In this document: positions 1 through 64,000 of the stretch, in pieces | Layout: each line of letters opens with the position of its first letter | How positions within the stretch are numbered: position 1 is the stretch's first letter | Assembly (NCBI GenBank): GCA_964344385.1 | Contig: CAYFNG010000002.1 | Coordinates: 193,476-257,475 of the forward strand | Direction: 5' to 3' | DNA length: 64,000 nucleotides | Source: an uncultured Sneathiellales bacterium | Lineage (GTDB): Bacteria; Pseudomonadota; Alphaproteobacteria; CAYFNG01 | The notes under the pieces: generated by a model | Database searches by the model: none | What the model saw: only the letters and a program-made list of their open reading frames with translations | Told to the model about the DNA's origin: nothing | Position numbers and translations under genes: made by a program

Positions 1-714
1 GGTGAAAATCGCCTTCTCGCCACCGACCACCACCAACTTCACCGGTGCGGCGGCGGCGGCGCGGTAGCAGCGATAGCCGGCGATGGCGCCGTGGAAGTTC
101 TTGCGCGGGTTCAGGGAGCCGAGGTACAGCGCGTAGCGGAAACCCGGGTCGGTGGCTTCGACTCCCGGCGGTGCCGCATCGACGCCATTGGCGATCGCGG
201 CCACCGGGCCGACATGGGGAAAGGCCTCGCGGATCTGTTGGGCCGAAGTCTCCGAGACGGTGGCGAAATGAACGCCGCGGGCGATCGCCAGCCGGACCAG
301 CAGGGTGAGGTAACGGGAATAGGCACCGGAAAACCAGTCCCGGTTCAGGAACCCGACATCGTGCAGCAACAGCAACTGCTTGGTTCCGGGCGAGCCGAGG
401 ACCGGCGCCGAATTGGTCAGGTTCAACATGATCTCGGCGCCGCCGTCGCGGCGCACCCGGCTGGGCAGAACGAACTGTTCCCACAGCGAGCGGCCGATCC
501 CCTTGGCGTAGAGCGCCGCCCGGTCGGCCCGCAGCGAGACATTGTCGGGCAGGGCCAGGTCGGGAAGGTTGCCGTCCGGGGGCAGGGGCAGGTAGATCCG
601 AAACCGGTCGCCGGGCCGCCGTGTTGCCAGTTCGCGCAACAGGTTGACCGCGACGCGAACCGCGCCGCCCTTTTCGGCGATGCCGAGGGATTTGCCGTTG
701 ACCGCGACGATCAT
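1..714 (-). CDS. Glycosyltransferase family 4 (GT1-type), partial: N-terminal ~238 aa in window, C-terminus lies beyond position 1
   Basis: Reverse-strand translation from the ATG at 714 is open to the window edge (MIVAVNGKSLGIAEKGG...), with typical Glyco_trans_4 N-domain composition. ATGA overlap with the downstream sulfotransferase stop. Not in the ORF track because there is no stop inside the window. Confidence 0.6.
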   Translation of the reverse strand, partial: MIVAVNGKSLGIAEKGGAVRVAVNLLRELATRRPGDRFRIYLPLPPDGNLPDLALPDNVSLRADRAALYAKGIGRSLWEQFVLPSRVRRDGGAEIMLNLTNSAPVLGSPGTKQLLLLHDVGFLNRDWFSGAYSRYLTLLVRLAIARGVHFATVSETSAQQIREAFPHVGPVAAIANGVDAAPPGVEATDPGFRYALYLGSLNPRKNFHGAIAGYRCYRAAAAAPVKLVVVGGEKAIFT

Positions 715-1652
715 GCCGCACACATCGCCGACAGCTTGGCCCAGAGCGGGCCGTCCAGCGCGTCGACCTGTTCGGTTTCCGCCTCGCCCAGAACCTTGCG
801 CCAATAGGTGTTGACCACCCGGACGTCGATCTGGCGATCGTGTGCGGTGCCGGATTTCGGCATCGCGCGGCCGCCCTTGGATTGGTAGGCGTCGGCGATC
901 TTGGCTTCCTTGTCCGCACCCCAGGCCAGGCCCAGGTCCCGGTAGAGCCCGGCATAAGTGGCCACCGGGTCGGCCACCACATCGTCCAGATTGAGGAAGT
1001 GGATGCGGGGGTTGGTTTCCTTCCAGCGGATCAGCGGGGCGTAGATCAGGTGCCAGAGCGCGGCACCGTTCAGGGCGGCCGAATTGGTCGGCGTTCCGTT
1101 CGCTAGGCCGTTGTCGACATCGGCGAGTCCGGCCTCGGCCAGGCGGCTTTGCAGGTCGGCGATATCGAAGGACCAGTCCATGCGCTTGAAGCTGGCGGCC
1201 ACGGCCCAGGGATTGCGCACGGTCACCACGGCGTCGACATCGTGGCGCCGGGCCAGGTCGTCGACCAGGAAGCAGGCGAAGGGGTCCTTCCAGACAATGG
1301 TCTTGAGGAACGGGTTCAGGCGGCATTGCCGGTAGGAGTTGACGGCCCGGCCACCGACCAGCCGCTTGGCGGCCCGCCTGAACCCGGTTTCACGTGGGAA
1401 CACGCCGGGCTTGAAGGAGAGCCGCAAGCGCCGGATCGCCGCGACATGGGCGTCGAGGTCAGCCGCGGTGAACCCGCCGCCGCCGACCACTTCGAAATAG
1501 CGGTCGATCGCGGTCAGGCCGACCACCGCGTTGAACGGTTCGTGCAGGGCGGAAACGCTGCGGTCCAGCGACAGATAGCGGCCGACCGCCGTGGTGCCGC
1601 TGCGCGGCGGGCCGGTAACCAGGATCAGGCGGGGCGTGGTGGTGTCGGCCAT
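711..1652 (-). CDS. Sulfotransferase family protein (PAPS-dependent, Stf0-like)
   Basis: 313 aa. N-terminal 5'-PSB P-loop-like motif LVTGPPRSGTT. Located inside the polysaccharide cluster. Confidence 0.7.
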   Translation of the reverse strand: MADTTTPRLILVTGPPRSGTTAVGRYLSLDRSVSALHEPFNAVVGLTAIDRYFEVVGGGGFTAADLDAHVAAIRRLRLSFKPGVFPRETGFRRAAKRLVGGRAVNSYRQCRLNPFLKTIVWKDPFACFLVDDLARRHDVDAVVTVRNPWAVAASFKRMDWSFDIADLQSRLAEAGLADVDNGLANGTPTNSAALNGAALWHLIYAPLIRWKETNPRIHFLNLDDVVADPVATYAGLYRDLGLAWGADKEAKIADAYQSKGGRAMPKSGTAHDRQIDVRVVNTYWRKVLGEAETEQVDALDGPLWAKLSAMCAA

Positions 1653-1675
1653 ATCAGGGGTGCCGGCCTGGGTTC

Positions 1676-2620
1676 TCAGGTCGCCTTGGGTGCGGCGACC
1701 AGGTTTGCGGATTGGGTATACCCGTAGCGCGACAGCAGCGGGCTGGCCAATACCGTGGCCAGGCGCCTGGCACCGGGGTCGATCTTGTTCTTCCAGGCAT
1801 CGTCGTTGCGGATCTGGGTCGGGCCGATCCGGAAACGATGCGGGTTGCCGCCGATCGAGTGCAGCGGGCCGAGGTCGATTTCGTCCTCGCTGGTGAACGG
1901 CAGCACCTGGCCGGCGACCGGCGGCAGGTTGTCGACCAGCTTCTGCATGACGGTCCGGGGGCGGGCGGCGAATTCCTCGTAGACCACCCGTTGATAGGGC
2001 AGCCGGCTGGCCAGCATTTCCGAGAAGATATTGCGCGCCATCCAGAAAGTGGCGGTGCGGTAAGGCGGATACTGGGTCAGGTCGCCGCCGGTGGCCGGGT
2101 TGTGCTTTTTCTTGCGCCAGGCATAGACCAGGGCCCGGACGTCGCGCACCGCATGCACCAGGTGCACCTCGATGCCGGGGATCTGGCTCAGGATCAGGGC
2201 CCGCGACGGGACCTTGGACGAATCGACGATGACGTCATTGCCGGAATTTTCCGCGATCGCGAAATAAAGCTCGCGCAGCACCTCGCGGTAATCGTGCACC
2301 TTCTCGCGGAACGGCCGGCCACCAAGGTTGTAATAAAGCTTGAGGAAATGCCGCGAATGGTCGACCGCGTGGTGCAGCCGCACGATCCGGTCGAGATCGC
2401 TCGCGTCGCGGACCAGGCGACTGGCGATCGGTGTCCAGAAGCTGCAGGCGTCGAACGCCTCGCCACAGGCACAGCGCGAGTTCTCCAGGAACCCTTCCTG
2501 CCACAGCCGGTAGATTTCATTAAACGACGAGACACCGTCCAGGGTGCCGAAAATCCGGTCGTACAGCGTGGTGCCGCTGCGCCCGGTGCCGACGACGTAG
2601 ATGACTTTGATCTTGTTCAC
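1676..2620 (-). CDS. Sulfotransferase family protein (second paralog)
   Basis: 314 aa. N-terminal motif VVGTGRSGTT (PAPS-binding loop). Same orientation as, and adjacent to, the first sulfotransferase. Confidence 0.7.
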   Translation of the reverse strand: MNKIKVIYVVGTGRSGTTLYDRIFGTLDGVSSFNEIYRLWQEGFLENSRCACGEAFDACSFWTPIASRLVRDASDLDRIVRLHHAVDHSRHFLKLYYNLGGRPFREKVHDYREVLRELYFAIAENSGNDVIVDSSKVPSRALILSQIPGIEVHLVHAVRDVRALVYAWRKKKHNPATGGDLTQYPPYRTATFWMARNIFSEMLASRLPYQRVVYEEFAARPRTVMQKLVDNLPPVAGQVLPFTSEDEIDLGPLHSIGGNPHRFRIGPTQIRNDDAWKNKIDPGARRLATVLASPLLSRYGYTQSANLVAAPKAT

Positions 2621-2680
2621 TTTGGCCTGCCTGACTGCTGCTTTGACGCAAACGCAACCCCGGGACGACGCGACCCCTGT

Positions 2681-4018
2681 TCAGTCCTCGCCAGCCGCCG
2701 GCCTACGGGACCGCAACAGCCTGCGGGCATCGGCGAACAGGTCGGCCCAACCCTCCCCGGGACGTAGGCGAACATGACTGATTATATTTAGCTTTTTCTT
2801 AACGACGACAACCATCCAGCCATTTCTCGTCAGCGTGGTGACAGTATAGGCGAAGGCGACGCCGATGGCTCCCATAGTCTGGATCAGGACGACGCCCAAT
2901 ATCAGGAACAGGGCGGTGGTGACCACCATGATCTTGGCGTGATCGTGCTGGATCGCGGTCATCGTCATCAACACCCCTGCCGGCCCGGCCAGGGCGCCGA
3001 TGGTCTGGCCGATGATCAGCACGATCAGGATGTTGTCGGCCGCGACATATTCCGGCCCGAACAGACCCAGGACCGGACGCGCGAACAGGACCAGCAACAG
3101 CGCCAGCGGCACCGTCGCCAGGAAGATCCATTGCGAGGCCCGGGTGACCTGGGCCTGCAACTCGGCCATGTGGTTGCGGTGATACAGCTCGGAAATCATC
3201 GGCGCGATGGCGATCCTAACCGCGTCCAGCGAAAAGGCGAGCAGGGCTGCCAGCCGTAAGGCGACGGCGTATTCCGCCGCTACCGACATGGTCAGCAGCC
3301 AGCCGATCAGCAGCATGTCGGCGCGGGCCGAGATCGCGTTCATGATGGTCGAAAACAGCAGCGGCCGGGCGGTTTGGGCCCACTTCCTGGGTTCGAATTT
3401 CGGCGTGATGCCGCCCAGGGCGCGGCGAATGCGGAAGCCGTCCAGGATCACCGCTACCAGGATCGCGGCGCCCAGGCAGATCAGGGCCGCGTTGGCGGTC
3501 AGCGGGGCCGCCGCCAGGGCGATCACCGCGAACAGCGTGGCCAGGGCCGGCCTCAGGATGTGAAAGCCCAGCAGGGCCGGCACCATGATCTTCAGTCCGC
3601 GCTGGTATTCCCGGTTCAGGATCATCCAGGTCCAAAGCGGCAGGACCAGCAAGCCCAGCAGTACCGCCTGGCCCAGGCCCTGCGAATAGTCGTAGAGGCC
3701 AAACCCGGCGGCGGCGACACCGGCAACCAGCCAGACCAGGTTGGCCCCCAGGCCAAGCTGGCGGGAGCGCCGCAGTACCCCGGCCAGGTGCGGCCGATCG
3801 CCGTCGGCGGTGTACATGGCGGCAAATTTCAGGGCGACCCGGTCATAGCCCAACAGGCACAGCGGCGACAGCACGGTCATCACCGTGATCGCGTACATGG
3901 TCGTGCCGTAATCGTCCTTCGACATGGCCCGGGCGAGAAAGACCGTGAAGGCGAAATACAGGACGACACCGGCTATCTTGACGATAAAGGCCTTGGCAGC
4001 GCCGCCGGCAAGGTTCAT
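2681..4018 (-). CDS. wzx: Polysaccharide biosynthesis protein / Wzx-type flippase (MOP/PST family)
   Basis: 445 aa, highly hydrophobic with ~12 predicted TM segments, PST-family-like composition. In the EPS cluster next to the Wzc-like gene. Confidence 0.7.
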   Translation of the reverse strand: MNLAGGAAKAFIVKIAGVVLYFAFTVFLARAMSKDDYGTTMYAITVMTVLSPLCLLGYDRVALKFAAMYTADGDRPHLAGVLRRSRQLGLGANLVWLVAGVAAAGFGLYDYSQGLGQAVLLGLLVLPLWTWMILNREYQRGLKIMVPALLGFHILRPALATLFAVIALAAAPLTANAALICLGAAILVAVILDGFRIRRALGGITPKFEPRKWAQTARPLLFSTIMNAISARADMLLIGWLLTMSVAAEYAVALRLAALLAFSLDAVRIAIAPMISELYHRNHMAELQAQVTRASQWIFLATVPLALLLVLFARPVLGLFGPEYVAADNILIVLIIGQTIGALAGPAGVLMTMTAIQHDHAKIMVVTTALFLILGVVLIQTMGAIGVAFAYTVTTLTRNGWMVVVVKKKLNIISHVRLRPGEGWADLFADARRLLRSRRPAAGED

Positions 4019-4055
4019 CCGCGATACTCCCCCGGGGGCAGGGCCGGGTATTCAG

Positions 4056-6323
4056 TCAGCGCACATAGGCCTGGTAGTAATAGCCGGCATCGGCGTACCC
4101 GTACAGGCCGTGTTTCTTGACGTCGACCTGGGTCAGCACGATGCCGCCGATATGGCCTTCGGTTTCGGTGATCTGGCGCAGGCCGGCCATGGCGATGTCG
4201 CGGCGGGTTCGTTCCCACTGGACCACGAAGATGATCTCGTCGACGATCGGCGCCAGCAACCGGGCGTCCGAAACCGCAAGGACCGGCGGCGAATCCAGCA
4301 CCACCAGATCATATTCCGCCGACTGGGCCTCCAGGAATTCGCGCATGCCCGGTGAATTCAACAGTTCGGCCGGGTTGAAGACCTCGCCGCCGGCTGGCAG
4401 GAAGTGCAGCCCGGTCGGCTCGTCGATCCGCATGCAGTCGGCGAATTCCTTTTCGCCGGTCAGGATCTCGACCAGTCCCGACTTGTCGGTTCCGGGGATC
4501 GCCTTGAACAGGGACGGGCGGCGCAGGTCGCAGTCGATCAGCAGCGTCTTGTGGCCGACCCGGGCGGCGTAGCGCGCCAGGGACAGTGACGTGGTGGTCT
4601 TGCCCTCGTTATGGATGGACGAGGTGAACATGACGGTTTTCACCGGCCGGTTGCTGCGGGCCATCAAATGGGCGGTACACAACGTCCGGATGGCTTCGGC
4701 AAAGGCGGATTTCGGGTTCTTGACCAGGAAATCCTCACGCCGACGGCTGGGCAGGCGCGGCAATTTCGGTACCAGCGACAGCGCATACATGCCGGTTGCC
4801 CGCTCGATCTGCTCGGTGGTCCGGAAACAGCGGCTCGGCCGTTCGATATACAGGACCAGCAGGACCACGCCCAGCAGCGAAGCGACGAACGCCGCCGCGA
4901 CCACTTGTGGAATGTTCGGCGATGTCGGCTTTTCCGGCGTGAAGCTGTGGGAGACGACCCGGGCGTCCGGCTGCTGCAAGTCCTCCTGCGCGGTGGTTTC
5001 CTTGTAACGCGCCAGGAACGTCTGGAACAGGGTCCGGGTGGCGTCGGCTTCGCGCTGCAATTCGCGTAGGCGCACCTCGGATTGGCTGATATCGGCGGCC
5101 TTGGTCTCCAGCTTCCGGACACTGCTTTGCAACGCTCTTTCCCGGGCCTTGGCGACCTTGACCTCGTTTTCCATGCCGCTGACGATCTTTTTCAGCTCCT
5201 CCTGGATCTTGGCTCTCAAATCCGCCAGATCGGCGCGGACGTTGATCATCTTGGGGTGCTTGTCGCCGTAATTGGTGGCTAGTTGCGACATTTTGCGGAC
5301 GGTTTCGACCTCCTGCTCGCGCAGGCGCTGGATCAGGGTCGAAGACAGCACTTCGGGGGCGGACTCCAGCCCGCCAGGCTTGCCCAGCAAAGATTTGGCT
5401 TGGGCGTAGCGGGCTTCGGTTTCCGCCCGTTTGGTGCGCGCCAGCACCAATTGGGTGTTCAGTTCGCTTAGCTGCTGAGAGGTGACGTAGCTGCCTTTGC
5501 CTTCGATCAGGCCGGATTTCTTGCGGTAGCTCGCGACCTTCTGGTCGCCTTCAGCCACTTGCTGGCGCAATTCGTCGACCCGTTCGCGCAGCCAGGCATT
5601 GGCGCGCTGGGTCTCCTCGAACTTGATGTCCAACTGCGATGACACATAGAGATCGGCGACGGTGTTGGCGATGCGGGCGGCCATTTCCGGGATGTGCGAG
5701 TTGTAGCGAATGGCCAAAACCAGCGACTGGCCCCGCGGCTGGACGTCCAACCGGTCGAGAAAGGCATCGATCACGTGGCTGCGTTCGGATTCTCCCTGGC
5801 CATTGGTGATGACGGTCGGTTCGACCTTGCCGCCGATAAGACCCGCCAGTCCTTCGGGCAGAACGGACCGCAGCCAATTGGTGGCGCGATCCTTCAGGTC
5901 GAAATCATAGACCTTGCCGGCCTGGCGCGCCGCCGGGTTGAGCTCCGGCTCGTTTATCAGGTTCAGGCGGTCGACGACCTTTGACGCGAAGGTTCGCGAC
6001 TGCAGAACTTCGACCTCGCTCTCGACGGTCGCGGCGTTCACGGGAATCCCTGAAACCACCTTTTCGATATCCAGGACCTGGGTCCGGCCGGTCTCGATCA
6101 GGACCAGCGATTCGGCGGTGTAGGTCGGTGGCACCTCACGGACGACGATGAACGCCAACAGGGTCAGCAGCGTGGTCAGGGTGAAGACCATCAGCTTGCG
6201 CCGACGCAGCGACATGATGAGTTCGCGCAAGTCGATCTCTTCGCTCCTGCCCTGCAAGGCGACGACCTCTGTCTGCGGTTCGGGGTACACCTTCATCGTC
6301 TCGGTCACCATCGTTGCGTCCAT
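4056..6323 (-). CDS. exoP: Polysaccharide biosynthesis tyrosine autokinase / chain-length determinant (ExoP/Wzc/GumC family)
   Basis: 755 aa. Two TM segments flank a long coiled-coil periplasmic region. C-terminal BY-kinase domain with Walker A (SSIHNEGKTTTSLSLA) and a C-terminal Tyr cluster (YGYADAGYYYQAY). Confidence 0.85.
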   Translation of the reverse strand: MDATMVTETMKVYPEPQTEVVALQGRSEEIDLRELIMSLRRRKLMVFTLTTLLTLLAFIVVREVPPTYTAESLVLIETGRTQVLDIEKVVSGIPVNAATVESEVEVLQSRTFASKVVDRLNLINEPELNPAARQAGKVYDFDLKDRATNWLRSVLPEGLAGLIGGKVEPTVITNGQGESERSHVIDAFLDRLDVQPRGQSLVLAIRYNSHIPEMAARIANTVADLYVSSQLDIKFEETQRANAWLRERVDELRQQVAEGDQKVASYRKKSGLIEGKGSYVTSQQLSELNTQLVLARTKRAETEARYAQAKSLLGKPGGLESAPEVLSSTLIQRLREQEVETVRKMSQLATNYGDKHPKMINVRADLADLRAKIQEELKKIVSGMENEVKVAKARERALQSSVRKLETKAADISQSEVRLRELQREADATRTLFQTFLARYKETTAQEDLQQPDARVVSHSFTPEKPTSPNIPQVVAAAFVASLLGVVLLVLYIERPSRCFRTTEQIERATGMYALSLVPKLPRLPSRRREDFLVKNPKSAFAEAIRTLCTAHLMARSNRPVKTVMFTSSIHNEGKTTTSLSLARYAARVGHKTLLIDCDLRRPSLFKAIPGTDKSGLVEILTGEKEFADCMRIDEPTGLHFLPAGGEVFNPAELLNSPGMREFLEAQSAEYDLVVLDSPPVLAVSDARLLAPIVDEIIFVVQWERTRRDIAMAGLRQITETEGHIGGIVLTQVDVKKHGLYGYADAGYYYQAYVR

Positions 6324-6840
6324 TACCGTGATGCCAAACCAGTCCCTGTCGGGTGGCGGCGCGCCACCTTAACGGTTGCCGCCGCGCCACGCGACTCCCG
6401 TCGCGTCAACCCGTCTTAAGAAAAGGCCGGAATGTTTAATTTTGTGCTAAGTAAAACGGAAAAATATCAAGGGTTTAAAGGGATTTTCAGCGATGGGAGA
6501 CAGGGCCCCGCCAGTGCCCCGCCATCGCTCCGGTCAGGCTGCTTGAAACGCATCGCATATGACGGTGGCCGCCTTGCCTTCTTTAGGCGAGGGGACCGAT
6601 CTCGATTTCCGGCCCTGGCTTTATAAGGTTCCTGTCAGTTTCGCGTGTCAAAACCGGACTCCGTCTTCACACCGATTTTCCATAGCCGCGAATCCCGAGT
6701 CGGGAGGCTTTACAGCTTACCGAATGTAAGGTCGAAAATAAGGGTTAACATATTGAAAAATAATAAGTAATCAACCGTGGCACAGGTCTTGCTTTTTCCT
6801 CCGGCACTAGGGAACGGTCACCATTGGATCGGGGGAATTA

Positions 6841-7530
6841 ATGACACCGTATCGCCTGCTAAAAGTCAGCTTTCTGGGCCACGAAGTACCGGTACTACTG
6901 GTACGCAACAACCTGCCGGCCGGCGCCAGAGTAATCAAGCGGACAATCGATATCCTGGGCGCCGCCTCGCTGCTGACTTTGCTGTCGCCGTTGTTTGCGG
7001 TGATCGCGATCTTGATCAAGGCCGGTGGCGGTAACGTGTTTTTCGGTCATACCCGTATCGGCCGTCAGGGCGAGCCCTTCCCCTGCTTCAAGTTCCGCAC
7101 CATGGTGCCGAACGCCGAGGAAATCCTGAAAGGCTATTTGGCGGAAAATCCGGAAGCCAAAGCCGAATGGGAACGGGACTTCAAACTGAAGAATGATCCC
7201 CGGGTGACCGCAATCGGCGCTTTCCTGCGCAAGACCAGCCTGGATGAACTGCCGCAGCTGTGGAACGTGCTGCGCGGCGAGATGAGCCTGGTCGGTTCGC
7301 GGCCGATCACCGAAGCAGAGCTGAGCCGCTACGGCGATCATGTCGGTGTCTATCTTGGCGCCCGCCCCGGCCTGACCGGCCTGTGGCAGGTCAGCGGCCG
7401 CAGCGACGTCGACTATGACGAGCGGGTCAGCATGGACACTTGGTACGCCCGGAACTGGTCGCTGTGGCAGGACGTGACGATCCTGTTCAAGACCGCGAAA
7501 GTCGTGGTCAACGGCCGCGGCGCCTACTGA
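6841..7530 (+). CDS. exoY: Undecaprenyl-phosphate sugar phosphotransferase (bacterial sugar transferase, ExoY/WbaP C-domain type), priming enzyme
   Basis: 229 aa. Conserved motifs [46 protein letters not shown] upstream of the ATG. Divergent from exoP across a 500-bp AT-richer promoter region. Confidence 0.85.
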
Positions 7531-7691
7531 TCTACCGAATTTGAACCCGGGTCCGGGCTTTCCCCCGAAAGTCACCGGATCCAACGGCGGAATGGTTGTG
7601 GCTGCTGAACCGGCAATCTAGCGCGCCCGAGTTCGCCCCACCATTTCGCCGCCCCTTTTTGCGCTGCGTGGTTGGCTTGTGTAGGAGTGGT

Positions 7692-8243
7692 CTAGAAGAA
7701 GCGCTCCATCACCCGGATAATATCGCCAGGCATGACCACCGTATCCTCGGTCACTTCGCGCTTGGTCTCGGCCGGATCGGAATCCCGCGTCAGAAACAGC
7801 TTGTCGGTCTTGGCCCGATAAGTGTAGCCGCCGGCCAAGGCGATGGCATTCAACACCGTCATGCCGCTAACATAAGGGTAGCTGCCCGGGTTGTTGACTT
7901 CGCCCAGGATATAGAACGGCCGGTAGTTCATCACCTCGATGCTGATTTGCGGCTTTTTCAGATAGCCGTCCAGCAGCTTGAGCTTGATCCGTTCCTCCAG
8001 TTCCGGCAGCGACAGGCCGCCGGCTTCCACCTGACCGATCAGGGGCATCGAAATATTGCCGCTGCCATCGACTTCGAACTGACCCGACAGATCGGCCTCA
8101 TCGAACACGGTCACCCGTAACTGATCGCCGGTGCCCAGGATGTAACCGCTTGTCTTGGTGGAGGTTGCCGCGGAGGCAAAATTTGGTGCCGAGGCGATCA
8201 CCAAGACCGCCAACGTGCAGAGAAAGCCCCGAATACCCTTCAT
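7692..8243 (-). CDS. exoF: Polysaccharide export protein (Wza/ExoF/GumB family, Poly_export+SLBB)
   Basis: Start moved to MKGIRGF... (signal peptide, RBS AGGAG 7 nt upstream). Motifs YILGTGDQLRVTV and PFYILGEVNNPGSYPY are typical of the Wza periplasmic domain. Confidence 0.75.
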   Translation of the reverse strand: MKGIRGFLCTLAVLVIASAPNFASAATSTKTSGYILGTGDQLRVTVFDEADLSGQFEVDGSGNISMPLIGQVEAGGLSLPELEERIKLKLLDGYLKKPQISIEVMNYRPFYILGEVNNPGSYPYVSGMTVLNAIALAGGYTYRAKTDKLFLTRDSDPAETKREVTEDTVVMPGDIIRVMERFF

Positions 8244-8298
8244 CTCAGCTCCTGACTTACCTGTGCTGACAAGGTATCGCCGGAACGCTGACGTTTGG

Positions 8299-9594
8299 TT
8301 AATTCTGGATCCCAATCCGCAACGCCACCGTGTGCCGAACGAAGTCCGCGGTCGTGTCGTTCGATTTCTGATCGCGCCGCGCCAGCTCCAGCCCTAGATA
8401 TAGGTTGCGGTTGATCAGATATTTAGCCCCCACGTTCGCCGACAGGACCGTGTCCTCGCGGCCATTGGCGCCGAAATCCCGGTCGATCCAGACGAAGTTT
8501 CCATTCAACAACAGGTTTCGCAACAATTCGTGATCGACGTTGAAGCCGAGGCGGGTTTCCAGAACGCTGTCGGCGGTCGGCAGCGAGGTTTCCCGAAAGA
8601 CCCGGCGCGCAACGCCCGTGACCGTTGTCAGGGGCGTGATATTCCAGGTCAGGTTGCCCTTGACGCTGGTGGCGCGGCGAGAATTGAGGCTGGTATCCTT
8701 AACGTCGCGGTCTTCGATACCGGCGCTCAGTTCGCCTTCGGTCACGCCCGAGAACGCGGCCGCCACGCCGCCAAACACCTCGCGGACATCGGCATCGCGA
8801 TTGTGGCCGAAATCGTCGACCGCGGCTTCGTAGTCCAACCGCTTCAGGCCGACACCGACAAAGGCTTCATATTGCGGCGAGAAGATATAGCCGGCACGTA
8901 TGCTGCCGCTGATCACGTCGCGGTCGCGGTCATCGTTGTTGATGACGGTCCCGCTGGTACCCGGTGCGTCGTCGAAATCATAGGTCTCGTAAATTCCCCG
9001 AAAACGCAGGGTCAATCGATTGAAATTGTGCCGGTAGCCGATGTTGAAGGCGAGATTGTCGAACCGGGTCGGTTCCAGGCTGTTCAGATCGTCGGGCGAG
9101 TCCCGCTCCTCGTGTTGGCGTGACACGCTCAAACCGGTCGACAATCCACCGAAACGCTGGGTGTCGTAGCGGCCCTGAACCTCGCCGTAGTAATTTTCGT
9201 GGTTCTCGCTGACCTGATCCCTGAACCTGACGAATTCGCCGGCCAGCCGGGCGCGGATCTCATGGATGCCGAATTCCGATTTCAGCCGCAATTCCGGCAT
9301 GAGGATCGCCGAGAGATCGTCATCCTCGTTGGTGTTCTCGGCAAACAGATTGTCGTTGTACCGGCCGGTGACTTCCAGCAATGGGAACAACCGAAAGGCG
9401 CCGAGTTGGATGCCGGCGGGGTCGTAGTCCGGGCGCCGACGTTCGACCACCGTATCGCCCCGTTCCAGTTTCGGAGCCTTGCCCTGGGCCGCGACTGGCG
9501 TTGCTGTCAATGCGTGAAAGGCACAAGCCGTTCCCAGCGTAGCGATGATCCCCCAACGTGCCGCCAAAAGGTGGCGCCGCATCTGACCACTCAT
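8299..9594 (-). CDS. Outer-membrane beta-barrel protein, putative EPS-associated porin
   Basis: Start trimmed to MSGQMRRHLLAARWGIIATLGTACAFHALTATPVAAQG (signal peptide); the longer N-terminal extension in the ORF track is GC-rich read-through. Alternating hydrophobic beta-strand pattern and aromatic-rich C-terminus. Sits directly downstream of the Wza-like gene. Confidence 0.5.
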   Translation of the reverse strand: MSGQMRRHLLAARWGIIATLGTACAFHALTATPVAAQGKAPKLERGDTVVERRRPDYDPAGIQLGAFRLFPLLEVTGRYNDNLFAENTNEDDDLSAILMPELRLKSEFGIHEIRARLAGEFVRFRDQVSENHENYYGEVQGRYDTQRFGGLSTGLSVSRQHEERDSPDDLNSLEPTRFDNLAFNIGYRHNFNRLTLRFRGIYETYDFDDAPGTSGTVINNDDRDRDVISGSIRAGYIFSPQYEAFVGVGLKRLDYEAAVDDFGHNRDADVREVFGGVAAAFSGVTEGELSAGIEDRDVKDTSLNSRRATSVKGNLTWNITPLTTVTGVARRVFRETSLPTADSVLETRLGFNVDHELLRNLLLNGNFVWIDRDFGANGREDTVLSANVGAKYLINRNLYLGLELARRDQKSNDTTADFVRHTVALRIGIQN

Positions 9595-9724
9595 GTCCCC
9601 AACCTTTCCGGTAATATACCCCTTCGTTGTAGTGTATTTACCGAATCCAGGGCAATACCGAAAGGTCGAAGCCAACAGGTAAGTGAAGGTTTTGGGTGCG
9701 GTGACCCGAAACCCGGTCGGTTGT

Positions 9725-10057
9725 TTAGGCGGCCTTGTTGCGCCGGTCGGGAATATAGGCGGCTTGGCAATGCGCCATGCAATAGGGTTTGCCCGCTTCG
9801 CTGGGTTTGCCGCAAAAGCGAAACCCGGGTTTCCGCGGGTCACCGATCGGCCAGGCGCATTGCCCGCGCCGCAGGGCATCCGGTTGCACCCCGCTGACCG
9901 TCCGTTTGATCGGGGACTGGCGGGCCGGCAGGCCAATCCGATTGGCTTTGCCAACGACGGCGTTCTTGGTTACCCCGAGGCGACGACCGATCTCTGCGGT
10001 TGAATGACCTTCATTCCACAGCCGGCTGAGTTCCGCCACCAATTCGTCAGTCCACAT
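9725..10057 (-). CDS. gcrA: Cell-cycle transcriptional regulator GcrA
   Basis: Start at MWTDELVAELSRLWNEGHSTAEIGRRLGVTKNAVVGKANRIGL with RBS GGAGGAG. C-terminal conserved block CAWPIGDP...FRFCG...PYC..HCQAAY is diagnostic of GcrA. Confidence 0.85.
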   Translation of the reverse strand: MWTDELVAELSRLWNEGHSTAEIGRRLGVTKNAVVGKANRIGLPARQSPIKRTVSGVQPDALRRGQCAWPIGDPRKPGFRFCGKPSEAGKPYCMAHCQAAYIPDRRNKAA

Positions 10058-10326
10058 ATCTCCTCCAGGTTTTCGCAGCGGGCACAATGACCCAGTCCGG
10101 GCAATCACAGATTATGTCGCCGGCTAACAAGCAATTGGGGTTGGGTGTCTTTCTCCTACTAGATAAGGTATCTCGTTTTCCGTTTCGGGACAATCCTGAA
10201 AATGCCCAGTCGGTCGATTTCCTGCTCGACCGACACCAATTTCCAGCACCTGCCCGGGCGGGTTCCGAGATTGGCGCCAAATGCGCGATTGCGGTTTGCC
10301 GAGGCTCTGAACGGCGAAACGGTCTG

Positions 10327-10358
10327 TATCTGAAAGAATAAAAAAGCGCCGGGCGCTT
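10327..10358 (-). terminator. Rho-independent terminator on minus strand, orphan (no annotated gene upstream of it on that strand)
   Basis: Plus strand reads aataaaaaaGCGCCGGGCgcttgGCCCGGCGag. On the minus strand this gives an 8-bp GC stem, a 5-nt loop and a T6 tract. Confidence 0.5.
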
Positions 10359-10899
10359 GGCCCGGCGAGTCTAACAGGGAGGCTTCACGTCTGGGAGACG
10401 CAAAACAGGACTTTCCGCGTTGGGAGTACACCGAAAAGCCCTGACCCGGACTAGGCGCCCGAGCCATAAGATGTGTCGCCGCACCGCAGCAACGCCATCT
10501 AACACAATATTTAGTGTACCATATTGGAACCAGCCACCCCCGTTATGGCAATTGTGCCATGCAAAAAGTGCATAGCTTGTCCGGAATCGGTCGAAATTTC
10601 GCATTTCTCGGTCGATCCGGATCCTGTCTTTTGTTGTATTTTTGCATCACAAATTAACCAATTTGATTGTGCGATGCGCCAATCCGGTTTTCCGGGGGAA
10701 ATCGCGGCTGGTGCAGCTTTTTGCGGCACCCGTGACGGATCGCGCAGATCGGCTCCTTCCGGTCACGTCATCCGGCCCCGGTAGTCCACGGGTGTTGTCT
10801 CGGATGCTCGGCCGCGGTATGTCTCACCGGAAAGCGCCCCAGTCGTATAAGCGTACGCGTTGACCGGTCCACTCCACCCATGATTCCGGGGATCGCCGC

Positions 10900-11865
10900 A
10901 TGGCTGATCAGGTATCCGTTGTCGAAGACAAGAGCGGCCGAAAACGGTTTCGCGAACGCCTGCGCCATGCCCTGCCGGGTGTCTATGAACGGGTTATCGC
11001 AGCCAATACCAGGCGCAAGGATCGCCGCTATCACGGCCTGCAAAGCGATCTGTTCGCGAACCTCGATAGCATCAGCGCCAAACCGTTTCATATCGAGGTC
11101 GAGACCATCAACAAGTGCAACAGCACGTGTGGCTTTTGTCCGGTCAACCGGTTTTCGGACCCGCGCCCGACCATGCGGATGGACGCGGCGCTGTTTTCCC
11201 GCATTATCGATGAACTGGCGGGCTGGGATTTTGCCGGTGTCCTGAACCTGTTTTCCAACAACGAACCGTTCCTCGACCGCCGGATCTTTGACTTTGCCGC
11301 CCAGGCCCGAAGCAAACTGCCGGATGCGTTCATCCAGGTGATTTCCAACGGCACCGCGCTGGACGTCGAAAAGAGCCTCAGGATCCTGCCGCATCTTTCG
11401 CGCCTGATCATCAACGACTATGGCAATGGGATCGACCTGCACGACAATATCGCGGCCATTCGCCGGCACCTGGATGCGGAACGGCCGGAACTGGCGGCCA
11501 AGACGGTGATCGCGCTCAGGCGCCTTGACGAGTTCAAGACCAATCGGGCGGGCAGCGCCCCCAACCGGGCGCCACCGACCACGATTTACACCAGCCGCTG
11601 TGCCTATCCATTTTTCCAGATGGTGATCCGGCCCGACGGCAAAGTCAGCCTGTGCTGCAATGACGCGTTGGGTGAAATGACCATCGGCGACCTTGCCAGC
11701 CAATCCCTGCCCGAGGCCTGGGCCAGCCCGGAACGGCGGATGGTGCAGCAGGCGATGCTCAAGGGGCGGGACAAGATCCCGCTTTGCGCCCATTGCGACA
11801 ACTTGTCCTGGGCCAAACCGAAGCGGATCGCACAATCCATCAAGCACGGGAACTTTTCGGCCTAG
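10900..11865 (+). CDS. Radical SAM/SPASM-domain protein of unknown substrate
   Basis: 321 aa. Canonical CxxxCxxC (CNSTCGFC) with an upstream IEVETINKCN motif. Cys-rich C-terminal SPASM/twitch-like region (CAYPFF...SLCCND...CAHCDN). Confidence 0.8.
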   Translation: MADQVSVVEDKSGRKRFRERLRHALPGVYERVIAANTRRKDRRYHGLQSDLFANLDSISAKPFHIEVETINKCNSTCGFCPVNRFSDPRPTMRMDAALFSRIIDELAGWDFAGVLNLFSNNEPFLDRRIFDFAAQARSKLPDAFIQVISNGTALDVEKSLRILPHLSRLIINDYGNGIDLHDNIAAIRRHLDAERPELAAKTVIALRRLDEFKTNRAGSAPNRAPPTTIYTSRCAYPFFQMVIRPDGKVSLCCNDALGEMTIGDLASQSLPEAWASPERRMVQQAMLKGRDKIPLCAHCDNLSWAKPKRIAQSIKHGNFSA

Positions 11866-11934
11866 CCCGGGCCGATGCGCAACGGTGGCCGAGGCGCCGG
11901 GGCTGACCCCGCCGAACCCCGGCCACCGGTGGGT

Positions 11935-14900
11935 CTATGGCGCCGCGACGATCCACGGCAAGGCTACGCAGGAGTAGCCGTTACCCGGTAGGGCGTTTGG
12001 ATTGTAGACATAGGCCGGGTTGACCGGGGTCACCGATCCGATGTCAAAGCTGACGGTTGCGGCCGGTGGGTCGACCTTTTCCAGGGTCATCGTACATTGC
12101 CCGCTGGCGTCGGTCGTGCAGCCCGTTTGGTTGGTGCCGTCCCAGGTGCCACGGACTTCCGCCTCGGCCTGCGGCGTGAAGCCGTCATGCAGCGTGATGG
12201 TGGCGGTGACACCCCAATTGCCTGCCTCGGCGGCGAAGCTCTGGATATCCAGGGCGACGACGCAGAACCCGGCCGTGGTGCCGCCGCCGGGCGGCGTTAA
12301 CGGGGTCCAGGCCTGCTCGAACTTGGCCCCGGCCTGCGGCAGGTGGACGGACAGTTCCATCCATTCGAAGTCCGGATCGAAGCCGGGCAGCAAGGGGCCG
12401 CCGGCGAACTCGGGGATGTTGCTGTCGGGGAAGGCCGGGTCGTTACCGATATAGCGATGGGCACCCGGTGCGAAACGGCGTTCCATTTCCGGCCCTTGCT
12501 CGACCACCAGGGACGACGAACAGGAGAACGGGTCGGCGGGATCGCCGGGCACGTGCAACGCGTTGTTGGTCGGGTTGCAGTTCGGATCGCCCTGGAAGGC
12601 AACGCCCAGGAAGTAGTTGTAGTGGTCGTAAACCGCCAGCGGTGCGCCAACGATCGCCCGTGCTTCTTCGAACAGCAGGCTGGTCGGGTTGGGGTCCAGA
12701 TCGCCATTGCCGCTGAAATTGCCACCTTCGACGATCCCCGCCATGGGGACGCCATAGGTCGCACCGTTGGCGACGTCGATGCTGGTCACCGCCACGTCGA
12801 CCCGTCGCCCCTGGCCGCCGGTCACGATGATGTCCTGGCGCAGGCCCAGGCCGAACAGGGACACGGCGTCCAGGGTTTCCAACTTGGTGTCCTCCAGTCC
12901 CAGCGGCGTGCCCTGGAACAGGAAGGCTTCAGCAGCGCAGGCGGTTTTGCGCCCGGTGCTGGCGCCACGGCAGGCGAAGATGTCGTTGCCGCCGCCGGTC
13001 AAGGCCGCGGCGATGGCGAAACTGCGGGCCGTGGTCAGGTGAATGTCACCGGTGGGCGATACCGCCGCGCCCCAGACGTTTTCCAGCGCCTTGCCATCGG
13101 CCAGGCCGATGTCCGACCCGTCGAAATACATACCGAAGAAGCCGGTGACAGGATCGAAGACCATCAGGTCCTCGTCCTGCGGCCGGGGGTTGGTGCCGGT
13201 CCAGGGGCCGGCGGGGTCGGTGGCCAACGGCGTCGGGTTCAACGACGGTTTGCGGGCGTTACCCGCGCCCCGGGTGGAGATCACCAGGCGGCCATCGTCC
13301 AGCACGGAGAGCGCGTCGATATCCTCGCCGTTATTGTCGCCAAGCCCGTGGGCCGATCCGTCGAAGACCAGGCTCCAGTCCCCGCCGTCGAACAGAACGA
13401 TGTCCTCGTCATCGGCCAGGAAAGGTGCGCTGCTCACACCGGCCGGTACGGCGGTGGTCTGGGCCGTTCCGGCACCGGCGAACGACAGGTAGAAGGTGTC
13501 GTGGTCGACCACGTGCAGGGCGTCGATATCGGCATCCCGCGGCAGCCCGTGGGCCGAGCCGTCGAAGAACAGGTGGAACTTGGTGCCGTCGAAGAACAGG
13601 ATGTCTTCGTCGCCGGCCCGTTTGGCCAGGCCGGTGATGCCGCTGCCGGTGCCGTTCAGCGAGGCAAAGAACTTGCTATAGAGGTCGGTCATGCCGGCCG
13701 GCGGTACGATCTCGACCTGGTAGGAACCCGGTGCCAGATCGCGAAATTCGTAATACCCGACCGCCGGTGCCGGCAGGCCCGTGGTCTGGCGGCAATTGTC
13801 AGCCAGGTTCCCGGTGTCACATACCACCGGGCCGGCAAACACGCCGCCGATTTCGTTGGGCGGGAAGGTGCCGGACGGGATCCAGCCCTGGCGGACCGTG
13901 TCGGCTTCGTCCAGAGCGCCGGTGGCGGTGGTGGCGATTACGGCGCCGGCCGCGTCTAGCAGGTTGACTGTGACGCCCTGAAACAGCTTCTCATCGGCTT
14001 CGTCCCAGACGCCGTTGCCGACCCAGGTACCCAGCGGCAGGTGCTCATAGTGGACATTGCCGATCAGGTTGCCGACCTCGGCCGGAATGTCTTCCAATTG
14101 CAGGTCGGCGAAATAGTTCAGGGTCCACCATTGCACGACCCTGCTCATACCATTGTGGGTGATGCTGGTGATCGCCGGATTGCCCGGACCGACCGGCAGG
14201 TTGGGGTCGAGCCGCTGGAAATCCTCGGTCAGGATGCGGCCGCGTCGGGTGGTGCCGTCGGGCAGGTCGGCATAGACCTGGCCCGGGACGCCGGTCTCGG
14301 GCGCCGCGTCGAAGTTGAACCAGCCGACCGGGTTCGTGGCGGTGGCCTGTTTGGTGGCGCCGCTCTCGTAGAACAGCTTGACCGCCGTGTCGGCAACGGG
14401 TGTGCCGCTATTTTCCACGAACCCTTGAACCCGAGCCGCGAACCGCGGCACCAAGACGGTGACGGCGGTGTTGACCCCGGACTGAACCGTGGCGCCGGTG
14501 CCGACCTTCGGGACGTTGACCAGGTCGTGGTCGAAGACGAACATCTCGTACCGCCCCGGCGCGACATTGGTAAAGGCGAACTCGCCGCCGGTGCTGGGGT
14601 CGTTGTAATTGGCGATCGGCGTGGCTTCCGTGGTTGCCACCAACTGCGGATTATCGCCGAGCGTAAACAGCGCCACGATCGCATCGGGAATGCGCGCATT
14701 GGGCAGGACGTCAAAGCGGAAACTGTCGACGACACCGCCCACCGCGCCGTTGGAATTGGTGTCCCAGGGCGTGCCGTCGGCATAGCGGGCATTGGTCGGC
14801 GGCACCCGCCCGCCCAGGGTGGCGGGGAACGGTTCCTGCGGGTCGTTGCCGTCGGCGTCGATCAGCAGGCCGCTGACGGAACCGGCGACGGCCGGGTTGC

Positions 14901-15999
14901 CGCCGGCGTCGGGGCCGATCTTTTCAATAAAGCCGTGCCAGGTCAGGTAGCCGCCGGCTTCGGTCCCGGTGTCTTGCGGACGAAGCTGGGCATCCCAGGC
15001 GTGGCCGCCCTCTTCGGTCACGGTCTGATACCAGGCGCAACCCGGTTGGCGGTAATCGATGCGGCCGGTGGTCGGGTCCAGGCAGTCACCACCGGTGCCG
15101 CTATGGGCCAGGTGCAGGATATTTGCCGGCATGTGGGGGTTGGCCGCGTTGGTCACCGTCGAAGGGTCGGACTCGACGATCAACTCGCCGGCCGGCAGGC
15201 CCTCGAAGTAGACGAAGCCATGTGCCGGCATCGCGCCGCCCGGACCATAGGTCAAACCGTCAGCGGTGGTGAAGCTGGTCCGCGAACCGCTGACCTGTTC
15301 GGCGACCAGATTGCCGGCCGGATCGTAGACCCGCACCGTGACCCCGTTAAGTCCGGGGTCCTTGGTCGGCCCGTCATCGGCCAGGTTGGTGAAATTGTCA
15401 TAGAAGACATAGTGCAACAGGTTGGCCTTAGGCAGCTGGTTGTCGGCATCCAACGGCGGCAGATAGGCATCCTGTGCCCCGACCGCGACGACCGACGAAT
15501 CACCGGTGCCGCCGGCCGCGAGGTCGGGGCCGGTGGGATGGGTGAAGGCGGCAAGGCCTGCATCCCACGTGAATTCCCGGCTGGTCGTGCCATGGCCAGG
15601 GGCGCTGAAGGTGACGATCAGGTCGGTTGCGTCCGGCGTGCCGGGCGTCGCGGTGGCGGGAATGATTGCCTCCCAGCAATGACCGTCGACCCCTGTACCA
15701 AGGTTGCCATAGGCGACGATGCCGCCGTCATGCTGACTCTGAACCATGATCTGGGCATCGGTGATCGGTGTTGCGCCGTCGGCGGCATAGACGGTCGACC
15801 AGTTCGCGACCGGTTCGCCCAAGGCGTCGGGGACAAAGGTCACGGTGCCTTGACCGGTGTAGAGGCAGCCGCCGATGACCGGGTCGGCGGTTTGCGCGTG
15901 GCCGGTTGCCGAGGTGGTCAGGCCGAGGAGGAATAGGGCGAGTGCGGCGATGGTTTGCCGCCGAGGGAACAAATTCCCGGAAACCTGTTGGGGCGTCAT
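11935..15999 (-). CDS. Large secreted repeat protein (1354 aa), putative adhesin/surface protein with FG-GAP-like and Asp-rich Ca-binding-like repeats
   Basis: Start set at MTPQQVSGNLFPRRQTIAALALFLLGLTTSATGHAQ (signal peptide; RBS AAGGAA 7 nt upstream). Three ~45-aa repeats of the form FDGSAHGL...DIDAL. Many DxDGxD / TADG motifs. Gly/Thr/Asp-rich composition. Confidence 0.7.
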   Translation of the reverse strand: MTPQQVSGNLFPRRQTIAALALFLLGLTTSATGHAQTADPVIGGCLYTGQGTVTFVPDALGEPVANWSTVYAADGATPITDAQIMVQSQHDGGIVAYGNLGTGVDGHCWEAIIPATATPGTPDATDLIVTFSAPGHGTTSREFTWDAGLAAFTHPTGPDLAAGGTGDSSVVAVGAQDAYLPPLDADNQLPKANLLHYVFYDNFTNLADDGPTKDPGLNGVTVRVYDPAGNLVAEQVSGSRTSFTTADGLTYGPGGAMPAHGFVYFEGLPAGELIVESDPSTVTNAANPHMPANILHLAHSGTGGDCLDPTTGRIDYRQPGCAWYQTVTEEGGHAWDAQLRPQDTGTEAGGYLTWHGFIEKIGPDAGGNPAVAGSVSGLLIDADGNDPQEPFPATLGGRVPPTNARYADGTPWDTNSNGAVGGVVDSFRFDVLPNARIPDAIVALFTLGDNPQLVATTEATPIANYNDPSTGGEFAFTNVAPGRYEMFVFDHDLVNVPKVGTGATVQSGVNTAVTVLVPRFAARVQGFVENSGTPVADTAVKLFYESGATKQATATNPVGWFNFDAAPETGVPGQVYADLPDGTTRRGRILTEDFQRLDPNLPVGPGNPAITSITHNGMSRVVQWWTLNYFADLQLEDIPAEVGNLIGNVHYEHLPLGTWVGNGVWDEADEKLFQGVTVNLLDAAGAVIATTATGALDEADTVRQGWIPSGTFPPNEIGGVFAGPVVCDTGNLADNCRQTTGLPAPAVGYYEFRDLAPGSYQVEIVPPAGMTDLYSKFFASLNGTGSGITGLAKRAGDEDILFFDGTKFHLFFDGSAHGLPRDADIDALHVVDHDTFYLSFAGAGTAQTTAVPAGVSSAPFLADDEDIVLFDGGDWSLVFDGSAHGLGDNNGEDIDALSVLDDGRLVISTRGAGNARKPSLNPTPLATDPAGPWTGTNPRPQDEDLMVFDPVTGFFGMYFDGSDIGLADGKALENVWGAAVSPTGDIHLTTARSFAIAAALTGGGNDIFACRGASTGRKTACAAEAFLFQGTPLGLEDTKLETLDAVSLFGLGLRQDIIVTGGQGRRVDVAVTSIDVANGATYGVPMAGIVEGGNFSGNGDLDPNPTSLLFEEARAIVGAPLAVYDHYNYFLGVAFQGDPNCNPTNNALHVPGDPADPFSCSSSLVVEQGPEMERRFAPGAHRYIGNDPAFPDSNIPEFAGGPLLPGFDPDFEWMELSVHLPQAGAKFEQAWTPLTPPGGGTTAGFCVVALDIQSFAAEAGNWGVTATITLHDGFTPQAEAEVRGTWDGTNQTGCTTDASGQCTMTLEKVDPPAATVSFDIGSVTPVNPAYVYNPNALPGNGYSCVALPWIVAAP

Positions 16000-16474
16000 T
16001 AAGTCCGTTCCTTGTTTCTGCATCCGGTCGATGGTGGTGGGCCGGATGCAGCTTGATGACTGTGCAGTGGCGCCGAAATACCGCGCCGAACCCGGGAGGC
16101 CCCAACCGGGTTGTTGGCAGCTGGGCAGCAAAAAGCAGGCCAGAATGTTTGTGTTAAATAAAATTGGGCAATAACCGGGAAAACTATTGTTATTCTAAAT
16201 TCGTTCTGTAAAGAAAATCGACGATATATGCTTGTTTTGAAACGCTGAGTGATCAGTTTTATTTTGATTTATTTTTGTTTTTCTTGGAGAATTTCAGCTT
16301 GCTTTAAGGTTCGGCGTGGACTGTGGGGTGGTCCACTGCGCCAGTCGCGCCACTCAAGCCGGCACCGTTCGGCCGGTAAAACCCATTGTCTGACGAAGAA
16401 ATGCGCGTTATGCCAAGCGTCCGCCCGGTCCGTGAATTCCGGGCGGTTTGAAGTGGCGTGGGGGACGGCGTTCC

Positions 16475-17725
16475 ATGGCTGGGCAGAATTCTACGGTTTG
16501 GCTGAAGGCCTCTTCGGTTTTCCTCGCCCTCTCGCTGCCGCTTCTGGTGATGGGGCCAGCGGAAATCGCGATTGCCCTGGCTTTGGCCCTGATTGCCGGC
16601 GTGATCGGACTGGGCCGAACCGGTCTGCGCGCGATATTCCTCGCCTGGGCCGCGGCTCCCACGGTCCGTGTGGTCGCGCTTGTCCTGTTGACCTGGTTAC
16701 TCGGCGTCGTGTTTTCCGGCGATCCGCTGCACTCTGCGGGCTTTTGGGCCCGCACCGCCGGATTTCTGACGGTCGTCGGGCTCTGCGCCGAAGTTCCCAG
16801 GCTCCAGCCCGGTCTTGCCGGGCTTGCCCTGAAGGCCTTCGTGGCGGCCAGCGCGGTAGCACTGGGCATTACCCTCGCCGCGCTCTATGTGCACCCCGAT
16901 TTCCTGGCCTGGGCGCGGCTGCAGCCCGGGCGCGACTTCCTGCCGGCCGCAACCCTGAAATCCTATGCCAATGCGGTTCTGTTGATGATCCCCATCCTGG
17001 CCCTGGGGGCGATGCGGCTGACCGGGACCTGGCGCGCTGTTTCAATGGCCGCGATCGCTGCGGCGTTGGCGGTGATCCTGGCCACACAATCGAAATCCCC
17101 GATGGCCGGCGGCCTGGCGATGCTGATGGTGTTCCTGCTGGGCGCGGTGTTCGGCGGTTGGTCCAAGACCAGGCGTGCGGTCACGCTTGCCGCCGTTCTG
17201 GTTGCCGCTGCCGCTACTCTCGCCAATGTCTCCGGGTTGGGGCTGGGCCGCAGCGTGGCCGGGTTCGAGCCCTACCTGCCGACGTCGCTGGTCGACATCC
17301 ATCGCCAGGCGATCTGGGCCTTTGTGTTCGATACCGCGATGACCCGTCCATGGACGGGTTTCGGGCTCAACCTTTCGAACTTCGTTCCCGGTGCCCATGC
17401 CGAGGCTTATGGCCTGGGTCAGGAAATGGTGCCGGGCCATCCCCACAACTGGTTTCTGGAAATCATGATCGAGGCCGGGGTGGCTGCCGCCCTGGCGACC
17501 CTGGGCGGCGTCATTTGGTTCCTGTTGCGCCTGTTGCGCGACTTCGCGCGCCGGCCCGACGCGGCGGTGCTGGTGGCGATGGCGGTTGCCGGCGGCTATT
17601 GGACCGCAGGCCTGTTCAATTTCTCGTTCTGGTCCGCCTGGTGGCAGGTCGCGCACCTGGTGGCCCTGGGCTTGGCCCTGGCGCTGGCCCGCGAACCCCG
17701 CCCGCCCGGCGACATGGCGGCTTGA
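16475..17725 (+). CDS. O-antigen ligase family membrane protein (Wzy_C domain: Wzy polymerase / WaaL / PglL-like)
   Basis: ~416 aa, ~10 TM segments, a large periplasmic loop near the C-terminal third, conserved His-containing segment. ATG at 16475 preferred over the TTG at 16448. Confidence 0.65.
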   Translation: MAGQNSTVWLKASSVFLALSLPLLVMGPAEIAIALALALIAGVIGLGRTGLRAIFLAWAAAPTVRVVALVLLTWLLGVVFSGDPLHSAGFWARTAGFLTVVGLCAEVPRLQPGLAGLALKAFVAASAVALGITLAALYVHPDFLAWARLQPGRDFLPAATLKSYANAVLLMIPILALGAMRLTGTWRAVSMAAIAAALAVILATQSKSPMAGGLAMLMVFLLGAVFGGWSKTRRAVTLAAVLVAAAATLANVSGLGLGRSVAGFEPYLPTSLVDIHRQAIWAFVFDTAMTRPWTGFGLNLSNFVPGAHAEAYGLGQEMVPGHPHNWFLEIMIEAGVAAALATLGGVIWFLLRLLRDFARRPDAAVLVAMAVAGGYWTAGLFNFSFWSAWWQVAHLVALGLALALAREPRPPGDMAA

Positions 17726-17787
17726 ACTGGCCGGCTTAGCATGTGTTAGATTTCATCCGTTAGTCGGGTTGATAGGGTGGGGTGGAT

Positions 17788-19383
17788 ATGGAGTTTGATT
17801 ACGTCATTGTCGGTGCCGGAACGGCCGGCTGTGTTCTGGCCAACCGGCTCAGCGCTGACGACCGGGTCAGCATCTGCCTGTTGGAGGCCGGTGGCGAAGG
17901 GCGGACCCCATGGATTCGCATCCCGGTCGGCTACGTCAAGACCATGGTCGACCCCAAGGTCAACTGGCTGTTCGACACCCAACCGCATGGCGATACCCGC
18001 GACCGCCCCATCCCGGTGCCACGCGGCAAGGTGTTGGGCGGGTCCAGCGCCATCAACGGCATGGTTTATGTCCGGGGCCAGGCCCGGGATTACGACACCT
18101 GGGCCCAGCTCGGCTGCACCGGCTGGTCCTATGCCGACATATTGCCCTATTTCAAACGGGCCGAGCATTGTGAACTGGGCGGTGATGAGTTTCACGGGGT
18201 TGGCGGCCCCATCAACGTGGCCCGGACCGCCACCCGCTACCCGTTGCTGGATCGCGTGATCCAAGCCGGTGGCGCATTGGGCTATGCGACCAACCACGAT
18301 TATAACGGCGCCGCCCAGGCCGGTTTTACCTATTTCCAGGTCAACCAGAAGAACGGGCGCCGGTTCAGCGCCAAGGACGGTTACCTGGACCCGATCAGGG
18401 GCCGCCGGAAGAACCTGCGGATCGAGACCCATGCCATGGCCCGTAAACTGGTGATCGAGGACGGGCGCGCCGCGGGGGTCATCTTTCAACAGGGCGAAAA
18501 CCAAGTCACGGTGCGGGCCCGTCGCGAGGTCATTCTGGCCGCTGGTGCGGTCAAATCACCGCATCTGTTGGAACTGTCCGGAATAGGCCAGGCGGCGCGA
18601 CTGCGGGACCTGGGCGTCGAGGTGGTGCAGGACCTGCCCGGGGTCGGCGAGAATTTGCAGGACCATTATATCTCGCGGCTGAGTTGGCGGCTGAACGGCG
18701 TCGAGAGCCTCAACCGCCTGACCCGCGGTCTGCCACTGGCGCTGGAAGCAGCCAAGTTCGTCTTCGCCGGCCGCGGAGCCTTGACCATGCCGGCCGGCAT
18801 CGTCGCCGGTTTCGTCAAGAGCCGCCCGGACCTGGAGGACGCGGACATCCAGTACCATATCGTCCATGCCACCTTCAAAGACCCCAAGAAGCGGGTCTTC
18901 GACCGGTTTCCCGGGTTGACGATCGGGCCCTGCCAGATGCGCCCGGAAAGCCGCGGCCATATCCATGCCGCGACGCCGGATTACCGCGACGCGCCGGAAA
19001 TCCAGCCCAATTTCCTCAGCCATGCGGACGACTGCGCGGTGCATGTGGCGGGCATGCGGATCGCCCGCGCCGTCATGGCGACCGATGTCATGCGCCCCAT
19101 CGTCGATCAGGAACTGACACCGGGGGATGCGGCGGACGATGATGACGCGCTATTGGAATTCGCCCGCAGCACCGGCGCCACCGTCTATCACCCGGTGGGC
19201 ACCTGCAAAATGGGCACCGACGAACTGGCGGTCGTGGATCCGGAGTTGCAGGTGCGCGGGGTCGGTGGCCTCAGGGTGGTCGATGCCTCGGTGATGCCGC
19301 GCCTGACCAGCGGCAACACCAATGCCCCGACCACCATGATCGCCGAAAAGGCGGCGGACCTGATCCTCGCCGCGGACGGATAA
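17788..19383 (+). CDS. GMC family oxidoreductase (choline/alcohol dehydrogenase-like flavoprotein)
   Basis: N-terminal [20 protein letters not shown] Rossmann motif. GMC signature regions ([14 protein letters not shown]; C-terminal HPVGTCKMG). Confidence 0.85.
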
Positions 19384-19385
19384 AC

Positions 19386-20324
19386 CTAACGCCAGGCCCG
19401 TCTCAGCGCGGTGGCGCATTCGTCGAGGCAGGTTCCGGCCGCTTCGATGACCTTGCCCATCGACAGGAAGCCGTGGATCTGGCCGTCGAACCGTCGCGTC
19501 TCCACCGGCACGCCGGCGGCTGACAGGCCGGCGGCATAGGCCTCGCCCTCGTCGCTGAGCGGGTCGTAACCCGCCGTCACCACATAGGCCGGCGCCAGGC
19601 CGCCGAGATCCTCGGCCAGGCCCGGCGAGGCGCGCAGATCGGTCAGGTCCTCGGGCCCGTTCAGATAGTGGTCCATGAACCAGTTCATCAGCTCGCGGGT
19701 CAGGAAGTAGCCCTCGCCCAGCCTACGGTGGCTATCGGTGTCCCCGTCCAGCCTGGTGGCCGGATAGATCAGCATCTGCAGGGCCAGGTCGGGGCCGCCG
19801 GCATCCCTGGCCATTCGTGCCATGACGCTGCTCAAATTGCCGCCGGCGCTGTCGCCGCCGACCGCCAGGCGCGCGGCGTCACCGCCAAATCCGGCGGCGT
19901 TGGCAGCGATCCAGGTCAGCGCGGCCCAGGCGTCATCGACGGCGGCCGGGAACTTGTACTCCGGCGCCAGCCGATAGTCGACCGATGCGACCAGACAGCC
20001 GGCTTGGTTGGCCAGGGTCCGGCACGGCGTTTCATAGGTGTCGCGGTCGCCGATCACGAAACCGCCACCGTGATAGAACACCAGCACCGGCAACGGCCCG
20101 CCGGTTTCAATGTGTGGGCGATAGAGGCGGATCGGAACCGGCCCGGCCGGACCCGGGGCTTCGATGTCCCTGATCTCGGCCACGGCCGGCGGATCGGTGT
20201 CCAGGATCTTGATCGCGATGGCGAATTCGGCCCGAGCCTCCTCCGGGCTCAGGCTATACAATTGCGGCCGGTCGCTGGCTTCGGCCATGTCGAGAACCAG
20301 GCGTGCCTGGGGGTCCAAGGTCAT
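19386..20324 (-). CDS. Alpha/beta-hydrolase fold esterase/lipase (HSL family)
   Basis: Oxyanion HGGGF motif and nucleophile elbow GDSAGG. 312 aa. Confidence 0.8.
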   Translation of the reverse strand: MTLDPQARLVLDMAEASDRPQLYSLSPEEARAEFAIAIKILDTDPPAVAEIRDIEAPGPAGPVPIRLYRPHIETGGPLPVLVFYHGGGFVIGDRDTYETPCRTLANQAGCLVASVDYRLAPEYKFPAAVDDAWAALTWIAANAAGFGGDAARLAVGGDSAGGNLSSVMARMARDAGGPDLALQMLIYPATRLDGDTDSHRRLGEGYFLTRELMNWFMDHYLNGPEDLTDLRASPGLAEDLGGLAPAYVVTAGYDPLSDEGEAYAAGLSAAGVPVETRRFDGQIHGFLSMGKVIEAAGTCLDECATALRRAWR

Positions 20325-20339
20325 GACGTGGTCCTTCGG

Positions 20340-20936
20340 CTATCGGCGCAGCGCGCGTTCCAGGAAGTCGAGCCTGTCCTGCCCCCAGAACAGTTCGTTG
20401 TTATAGACATAGGTGGGGGCGCCGAACACGCCGCGTGCCAGGGCGGACTCGGTGTCGACCCGGTAGGTTTCGGCGATGTCCTCGCTGTCCGCGGCGGCGA
20501 CCAGATCGTTGCCGGCCAGGCCGCACTCGTCGGCGATCGCCGCCAAGGTGGCGGGGTCGGCGATATCGCGCTCTTCGGCCCAGACCGCGCGCAGGACGGC
20601 GTGCGAAAGCGACAGGCAATCCGCGCCGGCCTGTCGGGCTGCGATCACCAGGCCGACGGCAGCGCGTTCGTCAACCGGGAAAAAGCGGGGTTCCAGGTTC
20701 AGCGCGACGCCCAGATGGTCGCGCCACCGGGACAGTTCGGTCAGGCGATAAGCCTGTCGTTGCGGCGCCCGCTTCGCCAGCGGCAAGCCGCCGCTGGCTG
20801 GAAAGATGGTGCCGAAATTGATCGGCATGACATTGACCACGGCACCCAGTTCTGCCGCCATGGCCTGTAGCCTGGCGCTGCCCAGATACGTCCAGGGTGA
20901 TTGCAGGGACAGATAATAGTCGATTGCTTTCGGCAC
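20340..20936 (-). CDS. 2-hydroxychromene-2-carboxylate isomerase family protein (DsbA-like thioredoxin fold)
   Basis: 198 aa. N-terminal IDYYLSLQSPWTY motif typical of the HCCA isomerase / DsbA-like family. Confidence 0.7.
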   Translation of the reverse strand: MPKAIDYYLSLQSPWTYLGSARLQAMAAELGAVVNVMPINFGTIFPASGGLPLAKRAPQRQAYRLTELSRWRDHLGVALNLEPRFFPVDERAAVGLVIAARQAGADCLSLSHAVLRAVWAEERDIADPATLAAIADECGLAGNDLVAAADSEDIAETYRVDTESALARGVFGAPTYVYNNELFWGQDRLDFLERALRR

Positions 20937-21048
20937 CGGCCGACCTCCAGGTCCAAAGGGAAAGTGCGGTCAAATTAGCCTGCGCGTTGCCCCCTGTCGA
21001 TGGCCAGAGGGCGGAGTTGAACGACTTAAATTCGACGCCGATCTAGTT

Positions 21049-21690
21049 CTATTCGAACCCCAATGCGTTGGCCCGGATTACGGCCTGGGTGCGGTTCCTG
21101 ACGTCCAGCGCTTTCAGGATCGCCGTGACATGGACCTTGACAGTGCCTTCGGCCAGATCCAGTTCCGCGGCGATTTGCCGATTGGACTTGCCTTCGATCA
21201 GGCGGGCCATGACCTGGTTCTGGCGCCGGGTCAACCCGTTGAGCTTTGCCGGCTTGGCCTCGCCCTTGGGGCGCCAGCCCGGTTTTGCCGCTCCGTTGGT
21301 CAACAGGCTCTCCGGAATATAGACACCACCGCTCAAGACTAGGTCCAACGCCCGCAGCATCAACTTGGCACCGGCGGTTTTTGGGATGTAGCCGGCCGCC
21401 CCTCCCTCGATCGCGGCACGGATGTCGCCGCTGTTTTCGGAGGCCGAAACGACGACAATGGCCGTGTCATGGTTGATCGCCTGAAGCGCTTGAAGGCAAT
21501 TGACGAGGTCCCCTCCGGGCATGGCCGGCTCCAGCAGCACGAGGTCGAGCGGTTGCTGCCCGGTCGCGACTTCGACGGTTTCGCCGAAGTCATTGGCGTG
21601 GAAGACCTCGACCTTGGGCGCCATTTCGCGCAAGAGGGTTGCCAACCCGTCACGAAACAAGGCGTGCCCATCTGCGATTAAAATACGCAT
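21049..21690 (-). CDS. LuxR/FixJ-family response regulator (REC + HTH), atypical receiver, orphan
   Basis: 213 aa. C-terminal LuxR HTH (LTRRQNQVMARLIEGKSNRQIAAELDLAEGTVKVHVTAILKAL). Receiver domain with conserved T/S and K, but the predicted phospho-acceptor position is Glu (DLVLLEPAMPGG) and the N-terminal acidic pair is degenerate (IADGH). No histidine kinase gene in the window. Confidence 0.8.
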   Translation of the reverse strand: MRILIADGHALFRDGLATLLREMAPKVEVFHANDFGETVEVATGQQPLDLVLLEPAMPGGDLVNCLQALQAINHDTAIVVVSASENSGDIRAAIEGGAAGYIPKTAGAKLMLRALDLVLSGGVYIPESLLTNGAAKPGWRPKGEAKPAKLNGLTRRQNQVMARLIEGKSNRQIAAELDLAEGTVKVHVTAILKALDVRNRTQAVIRANALGFE

Positions 21691-21812
21691 CTATTCCGCC
21701 AAATACGATACAAACAATCCAACTCCAGGTTCCCGAGAAAGAGTCGAGAACCACCCTGAAACTAACACAGCTTTCGGCGGACTGACATAGAACAATATAA
21801 TGAAAGTCGAGG

Positions 21813-21840
21813 AAGTACTTATTTCTAGAAAAAAGTACTT
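21813..21840. promoter_or_regulatory. 28-bp composite palindrome (AAGTACTT-a-TTTCTAGAAA-a-AAGTACTT) inside a ~350-bp AT-rich intergenic island
   Basis: Read directly from the sequence. Two perfect 8-bp palindromes AAGTACTT lie 20 bp apart and flank a perfect 10-bp palindrome TTTCTAGAAA. The site is 125-150 bp upstream of the response-regulator start and ~200 bp upstream of the DUF2784 gene. Confidence 0.5.
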
Positions 21841-22041
21841 ATAACTTTCGTTTATTTTTCGAGTTCTCGCTCAAATAAAAAGGAAATAGTTTTTGATTTT
21901 CATTAGCGGGAAAAGGCGCTAAAGTTGCAGGCCAACCGCGTTTTCCCAATTTAATATTTAAAAACTGACAGCTACCTTTCATCTTTTTGCACGTTTAAGA
22001 TACAAATTTCTGTTCCCGAGCACCGGAGGTTCACCAATCAG

Positions 22042-22431
22042 ATGCTGTCCCGGGTGTTGGCCGACACGACGGTGGTGTTGCATTTCGCGTTCATACTGTT
22101 CGTGATCGGCGGCGGCATTCTGGTTCGCCGTTGGCCGCGGCTTGCCTGGGTGCACCTGCCGGCGGCGGCCTGGGGCGTCGGGATCGAATTCCTCGGCTGG
22201 ATCTGCCCGCTCACCTATCTGGAGAACCACTGGCGGGCCGCCGGGGCCGCCCAGGGCTATGACACCAGTTTCGTCGAACGCTACCTGATGCCGCTGATCT
22301 ATCCCGAACTGCTGGTCGACGGCCGCCTGCCGCGCAGCGCCTTCATTGCCATCGGCTTCGGCGTCCTGGCGATCAACCTGGTCATCTACGCCGATATCTG
22401 GCGCCGCCGAAAGCGCCGCCTGACCGGTTGA
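22042..22431 (+). CDS. DUF2784-family small membrane protein
   Basis: 129 aa, 3-4 TM segments, CPLTYLE motif. A paralog with the same architecture is at 43124-43555. Confidence 0.55.
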   Translation: MLSRVLADTTVVLHFAFILFVIGGGILVRRWPRLAWVHLPAAAWGVGIEFLGWICPLTYLENHWRAAGAAQGYDTSFVERYLMPLIYPELLVDGRLPRSAFIAIGFGVLAINLVIYADIWRRRKRRLTG

Positions 22432-22522
22432 GGCCGGGGCGCTTTTGCTTGGCAAGCCCGCGCCGGATCGACCAAGATGCGGGGGCGCCCGCTTCGGGGC
22501 GCTGGTTTGACGGTAAGGGCCG

Positions 22523-24508
22523 ATGTCGACGCTGTTCCCCCACCTGTTTTCACCTTTGCCACTGCGCCACAAGACCCTGAAGAGTCGGCTGGTGTTCGGC
22601 GCCCATACCGCCAACATGGCCGAGGCCGGGCTGCCCGGCGAGCGCCATCTCGGCTACTACCGCGAGCGGGCGGTCGGCGGGGCCGCGATGATTGTCGTCG
22701 AGCCGGTGCCGGTGCACCGCACGGCGTTGTTGACCCGGGGCAATTTCCGGGTCGGCGACGACGCCGTCATCCCCGGCTTTCGCGCCATCACCGAGGCCGG
22801 CCACGCCCATGACGTGGTGATGATCCAGCAGCTCTACCATGTCGGCCAGCACGGCGATTTCGACAATTCCTTTGCGCCCAGCTGGTCGCCGTCCGGTTTG
22901 CCGTCCTACCATGATTCCGACGGTAGCCACGCCATGGGCGAGGCCGAGATCGAGGCGGCGATCGAAAGCTTCGTCGATGCCGCCTTAAGGGCCCGGGCCT
23001 GCGGTTTCGACGGGGTCGAGTTGTTCGCCGCCTACCACGCCCTGATCGACCAGTTCTGGACCCCCTGGTCGAACCGGCGCGACGACCGTTGGGGTGGCAG
23101 TTTCGAAAACCGAATGCGCTTTTCCACCGAACTGTGCAGTCGCATCCGGGCCGCCGTCGGCGAGGATTTCATCATCGGCATGGCGGTCAGCATCGATCCG
23201 GAAATCGATGTCGCGCTATCGGTCGAGGCGATGCAGGAAATCCTCAGCTATCACGACAGTCGCGCCCTGATCGACTACATGACCTGCGGCACCGGCAGCT
23301 ATTTCGATTTCTACAAGCTGATCCCGACCTTCCTCTACGAGGACAAGCTGGGGGCGCCGCTGGCCGCCGCTTTGAAAAGCGTCGCGTCCCACACCCGCGT
23401 CCAGGCGGAAAGCCATATCCGCACGCCCGAGAACGCCAATTACGTGGTCGGGGCCGGCGAGGCCGACATGGTCAGCCTGGTACGCGGCCAGATCGCCGAC
23501 CCGCATCTCGGCAACAAGGCCCGGGCCGACACGCCGGAGCAAATCCGCCCCTGCATCTCGTGCAATCAGATGTGCTGGGGCCGGCGCCACCGGGACTATT
23601 GGATCTCGTGCCTGGTCAACCCGTCGTCGGGGCGCGAGTTCGAATGGGGTGGCGACCGCTTCGAGCCCGCCACGGCGCCGCGCCGGGTGCTGGTTGTCGG
23701 CGGCGGTCCGGCCGGTCTGGAATGCGCCCGGGTGGCGGCGTCGCGTGGTCATGACGTGACTTTGGCCGAGGCGGCGCCAACCCTGGGCGGCCGCTTCCGG
23801 CTGGCCGGCGAACAACCGCGGCGGTCCCAGATCCTGGATCTGATCGCCTGGTATGAGGGCGAACTGGCGCGCCTTGGCGTCGACCTCCGGCTCAACACCC
23901 CGATGGAGGGCGCGGATGTCGCCGGTTTCGCCGCCGATGCCGTGGTGCTGGCGACCGGGTCGCTGCCCACTGAGACCGGTTTCCAGAAGGCGCTGCCCGG
24001 GCGCGACCGGCTCAACGGGATCGACCGCGGCGGGGTGTATTCGGTCGAGGATGTGGTGGGCCGGGCGGCCCGGCCGGGACAACGGGTGATCGTGCTGGAC
24101 GACATCGGCCATTGGCACGGGGCCGGCACCGCCTGGCACCTGGCCGAGCAGGGCCACCTGGTGACCATCGTCACCCGCTTGCCGATGGTTGGCTGGGAAC
24201 TGGTGCGGACCGCCGCCGACTGGCCGCTCAGGCGCAAGCTCGCCAGCCTGGGGGTGGTATCGATCACCGACACCGCGATCGACGAATGGCACGGCGACGG
24301 CGCCACGCTGGTCGACCTGCTGGGCGGAGATACCAGGACGTTGGCGGCCGATACCCTGGTCCTGGCCACCGTCAACCAGGCAGAGACCTGGCTGGCGGAA
24401 GAGCTGGCCGGCAGCGAGACCGAGATCCACACCATCGGCGACTGCGTCGCGCCACGGCTGGCGGTGATGGCGATTTACGAGGGAAGGGAGTTGGGGCTGC
24501 GATTATAG
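22523..24508 (+). CDS. NADH:flavin oxidoreductase, Old-Yellow-Enzyme family fused to an FAD/NAD(P)-binding domain (2,4-dienoyl-CoA reductase FadH-like)
   Basis: 661 aa. N-terminal OYE TIM-barrel motifs. 4Fe-4S Cys motif CISCNQMCWG. C-terminal Rossmann RVLVVGGGPAGLECA. Confidence 0.85.
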   Translation: MSTLFPHLFSPLPLRHKTLKSRLVFGAHTANMAEAGLPGERHLGYYRERAVGGAAMIVVEPVPVHRTALLTRGNFRVGDDAVIPGFRAITEAGHAHDVVMIQQLYHVGQHGDFDNSFAPSWSPSGLPSYHDSDGSHAMGEAEIEAAIESFVDAALRARACGFDGVELFAAYHALIDQFWTPWSNRRDDRWGGSFENRMRFSTELCSRIRAAVGEDFIIGMAVSIDPEIDVALSVEAMQEILSYHDSRALIDYMTCGTGSYFDFYKLIPTFLYEDKLGAPLAAALKSVASHTRVQAESHIRTPENANYVVGAGEADMVSLVRGQIADPHLGNKARADTPEQIRPCISCNQMCWGRRHRDYWISCLVNPSSGREFEWGGDRFEPATAPRRVLVVGGGPAGLECARVAASRGHDVTLAEAAPTLGGRFRLAGEQPRRSQILDLIAWYEGELARLGVDLRLNTPMEGADVAGFAADAVVLATGSLPTETGFQKALPGRDRLNGIDRGGVYSVEDVVGRAARPGQRVIVLDDIGHWHGAGTAWHLAEQGHLVTIVTRLPMVGWELVRTAADWPLRRKLASLGVVSITDTAIDEWHGDGATLVDLLGGDTRTLAADTLVLATVNQAETWLAEELAGSETEIHTIGDCVAPRLAVMAIYEGRELGLRL

Positions 24509-24747
24509 TTTTCGGTCGAACGGCCGTTCCGCCCCAGCCCGCAAAAGATAACAGCTTGTGACTTGTCAAAGGCCCGTCGCCGGGGGATGATCGGAGCCAC
24601 GAGGCGTGACCGCCGCTTGCACCTTTGACGTGCGACGCGGCGGCCGAATTGTTGCGTTTGTTGTAGCCCCGTCAAAATCGATTGGGTCCGGGCGGCACCG
24701 CGTGCCGACCAAGGGCCACTATTTTTACCGCGATCAAGGAGGGAGGA

Positions 24748-26346
24748 ATGAACAAAGCTATTCTCACATCCGTGTTGACCGCCGGCATCGCCCTGTCGGT
24801 GGCCAGCGGGCCGTCGGCACAGGCCGGCACCCCGCCCGACATGCTGGTGATGGCCAAGAATATCAGCGATATTATCACCCTGGACCCGGCCGAGGTGTTC
24901 GAATTCACCGGCGGCGAAGTGGTCGCCAACCTTTACGACCGGGTGATGATGTACGAGGCCGAGGATCTGAAGACCCTGGTCGGCGGCGTCGCCGAAAGCT
25001 ATCAGATCAGCGGCGACGGCAAGACCATCACCCTGAAGGTCCGTCCCGGCTTGACCTTCCACTCCGGCAACCCGATCCGCGGCGAGGACGTGTCGTTTTC
25101 GCTGAGCCGGGTGATCAAGCTGAACAAGACGCCGGCTTTCATCTTCACCCAGTTCGGCTGGACCGCCGACAATGTCGACCAGTTGGTGACGTCCAGCGGC
25201 GACACCGTCACCCTGAAAATCACCAAGGACCTGTCACCGGGCCTGGTGCTGAATGCGCTGTCGGCCAGTGTTGGTTCGGTGATCGACAAGAAGGTGGTGA
25301 TGAGCCACGAAAAGGACGGCGATCTGGGCTATGAATGGCTCAAGAACCACAGCGCCGGCTCGGGCCCCTATTCCCTGAAATCGTGGAAGGCCAACGAGCT
25401 GGTGTCGCTGGAAGCCAACGCGGATTACCGCCACGGCGCCCCGGCGATGAAACGGGTCGTGCTGCGCCACGTCCCGGAACCGTCGGCCCAACGGCTTTTG
25501 CTGGAAAAGGGCGATGCCGACATGGCGCGTGAACTGACCCCGGACCAGATCAAGGGCCTGGCCAGCAATTCGGATATCGTGGTCAACGACTATCCCAAGG
25601 CGGGACTGATCTATCTGGCCACCAACGATGCCCATCCGATTCTGAAAAAACCCGGCGTGCGCCATGCCATGCGCTATCTGATCGACTATCAGGGCATGGC
25701 CAAGTCGTTCCTGACCGGCCAGTACAAGGTGCACCAGTCGATCTGGCCGTCGGGCCTGTGGGCCTCGCTGGAAGAGACGCCGTTCTCGTACGACATCGAC
25801 AAGGCCAAGGCCCTGATGGCCCAGGAAGGCCATGGCGATGGCGGCTTCGAGGTGACGATCGATACCCTGAACCATTCGCCCTATCAGGAGATCGCCCAGT
25901 CGGTGCAGCAGTCGCTGTCCAAAGTCGGGGTCAAATCCAAGATCGTGCTGTCCGAGGGCAAGACCCTGTGGCCGAAATACCGGGCCCGCAAGCACGACCT
26001 GATCGTCGCGCGTTGGTCGCCGGACTATGTCGATCCCCATTCCAACACGGACAGCTTCGCCCACAATCCGGACAACCGGATGGAGGCCAAACTGACCGGC
26101 AAGCTGGCCTGGCGGACCTCGTGGTCGAACCCCGATATCAACGCACTGACCGAAAAGGCGGCGCGTGAGCTCGACCTGGGCACCCGCGAAAAACTGTATC
26201 TCGATCTGCAGAAACAGGTTCAGCAGGCGGGCCCGTTCTCGGTGATGTTCCAGCTTAACGAGCAGGTCGCCACCCGAAAGAACGTCAAGGGCCTGGTCAG
26301 CGGTGCCAATTTCGACCTGGTGTTCTACCGCACCGTGACCAAATAA
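24748..26346 (+). CDS. ABC transporter substrate-binding protein, family 5 (peptide/nickel/opine, DppA-like)
   Basis: Start at MNKAILTSVLTAGIALSVASGPSAQA (signal peptide; RBS GGAGGGAGG). ~530 aa SBP_bac_5-like protein, first gene of a five-gene ABC operon. Confidence 0.85.
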   Translation: MNKAILTSVLTAGIALSVASGPSAQAGTPPDMLVMAKNISDIITLDPAEVFEFTGGEVVANLYDRVMMYEAEDLKTLVGGVAESYQISGDGKTITLKVRPGLTFHSGNPIRGEDVSFSLSRVIKLNKTPAFIFTQFGWTADNVDQLVTSSGDTVTLKITKDLSPGLVLNALSASVGSVIDKKVVMSHEKDGDLGYEWLKNHSAGSGPYSLKSWKANELVSLEANADYRHGAPAMKRVVLRHVPEPSAQRLLLEKGDADMARELTPDQIKGLASNSDIVVNDYPKAGLIYLATNDAHPILKKPGVRHAMRYLIDYQGMAKSFLTGQYKVHQSIWPSGLWASLEETPFSYDIDKAKALMAQEGHGDGGFEVTIDTLNHSPYQEIAQSVQQSLSKVGVKSKIVLSEGKTLWPKYRARKHDLIVARWSPDYVDPHSNTDSFAHNPDNRMEAKLTGKLAWRTSWSNPDINALTEKAARELDLGTREKLYLDLQKQVQQAGPFSVMFQLNEQVATRKNVKGLVSGANFDLVFYRTVTK

Positions 26347-26364
26347 CCGCCGCGGCCGGATTTC

Positions 26365-27429
26365 GTGGCGTTTGCGTTGAAGCGCGGTACGGGGGCGGGC
26401 AATGGCCCGTCCCCGTTTCGCAATCTGGGCCGGGTCGGCAATCTGGCCCTGACCATCGCGCTCACCTTCATCGGCCTGACCGCCATCACCTTCATCATCG
26501 GCCGGGTGATGCCCACCGACCCGGCCCTGGCCATGGTCGGCGATCGAGCCAGCCAGGAAGTCTACGAGGCGATGCGCCTGAAGCTCGGCCTCGACAAGCC
26601 GTTGTGGCAGCAATACGTGATCTATCTCGGCAATTTGCTGCAAGGCGATTTCGGCAAGTCGATCATGACCACCCGGCCGGTGCTGGACGACCTGATCCGA
26701 TTTTTCCCCGCCACTCTGGAACTGGCCACCATCGCCACCCTGGCCGGGGTTGTGATCGGGGTGCCGATGGGCGTGGTCGCGGCGGTGCGCCAGGGGCGCA
26801 TGGTCGATCATATCGTCCGGGTGGTTGGCCTGTTCGGCTATTCGGTGCCGATCTTCTGGCTGGGCATGGTTGCGCTGCTGGTGTTCTACGCCAAGCTGGG
26901 CTGGTTGCCGGGCCCGGGCCGGATCGAAGTCTATTACGACGGTATCGTCGATCCGACCACCGGGATTATCCTGCTGGATTCGGCGATGCAGGGGGAATGG
27001 GAGATATTCCGGAACGCCGCCGCCCACTTGGTGCTGCCGGCGTCGATGCTGGCAACCTTTGCTTTGGCCTATATCGCTCGCATGACCCGCAGTTTCATGC
27101 TCGACCAGTTGAGCCAGGAATATGTTCTGACGGCGCGGGTCAAGGGGCTCAGTGAACTGGCGGTGATCTGGCGCCACGCATTTCGCAACGTGCTGGTCCA
27201 ACTGATCACCATCATCGGTCTGACCTATGCCTCGCTGCTGGAAGGTTCGGTGTTGACCGAGACCGTCTTTGCCTGGCCCGGTATAGGCCAGTACATCACC
27301 TCGTCGCTGTTCAATGCCGACATGAACGCGGTGGTTGGCGGCACCACGGTGGTCGGGGTCTGCTTCGTCGGGATCAACATGTTCTCGGATGCGCTTTATC
27401 GCCTGGTCGACCCGAGGGCTCGGCAATGA
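26365..27429 (+). CDS. ABC transporter permease (DppB-like)
   Basis: 354 aa, 6 TM segments, BPD_transp_1 EAA-like loop. Operon position after the SBP. Confidence 0.85.
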   Translation: MAFALKRGTGAGNGPSPFRNLGRVGNLALTIALTFIGLTAITFIIGRVMPTDPALAMVGDRASQEVYEAMRLKLGLDKPLWQQYVIYLGNLLQGDFGKSIMTTRPVLDDLIRFFPATLELATIATLAGVVIGVPMGVVAAVRQGRMVDHIVRVVGLFGYSVPIFWLGMVALLVFYAKLGWLPGPGRIEVYYDGIVDPTTGIILLDSAMQGEWEIFRNAAAHLVLPASMLATFALAYIARMTRSFMLDQLSQEYVLTARVKGLSELAVIWRHAFRNVLVQLITIIGLTYASLLEGSVLTETVFAWPGIGQYITSSLFNADMNAVVGGTTVVGVCFVGINMFSDALYRLVDPRARQ

Positions 27430-28331
27430 GCGCAGGTACCGAATGGCTGTTGGCCGACGAGCCGCAATCGGTGCTGCAGGCACGCTGCCAGCGCTTCTAT
27501 CTGGCCTGGCTCTCCTTTCGCGGCAATCCGATTGCCATGGCCGGCCTGCTGATCATCGCCTTCCTGCTGCTGGTCGCCGCCGTGGCGCCGTGGATCGCGG
27601 CCGGCGACGGCAGCGAACAGGCACTGGCCAACCGGTTGCAGCCGCCCGATGGCGACCATTGGTTCGGAACCGACGAATTGGGGCGCGACATCTTCGACCG
27701 CATCGTCTGGGGCTCGCGGGTGACCCTCTATATCGTCGGCCTGGTGGCGGTGATCGTGGTCCCGATCGGATTGGTGATCGGCACCACGGCGGGCTATCTG
27801 GGCGGCTGGGTCGATACCGTGCTGATGCGGCTGACCGACATCTTCCTGGCCTTTCCGCGGTTGATCCTGGCCCTCGCCTTCGTCTCGGTGCTGGGGCCGG
27901 GCCTGGAGAACGCGGTGCTGGCGATCGCGCTCACCACCTGGTCGCCCTTTGCCCGTATCGCCCGGGCCGAAACCCTGACCATCCGCAATTCCGAACACAT
28001 CGTGGCGGCCCGCATGCAGGGCGCCTCGTCGGCGCGGATCCTGGCCTCGCACGTGGTGCCGCTGTGCCTGCCTTCGGTCATCGTTCGGCTGACCCTGGAC
28101 ATGGCCGGCATTATCCTGACCGCGGCCGGCCTTGGTTTTCTCGGCCTTGGGGCCCAGCCGCCGCTGCCGGAATGGGGCGCGATGATCTCGACCGGCCGGC
28201 AGTTCCTGCTGGACCAGTGGTGGGTGCCGACCATACCCGGCATCGCCATCCTGGTGGTCAGCATGGGCTTCAACCTGCTGGGCGACGGCCTGCGCGACGT
28301 GCTCGACCCGCGCAGCGGAGACGGTGGATGA
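27426..28331 (+). CDS. ABC transporter permease (DppC-like)
   Basis: 301 aa. 4-bp overlap with the previous gene. TM permease pattern. Confidence 0.85.
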   Translation: MSAGTEWLLADEPQSVLQARCQRFYLAWLSFRGNPIAMAGLLIIAFLLLVAAVAPWIAAGDGSEQALANRLQPPDGDHWFGTDELGRDIFDRIVWGSRVTLYIVGLVAVIVVPIGLVIGTTAGYLGGWVDTVLMRLTDIFLAFPRLILALAFVSVLGPGLENAVLAIALTTWSPFARIARAETLTIRNSEHIVAARMQGASSARILASHVVPLCLPSVIVRLTLDMAGIILTAAGLGFLGLGAQPPLPEWGAMISTGRQFLLDQWWVPTIPGIAILVVSMGFNLLGDGLRDVLDPRSGDGG

Positions 28332-29182
28332 GCCGCCCTCTGCTCAGCGTCGAGGACCTCAAGGTGTCGTTCACCACGCCAAAAGGGGTGGTCGAGGCGG
28401 TGCGCGGCGTCAGCTTTGAGCTGGGCCGCGAAAGGCTGGGCATTGTCGGTGAGTCCGGTTCCGGCAAGTCGCAGACCGGCCGCGCCATCCTGAAGCTGTT
28501 GGCCGCCAATGGCCGGCTGGACGCCAGGCGGCTCGACTTCGACGGTATCGACATTCTGGCCGCCGGTCGGCGCACCATGCGCGAGCTGCGCGGCAACCGG
28601 ATTTCGATGATCATGCAGGATCCCGGCTATTCCCTGAATCCGGTGATGACGGTGGGGCGGCAGATCGCCGAGGCCTACCGGGTCCATACCGGGGCCGACC
28701 GCGCCCAGGCCCGTCAACGGGCGGTTGAGATGCTGGACAAGGTCCGCATCCGCGAACCGGAAAAGGTCTACCGCCTGTACCCGCACCAGGTATCGGGCGG
28801 CATGGGCCAGCGGATCATGATCGCGATGATGCTGATCCCGGAGCCGGATCTGATGATCGCCGACGAGCCGACTTCGGCCCTGGATGTCACGGTGCAGTTG
28901 CAGGTGCTGGCGTTGCTGGACGATATGGTCCGGGACCGGGGCATGGGCCTGATCCTGATCAGCCACGACCTCGACCTGGTGGCCTCGTTCTGCGACCGCA
29001 TCCTGGTGATGTATGGCGGACGGGTGATGGAGGTGCTGGACGCCAAGCGGTTGAGCGAGGCGCAACACCCCTACACCATCGGCCTGTTGAACTGCCTGCC
29101 CAGGCTGGACCGTGGTACGGCAACCCTGCCGGTGCTGGACCGCGACCCGGCCTGGTTGGACGAGACCGGGGGCGTGCGATGA
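28328..29182 (+). CDS. ABC transporter ATP-binding protein (DppD-like)
   Basis: Start MSRPLLSVEDLKV overlaps the upstream stop (ATGA). Walker A GESGSGKS, signature LSGGMGQR, Walker B LMIADEPTSALD. Confidence 0.85.
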   Translation: MSRPLLSVEDLKVSFTTPKGVVEAVRGVSFELGRERLGIVGESGSGKSQTGRAILKLLAANGRLDARRLDFDGIDILAAGRRTMRELRGNRISMIMQDPGYSLNPVMTVGRQIAEAYRVHTGADRAQARQRAVEMLDKVRIREPEKVYRLYPHQVSGGMGQRIMIAMMLIPEPDLMIADEPTSALDVTVQLQVLALLDDMVRDRGMGLILISHDLDLVASFCDRILVMYGGRVMEVLDAKRLSEAQHPYTIGLLNCLPRLDRGTATLPVLDRDPAWLDETGGVR

Positions 29183-29955
29183 TCCGGGTCGAGGATCTGT
29201 CGGTCACCTTTGGTCACGGCAACACCGAAGTCGTGGCCGTGTCCGGGGTATCGTTCCATGTCGCGGCGGGGGAGAGCTTCGGTCTGGTCGGCGAATCCGG
29301 TTCCGGCAAATCGACCGTGCTCAGGGTGATTGCCGGCCTCAATCCGGATTGGCAGGGGCGGATCGAAATCGACGGCGAACCGCTGGGCGCGCGGCGGTCG
29401 CCGGCCCAATACCGCCGGCTGCAGATGGTCTTCCAGGACCCCTACGGGTCGCTGCATCCGCGGCACACGGTCAACGACATCCTGGCCGAGCCGCTGGCAG
29501 TGCACCGGATTTCGGACCGTGACCGGCGCATTTGGCAGGCTCTGGACGAAGTGGGGTTGAGCCGCAATTTGCGCTTCCGCTATCCGCACCAGATCTCCGG
29601 CGGCCAGCGGCAAAGGGTGGCGATTGCCCGCGCCCTGATCCTGGAGCCGAGGGTGGTACTGCTGGACGAACCGACCTCGGCCCTCGACGTTTCGGTCCAG
29701 GCGGAAATCCTCAACCTGCTGGTCGGGCTGCAGCGGGACCGCGGCCTGACCTATCTGATGGTCAGCCACGACCTGGCCGTGGTCGCCCATCTGTGTGACC
29801 GGATCGCGGTGATGAACCGGGGGCAGGTGGTAGAGGAAACCACCGCCGAGCGCCTGCGGGCCGGTAAGGCGGTGCAGGGCTATACCAAACAGCTGTTGAC
29901 TGCCAGCCTGGGCTACGACCGTGAAGCGGTGGACGCCTTCGTCGACTTCGCCTGA
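29179..29955 (+). CDS. ABC transporter ATP-binding protein (DppF-like)
   Basis: Walker A GESGSGKST, signature ISGGQRQRV, Walker B LLDEPTSALD. Overlaps the previous gene by 4 bp. Confidence 0.85.
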   Translation: MIRVEDLSVTFGHGNTEVVAVSGVSFHVAAGESFGLVGESGSGKSTVLRVIAGLNPDWQGRIEIDGEPLGARRSPAQYRRLQMVFQDPYGSLHPRHTVNDILAEPLAVHRISDRDRRIWQALDEVGLSRNLRFRYPHQISGGQRQRVAIARALILEPRVVLLDEPTSALDVSVQAEILNLLVGLQRDRGLTYLMVSHDLAVVAHLCDRIAVMNRGQVVEETTAERLRAGKAVQGYTKQLLTASLGYDREAVDAFVDFA

Positions 29956-32276
29956 TCGATCGCCCGCCAGATTTTTTCCGGTGTTGCCGGCATGTCGAGG
30001 TCGGTGACCCCTAGCGGTGCCAACGCGTCGAGTACCGCGTTGATCACGCAGGGCATGGCGCCGGTGGTGCCGGCCTCGCCGCAGCCCTTGACGCCGAGCG
30101 GATTAGTGGTCGCCGGCACCGCGTGGAAGTCGAGCTTGAGGTCGGGGATATGGTCGGCCCGGGGCATGCCGTAATCCATGAACGAGCCGGTCAACACCTG
30201 GCCGTCCGCGTCGAGGACCATTTCCTCCAACAGGGCCTGGCCGATGCCCTGGACAACACCGCCATGGACCTGGCCCTCGACCAGCATGGGATTGATCAGA
30301 TTGCCGAAATCGTCGACCACGGTATAGCGGTCGATTTCGACGGCGCCGGTGTCCGGGTCGATTTCCACCTCGCAGACATGGCAGCCATTGGGGAAGGCCG
30401 AAGGCGGCGTATCGGTGGCCAGTTCGGTGTCCAGACTGTCGGGCAGATCCGGAGTACCGGGCGCCTCGGCCTTGACCTGGGAGGCCAGGTCGCGCAGTTC
30501 GATGCGCCGGTCGGTGCCGGCCACCTGGAAGGCGCCGGCGTGGAATTCGATATCCTCGACCGCAGCCTCCAGGATCTGCCCGGCCCACAGCCGGCCTTTC
30601 TCGATCACTGCGTCGGCGGCCTGGACGAAGGCGTTGCCGCTGGCGATGGTGGACTTCGAGCCCCCGGTCCCGCCGCCCAGCATCAACTCGTCGCTGTCGT
30701 CTTGGACCAGCTCGATCATATCGAACGGCAGGCCCAGGCGGTCGACCATCAACTGGGCGAAGGTGGTGGCGTGGCCCTGGCCCTGGTCGTGAGAGCCGGT
30801 CAGGATGGTGACCTTGCCGTCCGCCCCGAACCGGATGCCGCCCAGCTCCTTGCCCGGCGGGCCGGTGACTTCCAGATAGGTTGTCACGGCCCGGCCCCTG
30901 AGCCGGCCCCTTGCTTGCGACGCGGACTTGCGCGATGCACAACCCTGCCAGTCGGCGGCGTCCAGCGCCTTGTCCAGAAGGGTCGCGAAATCGCCGCTGT
31001 CATAGGTCAGGCCGGATGCGGCGGTAAACGGCATCGCCGATGCCGGGATCAGATTGCGGCGTCGGAGCTCGGCCGGGTCGCGGCTGGTTTCCCGGGCCGC
31101 CCGGTCAATCAGCCGTTCCATGACATAGACGCCTTCCGGCCGTCCCGCCCCGCGGTAGGGCGCAATGGAAACGGTGTTGGTATAGGCCGAGCGGCTGGTG
31201 ATCGCCATCAGTGGCGTCAGGTATGGGCCGGGGGCGTTCTTTTGGATATTGACCCCCGGCATCAGGGGACCAAAGGGCGAAGGATAGGCACCGAGATTGC
31301 CCAGCATGTCGATCTTCAGGGCGAGAAACCGGCCCTCGGCATCCAGCGCCAGCGCGGCGCGGGCCTGCATGTCGCGGCCCTGGGTGTCGGAAATGAAACT
31401 GCCGGTGCGCTCATCGGTCCATTTGACCGGCCGTTTCAGGTCGCGGGCGGCATGCAGAACCAGGACGTTTTCCGGGTATTGCTGGGATTTCATGCCGAAT
31501 GAGCCGCCAACATCGCCGGACAGTACGCGGATTCGCTCCTTGTCCACGTTCAGCACCGTGGCCAGCACGGCGCGCATGCCGATCACGCCCTGGCTGCCCA
31601 GATGCAAGGTGAAGCGGTCGGTCGCCGGGTCGAAATCGGCCAGCACGCTGCGCGGTTCGGTGGGGACGGCGGCGACCCGACTGATCGTCAGCGCGATCTC
31701 GGTGACATGGGCGGCATCGGCGAATGCCGCCTCGACCGCCGCCCCATCGCCATAGCGCCAGTCAATGCACTGATTGCCGACCGTGTCATGGATTTGGGGT
31801 GCCGCGGGTTCAAGGGCGGCTACCGGATCGGTCAACGCCGGCAGCGGTTCGATATCCCAGTCGATCAGTTCGGCCGCATCCTTGGCGGCATTGATCGTCT
31901 CGGCGACGATGAAGGCCAGGGGCTCGCCGACATAACGGACCTTTCCGCCAGCCAGGGGATAGCGTGCCGGAATCGCCGGCGGCGTCCCGTCGTGGTTCTT
32001 GATCGGGCTGGGGAAGGGAAAGGAGGCACAGCCCGCGGCTTCCATGTCGGCGGCGGTGTAGATCGCCAACACCCCCGGCGTGGTCAGGGCGGCGGACAGG
32101 TCCAGGCGGTGGACCCGGCCATGGGCGATCGGCGAGCGGAATACCAGCCCATAGGCTTGGTCGGGCAGGTTGATGTCGTCGACGAAGCGACCCTCGCCGC
32201 GCAACAGGCGCGGATCCTCCTTGCGCGACACCGGTTGGCCGACCGCGAATTTTGCCTCTGTGTGCTGTGGGTTCAT
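29913..32276 (-). CDS. Xanthine dehydrogenase family protein, molybdopterin-binding large subunit (CoxL/aldehyde oxidase-like)
   Basis: 787 aa. N-terminal a/b-hammerhead region (VGQPVSRKEDPRLLRGEGRFVDD). MoCo-binding segments (GGSFG, APYRGAGRPE, GGGTGGSKS) and a C-terminal GEAGT motif. No small (2Fe-2S) or medium (FAD) subunit genes adjacent. Confidence 0.85.
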   Translation of the reverse strand: MNPQHTEAKFAVGQPVSRKEDPRLLRGEGRFVDDINLPDQAYGLVFRSPIAHGRVHRLDLSAALTTPGVLAIYTAADMEAAGCASFPFPSPIKNHDGTPPAIPARYPLAGGKVRYVGEPLAFIVAETINAAKDAAELIDWDIEPLPALTDPVAALEPAAPQIHDTVGNQCIDWRYGDGAAVEAAFADAAHVTEIALTISRVAAVPTEPRSVLADFDPATDRFTLHLGSQGVIGMRAVLATVLNVDKERIRVLSGDVGGSFGMKSQQYPENVLVLHAARDLKRPVKWTDERTGSFISDTQGRDMQARAALALDAEGRFLALKIDMLGNLGAYPSPFGPLMPGVNIQKNAPGPYLTPLMAITSRSAYTNTVSIAPYRGAGRPEGVYVMERLIDRAARETSRDPAELRRRNLIPASAMPFTAASGLTYDSGDFATLLDKALDAADWQGCASRKSASQARGRLRGRAVTTYLEVTGPPGKELGGIRFGADGKVTILTGSHDQGQGHATTFAQLMVDRLGLPFDMIELVQDDSDELMLGGGTGGSKSTIASGNAFVQAADAVIEKGRLWAGQILEAAVEDIEFHAGAFQVAGTDRRIELRDLASQVKAEAPGTPDLPDSLDTELATDTPPSAFPNGCHVCEVEIDPDTGAVEIDRYTVVDDFGNLINPMLVEGQVHGGVVQGIGQALLEEMVLDADGQVLTGSFMDYGMPRADHIPDLKLDFHAVPATTNPLGVKGCGEAGTTGAMPCVINAVLDALAPLGVTDLDMPATPEKIWRAIDQAKSTKASTASRS

Positions 32277-32311
32277 GGCATTGCCCTCGCCTCTGCCTGG
32301 TCCGGTTCCGC

Positions 32312-34555
32312 CTAGCGGAACACGTAGATCGGGCTCGACCAGATCATATGGCCGTCTTCCTGGGTGATGCAGACATAGAGCGCATTGTCGCGGTCATCAA
32401 CCAGCGTCAGGCGCCGTTCGATCGTCATCGCCCGGTGCGGATTTGCATCCGGCAGGCGGAAGACGCGGATGCGCCGCCCCAGGCCGCCGGCGTCGAACAC
32501 CAAATCGTCATAACCGATCTCGGCGATCGGGATTTCGGCCTGCACCAGGGCGGTGTCGATGCGCAGGCTGCCGGCCTGTCCATCATCCAGCCAGGCATCG
32601 AAGCCGCCAATGCCGCCGGTGGTCAAGGTCACCCAGTCGACCCGGTCGGCGCCGGTCTGCTCGTAGCGCTTGTCGACATTGTAGCGGTTGATCGCCGCCA
32701 GCCTGGTGAAGCGGTTGCCGGACAGTTCGGCATGGCCGTCCCAAATGGTTTCGCGGCCGCGGCCGCGATATTCCGAGCCCTCCCAGATCACCCGGATGCG
32801 TGTGCCCAGCTCGTCCCGCCCATAGGGCCGGATGGTTTCGATGGTGTCCAGACCGTTGCGGATCTCGACCCGCTCGACCGGAGCCGATCCCACCAGATCG
32901 ACCCGAAATGCTATGTCCCCGTCGCCGCTTTGCAGGATATCGCCCATCATGGCCGTGCGGGTTTCCGAACCGGTTGTCGGACCCAGCGCCGGGTCCTCGA
33001 CGAAGCGGGTCGCCGGCGTGTCGAATTCGGCGGCTACGTTCAGCACCATGCGACACCCTGTGGTGGCGTAGTGGTGGCGCTGGCGCAGGGCCGCGGCCAG
33101 GCCGGCGCGGCTCAATTCGGTGGCCAGCATGCAGGTCAGCCCGCCATAGGATCCGAACTTGGTGGCCCCGGGATGGCTGGCACCGGGTCGCCCCTTGTGG
33201 CCGTCGGAATTGGCCAGGATGCCGACCCGGTAGCCCTGCTCGAAGGCATCGTGAACGATCCACTCGAAGGTGCCCCAGGCGGAGTGGACCTCGACGCCGC
33301 GTTCGATGCGGCCGTCATGGGCCAGCTTGATGTCGGCATAGCGGCCCCCGACATGGGCGAACACGACGACGTCTTCGCCGTCCAATTTCTCGAACAATTC
33401 CGCCGCGGTGTGGGCGTCGGTGTCGGCATCGCTCAGGTCGTCGACCAGGGCGTGGGAGGAACGCCGGATGGGGCGGCCCTCCTGCAGGTACAGCACGTTG
33501 CGGTCGCCGCCCAGCGCCGTGTTGCCCGACCATTCATAGCCGGGAAAGGCGACGAAACGGCCGGGCTCGTCGAACTCGGCGGTCAACCGGTTGAGCTCGT
33601 CCCAGAACCCCTTGGTGATCTGGAAGTCGTTACCCTGGTGGCAGGTGGCGTCGAGAAATGCCTTGTCGCGGGCGAAGCTGAAATAGTCGCGGGCCGAATT
33701 GGTGCCGATGGTTTCTTCCGACTGGCCGTGCAGATCGCCCCAATAGGGCAGCAGTTCGGCCGCGGCGACGATGCGCAGCGGGTTGCTGGCCGCGGCGACG
33801 GTGCCGTCCTCGGCCACCAGTTCGATCACCAGGTCACCGGGCTCGGTGACGGTCAGCCCCGCGACCTCGACGGTGAAATCCCCATCGGCGAAAGTGGCTT
33901 CCGCAGGCAGGCCGGCGACGGGCAGGTTGGCGCGCAAGGCAAAGCGCCCCTGGGCCCGGTTCGACGGGTTGCCCCATTTGTCTTCGCCTTTAAGGCACAG
34001 CCGGAAGGGCTGGCCGGCGCGGCGCAGGGTCGGCAGCACCGCCTTGTAGCGGCGCGCCGGCCCCGGCACGATGGCGATCTCAGGCTGCTGGGGCAGTTCG
34101 GTATAGGTGTAGGTGGCGATGGCGTCGACCAGCACCCGGAATTCGAAGGTTTCCTCGCAGAAGGTCTGCAGCCGGATGCCGGGCGAGCCCTGGCGGCGGT
34201 CGCCGAAGCGGATGGTGATGGTGTCACCTTGGCTGAGGTAACCCCGCACCACCTTGACGTAGAGGGTCTTGTCCCAGGGCCGGATGTTGCGCTTGATGTC
34301 GTATTCGATCTGCAGCACGGCGCCGTTGCTGGCCTCGACAGTGGTGTAATTCGGCGCGCCGGGATCGTCGAACTGCGGCCGGCCCATGTCGGAGGCGAAC
34401 CGGTGCACGATCTTGATCGAGCCGGTGTCGTCGATGCCGAACTTGCCGGCCGTGTAGGTGACGGTGAATTCCTGGTAGCTGCCGGCCTCGAAAGCACCGG
34501 TCGGCGACACGGTCGCGCTGCCCATGTCTTCTGGCAGATAGGAGGAGTGCCCCAT
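32312..34555 (-). CDS. DUF3604-family protein (uncharacterised; possible metal-dependent hydrolase)
   Basis: 747 aa, no signal peptide. YWGDLHGQS motif recalled as characteristic of DUF3604. Only 22 bp downstream of the GntR regulator on the same strand. Confidence 0.5.
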   Translation of the reverse strand: MGHSSYLPEDMGSATVSPTGAFEAGSYQEFTVTYTAGKFGIDDTGSIKIVHRFASDMGRPQFDDPGAPNYTTVEASNGAVLQIEYDIKRNIRPWDKTLYVKVVRGYLSQGDTITIRFGDRRQGSPGIRLQTFCEETFEFRVLVDAIATYTYTELPQQPEIAIVPGPARRYKAVLPTLRRAGQPFRLCLKGEDKWGNPSNRAQGRFALRANLPVAGLPAEATFADGDFTVEVAGLTVTEPGDLVIELVAEDGTVAAASNPLRIVAAAELLPYWGDLHGQSEETIGTNSARDYFSFARDKAFLDATCHQGNDFQITKGFWDELNRLTAEFDEPGRFVAFPGYEWSGNTALGGDRNVLYLQEGRPIRRSSHALVDDLSDADTDAHTAAELFEKLDGEDVVVFAHVGGRYADIKLAHDGRIERGVEVHSAWGTFEWIVHDAFEQGYRVGILANSDGHKGRPGASHPGATKFGSYGGLTCMLATELSRAGLAAALRQRHHYATTGCRMVLNVAAEFDTPATRFVEDPALGPTTGSETRTAMMGDILQSGDGDIAFRVDLVGSAPVERVEIRNGLDTIETIRPYGRDELGTRIRVIWEGSEYRGRGRETIWDGHAELSGNRFTRLAAINRYNVDKRYEQTGADRVDWVTLTTGGIGGFDAWLDDGQAGSLRIDTALVQAEIPIAEIGYDDLVFDAGGLGRRIRVFRLPDANPHRAMTIERRLTLVDDRDNALYVCITQEDGHMIWSSPIYVFR

Positions 34556-34576
34556 GCGTTGCCTTTCTCCTTTTCG

Positions 34577-35425
34577 TCAGCCGACCCGCGGCCGGATTTC
34601 CAGCCGGCGGCTGTTCGGCGGGATATGGACGGCCTGGTAGTAGAGCGGTGTGTCGCGATAGCCGGAACCGTAGACGTGGCAGACCATGCCGACCGAAGCC
34701 GGCGCCAGGCCAAGGGCGGTACAGATCCCGTCCGCCAAGGTCTCCGCCCCGATTTCCTCGACAATACGCACGGTTGGTGCATCGAAGCGTTCGCTGAGCA
34801 CCAGGCGGAAATTGACATTGTCCAACTCGCGCGGCTGCCAATTGGCGATCTCGCCGAACCGCGACCCGGACAGGAAGATGCGGGCCAGAACCGGGAATTC
34901 GCGGTTGACGTCGATCTGCCGGTCGATGCGGACAAAGAATGGCTCCTCGCCCAGGAAATCGGCCCAAGGGCCCGGGTCGGTGACGCGCCGTATCGCCGCG
35001 ACCCGCGTATAAACCGGCAGCAGGGCGTGGGTGTCATTGTCGACAAAACGAAAATGCAAAAGGCCGTGCAGTTGCGACGGCGGCCTGGCAACGAACGTAC
35101 CGGCGCCGTGACGCCGAACCACCCGACCTTCCTTGGCGAGATGGGCCAGGGCCTTCTGCACGGTACCCAGGCTGGCCGGCAGTTTGGCCGCCATCTCCGA
35201 TTCGCCCGGTAGTCTGTCACCGGTTTGCAACTGACCGGATTCGATGGCGCGCAGAATGCCTTCCGACAGGCGGAGATATTTCGGGGGGCGCGCGCCCAGC
35301 CGGCGTTCGCCGTCGCGCAGAAAGTCGGCTAGCTGTGCAAGCTGCACGCAGAAACCTCCCCAAATTCCCGGATCTTTTGGCCGGTTGATACCGCTCACCG
35401 CAGCGCTGGTGGCGGGTTCATCCAC
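34577..35425 (-). CDS. GntR-family transcriptional regulator with C-terminal UTRA effector domain
   Basis: N-terminal wHTH (LRLSEGILRAIESGQLQTGDRLPGESEMAAKLPASLGTVQKALAHLAKEGRVVRRHGAGTFV). The exact start is uncertain. Confidence 0.7.
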   Translation of the reverse strand: MDEPATSAAVSGINRPKDPGIWGGFCVQLAQLADFLRDGERRLGARPPKYLRLSEGILRAIESGQLQTGDRLPGESEMAAKLPASLGTVQKALAHLAKEGRVVRRHGAGTFVARPPSQLHGLLHFRFVDNDTHALLPVYTRVAAIRRVTDPGPWADFLGEEPFFVRIDRQIDVNREFPVLARIFLSGSRFGEIANWQPRELDNVNFRLVLSERFDAPTVRIVEEIGAETLADGICTALGLAPASVGMVCHVYGSGYRDTPLYYQAVHIPPNSRRLEIRPRVG

Positions 35426-35591
35426 GCGAGCTTAAGTGCGGTCCCGATCGAGATCAACTGCTATATAGCTCTTTGTCCCTTTCCTCGGTCGCCATGCCGC
35501 TTGGCTGCGCTTAGGATGCGGTCGGAAAGGGGTGGCGGGTACGCATGGCGGTTCGGGAACGATTGGCCATGCGACGACGTTGTAGTGGACA

Positions 35592-36350
35592 TTGAGCATG
35601 TTCGGATTGGAAATCCAGATTCTGGCCATCGTGTGCCTGGCGGTCGCAACCGGCGGCATCGTCAAGGGCGTGACGGGGATAGGCCTGCCGATCGTGTCGA
35701 TCGCCATCCTGCTCAACTTCCTCGATCCGATGACCACCCTGGCCACGATCATCGGTCCGCTGCTGGTGACCAACCTTTGGCAGGCCGTGTCGTCGGGCGA
35801 CCTCAGGCCCGCCTTGCGCCGCTTCTGGCCGATGACGTTGTGTTTCTTCATTTTTCTGCTGATCGGTGCCCAATTGGTGGTCGGGTTGGACGAAAAGGTG
35901 ATGTTCGCGGTGTTGGGGGCGGTGGTCGCCAGCTTTGCCCTGATGAACCTGTTGCGGCCGCGCCCCCATGCTCTGGGCCTCAGGGCCGAGAAATGGCTCA
36001 GCCCCCTGGCCGGGGCGGCCGGTGGGCTGTTGGGCGGGCTGACCACCATCTGGGGCCCACCGATGATGATGCTGTTCGTGCTGTTGAAGCTGGACAAGGA
36101 CGAATGGGTGCGCACGGTCGGCCTGATCTGGTTCATCGGCTCGGTGCCGCTGGCCTTCGCCTATTGGCAGAACGGTATCCTGAGCGGCGAGCGGATCCCG
36201 CTCACCCTGGTCGCCTGTGTGCCCGGCATGCTGGGCATCCTGGCCGGCGAATGGGTGCGTCGCCGCATCGACCAGGAAAGCTTCCGCAAGGTGCTGCTGA
36301 TCGCCCTGGCCCTGATCGGCCTCAACCTGATCCGCCGGGCGGTGTTCTAG
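35592..36350 (+). CDS. Sulfite exporter TauE/SafE family membrane protein
   Basis: 252 aa, 7-8 TM segments, duplicated GxGxGxxxVP-like motifs (TGGIVKGVTGIGLPIVS; AAGGLLGGLTTIWGPP). Confidence 0.8.
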   Translation: MSMFGLEIQILAIVCLAVATGGIVKGVTGIGLPIVSIAILLNFLDPMTTLATIIGPLLVTNLWQAVSSGDLRPALRRFWPMTLCFFIFLLIGAQLVVGLDEKVMFAVLGAVVASFALMNLLRPRPHALGLRAEKWLSPLAGAAGGLLGGLTTIWGPPMMMLFVLLKLDKDEWVRTVGLIWFIGSVPLAFAYWQNGILSGERIPLTLVACVPGMLGILAGEWVRRRIDQESFRKVLLIALALIGLNLIRRAVF

Positions 36351-36468
36351 ATTCTTTTTCCGGGACGTTGTTCACTCCTAACGAATTTGTGAGCCAACCG
36401 TGCCTGGTTTGCGACAATTTCAGGCGATATATGGCCTGCAACCGAATACACCGCCTGGAGATTGACCG

Positions 36469-36951
36469 ATGTCCACGACCCTGACCTTTGGCCGCCGCCA
36501 CCTGCTCATCCTACCGTTATTGCTGGTGGCGCTGTTTTTGGCCGCCGGCGCCGTTCAGGCCGGCGAAGTCAACGCGTCGCGCTGGACCGGCGTCGCCATC
36601 GACGGCACCGACCCGGTGGCCTATTTCACCGAGAGCCGCGCGGTCGAAGGCGCCAAGCAGTTCTCCACCGAATGGAACGGCGCCACCTGGCGGTTCGCCA
36701 GCGCCGCCAACTTGGCCGCCTTCACCGCCGATCCGGAAAAGTTCGCGCCGCAATACGGCGGCTACTGCGCCTGGGCGGTGTCCCAGGGCTATACCGCCGA
36801 CATCGATCCGCAGGCCTGGAAGATCGTCGACGGCAAGCTTTACCTGAATTATTCCAAGGACGTGCAGCGCAACTGGGAAGGCGACGTGGCGGGCCACATC
36901 AAGATGGCCGACGCCAACTGGCCCGGCATTCGCGGCAAGCTCGCGAAATAA
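36469..36951 (+). CDS. YHS-domain secreted protein
   Basis: 160 aa with signal peptide (LLILPLLLVALFLAAGAVQA). Motifs GTDPVAYF and GKLYLNYSKDVQRNW are typical of the YHS-domain periplasmic family. Confidence 0.6.
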   Translation: MSTTLTFGRRHLLILPLLLVALFLAAGAVQAGEVNASRWTGVAIDGTDPVAYFTESRAVEGAKQFSTEWNGATWRFASAANLAAFTADPEKFAPQYGGYCAWAVSQGYTADIDPQAWKIVDGKLYLNYSKDVQRNWEGDVAGHIKMADANWPGIRGKLAK

Positions 36952-36983
36952 CCGGGCGCTCCATTCTTCTTTGACAGGGCGCG

Positions 36984-37025
36984 GCGGACGCGGGTAAGAG
37001 TGACCCGCGTCCGCCTTTGTTTTTC
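36984..37025 (+). terminator. Rho-independent terminator after the YHS-domain gene
   Basis: GGCGGACGCGGGT-aagagtg-ACCCGCGTCCGCC, a 13-bp perfect stem, followed by TTTGTTTTTCC. Confidence 0.7.
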
Positions 37026-37039
37026 CGGAACTTATCCTG

Positions 37040-38269
37040 ATGACCGCGCCCTTGACCGCCACCGATCTGATTGACAGCGGCCACGCCTGGGTCCGTTTGG
37101 GCGTGGCGCTGGCGCTCAGCACCATCGGCGGCATCGGCCTGTGGTCGGTGATCGTCGCCCTGCCCACCATTCAGGCCGAATTCGGCACCGATCGGGGCGA
37201 TGCCTCGCTGGCCTATACCGCGACGATGCTGGGGTTCGCTTTTGGCGGCGTGCTGATGGGGCGGCTGTCGGACCGGTTCGGGATCATGGTGCCGGTGATC
37301 ATCGGCGCCCTGATGCTGGGGGCCGGCTACCTGCTGGCCGCCCGGGCCACCGAATTCTGGCACTTCATGGCGGCCCAGGCGGTGGCCATCGGGCTGCTGG
37401 GCTGCTCGGCCACGTTTGGGCCCCTGGTTGCCGAAGTCTCCCTGTGGTTCAAGAAGCGTCGCGGCATCGCCGTCGCCGTGGTTGCCAGCGGCAACTACCT
37501 GTCCGGCACCTTGTGGCCGCCGATCCTGCAATACGGCATCGAGACCATCGGCTGGCGTGACACCCACACCCTGGTCGGCGTGCTGTGCGTCGTGACCATG
37601 CTGCCGCTGGCCGCGGCCCTGCGGCGCCGGGCACCGATTGAGGACACCGAGCCGGTGCGCCCGGTCGGGGCTTCCAATGGCGCCGCGACGCGCCCGGCCC
37701 TGCCGCTGCTGCAGGTGCTGCTGGTGATCGCCGGCATCGGGTGCTGCATCGCCATGTCGATGCCCCAGGTCCATATCGTTGCCTATTGCGGCGATCTCGG
37801 CTACGGCCCGGCGCGGGGCGCGGAAATGCTGTCGATCATGCTGGGCCTGGGTGTGGTCAGCCGCCTGGCCTCGGGCATGATCGCCGATCGGATCGGCGGC
37901 CTGGCGACGCTGATCCTGGGGTCGACCCTGCAATGCCTGGCGCTGTTCCTCTACCTGCCGTTCGACGGCTTGGTGTCTCTCTATGTGGTCTCCGCGATTT
38001 TTGGCCTGGCCCAGGGCGGTATCGTGCCCAGCTATGCGCTGATTGTCCGCGACTTCTTCCCGGCTCGCCAGGCCGGCGGGCGGATCAGCCTGGTGATGAT
38101 GGCCACGGTTGTCGGCATGGCGGCGGGTGGCTGGATGTCCGGCAAGATCTTCGACCTGACCGGCTCCTACCAAGTCGCCTTTATCAACGGCATCGCCTGG
38201 AACCTGTTGAACATGTCGATCGCATTCTGGCTGCTGATCGGCCGCCGCCGTTTCATGGCTGTTGCCTGA
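37040..38269 (+). CDS. MFS transporter
   Basis: 409 aa, 12 TM segments, MFS signature-like loop GRLSDRFG between TM2 and TM3. Confidence 0.8.
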   Translation: MTAPLTATDLIDSGHAWVRLGVALALSTIGGIGLWSVIVALPTIQAEFGTDRGDASLAYTATMLGFAFGGVLMGRLSDRFGIMVPVIIGALMLGAGYLLAARATEFWHFMAAQAVAIGLLGCSATFGPLVAEVSLWFKKRRGIAVAVVASGNYLSGTLWPPILQYGIETIGWRDTHTLVGVLCVVTMLPLAAALRRRAPIEDTEPVRPVGASNGAATRPALPLLQVLLVIAGIGCCIAMSMPQVHIVAYCGDLGYGPARGAEMLSIMLGLGVVSRLASGMIADRIGGLATLILGSTLQCLALFLYLPFDGLVSLYVVSAIFGLAQGGIVPSYALIVRDFFPARQAGGRISLVMMATVVGMAAGGWMSGKIFDLTGSYQVAFINGIAWNLLNMSIAFWLLIGRRRFMAVA

Positions 38270-38308
38270 GTGTTTGTGCCGAAATGTGCCTAAAGCACAT
38301 TTCGGGAG

Positions 38309-38405
38309 TCTGTTCCGTCCCGCTCCCCCGCCCAACCACCCATAGGGTACCCTCGCATTGGGTAGTTGGGCGGGGGGTGGTTGGGCGGGGGAGCGGGACG
38401 GAACA
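38309..38405. repeat. 97-bp hairpin element: perfect 32-bp inverted repeat with a 33-nt loop that carries a near-copy of one arm
   Basis: CTGTTCCGTCCCGCTCCCCCGCCCAACCACCC ... GGGTGGTTGGGCGGGGGAGCGGGACGGAACAG. Preceded at 38286-38308 by a second perfect 11-bp hairpin CCGAAATGTGC-ctaaa-GCACATTTCGG. Lies in the convergent gap between the MFS gene and the rdhA-like gene. Confidence 0.7.
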
Positions 38406-38426
38406 GTGGCGTCAATATACAGACCC

Positions 38427-40649
38427 CTAATTCTTGGCTGGCTTGGCCGCGCCGCCGCCGTAGATCGACGGCCGGCTGGCCACGCCCTGCGGTCCGTCCG
38501 GGTCCGCCGGTCGTGGCACATAGTGGTCGGGTGCCGGCCCGCCTTGCGCCTGCCGGGCCGCCGCCTGGGCGGGTGTTTCCAGGTCGGCCGCCGCGGCCAG
38601 GGCCGCCTTGCGGTCGACGGCTTGCGGCCGCAGGTCGTTGGGTACCGGCATGGCGTCGGCGTGGTAATAGGCCATCTTCTGCTTGGCCGGGTCGATCCTG
38701 TGGTCCAGGTTCAGTTCGCGGCGGTTGACGCCCTTGACCGGTTCGACGCAGACGCCATCGACGACCTCCAGGTCGAACCACCATTTCTTGGCGGCGTTGA
38801 TCCGCCCTTTTCCCAGCTTGTCGTCCAACCGGACCGCCAGCGGCACCAGCAGCGGCTTCAGCCAGCGGGCATTGATGCCGCACCATGACGCCAGCCGCTC
38901 CAGGATCGGCCCGTCGGCGGTGACCACCTTGTTCAGAGGGCAGGTCTTCATGCACCGCCCGCAGGCCGAGCCGCGGGCATTGGTCAGGCGATAGCGGGCG
39001 CAGCGCTCGACGTCGGGCTTCCACATCTCATAGCCGTTGAACATCACCTTATCCCCCCACGGGATGGCGTCGCAGGGGCACTCCCGGGCGCATTTCCAAC
39101 AATGCTCGCAGAAATATTGGAGGCCGAAATCGATCGGCCGGTCAGGTTCCAGCGGCAGGTCGGTGGTCACCACAACGGTCTTCAGGCGCGGCCCGACAAA
39201 CGGGTTCAGGACCAGTTCGCCGATCCGCGACAGCTCGCCCAACCCGGCCCACAGGACCAGCGGGATATGCAGCAGGTCGCTGTCGACATTGGTTTGCGAA
39301 CGGGCCGGAAAGCCCTCGCGGCGCAGGGTCTCGGCCATCACCCCGGCGATTTCGGCGCCGCGCAGATAGGCCCGCATCGACTGGCTGCCCGATATCCAGT
39401 CGTCGCCCGAGGCCCCCTCCATGGTCTCGAACTCCTGGTCGATCAGCATCACCACCGCGTATTTGTGGTAGGGCGTGATCGGCTGTCCGTCGGCGCCGTG
39501 GCTGAACCAGGCATAGCGGGGGATCTCGCAGATCCCGGTCAAATTGGCGCCCAGCAGGTAGGACAGCGATTTCAGCGCCCTCGCGTTGGCGGCGGGGTCG
39601 GCGAAGCGCTTGCGGTCGCACTCCGCCGCCGCCTCGCCGCCCTGCAGCGGCACCATCGCCCGCATCGATGCCATCATGCCCGAGGTATGGGGCTGCTTGA
39701 AGGCGAAGCGGTTCCGCTCTTTCAGCGCCTTGTCGCCGAGATCGCCGCGCAGGGCGCGCTCGAAGAACGCCGCACGCTTCGATACCCGTGGCACCTCGTC
39801 ATCCAGGATCAGCGTGGTCGGTCGCTCCACCCGCTTCACCGTCTCCATCGGATAGTCGCCCAAATGGGTGGCCCGGGCCGCCCGCCGGTTGCGCTCGCCG
39901 CCCGAGGTAGCGCCGTTCTGGCCCAGCCAATAGCCAAAGCCCCGCGATTTCAGGGCCGCCTTGGCCAGCGGCCGGTCGACGGCCAGGTCATAGTCGGTCG
40001 ACACGGCGGCGATCGAGAAACCCCGGTCCAGATATGGGTTCCTTAAGGCATCGCCATCACGCACCGCCAATCCGGCCAGCACCGCCAGACGGTCGAGGTC
40101 CAGTGCGCCGGCGCCCATGACATGGGGATGGGCGGCAAAGCCGAGCTGCAGGATGTGGCCGCTGAGGCAAACCGCGATGCCGCCGATCCGTGCGTCCGCC
40201 GCTTCCGCCAGGGCAGGCGCGATCCAGTCGCGGGCCGGGTTGCCGGCCTCAGGCACCCGGCCATGTTCCAGCAGCAGGACCACGGCATAAGGGTGGTCGG
40301 GGATCTCGGCGCCCTTGGCCCAGGCGTTCTCCGGGATGCGGCAGATCCCGACCTGGGAGGCGTTCATGAAATAGGCATAGCCCTTGGCGTCGATCATCCG
40401 CCGTTCCGCATCGTCCGGCACCGGCGCCCGGGCCGGGGCGGGTTCGTGCAGGGCGGTGCGGACAAAGATATCGAGATAGTCCCTCAATGCAGCCGCGAGG
40501 TGGCCCTGCGCGGGTCCGTCATAGCCGGGTGCCGCGACGTGGGGCCGGGCCGCCTCGGCCGCGATGACGGCGTCGTCACGCGGCAGGGTTTCCAGGGGAA
40601 ACGGGCCGAAATGGTAGGGGCGGTGGTTAGCCTTGGTGCGAAACAGCAT
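38427..40649 (-). CDS. rdhA: Reductive dehalogenase homologue, cytoplasmic 'catabolic' RdhA type (cobalamin plus two [4Fe-4S]), NpRdhA/BhbA-like
   Basis: 740 aa, no Tat/Sec signal. C-terminal twin ferredoxin-like motifs FCEHCWKCARECPCDAIP (CxxCxxCxxxCP) and C...CGRCMKTCP. Size and architecture match long oxygen-tolerant catabolic RdhAs. QueG is excluded by size. Confidence 0.55.
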   Translation of the reverse strand: MLFRTKANHRPYHFGPFPLETLPRDDAVIAAEAARPHVAAPGYDGPAQGHLAAALRDYLDIFVRTALHEPAPARAPVPDDAERRMIDAKGYAYFMNASQVGICRIPENAWAKGAEIPDHPYAVVLLLEHGRVPEAGNPARDWIAPALAEAADARIGGIAVCLSGHILQLGFAAHPHVMGAGALDLDRLAVLAGLAVRDGDALRNPYLDRGFSIAAVSTDYDLAVDRPLAKAALKSRGFGYWLGQNGATSGGERNRRAARATHLGDYPMETVKRVERPTTLILDDEVPRVSKRAAFFERALRGDLGDKALKERNRFAFKQPHTSGMMASMRAMVPLQGGEAAAECDRKRFADPAANARALKSLSYLLGANLTGICEIPRYAWFSHGADGQPITPYHKYAVVMLIDQEFETMEGASGDDWISGSQSMRAYLRGAEIAGVMAETLRREGFPARSQTNVDSDLLHIPLVLWAGLGELSRIGELVLNPFVGPRLKTVVVTTDLPLEPDRPIDFGLQYFCEHCWKCARECPCDAIPWGDKVMFNGYEMWKPDVERCARYRLTNARGSACGRCMKTCPLNKVVTADGPILERLASWCGINARWLKPLLVPLAVRLDDKLGKGRINAAKKWWFDLEVVDGVCVEPVKGVNRRELNLDHRIDPAKQKMAYYHADAMPVPNDLRPQAVDRKAALAAAADLETPAQAAARQAQGGPAPDHYVPRPADPDGPQGVASRPSIYGGGAAKPAKN

Positions 40650-40813
40650 GATCCGTTTTGCCGGAAGAATAGGTTCAGACGCGTCTGTCCAGTCTCAGGC
40701 TGGAACGGATCGAGTGTTTCATCGGATTTTTCGGATGGCAAGTCCGGGCCGCTTCCGGCGGTGCGGACGCTACCTCCCTATAGCGGCCGCACCCGGCTTG
40801 CAGATGGTGGGGA

Positions 40814-41008
40814 TCAGGAGTCGGGAAACTGCGTGCCTTGGTAACCTTTCGCCGCACGGGTCATGGCGAATTCGTCGTATTGACGTGCCACTTCTTCAAT
40901 ATTACGGGCGATGTCATCAAGATCCGAGTTGATGTGATGGCAATCTGTCTTAATTGCTCTTATGAACTCGGCCGCAAGTTTTAAGTCGTTCATCCATGAA
41001 AACGGCAT
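40814..41008 (-). CDS. Small hypothetical protein (64 aa), low-GC, atypical codon usage
   Basis: Start MPFSWMNDLKLAAEF... with RBS GGAGG 7 nt upstream. ~48% GC against ~65% background, A/T-ending codons. Predicted all-helical, acidic. Confidence 0.45.
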   Translation of the reverse strand: MPFSWMNDLKLAAEFIRAIKTDCHHINSDLDDIARNIEEVARQYDEFAMTRAAKGYQGTQFPDS

Positions 41009-41109
41009 AGCGGGACCTCCGGTTTTCAAGACTATTGGCGCTTTGCGCTTTTCTATCCTGTCTCCCCAGCCCCTAACTTTACCTACTAGCCAATATGGTC
41101 TAGTGATGA

Positions 41110-41188
41110 TTAACAGGCGGTTAACAACCTTGCATGAACGTAAGAAACTATTTTCACGATCTCGTGAACAGGGTTAACCGGCGGTTAA
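41110..41188. promoter_or_regulatory. Operator cluster: two copies of TTAAC-N5-GTTAA 64 bp apart, flanking a perfect 16-bp palindrome TTCACGATCTCGTGAA
   Basis: Read directly: TTAACaggcgGTTAA at 41110-41124, TTCACGATCTCGTGAA at 41153-41168, TTAACcggcgGTTAA at 41174-41188. Lies 100-180 bp upstream of the small low-GC gene and rdhA (minus strand) and downstream of the CoA-transferase genes. Confidence 0.55.
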
Positions 41189-41329
41189 AGCTCTGTTCTG
41201 CCAGTGCTTGTTCCACACCCCTTCCTCCAGCGACCAGCCTTGGGCGGTCCTTTTTTGAGCGGTTCCCAGAGGGACCGGCGCGGAACAGGGACCAACAAAG
41301 GCATGTTGCACGCCTTATGCGCCGCGAAG

Positions 41330-42091
41330 TCAGCTGCGCCAAAAACCTTCCTTGTCAATCTGGTGCAGGGCCGCCAGTTCCTCGACGCCGGGCACCGGGG
41401 TTTCGCCGAAATCCGGCAACGTCTTCAGGTCCCAGCCGGTGTTTTCGAGGACTTCCTCCAGCGTGTGCCCGGGATGCACAGCGGCCAGGTGCAGCTCATT
41501 GTCCGGCCCGTATGGCCTCAGGACCGCCCGGTCGGTGATCACCGCGGCCGGGCCGCCGCCTTCCAGACCGGCTTCCTTGCGCGCGTTGCCGCCGCTCAGG
41601 AAACCCGGCGAAGTTACAAAATCGACCTTTTCCACCAGGCGATGCTTCTGGTGGTTCATGATGATGATCAGCCGTTCGGCCATGGCGGCGATGTCGGGGG
41701 CGCCGCCGGAACCCGGCAGCTTGACGGTCGGTTCGGCGATATCGCCGATATAGGAGGTGTTGATGTTGCCGTAACGGTCGATCTCCGCCCCGCCGATGAA
41801 GCCGGCGTGGATACGGCCGCCCGACAGCAGTCCCATGATCTGGATCAGGCCGGTGGTCCAGGCGGCGCCCAGTTGGTTGGGGCCGTCGCACATGGTGTAC
41901 AGCATGCCGTCGGCCGGCTGGTAGCGGGCGACGCCGCTTTCGAACAGGCCGACCGCGTTGGGAGCATGGGTCAGGCGGGCAACGCCGAAGGCGGTGATCG
42001 GCAGCCGCATACCAACGAAGATGCGCTCGCCGTCCTTGATCTCGCGGGCGGCGGCAATGATCATCAGTTCCTGGGTCGAATAGTCGGACAT
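41330..42091 (-). CDS. CoA-transferase subunit B (3-oxoacid / glutaconate CoA-transferase family)
   Basis: 253 aa. Family I CoA-transferase beta-subunit motifs (GMRLPITAF...; SGGAPD; ESGVAR with the catalytic Glu region). Confidence 0.85.
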   Translation of the reverse strand: MSDYSTQELMIIAAAREIKDGERIFVGMRLPITAFGVARLTHAPNAVGLFESGVARYQPADGMLYTMCDGPNQLGAAWTTGLIQIMGLLSGGRIHAGFIGGAEIDRYGNINTSYIGDIAEPTVKLPGSGGAPDIAAMAERLIIIMNHQKHRLVEKVDFVTSPGFLSGGNARKEAGLEGGGPAAVITDRAVLRPYGPDNELHLAAVHPGHTLEEVLENTGWDLKTLPDFGETPVPGVEELAALHQIDKEGFWRS

Positions 42092-42098
42092 CGCCGCC

Positions 42099-43082
42099 TC
42101 ACTCCGTCGCGTAATTAGCCGGGGCCGAGGGCACGTCGCCGAGGATCCGCAAATCCTCCAACTGGCCCCCCAGCTTGGTGCGATAGGCCTCGTGGTCGGG
42201 CAGGTCGCGCACCCATTCGTCGCACCAGCGGTCGAACTCGCGGGGGTCGCGGGTTTCCTTGTGATAGTGGTGGAAGAAGGCGTTGTCCCGCTTCCAGCGG
42301 CCGATCAACGGCGCCGGGTGGCAGGCGGCCGGGATATGACAGACCGCGTTGACCCCGAAGCCTGGGATCAGGACCCGGCTGGGGTCCGAGGCGATGACCT
42401 CCGGTTCGACGATTTCGTCGGCCAGGACGACGATCTTCTCGGCCGCGATCGAGGCCTCCTGGGTCAGACCGGTCGATCCCCAGATGTGGGAATTGCCGAA
42501 CCGGTCGGCCCGCTGCACCACCAGGAAGGCGATGTCGGGTTTCAGGGCCGGGACCAGCGCCACCGGCTCATGGGCTTCCGAGAACGGGTTCTCGGCCAGC
42601 CGGATGCGCGGGTTCGACTTGATGATGTCGGATCCCAGGATGGTTTTGACCGGTACATAGGGCAGGCCGTAGGCGCCGGCGAAAAACGCCATACCGATCG
42701 AGAAGTTGGAATAGTCGTAGATGGTGATCGGGTTGGGTTCGCCCTTCTCGGCGGCGCGGCGGAAATTGTGCCCCATGCCGCCGGAGACGTTGCCGACCCA
42801 GGCGCCGGTCACCTCGGAGACGCAACCGGCGCCGATCAGCATGTCGGTCGAAATGTCGGAAATCGGCGCGATGAGGTTCAGGTTCCGCCGTTCCTGCCGG
42901 ATCAGTTCATGGGTCGCGGCAAACGGGATGGCGTTTTCCAGCGCCGCCCCCAATACGATGCTGGAGCCGTCCGGCACCAGTTCCCGGATCGCGTCAGCGA
43001 TCGAACAAAGCTTGTCGCCGTTAATGGTCCGTCCCTCCCGTCTCTTGCGGCCAATCGCCCGGCCGGCCGCGATACCTAGCAA
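42099..43082 (-). CDS. CoA-transferase subunit A
   Basis: Homology begins near ...INGDKLCSIADAIRELVPDGSSIVLGAALENAIPFAATHELIRQ. No in-frame ATG or GTG in the expected region. Candidates are the TTG at 43082 or an ATT at ~43034 that follows a GGGAGGGA RBS. The long N-terminal extension in the ORF track (to 43382) is rejected because it overlaps the DUF2784 gene. Confidence 0.7.
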   Translation of the reverse strand: MLGIAAGRAIGRKRREGRTINGDKLCSIADAIRELVPDGSSIVLGAALENAIPFAATHELIRQERRNLNLIAPISDISTDMLIGAGCVSEVTGAWVGNVSGGMGHNFRRAAEKGEPNPITIYDYSNFSIGMAFFAGAYGLPYVPVKTILGSDIIKSNPRIRLAENPFSEAHEPVALVPALKPDIAFLVVQRADRFGNSHIWGSTGLTQEASIAAEKIVVLADEIVEPEVIASDPSRVLIPGFGVNAVCHIPAACHPAPLIGRWKRDNAFFHHYHKETRDPREFDRWCDEWVRDLPDHEAYRTKLGGQLEDLRILGDVPSAPANYATE

Positions 43083-43123
43083 ATCACGCCGGCCGGGACA
43101 ATCAATTCGCGGTATCGCGGTGT

Positions 43124-43555
43124 TCAGCCATTGGCGGTATTGCAGCCGATCGGGAAATAGAGCAACAGGGCGGCCGCCACGACCGTGGCAAAGAATCCGA
43201 TCGTCGACAGGCGGTCGACCCGTTCGGCGTTCGAATTCAATCCGGTGATCCGGTCGGTCAGGTACTTCATGTAGCCGCCGCCAGGCGGCGGCTTGCCGCG
43301 CCGCTCGCGCAGGCGCCATTGCAGGTCGGTGATCACGCAGTAGCCACCGGGTTTGCCCAGCAGCAGGCCTAGCCCGTACCACGACGCCAGCACGGTTGCG
43401 GCGAGGGCCAGGTGCCAGATCCTTGTGGCGCAGAACAGCCAGCCGACTGCGATGAACAGGATCAAGGCCAGGTGCACAATGTGCAGCAACAGGTTGGCGG
43501 CTTCCTCGGCAATCCGCTGGGTCAGGGGTGGGGTGGGTCGTAACGGTTCGGGCAT
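43124..43555 (-). CDS. DUF2784-family small membrane protein (paralog of 22042-22431)
   Basis: 143 aa. Shares a conserved H..H.A.ILF...G......W.HL..A.W...G..C.ITDL/TYLE pattern with the other copy. Confidence 0.5.
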   Translation of the reverse strand: MPEPLRPTPPLTQRIAEEAANLLLHIVHLALILFIAVGWLFCATRIWHLALAATVLASWYGLGLLLGKPGGYCVITDLQWRLRERRGKPPPGGGYMKYLTDRITGLNSNAERVDRLSTIGFFATVVAAALLLYFPIGCNTANG

Positions 43556-43563
43556 CGGCTACT

Positions 43564-45396
<1,833 letters not shown>

Positions 45397-45407
45397 GGCC
45401 CCTCCGG

Positions 45408-46028
45408 TCAGGGCATGCGCAACAGGAACAGGCCCTGTTCGCTGAGCAGATTGGCAAACGGGACGGCGCCGGCGATGCCGCCGGAATGGCCGTTGCGGGT
45501 CAGCGCGATGCGACGCTCGATCACCGCGCCGACCTCGGCACACAGGTCGACAAAGTCGCGGATGGTGCAGAAATGGATGTTTTCGGTTTCGTACCAGGGC
45601 GTGGGCAGGGTCTTGGTCATCGGCATGCGGCCGCGGGCCAGCAGGTGCCAGCGCACCCGCCAATAGCCGAAATTGGGAAACGACACGATCGCGCGGTTGC
45701 CGATCCGCAACATTTCGCCAAGCACGATGCGCGGGTTGTGGGTCGCCTGCAGGGTTTGGCTCAGGATTACGAAATCGAAGGCGCCGCTGGGATAGTCGAC
45801 CAGGTCCTTGTCGGCGTCCCCCTGGACCACCGAGAGGCCCCTTGCGACGCAGGCGTTGACCCCGCTTTGGCTCAGCTCGATGCCGCGGCCGTCGACGTCC
45901 TTCTCGCGTGCCAGATGGGTCAGCAACGCCCCGTCGCTGCAGCCGATGTCCAGGACCCGCGAGCCGGGTGCGACCATGTTGGCGACCAGCAATTGGTCGC
46001 GGCGGATGGTCGATCCATTCCCGCTCAC
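45408..46028 (-). CDS. metW: Methionine biosynthesis protein MetW
   Basis: 206 aa. SAM-MTase-like motif [12 protein letters not shown]. Translationally coupled (ATGA) to metX upstream. Confidence 0.85.
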
Positions 46029-47209
46029 AGGCGCAGGCCCCGGTGTTCCGCCGCCCCGGCCAGGAAGCCGCGCAAGGTGGCATGAAACTCCGGTTCGTCC
46101 AGCAGGAAGGCGTCATGGCCGCGGTCGGTTTCGACCTCGACAAAGCTGACATTGGCGGCCGCCGCGTTCAAGGCGTGCACGATGGCCCGGTTTTCCGGGG
46201 TCGGGAACAGCCAGTCGCTGGTGAAGGAGACGACGCAGAAGCGGGTGCGAACCCCGTCGAAGGCGCGGGCCAGGGTGCCGCCATAGTCCGCCGCCAGGTC
46301 GAAATAGTCCATTGCCCGGGTGATATAGAGGTAGGAATTGGCGTCGAACCGGTCGACGAAGGTAATGCCCTGGTGGCGCAGATAGCTTTCGACCTGGAAA
46401 TCGGCATCGAAACCGTAGGACAGCGCGTCGCGATCCTGCAGATTGCGGGCGAACTTGCGATGCAAAGCCGGTTCCGACAGGTAGGTGATATGGGCCGCCA
46501 TGCGCGCCACCGCCAGTCCGGCCCGGGGCGCGGTGTCGTGGCTCAAATAGTCGCCGCCATGCCAGTTGGGATCCGCCATCACCGCCTGGCGGCCGACCTC
46601 GTGGAAGGCGATGTTCTGGGCCGAATGGCGGGCGGCACAGGCGATCGGCACCGCCGAGAATACCCGGTCGGGATAGCTGGCCGCCCATTGCAGCACCTGC
46701 ATGCCGCCCATCGATCCGCCAATCACGCAGAACAGCTGCTGAATGCCGAGATAGTCCAGCAGCATGGCCTGGGCGTTGACCATGTCGCGGACGGTTATCA
46801 CCGGAAAGTTCAGGCCCCAGGGTCGCCCCGTCGCCGGATCGATCTCCTTGGGGCCGGTCGAACCCTGGCAGCCGCCCAGGACGTTGGAACAGATCACGAA
46901 ATAGCGGTCGGTGTCGATCACCCGACCGGGTCCGACCAGCATCTCCCACCAGCCCGGCTTGGCGGTCACCGGGTGGCGGTTGGCGACGTGCTGGTCGCCG
47001 GTCAGGGCATGGCAGACCAGGACCGCGTTGGACCGGTCGGCGTTCAAAGTGCCGTAAGTCTGGTAGGCGATGGTGATCGGGCTTAGATCGATGCCGGAAT
47101 CGAGGCGGAGCGGCCGGTCGGCGCCCAGCGTCACTGCATGGCCGGGCGCCAGCGGTTCCGGCTGGCAGCGCCCGGCGACCTTGGCGCCCGGATGCAAATT
47201 CTGCGTCAT
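46025..47209 (-). CDS. metX: Homoserine O-acetyltransferase MetX
   Basis: 394 aa. a/b-hydrolase with GGSMGG nucleophile motif. Classic metX-metW pair. Confidence 0.9.
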
Positions 47210-47408
47210 CGTCGCGACCGGTCCTTGTTTCAGCCCCGATTTGGTTTGGTTGTACGTGTTCTGCGGACCCTATCCACTAGGAGCCAGGGTTCGCCAAGTC
47301 AACGTTTTCTTTGCCTTTCTGCCGGTTCGCGCTTTACATTATCGGTTTGCTTGCTCGTGCACCTTGGTTCGTGCCGGACATCGCGTCACAACTGGTTTGA
47401 TTACGGGT

Positions 47409-48281
47409 ATGGTCGGTAGGTCCAACAATATCGAAAAAATCCGCAAGGCCATTGATGCCGTCGACGACGACATCCATGACCTTTTGATGCGCCGGGTCGA
47501 GTTGACCGAAAAAGCAGCGGCGGCTAATGGCGGGTCCGGCGGCAGCGGCGCAAGGCTGCAGGTACAGCCGGGCCGGGAGGCACAGCTCCTTCGGCGCTTG
47601 ATCGCGCGCCACGGCGGCAGTCTGCCGGCGGCGTCGGTCGCGCGCCTGTGGCGCGAACTGGTGGCCGCGATGCAAAGGCTGCAGGGCGAGTTCACGGTCG
47701 CCGTCTGCGCCCCGGTGAAATCGGTCGGCTATTGGGACCTGGCTCGCAACCATTTCGGTTCGGCGACGCCAATGAGCCTGCACCGTTCGCCGCAATTGGT
47801 GATCCACGCGGTGGCCGAACAGTCCGGCTGCATCGGGATCCTGCCGCTGCCGGAGGTCGACGAGGCCGATCCCTGGTGGCCGCTCCTGGCCAGCACCGGC
47901 GGCGAAGCCCCCAGCATCATTGCCCGGCTGCCGTTCCTGGACGACGGCACCGGCCGGTTCGAGGATTTGGGTGCCCTGGTCATCGCCTCCTGCCCGCCGG
48001 ACCCGTCCGGCGACGACCACTCGCTGCTGGCGTTGCTCGACGCCCAGGACATCAGCCGCGACCGGCTGCACCAGATCCTCGACGAGTCGGGCCTCTCGAC
48101 ATCCTATATCGCCGGCACCAACGGTGGCGGTCCTGCCGACGGGCGGCTGCATCTGGTCAAGGTTGAAGGATACGTCGCGGCTTCGGACCCGCGGCTCGAC
48201 GACCTGATGGCCCGCGCCGAGGGGGTGATCGCCCATATTCGGGTGCTGGGCAGCTATGCCCAACCGTGTCAATCGGCTTGA
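47409..48281 (+). CDS. Chorismate mutase family protein (AroQ-type N-terminal domain with C-terminal extension)
   Basis: Start MVGRSNNIEKIRKAIDAVDDDIHDLLMRRVELTEKAA (AroQ helix). First gene of a chorismate mutase-hisC-tyrC array typical of alphaproteobacteria. Confidence 0.7.
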   Translation: MVGRSNNIEKIRKAIDAVDDDIHDLLMRRVELTEKAAAANGGSGGSGARLQVQPGREAQLLRRLIARHGGSLPAASVARLWRELVAAMQRLQGEFTVAVCAPVKSVGYWDLARNHFGSATPMSLHRSPQLVIHAVAEQSGCIGILPLPEVDEADPWWPLLASTGGEAPSIIARLPFLDDGTGRFEDLGALVIASCPPDPSGDDHSLLALLDAQDISRDRLHQILDESGLSTSYIAGTNGGGPADGRLHLVKVEGYVAASDPRLDDLMARAEGVIAHIRVLGSYAQPCQSA

Positions 48282-48341
48282 CCCGGGGCGCCGCATTCAT
48301 TACCGATCGCTGTTCGCGAAACCACTGCATAGAGACAGACC

Positions 48342-49433
48342 GTGACGCAACCCACACCGCAACCCGGGATCATGGAAATCGCGCCCTACCAGGGCGGGGC
48401 TTCGACCGTCGAAGGCTTGAGCGAAGTGATCAAGCTGTCGTCCAACGAAAGCGCCCTCGGGCCCAGCCCGAAGGCGATTGCCGCCTATAAGGCGATTGCC
48501 GACGACCTCCACCGATATCCGGACGGTGGTGCCGACAGCCTGTGCCAGGCGCTGGCCGCGCATTACGGCCTGGCGGCTGATCGGATCGTCTGCGGCAACG
48601 GCTCGGATGAGCTGATCTCCCTGCTGACCGACGCCTATGCCGGTGTCGGCGACGAGGTGTTGTACAGCCGGCACGGTTTCCTGATGTACCGGCTGGCGAC
48701 GCTGGGGGTTGGCGCGACGCCGGTGGCGGCGCCCGAAACCGATTACACCGCATCGGTGGATGCGCTGCTGGCGGCGGTCACCGACAAGACCCGCATCGTT
48801 TTCCTGGCCAACCCCAACAATCCGACCGGCACCTACCTGGCGCAGTCGGAGGTGCGGCGGCTGCGCGAGAACCTGCCGGAGAGCACGTTGCTGGTGATCG
48901 ATGCGGCCTATGCCGAGTTTGTCGACCGCAACGACTACACGCCGGGCCAGGAACTGGTCGATGAGTTCGGCAATGTGGTGATGACCCGCACCTTCTCGAA
49001 GATCTACGGGTTGGCCGGTTTGCGGGTCGGTTGGGCGTATTGTTCACCGGACGTGGCCGGGGTGCTGCACCGTGTGCGGGGGCCGTTCAACGTCAATTCG
49101 GCGGCGCAAGCCGCGGCGGTGGCGGCCTTGAGCGATACCGGCCATACCGCCAAGGCCAAGGCGCACAACGATGTTTGGCTGCCCTGGACCCTTGATGAGC
49201 TGGGTAAGCTGGGCCTGGACGTGGTGCCCAGTGTCGGCAATTTCGTGCTCGTGCACTTCCCCGACGAACCGGGGCGCAGTGCCGGCGACGCCTATGCCTA
49301 TCTGGCCGGCGAGGGCGTGTTGCTGCGCGGTATGGCGCCCTATAACCTGCCGGGCGCCTTGCGCATCACCATCGGGACGGAATCCGAACTGAAGGACATG
49401 GTGGCGGCCTTTCGGCGCTTCCTGGCCCGCTAG
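48342..49433 (+). CDS. hisC: Histidinol-phosphate aminotransferase
   Basis: 363 aa. PLP-dependent class II aminotransferase with SKIYGLAGLRVGWAY lysine motif. Confidence 0.9.
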   Translation: MTQPTPQPGIMEIAPYQGGASTVEGLSEVIKLSSNESALGPSPKAIAAYKAIADDLHRYPDGGADSLCQALAAHYGLAADRIVCGNGSDELISLLTDAYAGVGDEVLYSRHGFLMYRLATLGVGATPVAAPETDYTASVDALLAAVTDKTRIVFLANPNNPTGTYLAQSEVRRLRENLPESTLLVIDAAYAEFVDRNDYTPGQELVDEFGNVVMTRTFSKIYGLAGLRVGWAYCSPDVAGVLHRVRGPFNVNSAAQAAAVAALSDTGHTAKAKAHNDVWLPWTLDELGKLGLDVVPSVGNFVLVHFPDEPGRSAGDAYAYLAGEGVLLRGMAPYNLPGALRITIGTESELKDMVAAFRRFLAR

Positions 49434-49435
49434 CG

Positions 49436-50383
49436 ATGGCCGAACAGCAACGATTTCAGCGCCTGGCGCTGATCGGGATCGGCCTGTTGGGTTCGTCGAT
49501 CGCGCTTGGCGCGCGACGCAACGGCCTGGCGAATGAGATCGTCTGCAGCGCCCGGACCGAGGAAAGCTGTGCCAAGGCGCTGGAACTGGGCCTGGTCGAC
49601 CGCGCCACGACCGATTCGGCGGACGCCTGTCGCGACGCCGACCTGGTCATTCTCTGTTCCCCGGTCGGGACCTACGCGAAGCTGGCCGATACCATCCGAC
49701 CCGCCTTGATGCCGGGCGCGATCCTGACCGACGTCGGGTCGGTCAAGCAGGCGGTGTTCCGTGATGTCGGGCCGCTGGTGCCGGACGGTGTCCATTTCAT
49801 CCCCGGCCACCCGGTGGCGGGTACCGAGCAATCGGGGCCGGAAGCCGGGTTCGCCGAATTGTTCGACGGGCGCTGGTGCATCCTGACGCCGCCGCCGGGC
49901 TGCGATCCGGCGGCGCTTCAGCGCCTGGCCGGGTTTTGGCGGGGCCTGGGCAGCCATGTTGAGCAGATGGATGCCAACCACCATGACCTGGTGCTGGCGA
50001 TTACCAGCCATGTACCGCATTTGATCGCCTACAACATCGTCGGCACGGCGGACGATCTGGAGACGGTCACGGAAAACGAGGTCATTAAGTACTCAGCCGG
50101 CGGTTTTCGCGACTTCACCCGTATCGCCGCATCGGATCCGACCATGTGGCGGGACGTTTTCATCAACAACCGCGAAGCGGTGTTGGAAATGCTGGGCCGG
50201 TTCAACGAGGACCTGATCGCGCTGCAAAGGGCGATCCGCTGGGGCGATGGCGACACCCTGTTCGACCTGTTCACCCGGACCCGGGCGATCCGGCGGGCGA
50301 TTATTGACGCGGGCCAGGACTCGGCAATGGTGGATTTTGGCCGCCATCCGGAAATAGAGGCGGCAGAGCCAGAAGCCGAATAG
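49436..50383 (+). CDS. tyrC: Prephenate/arogenate (cyclohexadienyl) dehydrogenase
   Basis: 315 aa. N-terminal Rossmann LALIGIGLLGSSIA, catalytic GHPVAG(T) motif. Confidence 0.85.
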   Translation: MAEQQRFQRLALIGIGLLGSSIALGARRNGLANEIVCSARTEESCAKALELGLVDRATTDSADACRDADLVILCSPVGTYAKLADTIRPALMPGAILTDVGSVKQAVFRDVGPLVPDGVHFIPGHPVAGTEQSGPEAGFAELFDGRWCILTPPPGCDPAALQRLAGFWRGLGSHVEQMDANHHDLVLAITSHVPHLIAYNIVGTADDLETVTENEVIKYSAGGFRDFTRIAASDPTMWRDVFINNREAVLEMLGRFNEDLIALQRAIRWGDGDTLFDLFTRTRAIRRAIIDAGQDSAMVDFGRHPEIEAAEPEAE

Positions 50384-51374
50384 ACCCGGCATACAGATAT
50401 CCGTCGACCGCCTTGACCGGCACCCTAAGGCGGCGTTCGCCGTCATTGTCGGTCCGCGCCAGCAGGTCGAGCGCCAGCTTGGTGCCAACCGCCTGTTTCT
50501 TCTTTACCTGGCCGGTGGCGACCAACGCATCGACCAGCGACCGGTAGCCGGCAATCTTTCCCGACACCTCGCCAATTGGCCGATTGGCAGCGTCCAGGGC
50601 CAGGCGGCCCTTGCCTTCAACCGCGACCTTGCCCCAGGTGATGCCGAATTGTTGGACCTGTACGTGACCGCCTTTGTCGCGCCACTCAGGCAGGGTGACC
50701 AGCCCCTGTTCCGGTGGCGGCAATTGATAGATCCTGGCGTCGAAACCACCGAACTCGACTCGGCGGGCCATGAAATCCGCCACGCCTTGCGGCAGGTCGA
50801 CACCGCTGAAACTGATCGCCAGGTCACCGGTCTGGTCGGGCCGGTCGGCCTGTTGGCCGCGGTTGAAGCGTCCGATCATCTGCGCCTTGCCGATTTGGTA
50901 GGTGCGGTCGGTGCCCACCTCGGCCAGTTCCCCGTCGCCCACGCCAAGTGAGAAACGCTGCAACCCGCCATGGTTCAGGTCGAAGATGAGGTTTCCGTAG
51001 GTCAGTTTCGAACTTAGCCGGAACTGCCGCGGCTGCCGGCCATCGTCGAACACCAGGTGCTGAGGGGTCGTGTTCTTGATGATGACGCTGTTCAAGGCCC
51101 AGGGTTCGACGATCAACAGCAACTCATCGCTCTGCCATTCCCAGGCCGGGTGCCGCTGGGGTGCGGCGAAGGCGGGATTGCGCAGCACGATCATGATCCG
51201 GTAGGGAAACCCGGCCACCTCGCGGCCGTCCTGGGCGTAGGTGTAGCCTTCCGCCAGGCGGTCCGTGATCCAGGTGTCGAGGCGGGTGACCATTTCGTCG
51301 GCCACCACCGTCCAATAGACGTAATAGCCGCCGACTGCGGCCAGGATAAACCCCAAAACGACGAGTATGCGCAT
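50301..51374 (-). CDS. DUF2125 domain-containing protein
   Basis: 357 aa. N-terminal TM/signal (MRILVVLGFILAAVGGYYVYW). The in-frame stop gives an 83-nt convergent overlap with tyrC. Confidence 0.55.
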   Translation of the reverse strand: MRILVVLGFILAAVGGYYVYWTVVADEMVTRLDTWITDRLAEGYTYAQDGREVAGFPYRIMIVLRNPAFAAPQRHPAWEWQSDELLLIVEPWALNSVIIKNTTPQHLVFDDGRQPRQFRLSSKLTYGNLIFDLNHGGLQRFSLGVGDGELAEVGTDRTYQIGKAQMIGRFNRGQQADRPDQTGDLAISFSGVDLPQGVADFMARRVEFGGFDARIYQLPPPEQGLVTLPEWRDKGGHVQVQQFGITWGKVAVEGKGRLALDAANRPIGEVSGKIAGYRSLVDALVATGQVKKKQAVGTKLALDLLARTDNDGERRLRVPVKAVDGYLYAGSIRLLALPPLFPDGGQNPPLPSPGPRQ

Positions 51375-51477
51375 CCGGTACCGAACCGTGAACTACATGG
51401 GTTGCGGCAAGCTGTATAGCGGCTCCCTGGGGCTGCGTCGAGTGCCGGACCGGCGCCGTGCCGGCAGACGCCTCAGA

Positions 51478-53790
51478 TCAGCCGCATTTCGAGTGGCCGC
51501 ACGCGGTGCAGGTGTCGCATCCTTCCTGACGGATCAGGGCCGGCTGGCTGCATTTCGGGCACCGGCGGAACGGCGCGCCCTGGGTTTCGTCCTCGCCGAC
51601 CGCCTTGGGCAGCACGGCGCTTTCGGCTTCCTGGTCGCGGCCGCCGGCGATGAAACCGATGTTGATCAGGTGCTGTTCGATGACCTCACCGATCGCCGCC
51701 AGCAATGACGGCACGTAACGCCCGGCCATCCAATGGCCGCCGCGCGGGTCGAACACCGCCTTCAACTCCTCGACCACGAACGAGACATCGCCGCCACGGC
51801 GGAACACCGCACTGATCATCCGGGTCAGCGCCACCGTCCAGGCGTAATGCTCCATGTTCTTGGAGTTGATGAAGACCTCGAAGGGGCGGCGGCGGCCGTC
51901 CTGAACGATGTCGTTGATGGTGATGTAGATGGCATGATCGCTTTCCGGCCAGGCGATCTTGTAGGTCTGGCCGGGCAGGGCTTCGGGCCGGTCCAGCGGC
52001 TGGGTCATGTAGACGATCGCCCCGGCCTCGGCGGTGGCGGCGGTCTTGCCGACCGGCCGTTCGAAGGGCAATTCCGGTTCCTTGTCCTTGGCCTTTGACC
52101 GGGTCTCCAGCACCGCGCCGGTGATATCGTTCGGCCGGTAGGTGGTGCAGCCCTTGCAGTCCAGGTCGAAGGCCTGCAGGTAGATGTCCTTGAAATCGTC
52201 GAAATCGATCTCTTCGGGCACGTTGATCGTCTTGGAGATCGAACTGTCGACATATTGCTGAACCGCGGCCTGGACCGCCAGGTGGTCCCGCGGCTGCAAT
52301 CCTTGCGAATCGACGAAATAGTCCGGGATCGGGGCGGTTTCGCCCTTCAGCCGCCGGTACAGCCGGTAGGCGTAGTCGGTGACCTCCTCGTGGCGGCGGC
52401 TGCCGTCGGGCATCAGCACGTTGCGGCCGTAGGAAAAGCTGAACACCGGTTCCAGGCCGCTGGAGACATTGTCGGCGAACAGGGAAATGGTCCCGGTCGG
52501 CGCCACCGAGGTCAGCAGGGCGTTGCGGATGCCCTGGGCCTCGATCGCCTGGCGCACCTCCTCATCCAGGTCTTGGACGGTCTCGCCGGCCAGATAGGCA
52601 TCGGCGTCGAACAGCGGGAAGCTGCCCTTCTCGGCCGCCAGTTCGGCGCTGGCCAGATAGGCAGCCCGCTGGATCGCGCGCATCCAGCGGCGGGTCAAGT
52701 CCAGCGACCGGGCGTCGCCATAACGCGCCCGGCACATGATCAGCGCATCGCCCAGCCCGGTAATGCCAAGGCCGATCCGCCGCTTGGCGCGCGCCTCATG
52801 GGCCTGTTCCTCGAGCGGGAAATTAGAGATCTCGATGACATTGTCGAGGAAACGCACCGCCGTCGCTACCAGCTTGGCCAGGGCCGCCTCGTCCAGCGCC
52901 GCCTCTTCCTCGAACGGGTTATTGATCAGCCGGGTCAGATTGATCGACCCCAACAGGCAGGCGCCATAGGGCGGCAACGGCTGCTCGCCACAAGGATTGG
53001 TTGCATTAATCTTCTCACAATAATATAAATTGTTGCGGCGGTTGATGCGGTCGATGAAGATCACGCCGGGCTCGGCATAGGCATAGGTCGCCCGCATGAT
53101 CCGGTCCCACAGGTCCCGGGCCGGCAACGATTTGTGGGTGACGCCGTTGAACCGCAGCTCCCAGGGGGCGTCCTCCTTGACCGCCTGCATGAAGTCGTCG
53201 GTGATCAGGACCGACAGGTTGAACATGCGCAAGCGCCCCGGCTCCTGCTTGGCGTCGATGAACGCTTCGATGTCCGGATGGTCGCAGCGCATGGTCGCCA
53301 TCATCGCGCCGCGCCGGTGGCCGGCGCTCATGATGGTGCGGCACATGGCGTCCCACACATCCATGAAGGTCAGCGGTCCGGACGCATCGGCGCCGACCCC
53401 CTTGACCGGGGCGCCCTTGGGCCTGAGCGTCGAAAAATCATAGCCGATGCCGCCACCGGCCTGCATGGTCAGCGCGGCCTCTTTCAGGTGCTGGAAGATG
53501 CCCGACATGTCGTCGGGGATTTCGCCCATCACGAAACAGTTGAACAGGGTGACCCGGCGGGATGCACCGGCCCCGGCCAGGATGCGGCCGGCAGGCAGGA
53601 AGCGGAAATCCTCCAATGCCTCGTAGAACCGGGTCTCCCACAGCTCAGGCTCGTCTTCGACCGAAGCGGCGGCCCGGGCCACCCGGCGCCAGCTATCCTC
53701 GACGGTGGCGTCCAGGGGCCGGTCCTCGGCGTCTTTCAGCCGGTACTTCATGTCCCAAATCTGTTGCGAAATCGGCGCAATCGTCGGCAT
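51478..53790 (-). CDS. nrdJ: Adenosylcobalamin-dependent ribonucleoside-diphosphate reductase (class II RNR)
   Basis: 770 aa. Catalytic-site Cys regions (TNPCGEQPL), a B12-binding region and a C-terminal Zn-ribbon CPKCSQ...CDTCTACGHSKCG. Confidence 0.9.
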   Translation of the reverse strand: MPTIAPISQQIWDMKYRLKDAEDRPLDATVEDSWRRVARAAASVEDEPELWETRFYEALEDFRFLPAGRILAGAGASRRVTLFNCFVMGEIPDDMSGIFQHLKEAALTMQAGGGIGYDFSTLRPKGAPVKGVGADASGPLTFMDVWDAMCRTIMSAGHRRGAMMATMRCDHPDIEAFIDAKQEPGRLRMFNLSVLITDDFMQAVKEDAPWELRFNGVTHKSLPARDLWDRIMRATYAYAEPGVIFIDRINRRNNLYYCEKINATNPCGEQPLPPYGACLLGSINLTRLINNPFEEEAALDEAALAKLVATAVRFLDNVIEISNFPLEEQAHEARAKRRIGLGITGLGDALIMCRARYGDARSLDLTRRWMRAIQRAAYLASAELAAEKGSFPLFDADAYLAGETVQDLDEEVRQAIEAQGIRNALLTSVAPTGTISLFADNVSSGLEPVFSFSYGRNVLMPDGSRRHEEVTDYAYRLYRRLKGETAPIPDYFVDSQGLQPRDHLAVQAAVQQYVDSSISKTINVPEEIDFDDFKDIYLQAFDLDCKGCTTYRPNDITGAVLETRSKAKDKEPELPFERPVGKTAATAEAGAIVYMTQPLDRPEALPGQTYKIAWPESDHAIYITINDIVQDGRRRPFEVFINSKNMEHYAWTVALTRMISAVFRRGGDVSFVVEELKAVFDPRGGHWMAGRYVPSLLAAIGEVIEQHLINIGFIAGGRDQEAESAVLPKAVGEDETQGAPFRRCPKCSQPALIRQEGCDTCTACGHSKCG

Positions 53791-53899
53791 GGCGGGTCCT
53801 TAAGCGCGAAAACGGGCCGGGCAAAAGCTGAGCGAAATCTCGGAAACAGTGATTTTAGGTGCCGCCGATAACCCGGTCAAACAAAATCGTTCCCGTTAT

Positions 53900-53992
53900 G
53901 TTTCCACAAATCGCGCCCGATTCGCATCAACAGAACTGCCAATTTTTCGACTTATCCACAGGACGCAGGTAATTCCGCCAGATCTATCCACA
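53900..53992. promoter_or_regulatory. Cluster of DnaA-box-like motifs upstream of nrdJ
   Basis: Exact consensus TTATCCACA at 53952-53960. CTATCCACA (8/9) at 53984-53992. TTTCCACA (weaker) at 53901-53908. All in the same orientation, 110-200 bp upstream of the nrdJ start. Confidence 0.45.
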
Positions 53993-54011
53993 AGGGTGGG
54001 GCGAGTCGGTG

Positions 54012-54035
54012 ACCGGAAGCGCTGTAAATAGCGCT
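54012..54035 (-). terminator. Perfect 9-bp stem hairpin directly after the stop of the 54055-55560 gene (no U-tract)
   Basis: GGAAGCGCT-gtaaat-AGCGCTTCC. Confidence 0.35.
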
Positions 54036-54054
54036 TCCAGCCCCCAACCGACCT

Positions 54055-55560
54055 CTACTCGATCTCGAAGCTCTTGCTGAGGAAGGGGGACTGGCCGCCC
54101 TCGTGGATGAAGAACTCGACCTCTCTGGGATCGACCATCCCGGCGGTCCGGTGGACGGCGATGTCGTAATGGCCCAGGCCGGCCTGGGTGATGGTCACCG
54201 GCTTGTAGCTGCCGGCTGACCCGGTTGCGGTCTTGAACCAGGCGCCGCCATAGACCGGCATCGGATGGTTCGGCGACAGCACGTAGTGCACCCGGAACTC
54301 CATCCGGTCGGCATAGATGCCTAGTACGTCGCGACCGCGGATTTCGTCCGTCGCGCCGATCTGGTTGCCGGAAGCAATCATCCCGGTCACCGCGGCGGCG
54401 GTGCCGGTGCCCTGGTTGGCGGTCTTCGGCTGTCCTTGTGGCATCGGTATGATCGGTTGGACCATAGTGCCGACCGATGTGATCGTCCCTTGCGCGTCAT
54501 TGGGACCGGCCCAATGGATGCGCACCGACTCGATCTTGCCGTGGGGCCAGTGCTGTTTCAGGTCCAGGTCCGCCTTCTGGTTGCCGGGACCCGGCAACCT
54601 AACGAACTGTCCTTGGCAGTTCGGCGCGGCGAACAGGTCGGCCCAGGCCTGTGCTGGCCTTGCCAATTGCCATTTTACGCCGGCATTCATGATCTTGGTG
54701 CGATTGTGGGACGGGTAGTCGACGAAACCGATCTCGCGGCTGCGGAGGTCCCCGCTGGCCCTGTCGGCGAAGGAAACATCAATCAGGCAGTTGTTCGCCA
54801 TACCGGTCTTGGGTGGCACCGGCAGGAACTGGCTGTAATCGGTGAGGCTGTTGCCGTCGGCATACAGGTTGTGGAAAAGAACGCCCGCCAGACCGGTGTT
54901 GCGCCGGAACACGATGAACGACACCCATTTGCAGGGTAGGGTGTTGACGTCGTCGTGATTGTAGATGGCATCGCCGGCGTTGCGGTAGCTGTCGGCCGCC
55001 TTGCACAACCGGTCGCGGATCTGCTTGCCCGTGAAATTCATTCCGTTGAAGGTCGCGATCGCGGCATTGCTGCCCACCCGTATCGAGCCTACCCGACCCC
55101 AGGGCAGATTGTTGATGTGGCCCGACACCCAGCGATCGCCGGGCCCGACCCGGAAGGCTGCGGATTGCCCGACAAAATCCGGGCCTTCGTAGAGAATGAC
55201 CTCTTCCGGTTCCGGGTTGCGGCCGGCCTGTGGCAAACCCTGGCCGCCACAGCCCTGCATCTGCTGTTGTCGCAGCCGGGTCCCGTCCTGTACCTGGTTC
55301 GCCGGTGTTTTCAGGCACCAGCGGTAATGGTGTTGGAAGTCGTCGCTCCACACCGGGTATTTCAGCCCCGGGCAGTTCTGGGCCTTGGCAGCCCGGAACA
55401 TGTTGATCGCGGATTGCGCATAGTTGCTGCAAAACGCCGCGTCCGCCGCCATTGCCTGGCTGGCCGGCCCGGCGGTGCCGAACAAGGCCAACAGGAAACC
55501 GCCCAGCAGGGCGATCACGGGCATGGGTTTGGTGGCGGTGGTCTGGTGTCGATGGATCAT
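54055..55560 (-). CDS. Secreted protein of unknown function with beta-gamma-crystallin-like Greek-key motifs (paralog A)
   Basis: 501 aa, signal peptide (MPVIALLGGFLLALFGTAGPASQAMA). Cys-containing N-domain (CSNYAQSAINMF...CPGLKYPVWSDDFQHHYRWCLKTP). VILYEGPDFVGQSAAFRV...VGSIRVGSN resembles a beta-gamma-crystallin Greek key. Conserved C-terminal block FRVHYVLSPNHPMPVYGGA...VEFFIHEGGQSPF. Confidence 0.6.
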   Translation of the reverse strand: MIHRHQTTATKPMPVIALLGGFLLALFGTAGPASQAMAADAAFCSNYAQSAINMFRAAKAQNCPGLKYPVWSDDFQHHYRWCLKTPANQVQDGTRLRQQQMQGCGGQGLPQAGRNPEPEEVILYEGPDFVGQSAAFRVGPGDRWVSGHINNLPWGRVGSIRVGSNAAIATFNGMNFTGKQIRDRLCKAADSYRNAGDAIYNHDDVNTLPCKWVSFIVFRRNTGLAGVLFHNLYADGNSLTDYSQFLPVPPKTGMANNCLIDVSFADRASGDLRSREIGFVDYPSHNRTKIMNAGVKWQLARPAQAWADLFAAPNCQGQFVRLPGPGNQKADLDLKQHWPHGKIESVRIHWAGPNDAQGTITSVGTMVQPIIPMPQGQPKTANQGTGTAAAVTGMIASGNQIGATDEIRGRDVLGIYADRMEFRVHYVLSPNHPMPVYGGAWFKTATGSAGSYKPVTITQAGLGHYDIAVHRTAGMVDPREVEFFIHEGGQSPFLSKSFEIE

Positions 55561-55831
55561 GGTCGTGCACTCGTATTTGGTGCTGCCGACAGCACGTAAT
55601 CGGGCCGGCCGGCAGGGGTGAACGGGTTGTGCCGCCGCGCCACACCGTTGGCGCGGGCCTGTCTGCTTCCCCAGGTTGGACGTCCACTGCCTTTGCTGGC
55701 CGGCGGTTCCGAACCGGTCACGGTTGAAACATCAGACCCGCCGGAAATAATCCTTTTGGTTTATAGGCCCGACGATAGCGTGTATTGGCGGATTATTCCA
55801 CCCGCTCTTTCTAGTCCGTCGATTGCCGCGG

Positions 55832-57478
55832 TCACGGCAGGTTGAACCGCTTCCTCACGAACGGGTGCTGGCCGCCCTCATAGAGGAAGAACTCGACGGC
55901 ATCGGGTCGGGATCGGTCCGAGGTCAGGTTCACCGTGATCTCGAAGCGGCCAGTGCCGGGCCGGCTGAGCGTCACCGGACGGAAGCCGCCGCCCTTTTTC
56001 GACCCGTTCATCAGGAAGGCACCGCCATAAACCGGCATCGGGTGTTGCGGCGAAAGCGTGTAATGGACCCGGAACACCATGCGGTCGGCATGGACCTGCA
56101 ACAGGTCATGGCGGTGGATGGCGTCCGCCTGGCCGGTCGCCTGCGCCGGTGCCGTGCCCTGGCCGATCACCCCCGTCACCACGCCGGTCGCGGTTGCGGT
56201 CTTGGGATCGGGGGCTTCTGGCGCTTTCCTGGCATTTCCGGACGGGGCCTCGGTGGGCATGTTTCCGATGACGCCTGTCGGATTGACTGCGACGGAAACC
56301 CCGGTGGCGACGGCTTGGCGGTCGTTGCCGCCGGTCCAATGAACCCGCAGTGAACGGTAACGCGTATCGGGTTTGGCGAAATAGTCGGCCTCAAACACCA
56401 GCGTGCGGTTGTTGGCGCCCGGCAGACGCAGGAAAGATCCCTGGCAATTGGGTTGCGTGAACAGGTCGACCTTGAGACGCGGCGCGGGTTTCGTCGAGTT
56501 GTACCCGCCATCCGATGGCAATACGCCATCGCTTTGCTGAAATGGCAGGTCCACCAGATTGAGCAGTCGCTTTGGCGGGCGGTTCTTGTGGTATGTTCCG
56601 ATATTGCCAAATCCGAGCTTGAACGGATCAAGCCTCAAATCCGGGTAACAAACGCTTTCCACACCGCGCACCCGTGGTACCGGAAAGAAGCGTGACGTCG
56701 TGTCGTAGTGCTGGGCGCTGCCTCCGAGTTTACTGATAACCGGAACCGCGCGTGTCCAGCCGGCTCCGACCAACCCCTCGTTTCGCCGGAAAATGATGAA
56801 CGACTTGACCTCGCAAGCCAAACGGAGGTCTTCGTCCTTGAAGACCGCCTTGCTACCCCAACGGAATTGTTCGAGTGCGGTTCCGCTGAAATCGCAATAG
56901 TCGTCCTGCTTGCCGATGCTTCCGAGGGTGCTGCGATTGAAGAAGACTACTCCGACATTACTGCCTAGGCGATAGGATCCGATCGGGGACCCGCTGTCCG
57001 GTTCCGCAAAAGGCAAGTGTGCAACTTCACCAAATTCCCAGCGGTTCTCGGGTTTCAAGCGGTAGACAGCACTACGGCCCACATGTTTGATCTTCTCGTA
57101 AAAAACAACCTCGTCTGGCCCCGGTCCTGAGCCGGTGACCGGCAGGCCCTGGCCGATGCAGTTCTCCAGTTGTCGGCGTCTGAGGTCAGCGCCGCGCCGG
57201 ACCTCGGCGTCCGGCGCTTTCAGGCACCAACGGTAATGATACTGGAAATCGTCGCTCCAGACCGGATAGGTGAGGTGGGAGCAGCCCCGGGCGCGCCCAG
57301 TGGCGAACAGGTCAATCGCCTGTTGCGCGTATTCGCTGCAGGCCGCCGCCGCGGCTGCCCGGGCTGGATGGCCGCCGGGCGCCACCACCACACCGGCGAC
57401 CGTCGTTGCCATGGTCACCGCGACCACAAAGATCCGTCGCAAGGCCCGGGCGCCGTTGAGTCGTTCTGTATTCGCCAT
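55832..57478 (-). CDS. Secreted protein, paralog B of the 54055-55560 product
   Basis: Start MANTERLNGARALRRIFVVAVTMATTVAGVVVA (RBS GAGGGGA). Same conserved blocks as paralog A (CSEYAQQAIDLF...C..LTYPVWSDDFQYHYRWCLKAP; VVFYEKIKHVGRSAVYRL; FRVHYTLSPQHPMPVYGGA...VEFFLYEGGQHPF). Confidence 0.6.
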   Translation of the reverse strand: MANTERLNGARALRRIFVVAVTMATTVAGVVVAPGGHPARAAAAAACSEYAQQAIDLFATGRARGCSHLTYPVWSDDFQYHYRWCLKAPDAEVRRGADLRRRQLENCIGQGLPVTGSGPGPDEVVFYEKIKHVGRSAVYRLKPENRWEFGEVAHLPFAEPDSGSPIGSYRLGSNVGVVFFNRSTLGSIGKQDDYCDFSGTALEQFRWGSKAVFKDEDLRLACEVKSFIIFRRNEGLVGAGWTRAVPVISKLGGSAQHYDTTSRFFPVPRVRGVESVCYPDLRLDPFKLGFGNIGTYHKNRPPKRLLNLVDLPFQQSDGVLPSDGGYNSTKPAPRLKVDLFTQPNCQGSFLRLPGANNRTLVFEADYFAKPDTRYRSLRVHWTGGNDRQAVATGVSVAVNPTGVIGNMPTEAPSGNARKAPEAPDPKTATATGVVTGVIGQGTAPAQATGQADAIHRHDLLQVHADRMVFRVHYTLSPQHPMPVYGGAFLMNGSKKGGGFRPVTLSRPGTGRFEITVNLTSDRSRPDAVEFFLYEGGQHPFVRKRFNLP

Positions 57479-57670
57479 AATCCGTCCCCTCTGAAAGGGC
57501 CACATGCCGGCCGGCGTGATCTCGTCGGGGATACGGTGACTCCGGCGGGCGATCCCGGGCCGATCCAAGGGGCATTAATTTCCCCGATGGATCTACCGAA
57601 CGTAGCACAAGCAAAACCCAGGCGCGACGCCGGATTGCGCGATTTTGCCGATCGCGTGCGGAGAAAACGC

Positions 57671-58411
57671 CTATTGCACCGCGGTTCCCGTTTCGCCCCG
57701 GCCTTCGGCGACCAGTCTGGCGGTCGCGGCCTCGATCCGTCCCTCCAGCACCGCCATGAACTCCTTGCGCTTCAGTCCCGGCGGGATCGGTTCCAGGAAC
57801 TCGACGATGACGGTGCCGGGATGGCGCAGGAACGAGCGACGCGGCCAATAGAGGCCGGAATTCAGGGCGACGGGCACCACCGGCAGGTCGAGCTGGCCAT
57901 AGATCGCCGCGATCCCCGGCTGGTAGGCGATGCGCTGGTCGACCGGCGACCGCGTGCCCTCAGGGAAGATCATGATCATCTGGTCGCGGTCGATCGCCTC
58001 TCGGGCCGCCTTGATCATCGCCTTGACCGCCTTGGCGCCGCCCTTGCGGTCGACCGGGATCATGCCGGCCTTGCGCATCTCGGCGCCGAACAGCGGGATC
58101 TGCATCAACTCCTTTTTCAACACCGTGGCGATGGTCGGGAACAGCCGATGAAAAAAAATCGTGTCCCAGGCCGACTGGTGCTTGGCGGCGATGATGCAAG
58201 GCTGGGTCGGCAGGTCGCCCCGCACTTGGTAGTGCAGCCCGGCAATCTTCAGCAGCACGTCGTAGATCCCGACCGCCCAGATCTGCTTGGCGGCGATCAG
58301 GACCGGCCGGGGCAGCAGCACCAATGGCAGGGCGGTGACAACGCACACCGTGCCCCAGACATAAAAGCAGATGTCGAACAGCACCGATCGCACGGCCGTG
58401 ATCATGACCAA
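57671..58411 (-). CDS. plsC: 1-acyl-sn-glycerol-3-phosphate acyltransferase
   Basis: 246 aa. HX4D motif (AAKHQSAWD) and FPEGTRS motif. Confidence 0.85.
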   Translation of the reverse strand: MVMITAVRSVLFDICFYVWGTVCVVTALPLVLLPRPVLIAAKQIWAVGIYDVLLKIAGLHYQVRGDLPTQPCIIAAKHQSAWDTIFFHRLFPTIATVLKKELMQIPLFGAEMRKAGMIPVDRKGGAKAVKAMIKAAREAIDRDQMIMIFPEGTRSPVDQRIAYQPGIAAIYGQLDLPVVPVALNSGLYWPRRSFLRHPGTVIVEFLEPIPPGLKRKEFMAVLEGRIEAATARLVAEGRGETGTAVQ

Positions 58412-58427
58412 CTACCCCCCAACTTCC

Positions 58428-59021
58428 TCAGCCGATCAGCCGCGCCCGGATCAGGCTGAAGGCAAACTTGCTGTACTCCCGCGCCAAAAGGTACAGGGTG
58501 CCCGGCCAGGCCCACCATTCCAAATGGCGCACATGGCTGGGGAATACCGGTTCGGCGAACAGTTCCACCTCGGGCAGGCGGCGGCGCAGTTCGACCAGGC
58601 TGCGCGGCATATGATAGCCTGAGGTCACCACCCGCAAGGTTTGAATGCCGTGCTTGGCGGCCCAGGCCGCGGTCTCTTCCGCGTTGCCGGCGGTATTGCG
58701 GGCCTTGTAGTCCAGGTCAACGCAGCAGGCAAAGATCGGTGCTTGCGACTGATTGAGGCCGGCCTTGATCGATTCGCCCGCACCGGCCCCGACACCGGAC
58801 AAGAACATCCGCCGGCCCATGCCGGCCGCCATCAGTTCCAGCCCTTTTTCGACCCGCGATGTGCCGCCGGTCAGCACCACGATACCGTCGGTTTGTCGCT
58901 GCGGCTGCTCGGGACCAGCGGGCAGGGATTCAACGAAACGCAGGAACCCGCCGAACCACAGCAGCAGCAGGGCGAAAACCGCCACCCCGACACCGCGCAT
59001 GGGGCGAAACAGTTTCATCAA
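58428..59021 (-). CDS. YdcF/ElyC-family (DUF218) protein
   Basis: 197 aa. N-terminal TM, DUF218-like core (IVVLTGG...GYHMPRS). Confidence 0.65.
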   Translation of the reverse strand: MMKLFRPMRGVGVAVFALLLLWFGGFLRFVESLPAGPEQPQRQTDGIVVLTGGTSRVEKGLELMAAGMGRRMFLSGVGAGAGESIKAGLNQSQAPIFACCVDLDYKARNTAGNAEETAAWAAKHGIQTLRVVTSGYHMPRSLVELRRRLPEVELFAEPVFPSHVRHLEWWAWPGTLYLLAREYSKFAFSLIRARLIG

Positions 59022-59566
59022 TCCCCGGCCGGCGCCAACAGTGCGTCGACCGCGGCTGCCAGGTCGTCATGGACCGCGACCGGAAGCACCTCGGGTGGCA
59101 ATCCGGCGGCCTGGGTCTTGGCCCCCTTGCCGCTGCGCACCAGGATACGGCGGCAGCCCAGGCTGGCCGCGGCCTGCAGGTCGCGCAGCGCGTCCCCGAT
59201 CATGACCGTATTTTGTGGCGTGGTGCGAAATCTGGTTGCTGCCTCGCGCAACATGCCCGGCCCAGGCTTGCGGCGGTCGCTGGCGGCCCAGGGCGGGTCG
59301 GGGCAATACAGGATCATGTCCAGGTGCCCGCCTTCGGCGGCGATCCGGTCGCGAAGATGGTCGTGGATCCGTTGCAACATGGCTTCGCTGATAATGCCCT
59401 TGCCGACACAAGCCTGATTGGTGACAACGGCGACATTATGACCTGCTGCGTTGAGCCGCGCCACCGCGGCGGCGGCACCGGGCAGCATCACCATCTCGTC
59501 GGGCGATTTGACATAGTCCTCCCGGTCCTGGTTGAGGACGCCGTCGCGGTCGAGCAGGACAAGCAT
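59018..59566 (-). CDS. gmhB: HAD-IIIA phosphatase, D,D-heptose 1,7-bisphosphate phosphatase-like
   Basis: 182 aa. Motif I DRDGVLN, motif II VVTNQ, and a K...GD(x)3D C-terminal motif. Confidence 0.7.
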   Translation of the reverse strand: MLVLLDRDGVLNQDREDYVKSPDEMVMLPGAAAAVARLNAAGHNVAVVTNQACVGKGIISEAMLQRIHDHLRDRIAAEGGHLDMILYCPDPPWAASDRRKPGPGMLREAATRFRTTPQNTVMIGDALRDLQAAASLGCRRILVRSGKGAKTQAAGLPPEVLPVAVHDDLAAAVDALLAPAGD

Positions 59567-59569
59567 CGG

Positions 59570-60445
59570 CTACATGATCCGCGCCAGGTGCCGCAGCACC
59601 GTGATCCGGGCCGTCAGGGTGGCGATCAGGGTCGCGCTGGCCGGCAGGATCGCCAGTGCCACCCAGGTGGTAATCCCCATTTTCAGCGACGGCAGCAGCG
59701 GTGCCTGCAGCGCCGCGCCGAAATGTTCGACGACGACCAGCATGGCAACGCCGACGACAATGCCGATCAGGCTGCCGCGCAGCGCCAGTTTCAAGGCATG
59801 GTGTTGAAACTCACGGGCGATGAAGGCGTCCTGGGCCCCGATCATGTGCAACAGTTCGACCACCTCGCGGTGGACCACCAGCCCGGCCCGGGTGGTGAAG
59901 ATGACGATGGCGACGGTGGCCAGGGCGATCAGGGCGACGATCCCGACGCCCAGCCATTGCAGGGTCTGGGTCAAGGCGACCAGTGGCGCCAGCCAGGTGC
60001 GATGCAGTTCCAGGGCCGAACCCGGCACTGCCTTGGCCAGTTCCTCGGCCACCGGCGCCAGGTCGATTTCCGCACCCTCGCGCACCCGGACGTCGATCAG
60101 TTGCGGGACCGGCAAATCGACGGCACCCTCGACGGTGCCCAGCCAGGGTTTGATCAGTTCCATCATTTCCGATTCGCTCAAGCGCCGGACCTCGGCGATC
60201 TCGGACCTGGCATCCAGGAAGGCGATGGTGTCGCTGACCCGCTGTTCGAAGCTTTCCGGCGGTTCGGCCGCGACCTGGGCAGTCAGACCTGACGCCAATT
60301 CGTCCAGCCAGCGGGCGCTGGCCTGGCTCAAGGCCAAGGCGCCTCCCAGGCTGAGCGTCGCGACGAAGACCATCACCGCGATGACCCAGGGCAGCAGCCG
60401 GCCCGAGGCGTCGCGATCGGGAAGCAGTTCGTCGCGTCGTTTCAT
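59570..60445 (-). CDS. ftsX: Cell-division ABC transporter permease FtsX-like
   Basis: 291 aa. N-terminal TM, periplasmic domain, three C-terminal TM segments. Translationally coupled to ftsE. Confidence 0.8.
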   Translation of the reverse strand: MKRRDELLPDRDASGRLLPWVIAVMVFVATLSLGGALALSQASARWLDELASGLTAQVAAEPPESFEQRVSDTIAFLDARSEIAEVRRLSESEMMELIKPWLGTVEGAVDLPVPQLIDVRVREGAEIDLAPVAEELAKAVPGSALELHRTWLAPLVALTQTLQWLGVGIVALIALATVAIVIFTTRAGLVVHREVVELLHMIGAQDAFIAREFQHHALKLALRGSLIGIVVGVAMLVVVEHFGAALQAPLLPSLKMGITTWVALAILPASATLIATLTARITVLRHLARIM

Positions 60446-61161
60446 TTCATCGCCACTTTTGGGATCGACGGGTCCTCGACCGACACCCGGCCGTCCTCGA
60501 TTCGCAGGATTGGATAGCCGAATTTGGCGACCAGGTTCTCATCATGGCTGGCGATGACGATGGCGGTGCCCAGCCGGTTCAGTTCGACGAACAGGCGCAT
60601 CAGCCGCATTCCCATCTGGCCGTCGACGCTGCCGGTGGGTTCGTCGGCCAGCAGAAAGCGCGGCCGGCCGATCACCGCCCGGGCGATGGCGACGCGCTGT
60701 TTCTCGCCGCCCGAAAGGGTCGGGGGATAGGCGTTCAGCTTGTCGGCCAGCCCGACCCAGGTCAGCAGTTCGGTGACGTGTTCGGTGATTTTCTGGTTGC
60801 TGACATCACCGGCGACCCGCAGCGTCAGGGCGACGTTCTCCATGGCCGTCAAATGGTCCAGCAGGTGAAAATCCTGGAACACCACCCCGATCTGGCGGCG
60901 CAACTCGGGCAGCTTCGCCCGCGGCGCCGTGGCGATGTCCTGGTCGAACATGGTGATCAGGCCGCGGCTGGGCGGCAGAGCCAGGTACATCAGGCGCAAT
61001 AGCGAGGTCTTGCCGGCGCCGCTGGGGCCGGTCAGGAAGTGGAACGACCCCGGCTCCAGGCGGAACGAAACGTCCTGCAGCACTTCCGGACCCATACCGT
61101 ACCGTACGCCGACATTTTCGAACCGAACCAAAGGGCCCGAATCCTGTATCGTGCTGCTCAT
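60442..61161 (-). CDS. ftsE: Cell-division ATP-binding protein FtsE
   Basis: 239 aa. Walker A GPSGAGKTS, signature LSGGEKQRV, Walker B LLADEPTGSVD. Confidence 0.85.
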   Translation of the reverse strand: MSSTIQDSGPLVRFENVGVRYGMGPEVLQDVSFRLEPGSFHFLTGPSGAGKTSLLRLMYLALPPSRGLITMFDQDIATAPRAKLPELRRQIGVVFQDFHLLDHLTAMENVALTLRVAGDVSNQKITEHVTELLTWVGLADKLNAYPPTLSGGEKQRVAIARAVIGRPRFLLADEPTGSVDGQMGMRLMRLFVELNRLGTAIVIASHDENLVAKFGYPILRIEDGRVSVEDPSIPKVAMK

Positions 61162-61231
61162 TTCCGTCAGCCTTGCCTTGACCCAGGCAAACGCCTATAA
61201 GGTTTTAGCCGCAGATTCAAGTATATACGGC

Positions 61232-62074
61232 ATGATCCTAACCTGCCCATCTTGCGCAACGCGCTATTTAGTCAATCCCGATGTGTTGGGTACCAACGGG
61301 CGAACTGTGCGTTGTGCCAAATGTGGTGATTCCTGGTATCAGGAGCCGCAGATCACCCAGACGGCGCCACCCGAGCCTGCGCCCGTGGATGCCCCGGCTG
61401 CCGAGGCGCCAGCCGACGACCCCAGCGAGGCGCCGGCACCGGAACAGGCGCCGGCACCAGAACCGAAACCCGAACCGGTTCGGGAAGTGCCGCCGGTGAC
61501 GCCGATCCCGGACGCCGTCAAACCGATACCGCGGGGGTCGAACCTGCCCGCCTTGCGTGGCCAGAAACCTAGCCGGCCGGCCTGGGTCGGGTGGGCGGCC
61601 CTGGTGGCTGTTATCGCCATCGTGTTCGGTGCCGGCTATTTCTTCCGCGGCCCGATCGCCGCGACCTGGCCACCGGCGACAAAACTGTACGCCATGTTGG
61701 GCGTCACGATGCCGGCACCGCCGGCCAAGGCCCCGGAAAGCCCCAGCGCCAAACCGGAACAGCCGCAGGACCTGGGCCTGAAACTGGGCAACATCATCGC
61801 CGAGCAGCGCCGCGAGGAAGGGGTGCTGGTCCTCAAGATCACCGGCGAGATCATCAATGTCGTCCAGGAAATGCAGGCCATCCCGCCAATCCGCATTCGG
61901 ATCTTCAATCCCGAAAGCGAACAGGTGGCAGCCTGGAATCATCAGGTCAAGAAATCGGAATTGGCTCCGGGCGAAAAGCTGACCTTCACCACAAGGCTGA
62001 CCAACCCGCCAAAGGATACCGCCAAGCTGGAAGCGACGTTCCTGCAGGACCAAAGCCCGACGCTGACCCGTTAG
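61232..62074 (+). CDS. Zinc-ribbon (MJ0042-type) / DUF3426 domain protein with Pro-rich linker and one TM
   Basis: Start MILTCPSCATRYLVNPDVLGTNGRTVRCAKCGDSW (CxxC...CxxC ribbon). PEPAP-rich low-complexity linker, TM segment WVGWAALVAVIAIVFGAGYFF, conserved C-terminal domain. Confidence 0.7.
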   Translation: MILTCPSCATRYLVNPDVLGTNGRTVRCAKCGDSWYQEPQITQTAPPEPAPVDAPAAEAPADDPSEAPAPEQAPAPEPKPEPVREVPPVTPIPDAVKPIPRGSNLPALRGQKPSRPAWVGWAALVAVIAIVFGAGYFFRGPIAATWPPATKLYAMLGVTMPAPPAKAPESPSAKPEQPQDLGLKLGNIIAEQRREEGVLVLKITGEIINVVQEMQAIPPIRIRIFNPESEQVAAWNHQVKKSELAPGEKLTFTTRLTNPPKDTAKLEATFLQDQSPTLTR

Positions 62075-62110
62075 CCTTCGAACCGCCCCGAGCGATCCAG
62101 GAAGACCGCG

Positions 62111-62647
62111 ATGGACATACAAGACCGACCGATTCAGTTGTTGTTTTCCGAGCGCGAGATCCAGGACCGCATTGCGGTTCTGGCCCAGGAGATCGCCGCG
62201 TCCATGGGCGAAAACGTGATGATCGTGTCAATCCTTAAGGGCAGTTTCGTGTTTGCCGCCGACCTGATCCGGTCGCTGCACCATGCCGGCATGCGGCCGC
62301 GCATCGATTTCATGACCCTGTCCAGTTATGGCACCGGGACCGAAAGCAAGGGTGAGGTGACGATCACCCGGGATATCAGCGACGACATCCGCGAGGCCGA
62401 GGTCCTGGTGATCGACGACATCTTGGAATCGGGCCGTACGCTCGCCTTCGCCCGCGACCTGCTGCTGGAACGGGGCGCCAAGGCCTGCCGGCTGTGCATC
62501 CTGCTGGACAAGCCGGAAAAACGCTCCATCGATCTGAACGCCGATTTCACCGGTTTTCGCATCCCCGACCGGTTCGTGATCGGCTATGGGCTGGATTACG
62601 CGCATTATTTCCGCGAACTGCCCTATATCGGCTATTTCGCGGACTGA
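62111..62647 (+). CDS. hpt: Hypoxanthine phosphoribosyltransferase
   Basis: 178 aa. PRPP-binding motif VLVIDDILESGRTL. Confidence 0.9.
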   Translation: MDIQDRPIQLLFSEREIQDRIAVLAQEIAASMGENVMIVSILKGSFVFAADLIRSLHHAGMRPRIDFMTLSSYGTGTESKGEVTITRDISDDIREAEVLVIDDILESGRTLAFARDLLLERGAKACRLCILLDKPEKRSIDLNADFTGFRIPDRFVIGYGLDYAHYFRELPYIGYFAD

Positions 62648-62652
62648 GGCTG

Positions 62653-63264
62653 TTGCCCGACTGCCCCAAATGCGGACATCACTGGCCGGACCCGCCGCCG
62701 GCCGACCCCGACGACGACGACATCATCGCCCAGTGGCAGAAGACCCGCCGCTTCCGGCCCGGCAGCCCACCGCCGAAGCCGAAGCGGCCGGTCAATCCCC
62801 TGCGCCGCTGGGGGCCGCTGCTGGTCTTGGGCGTGCTGATCCTGATGGTGTTGGGGCGCGACCGGATCCACGCGACCTGGCCGCCGATCGGCGCGTTCTA
62901 CGAGGCGCTGGGCCTGCCGCTCAAGCCCCTGGGGCCGATTCCGCACCAGGTGGCGCCGCGGCCCGAAGGCGCGGTCATCGGCTTCTCGGTGCGCAACCTG
63001 ACCGCCCGGCCGGCGGTCGAAGCCGGCCGGACCTATCTTCGGGTGACCGGCGAAGTGGTCAACAATGGCGAGCAGTGGCTGGTGCCGCCGCCGGTCCGGA
63101 TCCGGGTCCTGGACGATGCCGGCAAACCGATCGCCGAATGGGACCATGCCCTGGGGGGCGAGGCGCTGGCGCCGGGCAAGAGCCTGGCCTTCTCAACCGC
63201 CCGGGCCGATCCGCCCGAGGCCGCCGCGCGCCTGGAAGCGGGGTTCGTCCAGGCCGGCAAGTGA
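62653..63264 (+). CDS. DUF3426-like membrane protein, paralog of 61232-62074 (short zinc-ribbon)
   Basis: CPKCGHHW ribbon half, Pro-rich linker, TM LLVLGVLILMVL. The C-terminal domain aligns with the upstream paralog (ATWPP..Y..LG; LEA.F.Q). Start uncertain: no ATG; TTG at 62653 or CTG at 62650. Confidence 0.5.
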   Translation: MPDCPKCGHHWPDPPPADPDDDDIIAQWQKTRRFRPGSPPPKPKRPVNPLRRWGPLLVLGVLILMVLGRDRIHATWPPIGAFYEALGLPLKPLGPIPHQVAPRPEGAVIGFSVRNLTARPAVEAGRTYLRVTGEVVNNGEQWLVPPPVRIRVLDDAGKPIAEWDHALGGEALAPGKSLAFSTARADPPEAAARLEAGFVQAGK

Positions 63265-63347
63265 CTGGCCAACCCGGTTCAGATTTGCGCATCCGACTTG
63301 GCTCGGGCATCATCGCGCCATCGATTTTCTGACGGGGGATTTGGGCC

Positions 63348-64000
63348 ATGCACCCGAACGGCCACGGCAATATCCGTGAACTGCAGCCCTATGAACAGCC
63401 GGAAGCCGCGGTGGCACGGATGACGGAAATCTATTCCGACGGCCGGGCCCTGTTGAAGGCGCATTTCGACCGCTTCGTCGCCGGCGAGGAGGGGTTGGAG
63501 AAAGTTGACGCCTGCTACCCCTATCTCGGCATCGAAGTGCCGACCGCCCCGGCCGGCGGCCGTGGCGCGCTGTCCTACGGCGCGGTGGCCGAAGCCGGGA
63601 CCTATGGCGTCACGGTTACCGACCCTGAACTGTTCCACGACTATCTGTTGGAGCAGGTGCGGCTGCTGCTGGCCAATCACGGCCAGCCGGTCTGGGTCGG
63701 CATATCGGACCGCCAGATCCCGTTGACTTTTGCGTTGGAAGGCATGACCGCGGATCTCGGTGCCGACCAGGTGGCGCGGCTGGTCGACGTCTTTCACCTG
63801 CCGGACCTGGCCCAGATCGACGATCAGGTCGCCAATGGCATCGATCGCGGGCTGGGTGCGGGGCCCCGGCCGCTCTCGCTGTTTTCGGCCGAGCGGATCG
63901 ATTATTCGCTGTCGCGGCTGGCCCATTACAGCGGCACCGCGCCCCGCCATTTCCAGCGCTTCGTTTTGTTCACCAACTACCAACGCTATGTCGACGAGTT
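63348..64000 (+). CDS. amn: AMP nucleosidase, N-terminal part (runs off the window end)
   Basis: Open from the ATG at 63348 (MHPNGHGNIRELQPYEQPEAAVARMTEIY...) to the window end. Characteristic AMP-nucleosidase N-domain block SLSRLAHYSGTAPRHFQRFVLFTNYQRYVDEF. Confidence 0.7.
   Translation, partial: MHPNGHGNIRELQPYEQPEAAVARMTEIYSDGRALLKAHFDRFVAGEEGLEKVDACYPYLGIEVPTAPAGGRGALSYGAVAEAGTYGVTVTDPELFHDYLLEQVRLLLANHGQPVWVGISDRQIPLTFALEGMTADLGADQVARLVDVFHLPDLAQIDDQVANGIDRGLGAGPRPLSLFSAERIDYSLSRLAHYSGTAPRHFQRFVLFTNYQRYVDE

Follow-up and report, generated by a model that had tools for sequence, protein, structure and literature searches.

The gene rdhA encodes, judged by homology, a full-length relative of NpRdhA and thus a cytosolic 'truncated' catabolic-type reductive dehalogenase (RdhA). 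The product is likely a soluble, monomeric and cytoplasmic reductive dehalogenase with a corrinoid and two [4Fe-4S] clusters. Genes of this kind are frequent among marine bacteria, and the rdhA described here is not visibly organized in an operon with its neighbours in the window, i.e. the whole 64-kb stretch of DNA analysed. NpRdhA is a crystallised, oxygen-tolerant B12 enzyme that takes bromine or chlorine off phenolic compounds. To our knowledge, oxygen tolerance among reductive dehalogenases is confined to the catabolic RdhAs, of which just a handful has been characterised. They are wanted for the bioremediation of brominated flame retardants and herbicides.

The rdhA gene and its product

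The gene was present in the mechanical list of open reading frames with an ATG start, and a metagenome contig encoding the identical protein yielded the same gene when called independently. The initial methionine is invariant in 24 relatives, which indicates that the start codon is right. Base composition is native (GC3 0.86; GC approximately 0.67 versus 0.64 in the window). The following features were assigned:

38427..40649 (stop codon included), minus strand: rdhA, cytosolic 'truncated' catabolic-type reductive dehalogenase homologue, 740 aa (ORF list, translation, homology)
39660..40628, minus strand: N-terminal half (approximately residues 8-330), vestigial duplicate of the cobalamin core, boundaries approximate (collinear with NpRdhA 7 to ~325)
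38928..39470, minus strand: catalytic cobalamin-binding core and Fe-S domain, residues 394-574 (match to TIGR02486)
39366-39368, 39180-39182 and 38988-38990, minus strand: Y428, K490 and R554, respectively, to which S424 is added (mapped to NpRdhA Y426, K488, R552 and S422)
39075..39110, minus strand: first [4Fe-4S] motif, C514-x2-C517-x2-C520-x3-C524-P (regular expression on the translation)
38937..39002, minus strand: second [4Fe-4S] motif, C550-x12-C563-x2-C566-x3-C570-P (regular expression on the translation)
38430..38549, minus strand: C-terminal Pro/Gly-rich tail, approximately residues 701-740 (the NpRdhA alignment stops at query residue 703)

The sequence-only reading had described a 740-residue protein with twin ferredoxin-like cysteine motifs, and both motifs were located. 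All eight cluster cysteines are conserved without exception across 74 sequences. A vestigial second copy of the cobalamin-binding core is a described feature of catabolic RdhAs (PMC10463259); it makes NpRdhA-type enzymes monomeric. In NpRdhA, Y426 is the catalytic tyrosine, and K488, R552 and S422 bind the phenolic hydroxyl group (PMC7565698). Alignment had been proposed as a check for the tyrosine, lysine and arginine of this active site, and all three are present (Y428, K490, R554). Together with S424 they are invariant across 74 aligned sequences. The pocket residues F290, F310, S422, M423, Y426, K488 and R552 (NpRdhA numbering) are identical in the query and invariant in 72 relatives. The C-terminal tail follows the pattern P-x2-Y-x-P-[TR]-P ... 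G-P-x-G ... Y-G, in which P707 and Y730 are invariant in 25 members of the clade described below.

Matches to FMN, NAD or 2Fe-2S domains were not obtained, and a C-terminal PDOR reductase domain is missing. The AlphaFold model has a mean pLDDT of 65.5, with values of about 90 over residues 20-240 and below 50 over residues 510-662. Given this moderate quality, the pocket geometry was not drawn from the model, and the description of the Fe-S region is derived from sequence.

Family assignment

A phmmer search against the PDB aligned query residues 8-703 with residues 7-696 of the NpRdhA chain (4RAS, E 3.7e-192; 49% identity over 683 columns). The proposed assignment to the cytoplasmic, catabolic NpRdhA type is borne out by this full-length alignment. 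The top 14 Foldseek matches were all NpRdhA chains (E ~1e-52, TM 0.69-0.74 over ~710 columns). In both searches, the nearest characterised proteins were dehalogenases throughout.

The profile searches suggested earlier were of unequal value. With TIGR02486 the protein scored 153.1 bits (E 1.5e-44), which shows clear homology but falls 7 bits short of the curated cut-off of 160.35; NpRdhA itself reached 171.9 bits. PF13486 gave no match at E<=0.01; Fer4_7 alone was detected, below its gathering score. The proven dehalogenase NpRdhA, used as control, likewise lacks a match to PF13486, as this model does not detect the long-form catabolic clade. Its absence is therefore uninformative and would mislead, and PF13486 was dropped as a membership criterion.

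A mis-assigned respiratory RdhA or an epoxyqueuosine reductase (QueG) would share the Fe-S motifs of the superfamily, and weak matches to both exist. The respiratory PceA (4UQU) aligned with residues 463-623 (E 2.8e-22), and the QueG structure 5D08 was retrieved with E 5e-3 in the PDB search and ~1e-3 in Foldseek. The QueG model TIGR00276, however, scored 20.7 bits against a cut-off of 200, by which QueG, named beforehand as the refuting outcome, is excluded. The length of 740 residues and the duplicated N-terminal domain represent the catabolic architecture. Moreover, a Tat signal, a convincing membrane helix and an RdhB are missing, as the sequence-only reading had stated for signal and anchor. 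Residues 1-60 contain no RR pair and residues 1-80 no Tat-like motif. The sole hydropathy segment (residues 155-173, 1.62 versus a threshold of 1.6) lies inside a soluble domain that aligns with NpRdhA. No RdhB-like gene adjoins rdhA, and the product of the small open reading frame upstream is hydrophilic. A DUF2784 protein, the sole small membrane protein in the vicinity, was considered as a disguised RdhB and rejected: its gene is located 2.5 kb upstream, relatives do not occur near rdhA in related loci, and a paralogue is present elsewhere in the window. A respiratory enzyme or QueG is refuted by these tests and extremely improbable.

Genomic neighbourhood

The gene is embedded in a housekeeping region with genes for MetX, chorismate mutase, HisC, prephenate dehydrogenase, NrdJ and RecQ. 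The adenosylcobalamin-dependent NrdJ (51478-53790) indicates that the host has access to B12. Its best named relatives, at 73-76% identity, come from Ferrovibrio, Hypericibacter, Allostella and Rhodospirillales metagenome-assembled genomes (MAGs), which points to a Rhodospirillales-like host, in agreement with the alphaproteobacterial context deduced earlier. Around rdhA, the following elements were annotated:

37040..38269, plus strand: convergent MFS transporter, of monocarboxylate/aromatic-acid type by weak family scores (Pfam MFS_1; all NCBIfam matches below cut-offs)
38309..38407, no strand assigned: hairpin with a 32-bp perfect stem, starting 20 nt past the stop codon, in the gap between rdhA and the convergent MFS gene (fold, exact arm match)
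40760..40793, minus strand: hairpin (arms of 13 nt, loop of 8 nt) without U-tract, a short way 3' of the small ORF stop and upstream of the rdhA start (inverted repeat, 92% complementary)
40814..41008, minus strand: 64-aa hydrophilic small ORF, separate unit, GC 0.48, GC3 0.54 (independent gene call)
41110..41188, no strand assigned: two CtrA-box consensus sites, TTAACAGGCGGTTAAC at 41110-41125 and TTAACCGCCGGTTAAC at 41173-41188 (minus strand) (TTAA-N7-TTAAC exact)
41330..43082, minus strand: glutaconate-type class I CoA-transferase, subunit A at 42099-43082 and subunit B at 41330-42091 (Pfam CoA_trans; 1POI chains A and B, E ~1e-39)

The sequence-only reading had placed rdhA at the end of a minus-strand array of CoA-transferase A/B, small gene and operators and had suggested a regulated pathway for halogenated organic acids; such a co-regulated unit would degrade them via CoA thioesters. 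The genes are present as described, on one strand and close together. In other lineages, too, genes for CoA activation or CoA-dependent pathways occur near rdhA. In 15 of 78 loci, a gene for an AMP-binding ligase lies no more than 5 kb away. The order rdhA-SDR-AMP ligase-EamA occurs in six Rhodospirillales MAGs. The order DUF485-SSF-rdhA-paaABCDE was found in five gammaproteobacterial MAGs, and the closest relative locus carries an enoyl-CoA hydratase gene upstream of rdhA. JtRdhA supports growth of E. coli W on 3-bromo-4-hydroxyphenylacetate (PMC10463259), which fits such a unit as well. However, homologues of the CoA-transferase, the small ORF and the MFS transporter were found beside rdhA in none of the 78 other fetched loci (tblastn). 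Such genomes are so rich in CoA-related genes that, by a rough estimate, chance adjacency is plausible. The transferase lies 680 bp upstream of rdhA, and within the spacer (53% GC) lies a separate small gene that has boxes of its own upstream and is followed by a hairpin. The transferase is of the glutaconate type, and nothing links it to aromatic acids. An identification as PcaIJ, which would have provided a link to beta-ketoadipate and 4-hydroxybenzoate, was rejected at 28 and 39 bits with TIGR02429 and TIGR02428 (cut-offs 128 and 243); the best structural relative is 1POI. Across the loci, 111 immediate neighbours of rdhA fall into 79 Pfam families without a dominant partner. A single regulated pathway is thus considered unlikely, and rdhA seems to form a unit of its own, with a strong hairpin on the 3' side. 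Its isolated position among housekeeping genes does not point directly to any catabolic pathway.

A universal operon or redox partner did not emerge from the tblastn searches, from de novo clustering of 763 neighbouring ORFs or from the Pfam scan of the 111 neighbours. Ferredoxin and ferredoxin reductase genes are absent from the annotated flanks (~29.2-49.4 kb) and from the 25 most frequent Pfam families among the immediate neighbours in related loci. A 3.1-kb match at locus L055 was considered as an RdhA-reductase fusion and rejected, as it consists of two genes, one for a 745-aa RdhA and, behind it, one for a distinct 318-aa Fe-S protein.

The dense operator cluster claimed upstream of rdhA holds as far as the repeated palindromes are non-random. 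The 64-kb window has two copies of TTAA-N7-TTAA (0.01 expected), and both lie in this spacer, at 41110-41124 and 41174-41188. TTAA-N7-TTAAC is the consensus given in CtrA papers. Measured from the ATG of the small ORF, the two sites are situated 116 and 180 nt upstream. Four small-protein relatives of this ORF have the motif DLKLAA-x-F-[VI]-[RK]-[SA]-I-x-T in common, and an equivalent box precedes relatives in unrelated contexts at L083 (-119) and L087/L089 (-105). Due to this recurrence, the boxes are attributed to the small gene and are not demonstrably those of rdhA.

The 157-nt fold of the hairpin behind rdhA has a dG of -105.9 kcal/mol (z -11.7), and its arms are unique within the window. 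It probably serves as a bidirectional transcript end or as a stabiliser. Matches to Rfam miRNA models on both strands were discarded as palindrome artefacts of this hairpin. These artefacts aside, no cobalamin riboswitch or other Rfam RNA was detected at gathering thresholds in the window, nor at E<=1 in 36-44 kb. No tRNA genes were found. The hairpin at 40760..40793 was not called by the terminator scan. A scan of 38.2-41.4 kb yielded no sigma-70 promoter and terminator-like sites at or below chance; it is uninformative for an alphaproteobacterium.

A widespread marine clade

The type had been called rare, which the database searches contradict. At least 3152 proteins among 8000 candidates scored belong to the family at E<=1e-10, and 448 genome stretches encode an RdhA relative. 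A protein closer to the query than NpRdhA is encoded in at least 78 other fetched loci. The query falls into a clade whose members share 58-81% identity among themselves and 46-50% with NpRdhA. Many tens of species are represented in it, most of them marine Alpha- and Gammaproteobacteria known solely from MAGs. Oceanibacterium hippocampi CECT 7691, an isolate with a sequenced genome, carries an orthologue. In source annotations, clade members are often named 'Fe-S protein' or 'ferredoxin'. A search retrieved no literature linking RdhA, Tara Oceans and Alphaproteobacteria.

In query numbering, R312, A/S316 and G421 replace K307, P311 and A419 of NpRdhA in the clade pocket. Tentatively, the clade may represent a distinct, under-annotated group of truncated catabolic RdhAs with an altered, enlarged pocket, a conserved tail with an invariant tyrosine and no adjacent redox partner, acting on substrates other than 3,5-dibromo-4-hydroxybenzoate. 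Bulkier or iodinated natural halophenols are candidates, as are halogenated hydroxyphenylacetates feeding into Paa or CoA routes. Genes of Paa or CoA-dependent routes adjoin rdhA in some lineages. In this reading, the group occurs widely among pelagic and deep-sea Alpha- and Gammaproteobacteria. Its C-terminal tail could dock a general cellular ferredoxin.

The fixed pocket substitutions and the additional conserved tail, in a clade without a characterised member, would also suit an RdhA-fold enzyme that performs other reductive B12/Fe-S chemistry (cf. QueG) in a housekeeping role, and not the reduction of aryl halides. Such a function would explain the stand-alone position and the breadth across marine MAGs, and it is in line with the housekeeping region and the lack of a conserved catabolic partner. 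On the other hand, the hydroxyl-binding and proton-donor residues of NpRdhA are all invariant in the clade, its nearest characterised proteins are without exception dehalogenases, and the similarity to QueG is marginal. A function other than dehalogenation is quite improbable on this evidence.

Proposed mechanism and role

For a reductive dehalogenase, a reaction sequence can be drawn by homology with NpRdhA. Electrons from NAD(P)H would pass via a separately encoded, non-adjacent pair of ferredoxin and ferredoxin reductase to the two [4Fe-4S] clusters, which would reduce the cobalamin. S424, K490 and R554 would hold the hydroxyl group of a bound ortho-halogenated phenolic, whose halogen would be ligated to the cobalt. 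Electron transfer would break the carbon-halogen bond, and Y428, paired with K490, would protonate the carbon. The expected products are a halide and the dehalogenated phenol, which would then be usable by ordinary aromatic catabolism. All catabolic RdhAs characterised so far use ortho-halogenated phenols and are oxygen tolerant (PMC10463259); the same substrate class and tolerance are predicted for the present protein. Its role is most likely the detoxification or scavenging of natural marine bromo- or iodophenolics and not respiration.

For the window itself, the results mainly provide a correct annotation and a correction of the operon and operator model. Beyond it, the clade keeps the complete catalytic set of NpRdhA with a fixed, slightly larger pocket and is mostly hidden under generic annotations. 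A single characterised member would tell whether aerobic pelagic bacteria debrominate or deiodinate natural halophenols, and might reveal the electron supply of truncated RdhAs, NpRdhA included. If the reading as a distinct group is true, the group may act as an aerobic sink of quantitative importance for marine organohalogen cycling.

Comparison with known systems

The closest known system is NpRdhA. Both proteins belong to the same length class and are collinear over query residues 8-703, with N-terminal duplication, cobalamin core and two [4Fe-4S] clusters. Both lack a Tat signal and a C-terminal reductase domain (the 'truncated' type). The S/Y/K/R catalytic set is the same, and F290, F310 and M423 are identical. 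The query differs by its position in a separate clade, whose members are 58-81% identical to it and 46-50% identical to NpRdhA, by two 4-residue insertions around residues 588-605 and by the conserved C-terminal tail of approximately 35 residues. Its pocket carries the changes K307R, P311A and A419G, and K307R, P311A/S and A419G are fixed across the clade. Based on these three substitutions, the substrate may differ from that of NpRdhA. Residue A419 of NpRdhA borders the pocket in which the second halogen sits; an A419M exchange shifted the specificity of that enzyme (PMC7565698). The NpRdhA cluster comprises a ferredoxin oxidoreductase and ferredoxins (PMC10463259), whereas the neighbourhood described here contains neither.

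BhbA from Comamonas sp. 7D-2 and JtRdhA from Jhaorihella thermophila are also members of this family of cytoplasmic, oxygen-tolerant enzymes. They share the vestigial duplication and the conserved Y-K/R dyad and act on ortho-halophenols (PMC10463259). JtRdhA allows E. coli W to grow on the bromohydroxyphenylacetate named above. By their descriptions, both enzymes are set apart as self-sufficient, whereas the present protein has a Pro/Gly tail in place of a reductase domain. BhbA is encoded in a plasmid-borne bromoxynil catabolic cluster; rdhA in the window is chromosomal, of native composition and not part of such a cluster.

Respiratory RdhAs, i.e. PceA of Sulfurospirillum multivorans (4UQU) and the RDH complex 8Q4H, share the cobalamin core, the two Fe-S motifs and an equivalent of the proton-donor tyrosine (PMC7565698). 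They are ~460-500 residues long, Tat-exported, dimeric and RdhB-anchored, none of which applies here. QueG is a member of the class III B12 superfamily with ferredoxin-like motifs and only marginally similar. The short cytosolic debrominases from Roseobacter (Ros_A3X954) and Pararhodobacter (A0A2T7UTL8) are likewise Tat-less marine catabolic enzymes and act on bromo- and iodophenols (PMC13101508). They match PF13486 at residues 174-269 and lack the N-terminal duplication, whereas the 740-residue RdhA is duplicated and has no match to PF13486.

The reductive dehalogenase homologue

The window encodes a reductive dehalogenase homologue, RdhA.

38427..40649, minus strand: rdhA, ATG start, 740 aa by ORF translation

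The sequence-only reading described a 740-aa ORF with twin cysteine motifs and no Tat signal, and both points are borne out exactly. The motifs read C514-x2-C-x2-C-x3-CP and C550-x12-C-x2-C-x3-CP. Residues 1-60 contain neither a twin arginine nor a hydrophobic leader, and the sole hydropathy segment, just at threshold, lies within the soluble domain. Met1 is invariant in 24 relatives, and the same gene was called independently on a metagenome contig encoding an identical protein. Codon composition (GC3 0.86) and GC (about 0.67; window 64%) match the rest of the window, thus rdhA is not a recent import.

A PDB sequence search aligned RdhA end to end with NpRdhA, the crystallised catabolic enzyme from Nitratireductor pacificus (4RAS, E 3.7e-192, query 8-703 versus chain 7-696), with 49% identity across 683 aligned columns. 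The respiratory PceA was a far weaker match (2.8e-22). QueG, which the sequence-only reading had weighed as an alternative best match, was marginal (5e-3) and its model gave 20.7 bits against a cut-off of 200. Two family models had been proposed for a check. The reductive dehalogenase model TIGR02486 (NCBIfam) scored 153.1 bits, 7 below its curated cut-off (NpRdhA control, 171.9 bits), and the Pfam search returned no PF13486, only a sub-threshold Fer4_7. Taken naively, the missing PF13486 would count against the assignment; since the NpRdhA control lacks this match too, the negative lies with the Pfam model rather than with the protein. An AlphaFold model from 25 sequences reached only moderate quality overall (mean pLDDT 65.5), with a poorly predicted Fe-S region at residues 510-662. 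Foldseek of this model against the PDB placed NpRdhA chains in all top 14 positions (E about 1e-52, TM 0.69-0.74), followed by PceA (about 1e-9) and QueG (about 1e-3). With the end-to-end alignment and a conserved active site, the family assignment was correct.

Active site and proposed mechanism

The substrate pocket has been defined in NpRdhA (Halliwell et al., PMC7565698). It comprises the hydrophobic residues F290, F310, P311, A419 and M423, the polar residues S422, K488 and R552, which bind the substrate hydroxyl, the proton donor Y426, and K307 at the entrance. A419 lines a second-halogen site, and the exchange A419M shifted specificity (PMC7565698). Alignment mapping identified F295, F315, S424, M425, Y428, K490 and R554 of RdhA as identical; the active-site Tyr, Lys and Arg sought are thus present as Y428, K490 and R554. 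Three positions differ: K307 is R312, P311 is A316 and A419 is G421.

An alignment of 74 sequences (query, NpRdhA and 72 relatives from fetched genome loci) showed no variation in the catalytic residues or in any of the eight cluster cysteines. The K307 position is R, the P311 position A or S, and the A419 position G, each in 73 of 74 sequences; these substitutions are fixed across the clade. The relatives share 58-81% identity with the query and 46-50% with NpRdhA. Being nearer to the query, they form a separate orthologous clade with it. With G421, A316 and R312, the pocket is predicted to be altered or somewhat larger relative to NpRdhA. Given these substitutions and the A419M effect, substrate preference may differ from that of NpRdhA.

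The clade also conserves a C-terminal extension.

38430-38549, minus strand: Pro/Gly-rich C-terminal tail, about 35 residues (about residues 701-740)

P707 and Y730 are invariant in 25 sequences, and the aligned part of the NpRdhA chain has no counterpart of this tail. One speculative role is that of a peptide onto which a redox partner docks.

Cofactor content, substrate, electron donor and oxygen tolerance of RdhA we infer. By homology, the enzyme would bind cobalamin and two [4Fe-4S] clusters and receive electrons from a ferredoxin system encoded by other genes. S424, K490 and R554 would hold the hydroxyl of an ortho-halophenol, with the halogen on cobalt. After reductive cleavage of the carbon-halogen bond, Y428 would protonate the carbon.

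Gene neighbourhood in the window

The following features surround rdhA.

51478-53790, minus strand: NrdJ, class II adenosylcobalamin-dependent ribonucleotide reductase with TSCPD domain
43564-46152, minus strand: RecQ, longest ORF 862 aa, start uncertain
43124-43555, minus strand: DUF2784 small membrane protein, upstream of the CoA-transferase pair
42099-43082, minus strand: CoA-transferase A
41330-42091, minus strand: CoA-transferase B
Between CoA-transferase B and rdhA: spacer, 680 bp, 53% GC, holding a 64-aa ORF
40814-41008, minus strand: this small ORF, 64 aa, atypical GC 0.48
38309-38407: hairpin, perfect 32-bp stem, 99-nt element, between the convergent rdhA and MFS genes
38279-38305: second hairpin, 12 bp, adjoining the first on the MFS side
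37040-38269, plus strand: MFS transporter, convergent, downstream of rdhA
36469-36951, plus strand: YHS-domain '(seleno)protein' family member (NF041384, 173.7 bits)
35592-36350, plus strand: TauE/SafE-type exporter
29913-34555, minus strand: molybdenum-hydroxylase large subunit (787 aa), then DUF3604/CehA-McbA-like metallohydrolase (747 aa)
22042-22431, plus strand: DUF2784 paralogue, small membrane protein
1-20000: polysaccharide/cell-surface gene cluster

With matches of both subunits to 1POI (E about 1e-39), the CoA-transferase belongs to the glutaconate type; an assignment as 3-oxoadipate PcaIJ was rejected. Within the RecQ ORF the helicase domain begins only at residue 275, and another frame holds an overlapping high-GC3 ORF (45408-46028). 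The RecQ ORF is probably over-extended at its 5' end, with the true start likely near 45.4 kb. Two DUF2784 paralogues thus occur within one 64-kb window; that at 22042-22431 has a 54%-GC stretch (21001-22000) before it and, immediately after it, the gene for a 661-aa OYE/Pyr_redox_2 flavoprotein resembling 2,4-dienoyl-CoA reductase. The YHS-domain protein has a signal-anchor-like N-terminus and adjoins the exporter gene. No FAD or 2Fe-2S small-subunit gene was recognised beside the molybdenum-hydroxylase and DUF3604 genes. DUF3604 homologues also lie a few kb from rdhA in two compared genome loci (L012, L020).

The wider window is housekeeping, with MetX, chorismate mutase, an aminotransferase, prephenate dehydrogenase and polysaccharide synthesis. 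The cell-surface cluster encodes a sulfotransferase, a Wzx-like flippase, a Wzz/tyrosine-kinase, a sugar transferase, a Wzy-like ligase and a 1398-aa SdrD_B-repeat protein; at 6-11 kb, GC is lower (0.56-0.60) and confident gene calls are few. The adenosylcobalamin-dependent NrdJ shows that the host either needs B12 or can obtain it. Its nearest named relatives (73-76% identity) come from Ferrovibrio, Hypericibacter, Allostella, Stellaceae, Dongiaceae and Rhodospirillales MAGs, pointing to an uncultured Rhodospirillales-like alphaproteobacterium as host.

Spacer and 3' end of rdhA

The motif TTAA-N7-TTAA occurs at two sites in the 64-kb window, both in the spacer (expected 0.01): TTAACAGGCGGTTAAC (41110-41125) and TTAACCGCCGGTTAAC (41173-41188, minus strand). 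Both match exactly TTAA-N7-TTAAC, the consensus at which CtrA, a regulator of the alphaproteobacterial cell cycle, binds. This consensus occurs in CtrA papers (e.g. PMC3692519, PMC4046655). The boxes lie 116 and 180 nt upstream of the small ORF and do not adjoin rdhA.

Searched exhaustively with HMMER against 1.84 billion representative proteins (E<=0.001), the small ORF had five other matches, four of them small proteins of 57-81 aa; the family is rare. Its N-terminal motif is W-x-x-DLKLAA-x-F-[VI]-[RK]-[SA]-I-x-T. The family loci are the window, L083, L084/L085, L087/L089 and L090-L092, and the relatives' genomic contexts bear no relation to rdhA. L083 has an exact box at -119 and L087/L089 one at -105; in L084/L085 a one-mismatch box lies at -93. 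Three of five lineages carry the exact consensus about 105-120 nt upstream, and a fourth carries it with one mismatch. In three lineages the first ORF is followed by another conserved one of small size (71-86 aa, M-[AT]-[SF]-[QE]-YR...LM...LRR), which the window lacks. A hairpin with 13-nt arms lies 3' of the small-ORF stop codon, and 164 bp remain between this ORF and rdhA. As the boxes recur upstream of relatives in non-rdhA contexts, the spacer features form a small unit separate from rdhA. The proposal that the boxes are operators serving rdhA is not supported.

Downstream, the hairpin with the 32-bp stem begins 20 nt past the rdhA stop codon. The 157-nt region here folds at -105.9 kcal/mol (z -11.7). 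The 12-bp hairpin serves the convergent MFS gene. The longer element, found once in the window, is longer than a terminator usually is and possibly represents a palindrome of the REP or MITE type. Across the whole window, no Rfam family reached threshold, the cobalamin riboswitch included.

Related loci in other genomes

At the 78 other loci with an rdhA match, rdhA had no homologue of the CoA-transferase, small ORF, DUF2784 or MFS genes nearby. The operon of CoA-transferase, small gene, operators and rdhA suggested by the sequence-only reading thus finds no support. De novo clustering of 763 neighbouring ORFs revealed no universal partner; the commonest cluster, an AMP-binding ligase, occurred at 15 loci. 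Among 111 immediate neighbours, a Pfam scan identified 79 different families, led by SDR (7), 3-hydroxyisobutyrate-dehydrogenase-like (6), PaaA (5) and MFS (4). Ferredoxin or reductase families were absent from the 25 most frequent.

More distant clade members share local arrangements. Five gammaproteobacterial MAGs (L061, L062, L065, L068, L075) contain DUF485-SSF symporter-rdhA-paaABCDE, with an rdhA orthologue of about 61% identity and, on the same strand, the full phenylacetyl-CoA epoxidase operon paaABCDE. A Rieske-oxygenase-like gene, recognised by eye, lies divergently upstream. Six Rhodospirillales MAGs (L041, L046, L047, L054, L058, L064) contain rdhA-SDR-AMP-binding ligase-EamA on one strand; the array continues with a 1157-aa protein. 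In L041, L046, L054 and L058, a second short RdhA-like ORF (327-354 aa) lies about 1.5 kb upstream on the opposite strand. In L012 (4909-7988), a TRAP transporter is located directly upstream of rdhA, on the same strand and with no gap; DctP was identified by Pfam, DctQ and DctM from size and appearance. BhbA is reportedly paired with a TRAP-type binding protein, BhbB. The paaABCDE, AMP ligase and TRAP contexts weakly favour, in a lineage-specific manner, aromatic or organic-acid substrates.

Distribution and comparison with known enzymes

Among 8000 candidates scored, at least 3152 database proteins matched RdhA at E<=1e-10, many named 'Fe-S protein' or 'ferredoxin' at source. In the species-representative genome collection, 448 stretches encode a relative; the best 80 of these are mostly from marine Alpha- and Gammaproteobacteria MAGs. 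Locus L056, whose orthologue is 65% identical to RdhA, belongs to an isolate genome, Oceanibacterium hippocampi CECT 7691. The rarity attributed to such enzymes is contradicted by these counts. 'Truncated cytosolic' RdhAs are already a class, whose members exceed 700 aa, carry a vestigial cobalamin domain and lack a reductase domain (PMC12219181, PMC10463259). Judged by its sequence, RdhA is a new, uncharacterised representative of a known enzyme type. Its clade is large, marine and under-annotated, and a few fixed differences set it apart from the crystallised prototype.

Follow-up and report, generated by a model that had tools for sequence, protein, structure and literature searches.

The intergenic region described here occupies positions 41009–41329 of the window, by which we mean the whole 64-kb stretch of DNA that was analysed. 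It is bounded by the ATG of a 64-aa ORF (41008, minus strand) and by the stop codon of the gene for CoA-transferase subunit B (41330). Its GC content is 46–52%, compared with a general level of about 65%. The flanking genes are all on the minus strand and follow each other, from right to left, in the order recQ, DUF2784, CoA-transferase subunits A and B, the intergenic region, the 64-aa ORF, a 164-nt spacer and an rdhA-family gene. The gene for CoA-transferase subunit B (41330–42091, minus strand; Pfam PF01144) is the upstream neighbour. The rdhA-family gene (38427–40649, minus strand) encodes a protein of 740 aa, which matches TIGR02486 with E = 1.5e-44, just under the cutoff of the family. 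Among named homologs, those closest to the flanking genes are found in Alphaproteobacteria, in MAGs of Rhodospirillaceae and Hyphomicrobiales. The remaining part of the window is ordinary chromosome with an exopolysaccharide cluster, ABC transporters, metXW, hisC, a class II ribonucleotide reductase and ftsEX.

Only two regulators are encoded in the window, a GntR gene at 34577–35425, 5.4 kb off, and a LuxR/FixJ-type response regulator at 21049–21690, 20 kb off. The statement of the initial annotation that no regulator gene is adjacent is true of the immediate neighbours. The RNA fold contains a hairpin at 41298–41316 on the minus strand, AAGGCGUG-CAA-CAUGCCUU followed by UGUUGG, which lies 14 nt past the CoA-transferase stop and is not reported by the terminator scan. 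We tentatively suggest that this hairpin probably acts as a weak terminator for the CoA-transferase operon, which would be set apart in this way from the promoter considered below.

Orthologs of CoA-transferase B at 85–89% identity have quite different downstream neighbours, and the junction between this gene and the intergenic region is therefore a synteny break. Since the orthologs of rdhA (80 loci, at most 81% identity) have other neighbours as well, footprinting of the orthologous region is not possible. The search of 40650–41330 with blastn gave no match, and neither did the Rfam covariance models at E ≤ 1 in the region 40500–41600. The metagenomic copies of the locus (n = 5) are all identical, hence without population variation.

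The 64-aa gene, named s64, is located at 40814–41008 on the minus strand. No close homologs of s64 were found with the word-indexed protein search, and the tblastn search of its protein against plasmids gave no match. The exhaustive phmmer/HMMER search revealed four remote homologs, P0242 (E = 1.5e-7), P0243, P0244 and P0246, and the N-terminal motif of the family is W-x-x-DLKLAA-x-F-[VI]-[KR]-[SA]-I-x-T. The four homologs with the common N-terminal motif indicate that s64 is a genuine gene and belongs to a small, uncharacterised family.

Two predicted CtrA boxes upstream of s64

The intergenic region contains two elements of the type TTAAC-N5-GTTAA. Site 1, TTAACAGGCGGTTAA, is located at 41110–41124 and site 2, TTAACCGGCGGTTAA, at 41174–41188, with a start-to-start distance of 64 bp; the initial annotation had given the same coordinates and spacing. 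In the 64 kb the two sites are the sole matches to this pattern, even when one mismatch is allowed (expected number 0.14), and at least two matches were obtained in 0 of 100 shuffles. In the 321-bp intergenic region alone, the probability of at least two TTAA-N7-TTAA elements is about 1e-5, as estimated from 200,000 composition-preserving shuffles.

CtrA is an OmpR-type response regulator of Alphaproteobacteria, which exerts global control of the cell cycle, motility and differentiation and is phosphorylated via CckA–ChpT. The pattern TTAAC-N5-GTTAA(C) can equally be written TTAA-N7-TTAA(C), and TTAA-N7-TTAAC is the consensus of CtrA as obtained by ChIP-seq and genetics in several Alphaproteobacteria (PMC7200025, PMC4046655, PMC2877005), and the CtrA motif is printed as 5'-TTAAC-N5-GTTAAC-3' in PMC7232146. 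In the 64 kb the perfect TTAA-N7-TTAAC occurs at the two sites only, once per strand. Box 1, the proximal one (41110–41125, TTAACAGGCGGTTAAC), is a perfect TTAA-N7-TTAAC on the plus strand and reads TTAACCGCCTGTTAAT on the minus strand, which is the gene strand. It lies 102–117 nt 5' of the ATG of s64, with the distal edge at −117. Box 2, the distal one (41173–41188, TTAACCGCCGGTTAAC), is a perfect TTAA-N7-TTAAC on the minus (gene) strand and lies 165–180 nt 5' of the ATG.

Both strands of the window were scored with the CtrA weight matrix of Brilli 2010 (PMC2877005 Table S3a), which is Caulobacter-derived and favours the GTTAAC 3' half, with G at position 11 and C at position 16. Box 1, with 19.2 bits (weight/max 0.96), and box 2, with 17.4 bits (weight/max 0.94), have the highest and second-highest scores among the 127,970 positions of the window. 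The third-best score is 13.3 bits, and the background has a mean of −20.7 with an sd of 8.0. Both boxes exceed the cut-off for regulon prediction, weight/max 0.85 (PMC4046655), and both are within the promoter region of about −400 to +100 relative to the start codon.

The initial annotation had left the cognate factor as unknown. Because of the exact consensus, the form printed in PMC7232146 and the two top matrix scores, we assign the motif to the known CtrA box. Hence, we suggest, with a probability of about 0.7, that both TTAAC-N5-GTTAA elements are CtrA boxes in the promoter of the 64-aa gene, and that this gene belongs to a small-protein family in which other members have a box at an equal distance from the start codon. 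The genes ctrA, cckA and chpT are absent from the 64-kb window. Parts of the phosphorelay are missing in some Rhodospirillales (PMC2877005).

The two sites are more symmetric than CtrA requires. Their spacers, AGGCG and CGGCG, have 4 of 5 bases in common, and the sites including the spacer are identical in 14 of 15 positions. The symmetry together with the nearly identical spacers could originate from a local duplication or could indicate recognition of a true palindrome by the factor. In its best-scoring orientation, the proximal box faces away from the 64-aa gene.

Two further elements of the promoter region were read from the sequence, both on the minus strand: a Shine-Dalgarno GGAGG at 41016–41020, 7 nt before the ATG, and a putative −10-like hexamer CATATT at 41092–41097, 12–17 nt 3' of box 1. 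If CATATT acts as the −10, the transcription start would be near 41083–41087, with a 5' UTR of about 76 nt. This assignment is weak, since the scan for the sigma-70 consensus found no promoter. Hexamers xATAxT or AAGAAT are present at an equal offset past the box upstream of the homologs described below, GATATT in L093 and AAGAAT in L096.

Boxes upstream of the homologs of s64

The three most similar homologs of s64 are found in unrelated gene contexts with no rdhA. In locus L091, the ATG is preceded at −119 by a perfect box, GTTAAGGCTTTCTTAAC, and at −84 by a classic CtrA half-site, TTAACCAT. Loci L096–L099 have a perfect box, TTAATCAATTCTTAAC, at −105, and L093 has a box with one mismatch at −93. 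The boxes of L091 and L096 are the top matrix scores of their entire loci. Box 1 of the window, at −117, belongs to the same position class as the boxes of the homologs (105–120 nt in L091 and L096–L099). In about 0.89 Mb of unrelated loci, matrix matches of at least 13 bits occur with a frequency of 0.0047 per 300-bp bin. The presence of a box of at least 13 bits in two of three independent homologs thus has a P of about 7e-5. The contigs of the homologs are presumed to be alphaproteobacterial in the light of the boxes themselves. In total, every sequence-level property of a CtrA box is present at the locus, namely the consensus, the matrix score, the promoter position and the conservation before the homologs.

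The inner bases of the element are not conserved in the homologous promoters. They read TTAAG...CTTAA in L091 and TTAAT...CTTAA in L096, and the common part is TTAA-N7-TTAAC only. The definition of the element as a palindrome, with the inner C and G, was thus not confirmed by the homologs. In the P0246-like subgroup, which comprises five loci, there is no CtrA box, and a common TTGACAC −35-like motif is found instead. At the loci of the homologs, a second small ORF, also conserved, comes after the small gene; this ORF is missing in the window, where rdhA occupies its place.

The inverted repeat between the boxes

The inverted repeat TTCACGATCTCGTGAA is located between the boxes at 41153–41168, 4 bp from box 2, and is unique in the window. 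It had been described as a perfect 16-bp palindrome. The central TC of the element is in fact not self-complementary and separates two 7-bp arms, TTCACGA and TCGTGAA, so that the architecture is 7-N2-7 (TTCACGA-TC-TCGTGAA). When arms of 7 bp or more and spacers of 0–8 bp are considered, the window contains 103 perfect inverted repeats, which corresponds to about 0.5 per 320 bp, and at least one such repeat is present in 13% of the shuffled intergenic regions (P about 0.13). Because of this base rate, the middle repeat may have arisen by chance. The initial annotation had considered three palindromes in this region to be beyond chance; that holds for the TTAAC pair (P 1e-5) and does not hold for the middle repeat.

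No element similar to the middle repeat was found upstream of the homologs of s64, no match to it was found in the literature, and its half-site TTCACGA does not occur in the GntR–TauE divergent intergenic region. We consider the chances that the repeat is a real operator of a second factor to be roughly even. If it is functional, a dimer of the GerE type or a similar one would fit the 7-2-7 geometry, and any promoter with box 2 as its −35 would have the repeat across its spacer and −10. The scan for terminators flagged a weak, terminator-like minus-strand hairpin at the repeat. This candidate was rejected: next to the stem the tail AAAATAGTTTC is not rich in U, and the hairpin is left out in the fold predicted for the region.

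The rdhA-family gene

Hundreds of RdhA orthologs are found at 60–81% identity. Among 80 loci with rdhA orthologs (at most 81% identity), none has the motifs upstream of rdhA, and s64 is beside rdhA in none of them. Together with the homologs of s64, which carry the box with no rdhA nearby, this speaks against the link between the array and rdhA that the initial annotation had implied. The 164-nt spacer between the stop of s64 and the start of rdhA contains a strong GC-rich hairpin with no U-tract (40738–40801, minus strand; RNA fold z = −3.1), and no canonical terminator was found in the spacer. A link between the array and rdhA is possible solely via read-through past this hairpin.

A further-reaching reading can be built on such read-through. 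The small protein would be a direct, conserved CtrA target, whose promoter was captured by the rdhA-family gene that replaced the partner ORF, so that the dehalogenase would be tied to the CtrA programme and gated by a further factor at the 7-N2-7 repeat. The small protein itself would take part in the programme of the cell cycle, of polarity or of motility. We regard this combination as unlikely. In speaking of an operator array, the initial annotation had the correct kind of element: the pair lies in the promoter region of the small low-GC gene and very probably serves as sites of a dimeric regulator encoded elsewhere. It was wrong in the choice of the factor and in the association with rdhA.

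Other explanations of the paired sites

Both sites are fully dyad-symmetric and differ little in their spacers, box 2 is in addition a perfect 7-N1-7 palindrome, and an rdhA-family gene lies downstream. All of this would fit operators of another symmetric dimer that, in the sense of the initial annotation, reads the palindrome and controls rdhA, such as a CprK-like protein of the CRP/FNR family with its 'dehalobox', a GntR protein or a distant regulator. FNR/Dnr-type sites can have the same half-site, e.g., TTAAC-N4-GTCAA (PMC7232146). The GntR gene is 5.4 kb off, and in L025, the locus of the closest rdhA ortholog, a GntR homolog adjoins rdhA. Nevertheless, we find control by such a dimer rather improbable. 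CRP/FNR boxes have even spacers, N4 or N6, and the dehalobox is TTAAT-N4-ATTAA, whereas the spacer here is N5. No cNMP-binding/HTH_Crp, CRP/FNR-type gene is present among the roughly 50 window ORFs scanned. There is also no site of the TTAAC-N5-GTTAA type in the GntR–TauE divergent intergenic region. Moreover, the motif precedes rdhA in 0 of the 80 ortholog loci, and the inner C and G, which make the palindrome, are those bases that are not conserved in the homologous promoters, where TTAA-N7-TTAAC alone is common.

The pair might also be a non-functional by-product, either of a local duplication or as TIRs of a tiny decayed mobile element, which was carried with a horizontally acquired low-GC cassette. 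The 14 identical positions of 15, spacer included, would be in line with this, as would two 16-bp arms, 88% complementary, around 47 bp, the location of the low-GC island at the synteny break point and the absence of the partner ORF that is found after the homologs of the small gene. However, no further copies are present in the window, in 85 related loci (about 0.9 Mb) or in JGI metagenomes, where the combined pattern of repeat plus box gave 0 matches among the contigs. This also answers negatively the possibility of a REP-like repeat, which the initial annotation had raised against its own interpretation. The same type of box is found at the same distance before diverged homologs in unrelated DNA, and inheritance of a repeat cannot explain that. 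The GC3 of s64 is 0.54, compared with 0.69–0.92 for the called ORFs of the window, but low GC is common to the whole s64 family and the homologs are also below the GC of their own contigs. It is thus a trait of the gene family and not of this copy alone, and its value as a mark of recent acquisition is weakened. We consider a by-product of this kind quite improbable.

The initial annotation had also proposed that the 64-aa protein itself could be the regulator and bind the palindromes autoregulatorily. Adjacency together with the absence of a nearby regulator gene is the sole support for this idea. The AlphaFold (AF2) model of the s64 protein is a single long helix, residues 2–54, with pLDDT 84. 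It has no HTH or ribbon-helix-helix fold, searches of Pfam, NCBIfam and PHROG assign the protein to no family, and in the PDB it matches designed coiled coils only. Autoregulation is hence highly improbable.

Finally, the array might belong to a site of replication initiation or partition, in which CtrA boxes would be combined with a DnaA box and a parS-like repeat in the manner of the Caulobacter origin. This possibility can be practically dismissed: the AT-rich region with two CtrA boxes does include a DnaA-box-like TGTTCCACA at 41209, and the arms TTCACG/CGTGAA of the middle repeat resemble half-sites of parS (consensus TGTTNCACGTGAAACA), but the DnaA-like box is a single and imperfect one, the middle repeat has 6 extra central bp compared with parS, no parS within 3 mismatches is present in the window, no GC-skew inflection is seen near 41 kb, the flanking genes are co-oriented, and no dnaA, parAB, hemE or repABC is found nearby.

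Proposed mechanism

For the preferred reading, with the paired elements as predicted CtrA boxes of s64, we propose the following mechanism. CtrA would be encoded elsewhere in the genome, as may be expected from the alphaproteobacterial affinities of the neighbouring genes. Dimers of phosphorylated CtrA would bind the proximal box, which would overlap the −35 of a leftward promoter. With the predicted −10 CATATT at 41097–41092, transcription would start near 41085. Expression of the small gene would thereby be tied to the activity of CtrA.

The distal box is 64 bp off, which is about six helical turns, and would therefore be on the same face of the DNA. It may act as a second high-affinity site and allow cooperative occupancy, or it may serve a weaker upstream or secondary promoter. 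The 7-N2-7 repeat, if functional, would allow a second factor to modulate the control by CtrA. The rdhA-family gene would be affected only with read-through of the hairpin in the 164-nt spacer.

Comparison with known systems

The CtrA boxes of Caulobacter crescentus, Hyphomonas neptunium, Dinoroseobacter shibae, Sinorhizobium and Brucella have the same 16-bp motif with the GTTAAC 3' half. Like the predicted sites of the window, CtrA-regulated promoters have the motif less than 400 bp before the start codon in an alphaproteobacterial genome. Unlike the known CtrA promoters, the window sites are unusually symmetric, and the small-protein family is so far unreported as a CtrA target in the literature searched. 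The luxR2 promoter of D. shibae has two perfect CtrA sites, similarly to the window, but the target gene differs (PMC4046655). The 64-bp spacing and the 7-N2-7 repeat between the sites are not known to have a counterpart at luxR2.

With respect to its gene context, the locus can be compared with other systems. CprK of the CRP/FNR family acts at the dehalobox and controls reductive dehalogenase genes in Desulfitobacterium. Here, too, AT-rich TTAA dyads are found upstream in a locus with an rdhA-family gene. However, the dehalobox is a 14-bp dyad with 5-bp arms and N4, whereas the window sites have N5 and are assigned to the small gene instead of rdhA, and there is no CRP/FNR gene nearby. Response regulators of the NarL/FixJ type, with the GerE HTH, bind 7-2-7 pairs of heptamers, and the heptamer of NarL is TACYYMT. 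The middle repeat is similar to these in having inverted 7-bp arms 2 bp apart, and a LuxR/FixJ-type regulator is encoded in the window at 21049–21690. However, TTCACGA does not fit TACYYMT, and nothing ties that regulator to the site.

These results dispose of a false lead. Instead of a new system for regulating reductive dehalogenases, the array presents a motif that is among the best-known regulatory ones in Alphaproteobacteria. The new part is the target, a candidate CtrA-regulon family of coiled-coil proteins of roughly 60 residues with no Pfam or NCBIfam family. The box at a fixed distance across unrelated loci and the paired small ORF in the relatives make the protein a candidate small effector of the cell cycle or motility. 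If the read-through into rdhA proves true, a catabolic enzyme of the dehalogenase family would be linked to the CtrA programme, which would be unusual.

Last, a motif of the same kind is found in relatives. In four Rhodospirillaceae MAGs with RdhA of 75–77% identity, the intergenic region before a ShlB/TpsB gene is orthologous, with about 60% identity outside its longest invariant block, GTTAACA-N3-CGTTAA. We take the motif to be under selection in these relatives, which further supports the assignment to CtrA. In two of the four MAGs, a canonical TTAA-N7-TTAACC(A/C)T box is found 27 bp from GTTAACA-N3-CGTTAA.

Gene neighbourhood of the small gene

The small gene encodes the 64-aa protein predicted to form a single helix. 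In its three closest homolog loci another short conserved ORF, 71-86 aa long and with the motif MASQYR..VLM.AVELLR.., follows 34-70 nt 3' of it. This ORF lies at 5226-5441 in L096, at 430-690 in L092 and from about 1609 in L091, where it is not called as a gene; the L096 and L092 products match each other with E = 2e-4 (blastp). No trace of the second ORF is found in the window, and its expected position is taken by the spacer and rdhA, so the window small gene stands as the lone first member of a two-gene module. The spacer carries a strong GC-rich hairpin on the minus strand (40738-40801, fold z = -3.1) with no U-tract 3' of it; this element may act in termination, RNA processing or attenuation.

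The family also includes a P0246-like subgroup, named after one homolog of the 64-aa protein. Its five loci (L105, L106, L108, L109 and L110) have no CtrA box. All five share a TTGACAC(A/C) -35-like motif, which precedes the DLKLAA codons by about 190 nt, and each has a long leader or an N-terminal extension.

The RdhA-family protein and its candidate regulator

The 740-aa RdhA-family protein (38427-40649) gives no match to the Pfam dehalogenase domain, and its TIGR02486 score is slightly under the cutoff. Yet hundreds of MAGs from Alpha-, Gamma- and Betaproteobacteria encode proteins that share 60-81% identity with it. Such identity despite the unrelated gene contexts of these relatives suggests a strongly conserved, possibly mobile enzyme family.

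A GntR regulator gene and a divergent TauE-YHS-MFS operon occupy 34577-38269 of the window, where the operon and rdhA are convergent. A GntR homolog (35% identity) also adjoins rdhA in L025, the closest rdhA ortholog locus. Since GntR is found near rdhA in both loci, we suggest that it is a better candidate for an rdhA-associated regulator than the array of CtrA-type boxes and inverted repeat upstream of the small gene.

CtrA-type boxes and CtrA-matrix matches at other genes

Four Rhodospirillaceae MAGs have conserved CtrA-type boxes (L008 1114-1156, L009 1145-1187, L013 268-283 and L029 328-343) in the intergenic region that precedes a gene for a ShlB/TpsB two-partner-secretion transporter. 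No invariant block of this region is longer than GTTAACA-N3-CGTTAA. In L008 and L009 two boxes stand in tandem, separated by 27 bp, and one of them reads TTAA-N7-TTAACCAT. The top CtrA-matrix match of L100 (TTAATATTTTGTTGAC, 4304-4319, 16 bits) precedes a Flp-pilin gene (4016-4210, minus strand) by about 95 nt, and genes for pilins belong to the classical targets of CtrA.

In the window, three moderate CtrA-matrix matches of about 13 bits, one with GTTAAC at 6744, cluster at 6435-6775. This is the divergent intergenic region of the exopolysaccharide cluster; it is flanked by a Wzz/tyrosine-kinase gene on the minus strand (4056-6323) and, on the plus strand, by a gene for a sugar transferase (6841-7530).

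Other features of the window

A perfect DnaA box, TTATCCACA, is present at 53952 and a near-perfect one, CTATCCACA, at 53984 (together 53952-53992), both just upstream of the minus-strand gene for a class II ribonucleotide reductase (51478-53790). Their placement is consistent with DnaA control of nrd genes. Two DUF2784 paralogs are encoded in the 64 kb, at 22042-22431 (plus strand) and 43124-43555 (minus strand).
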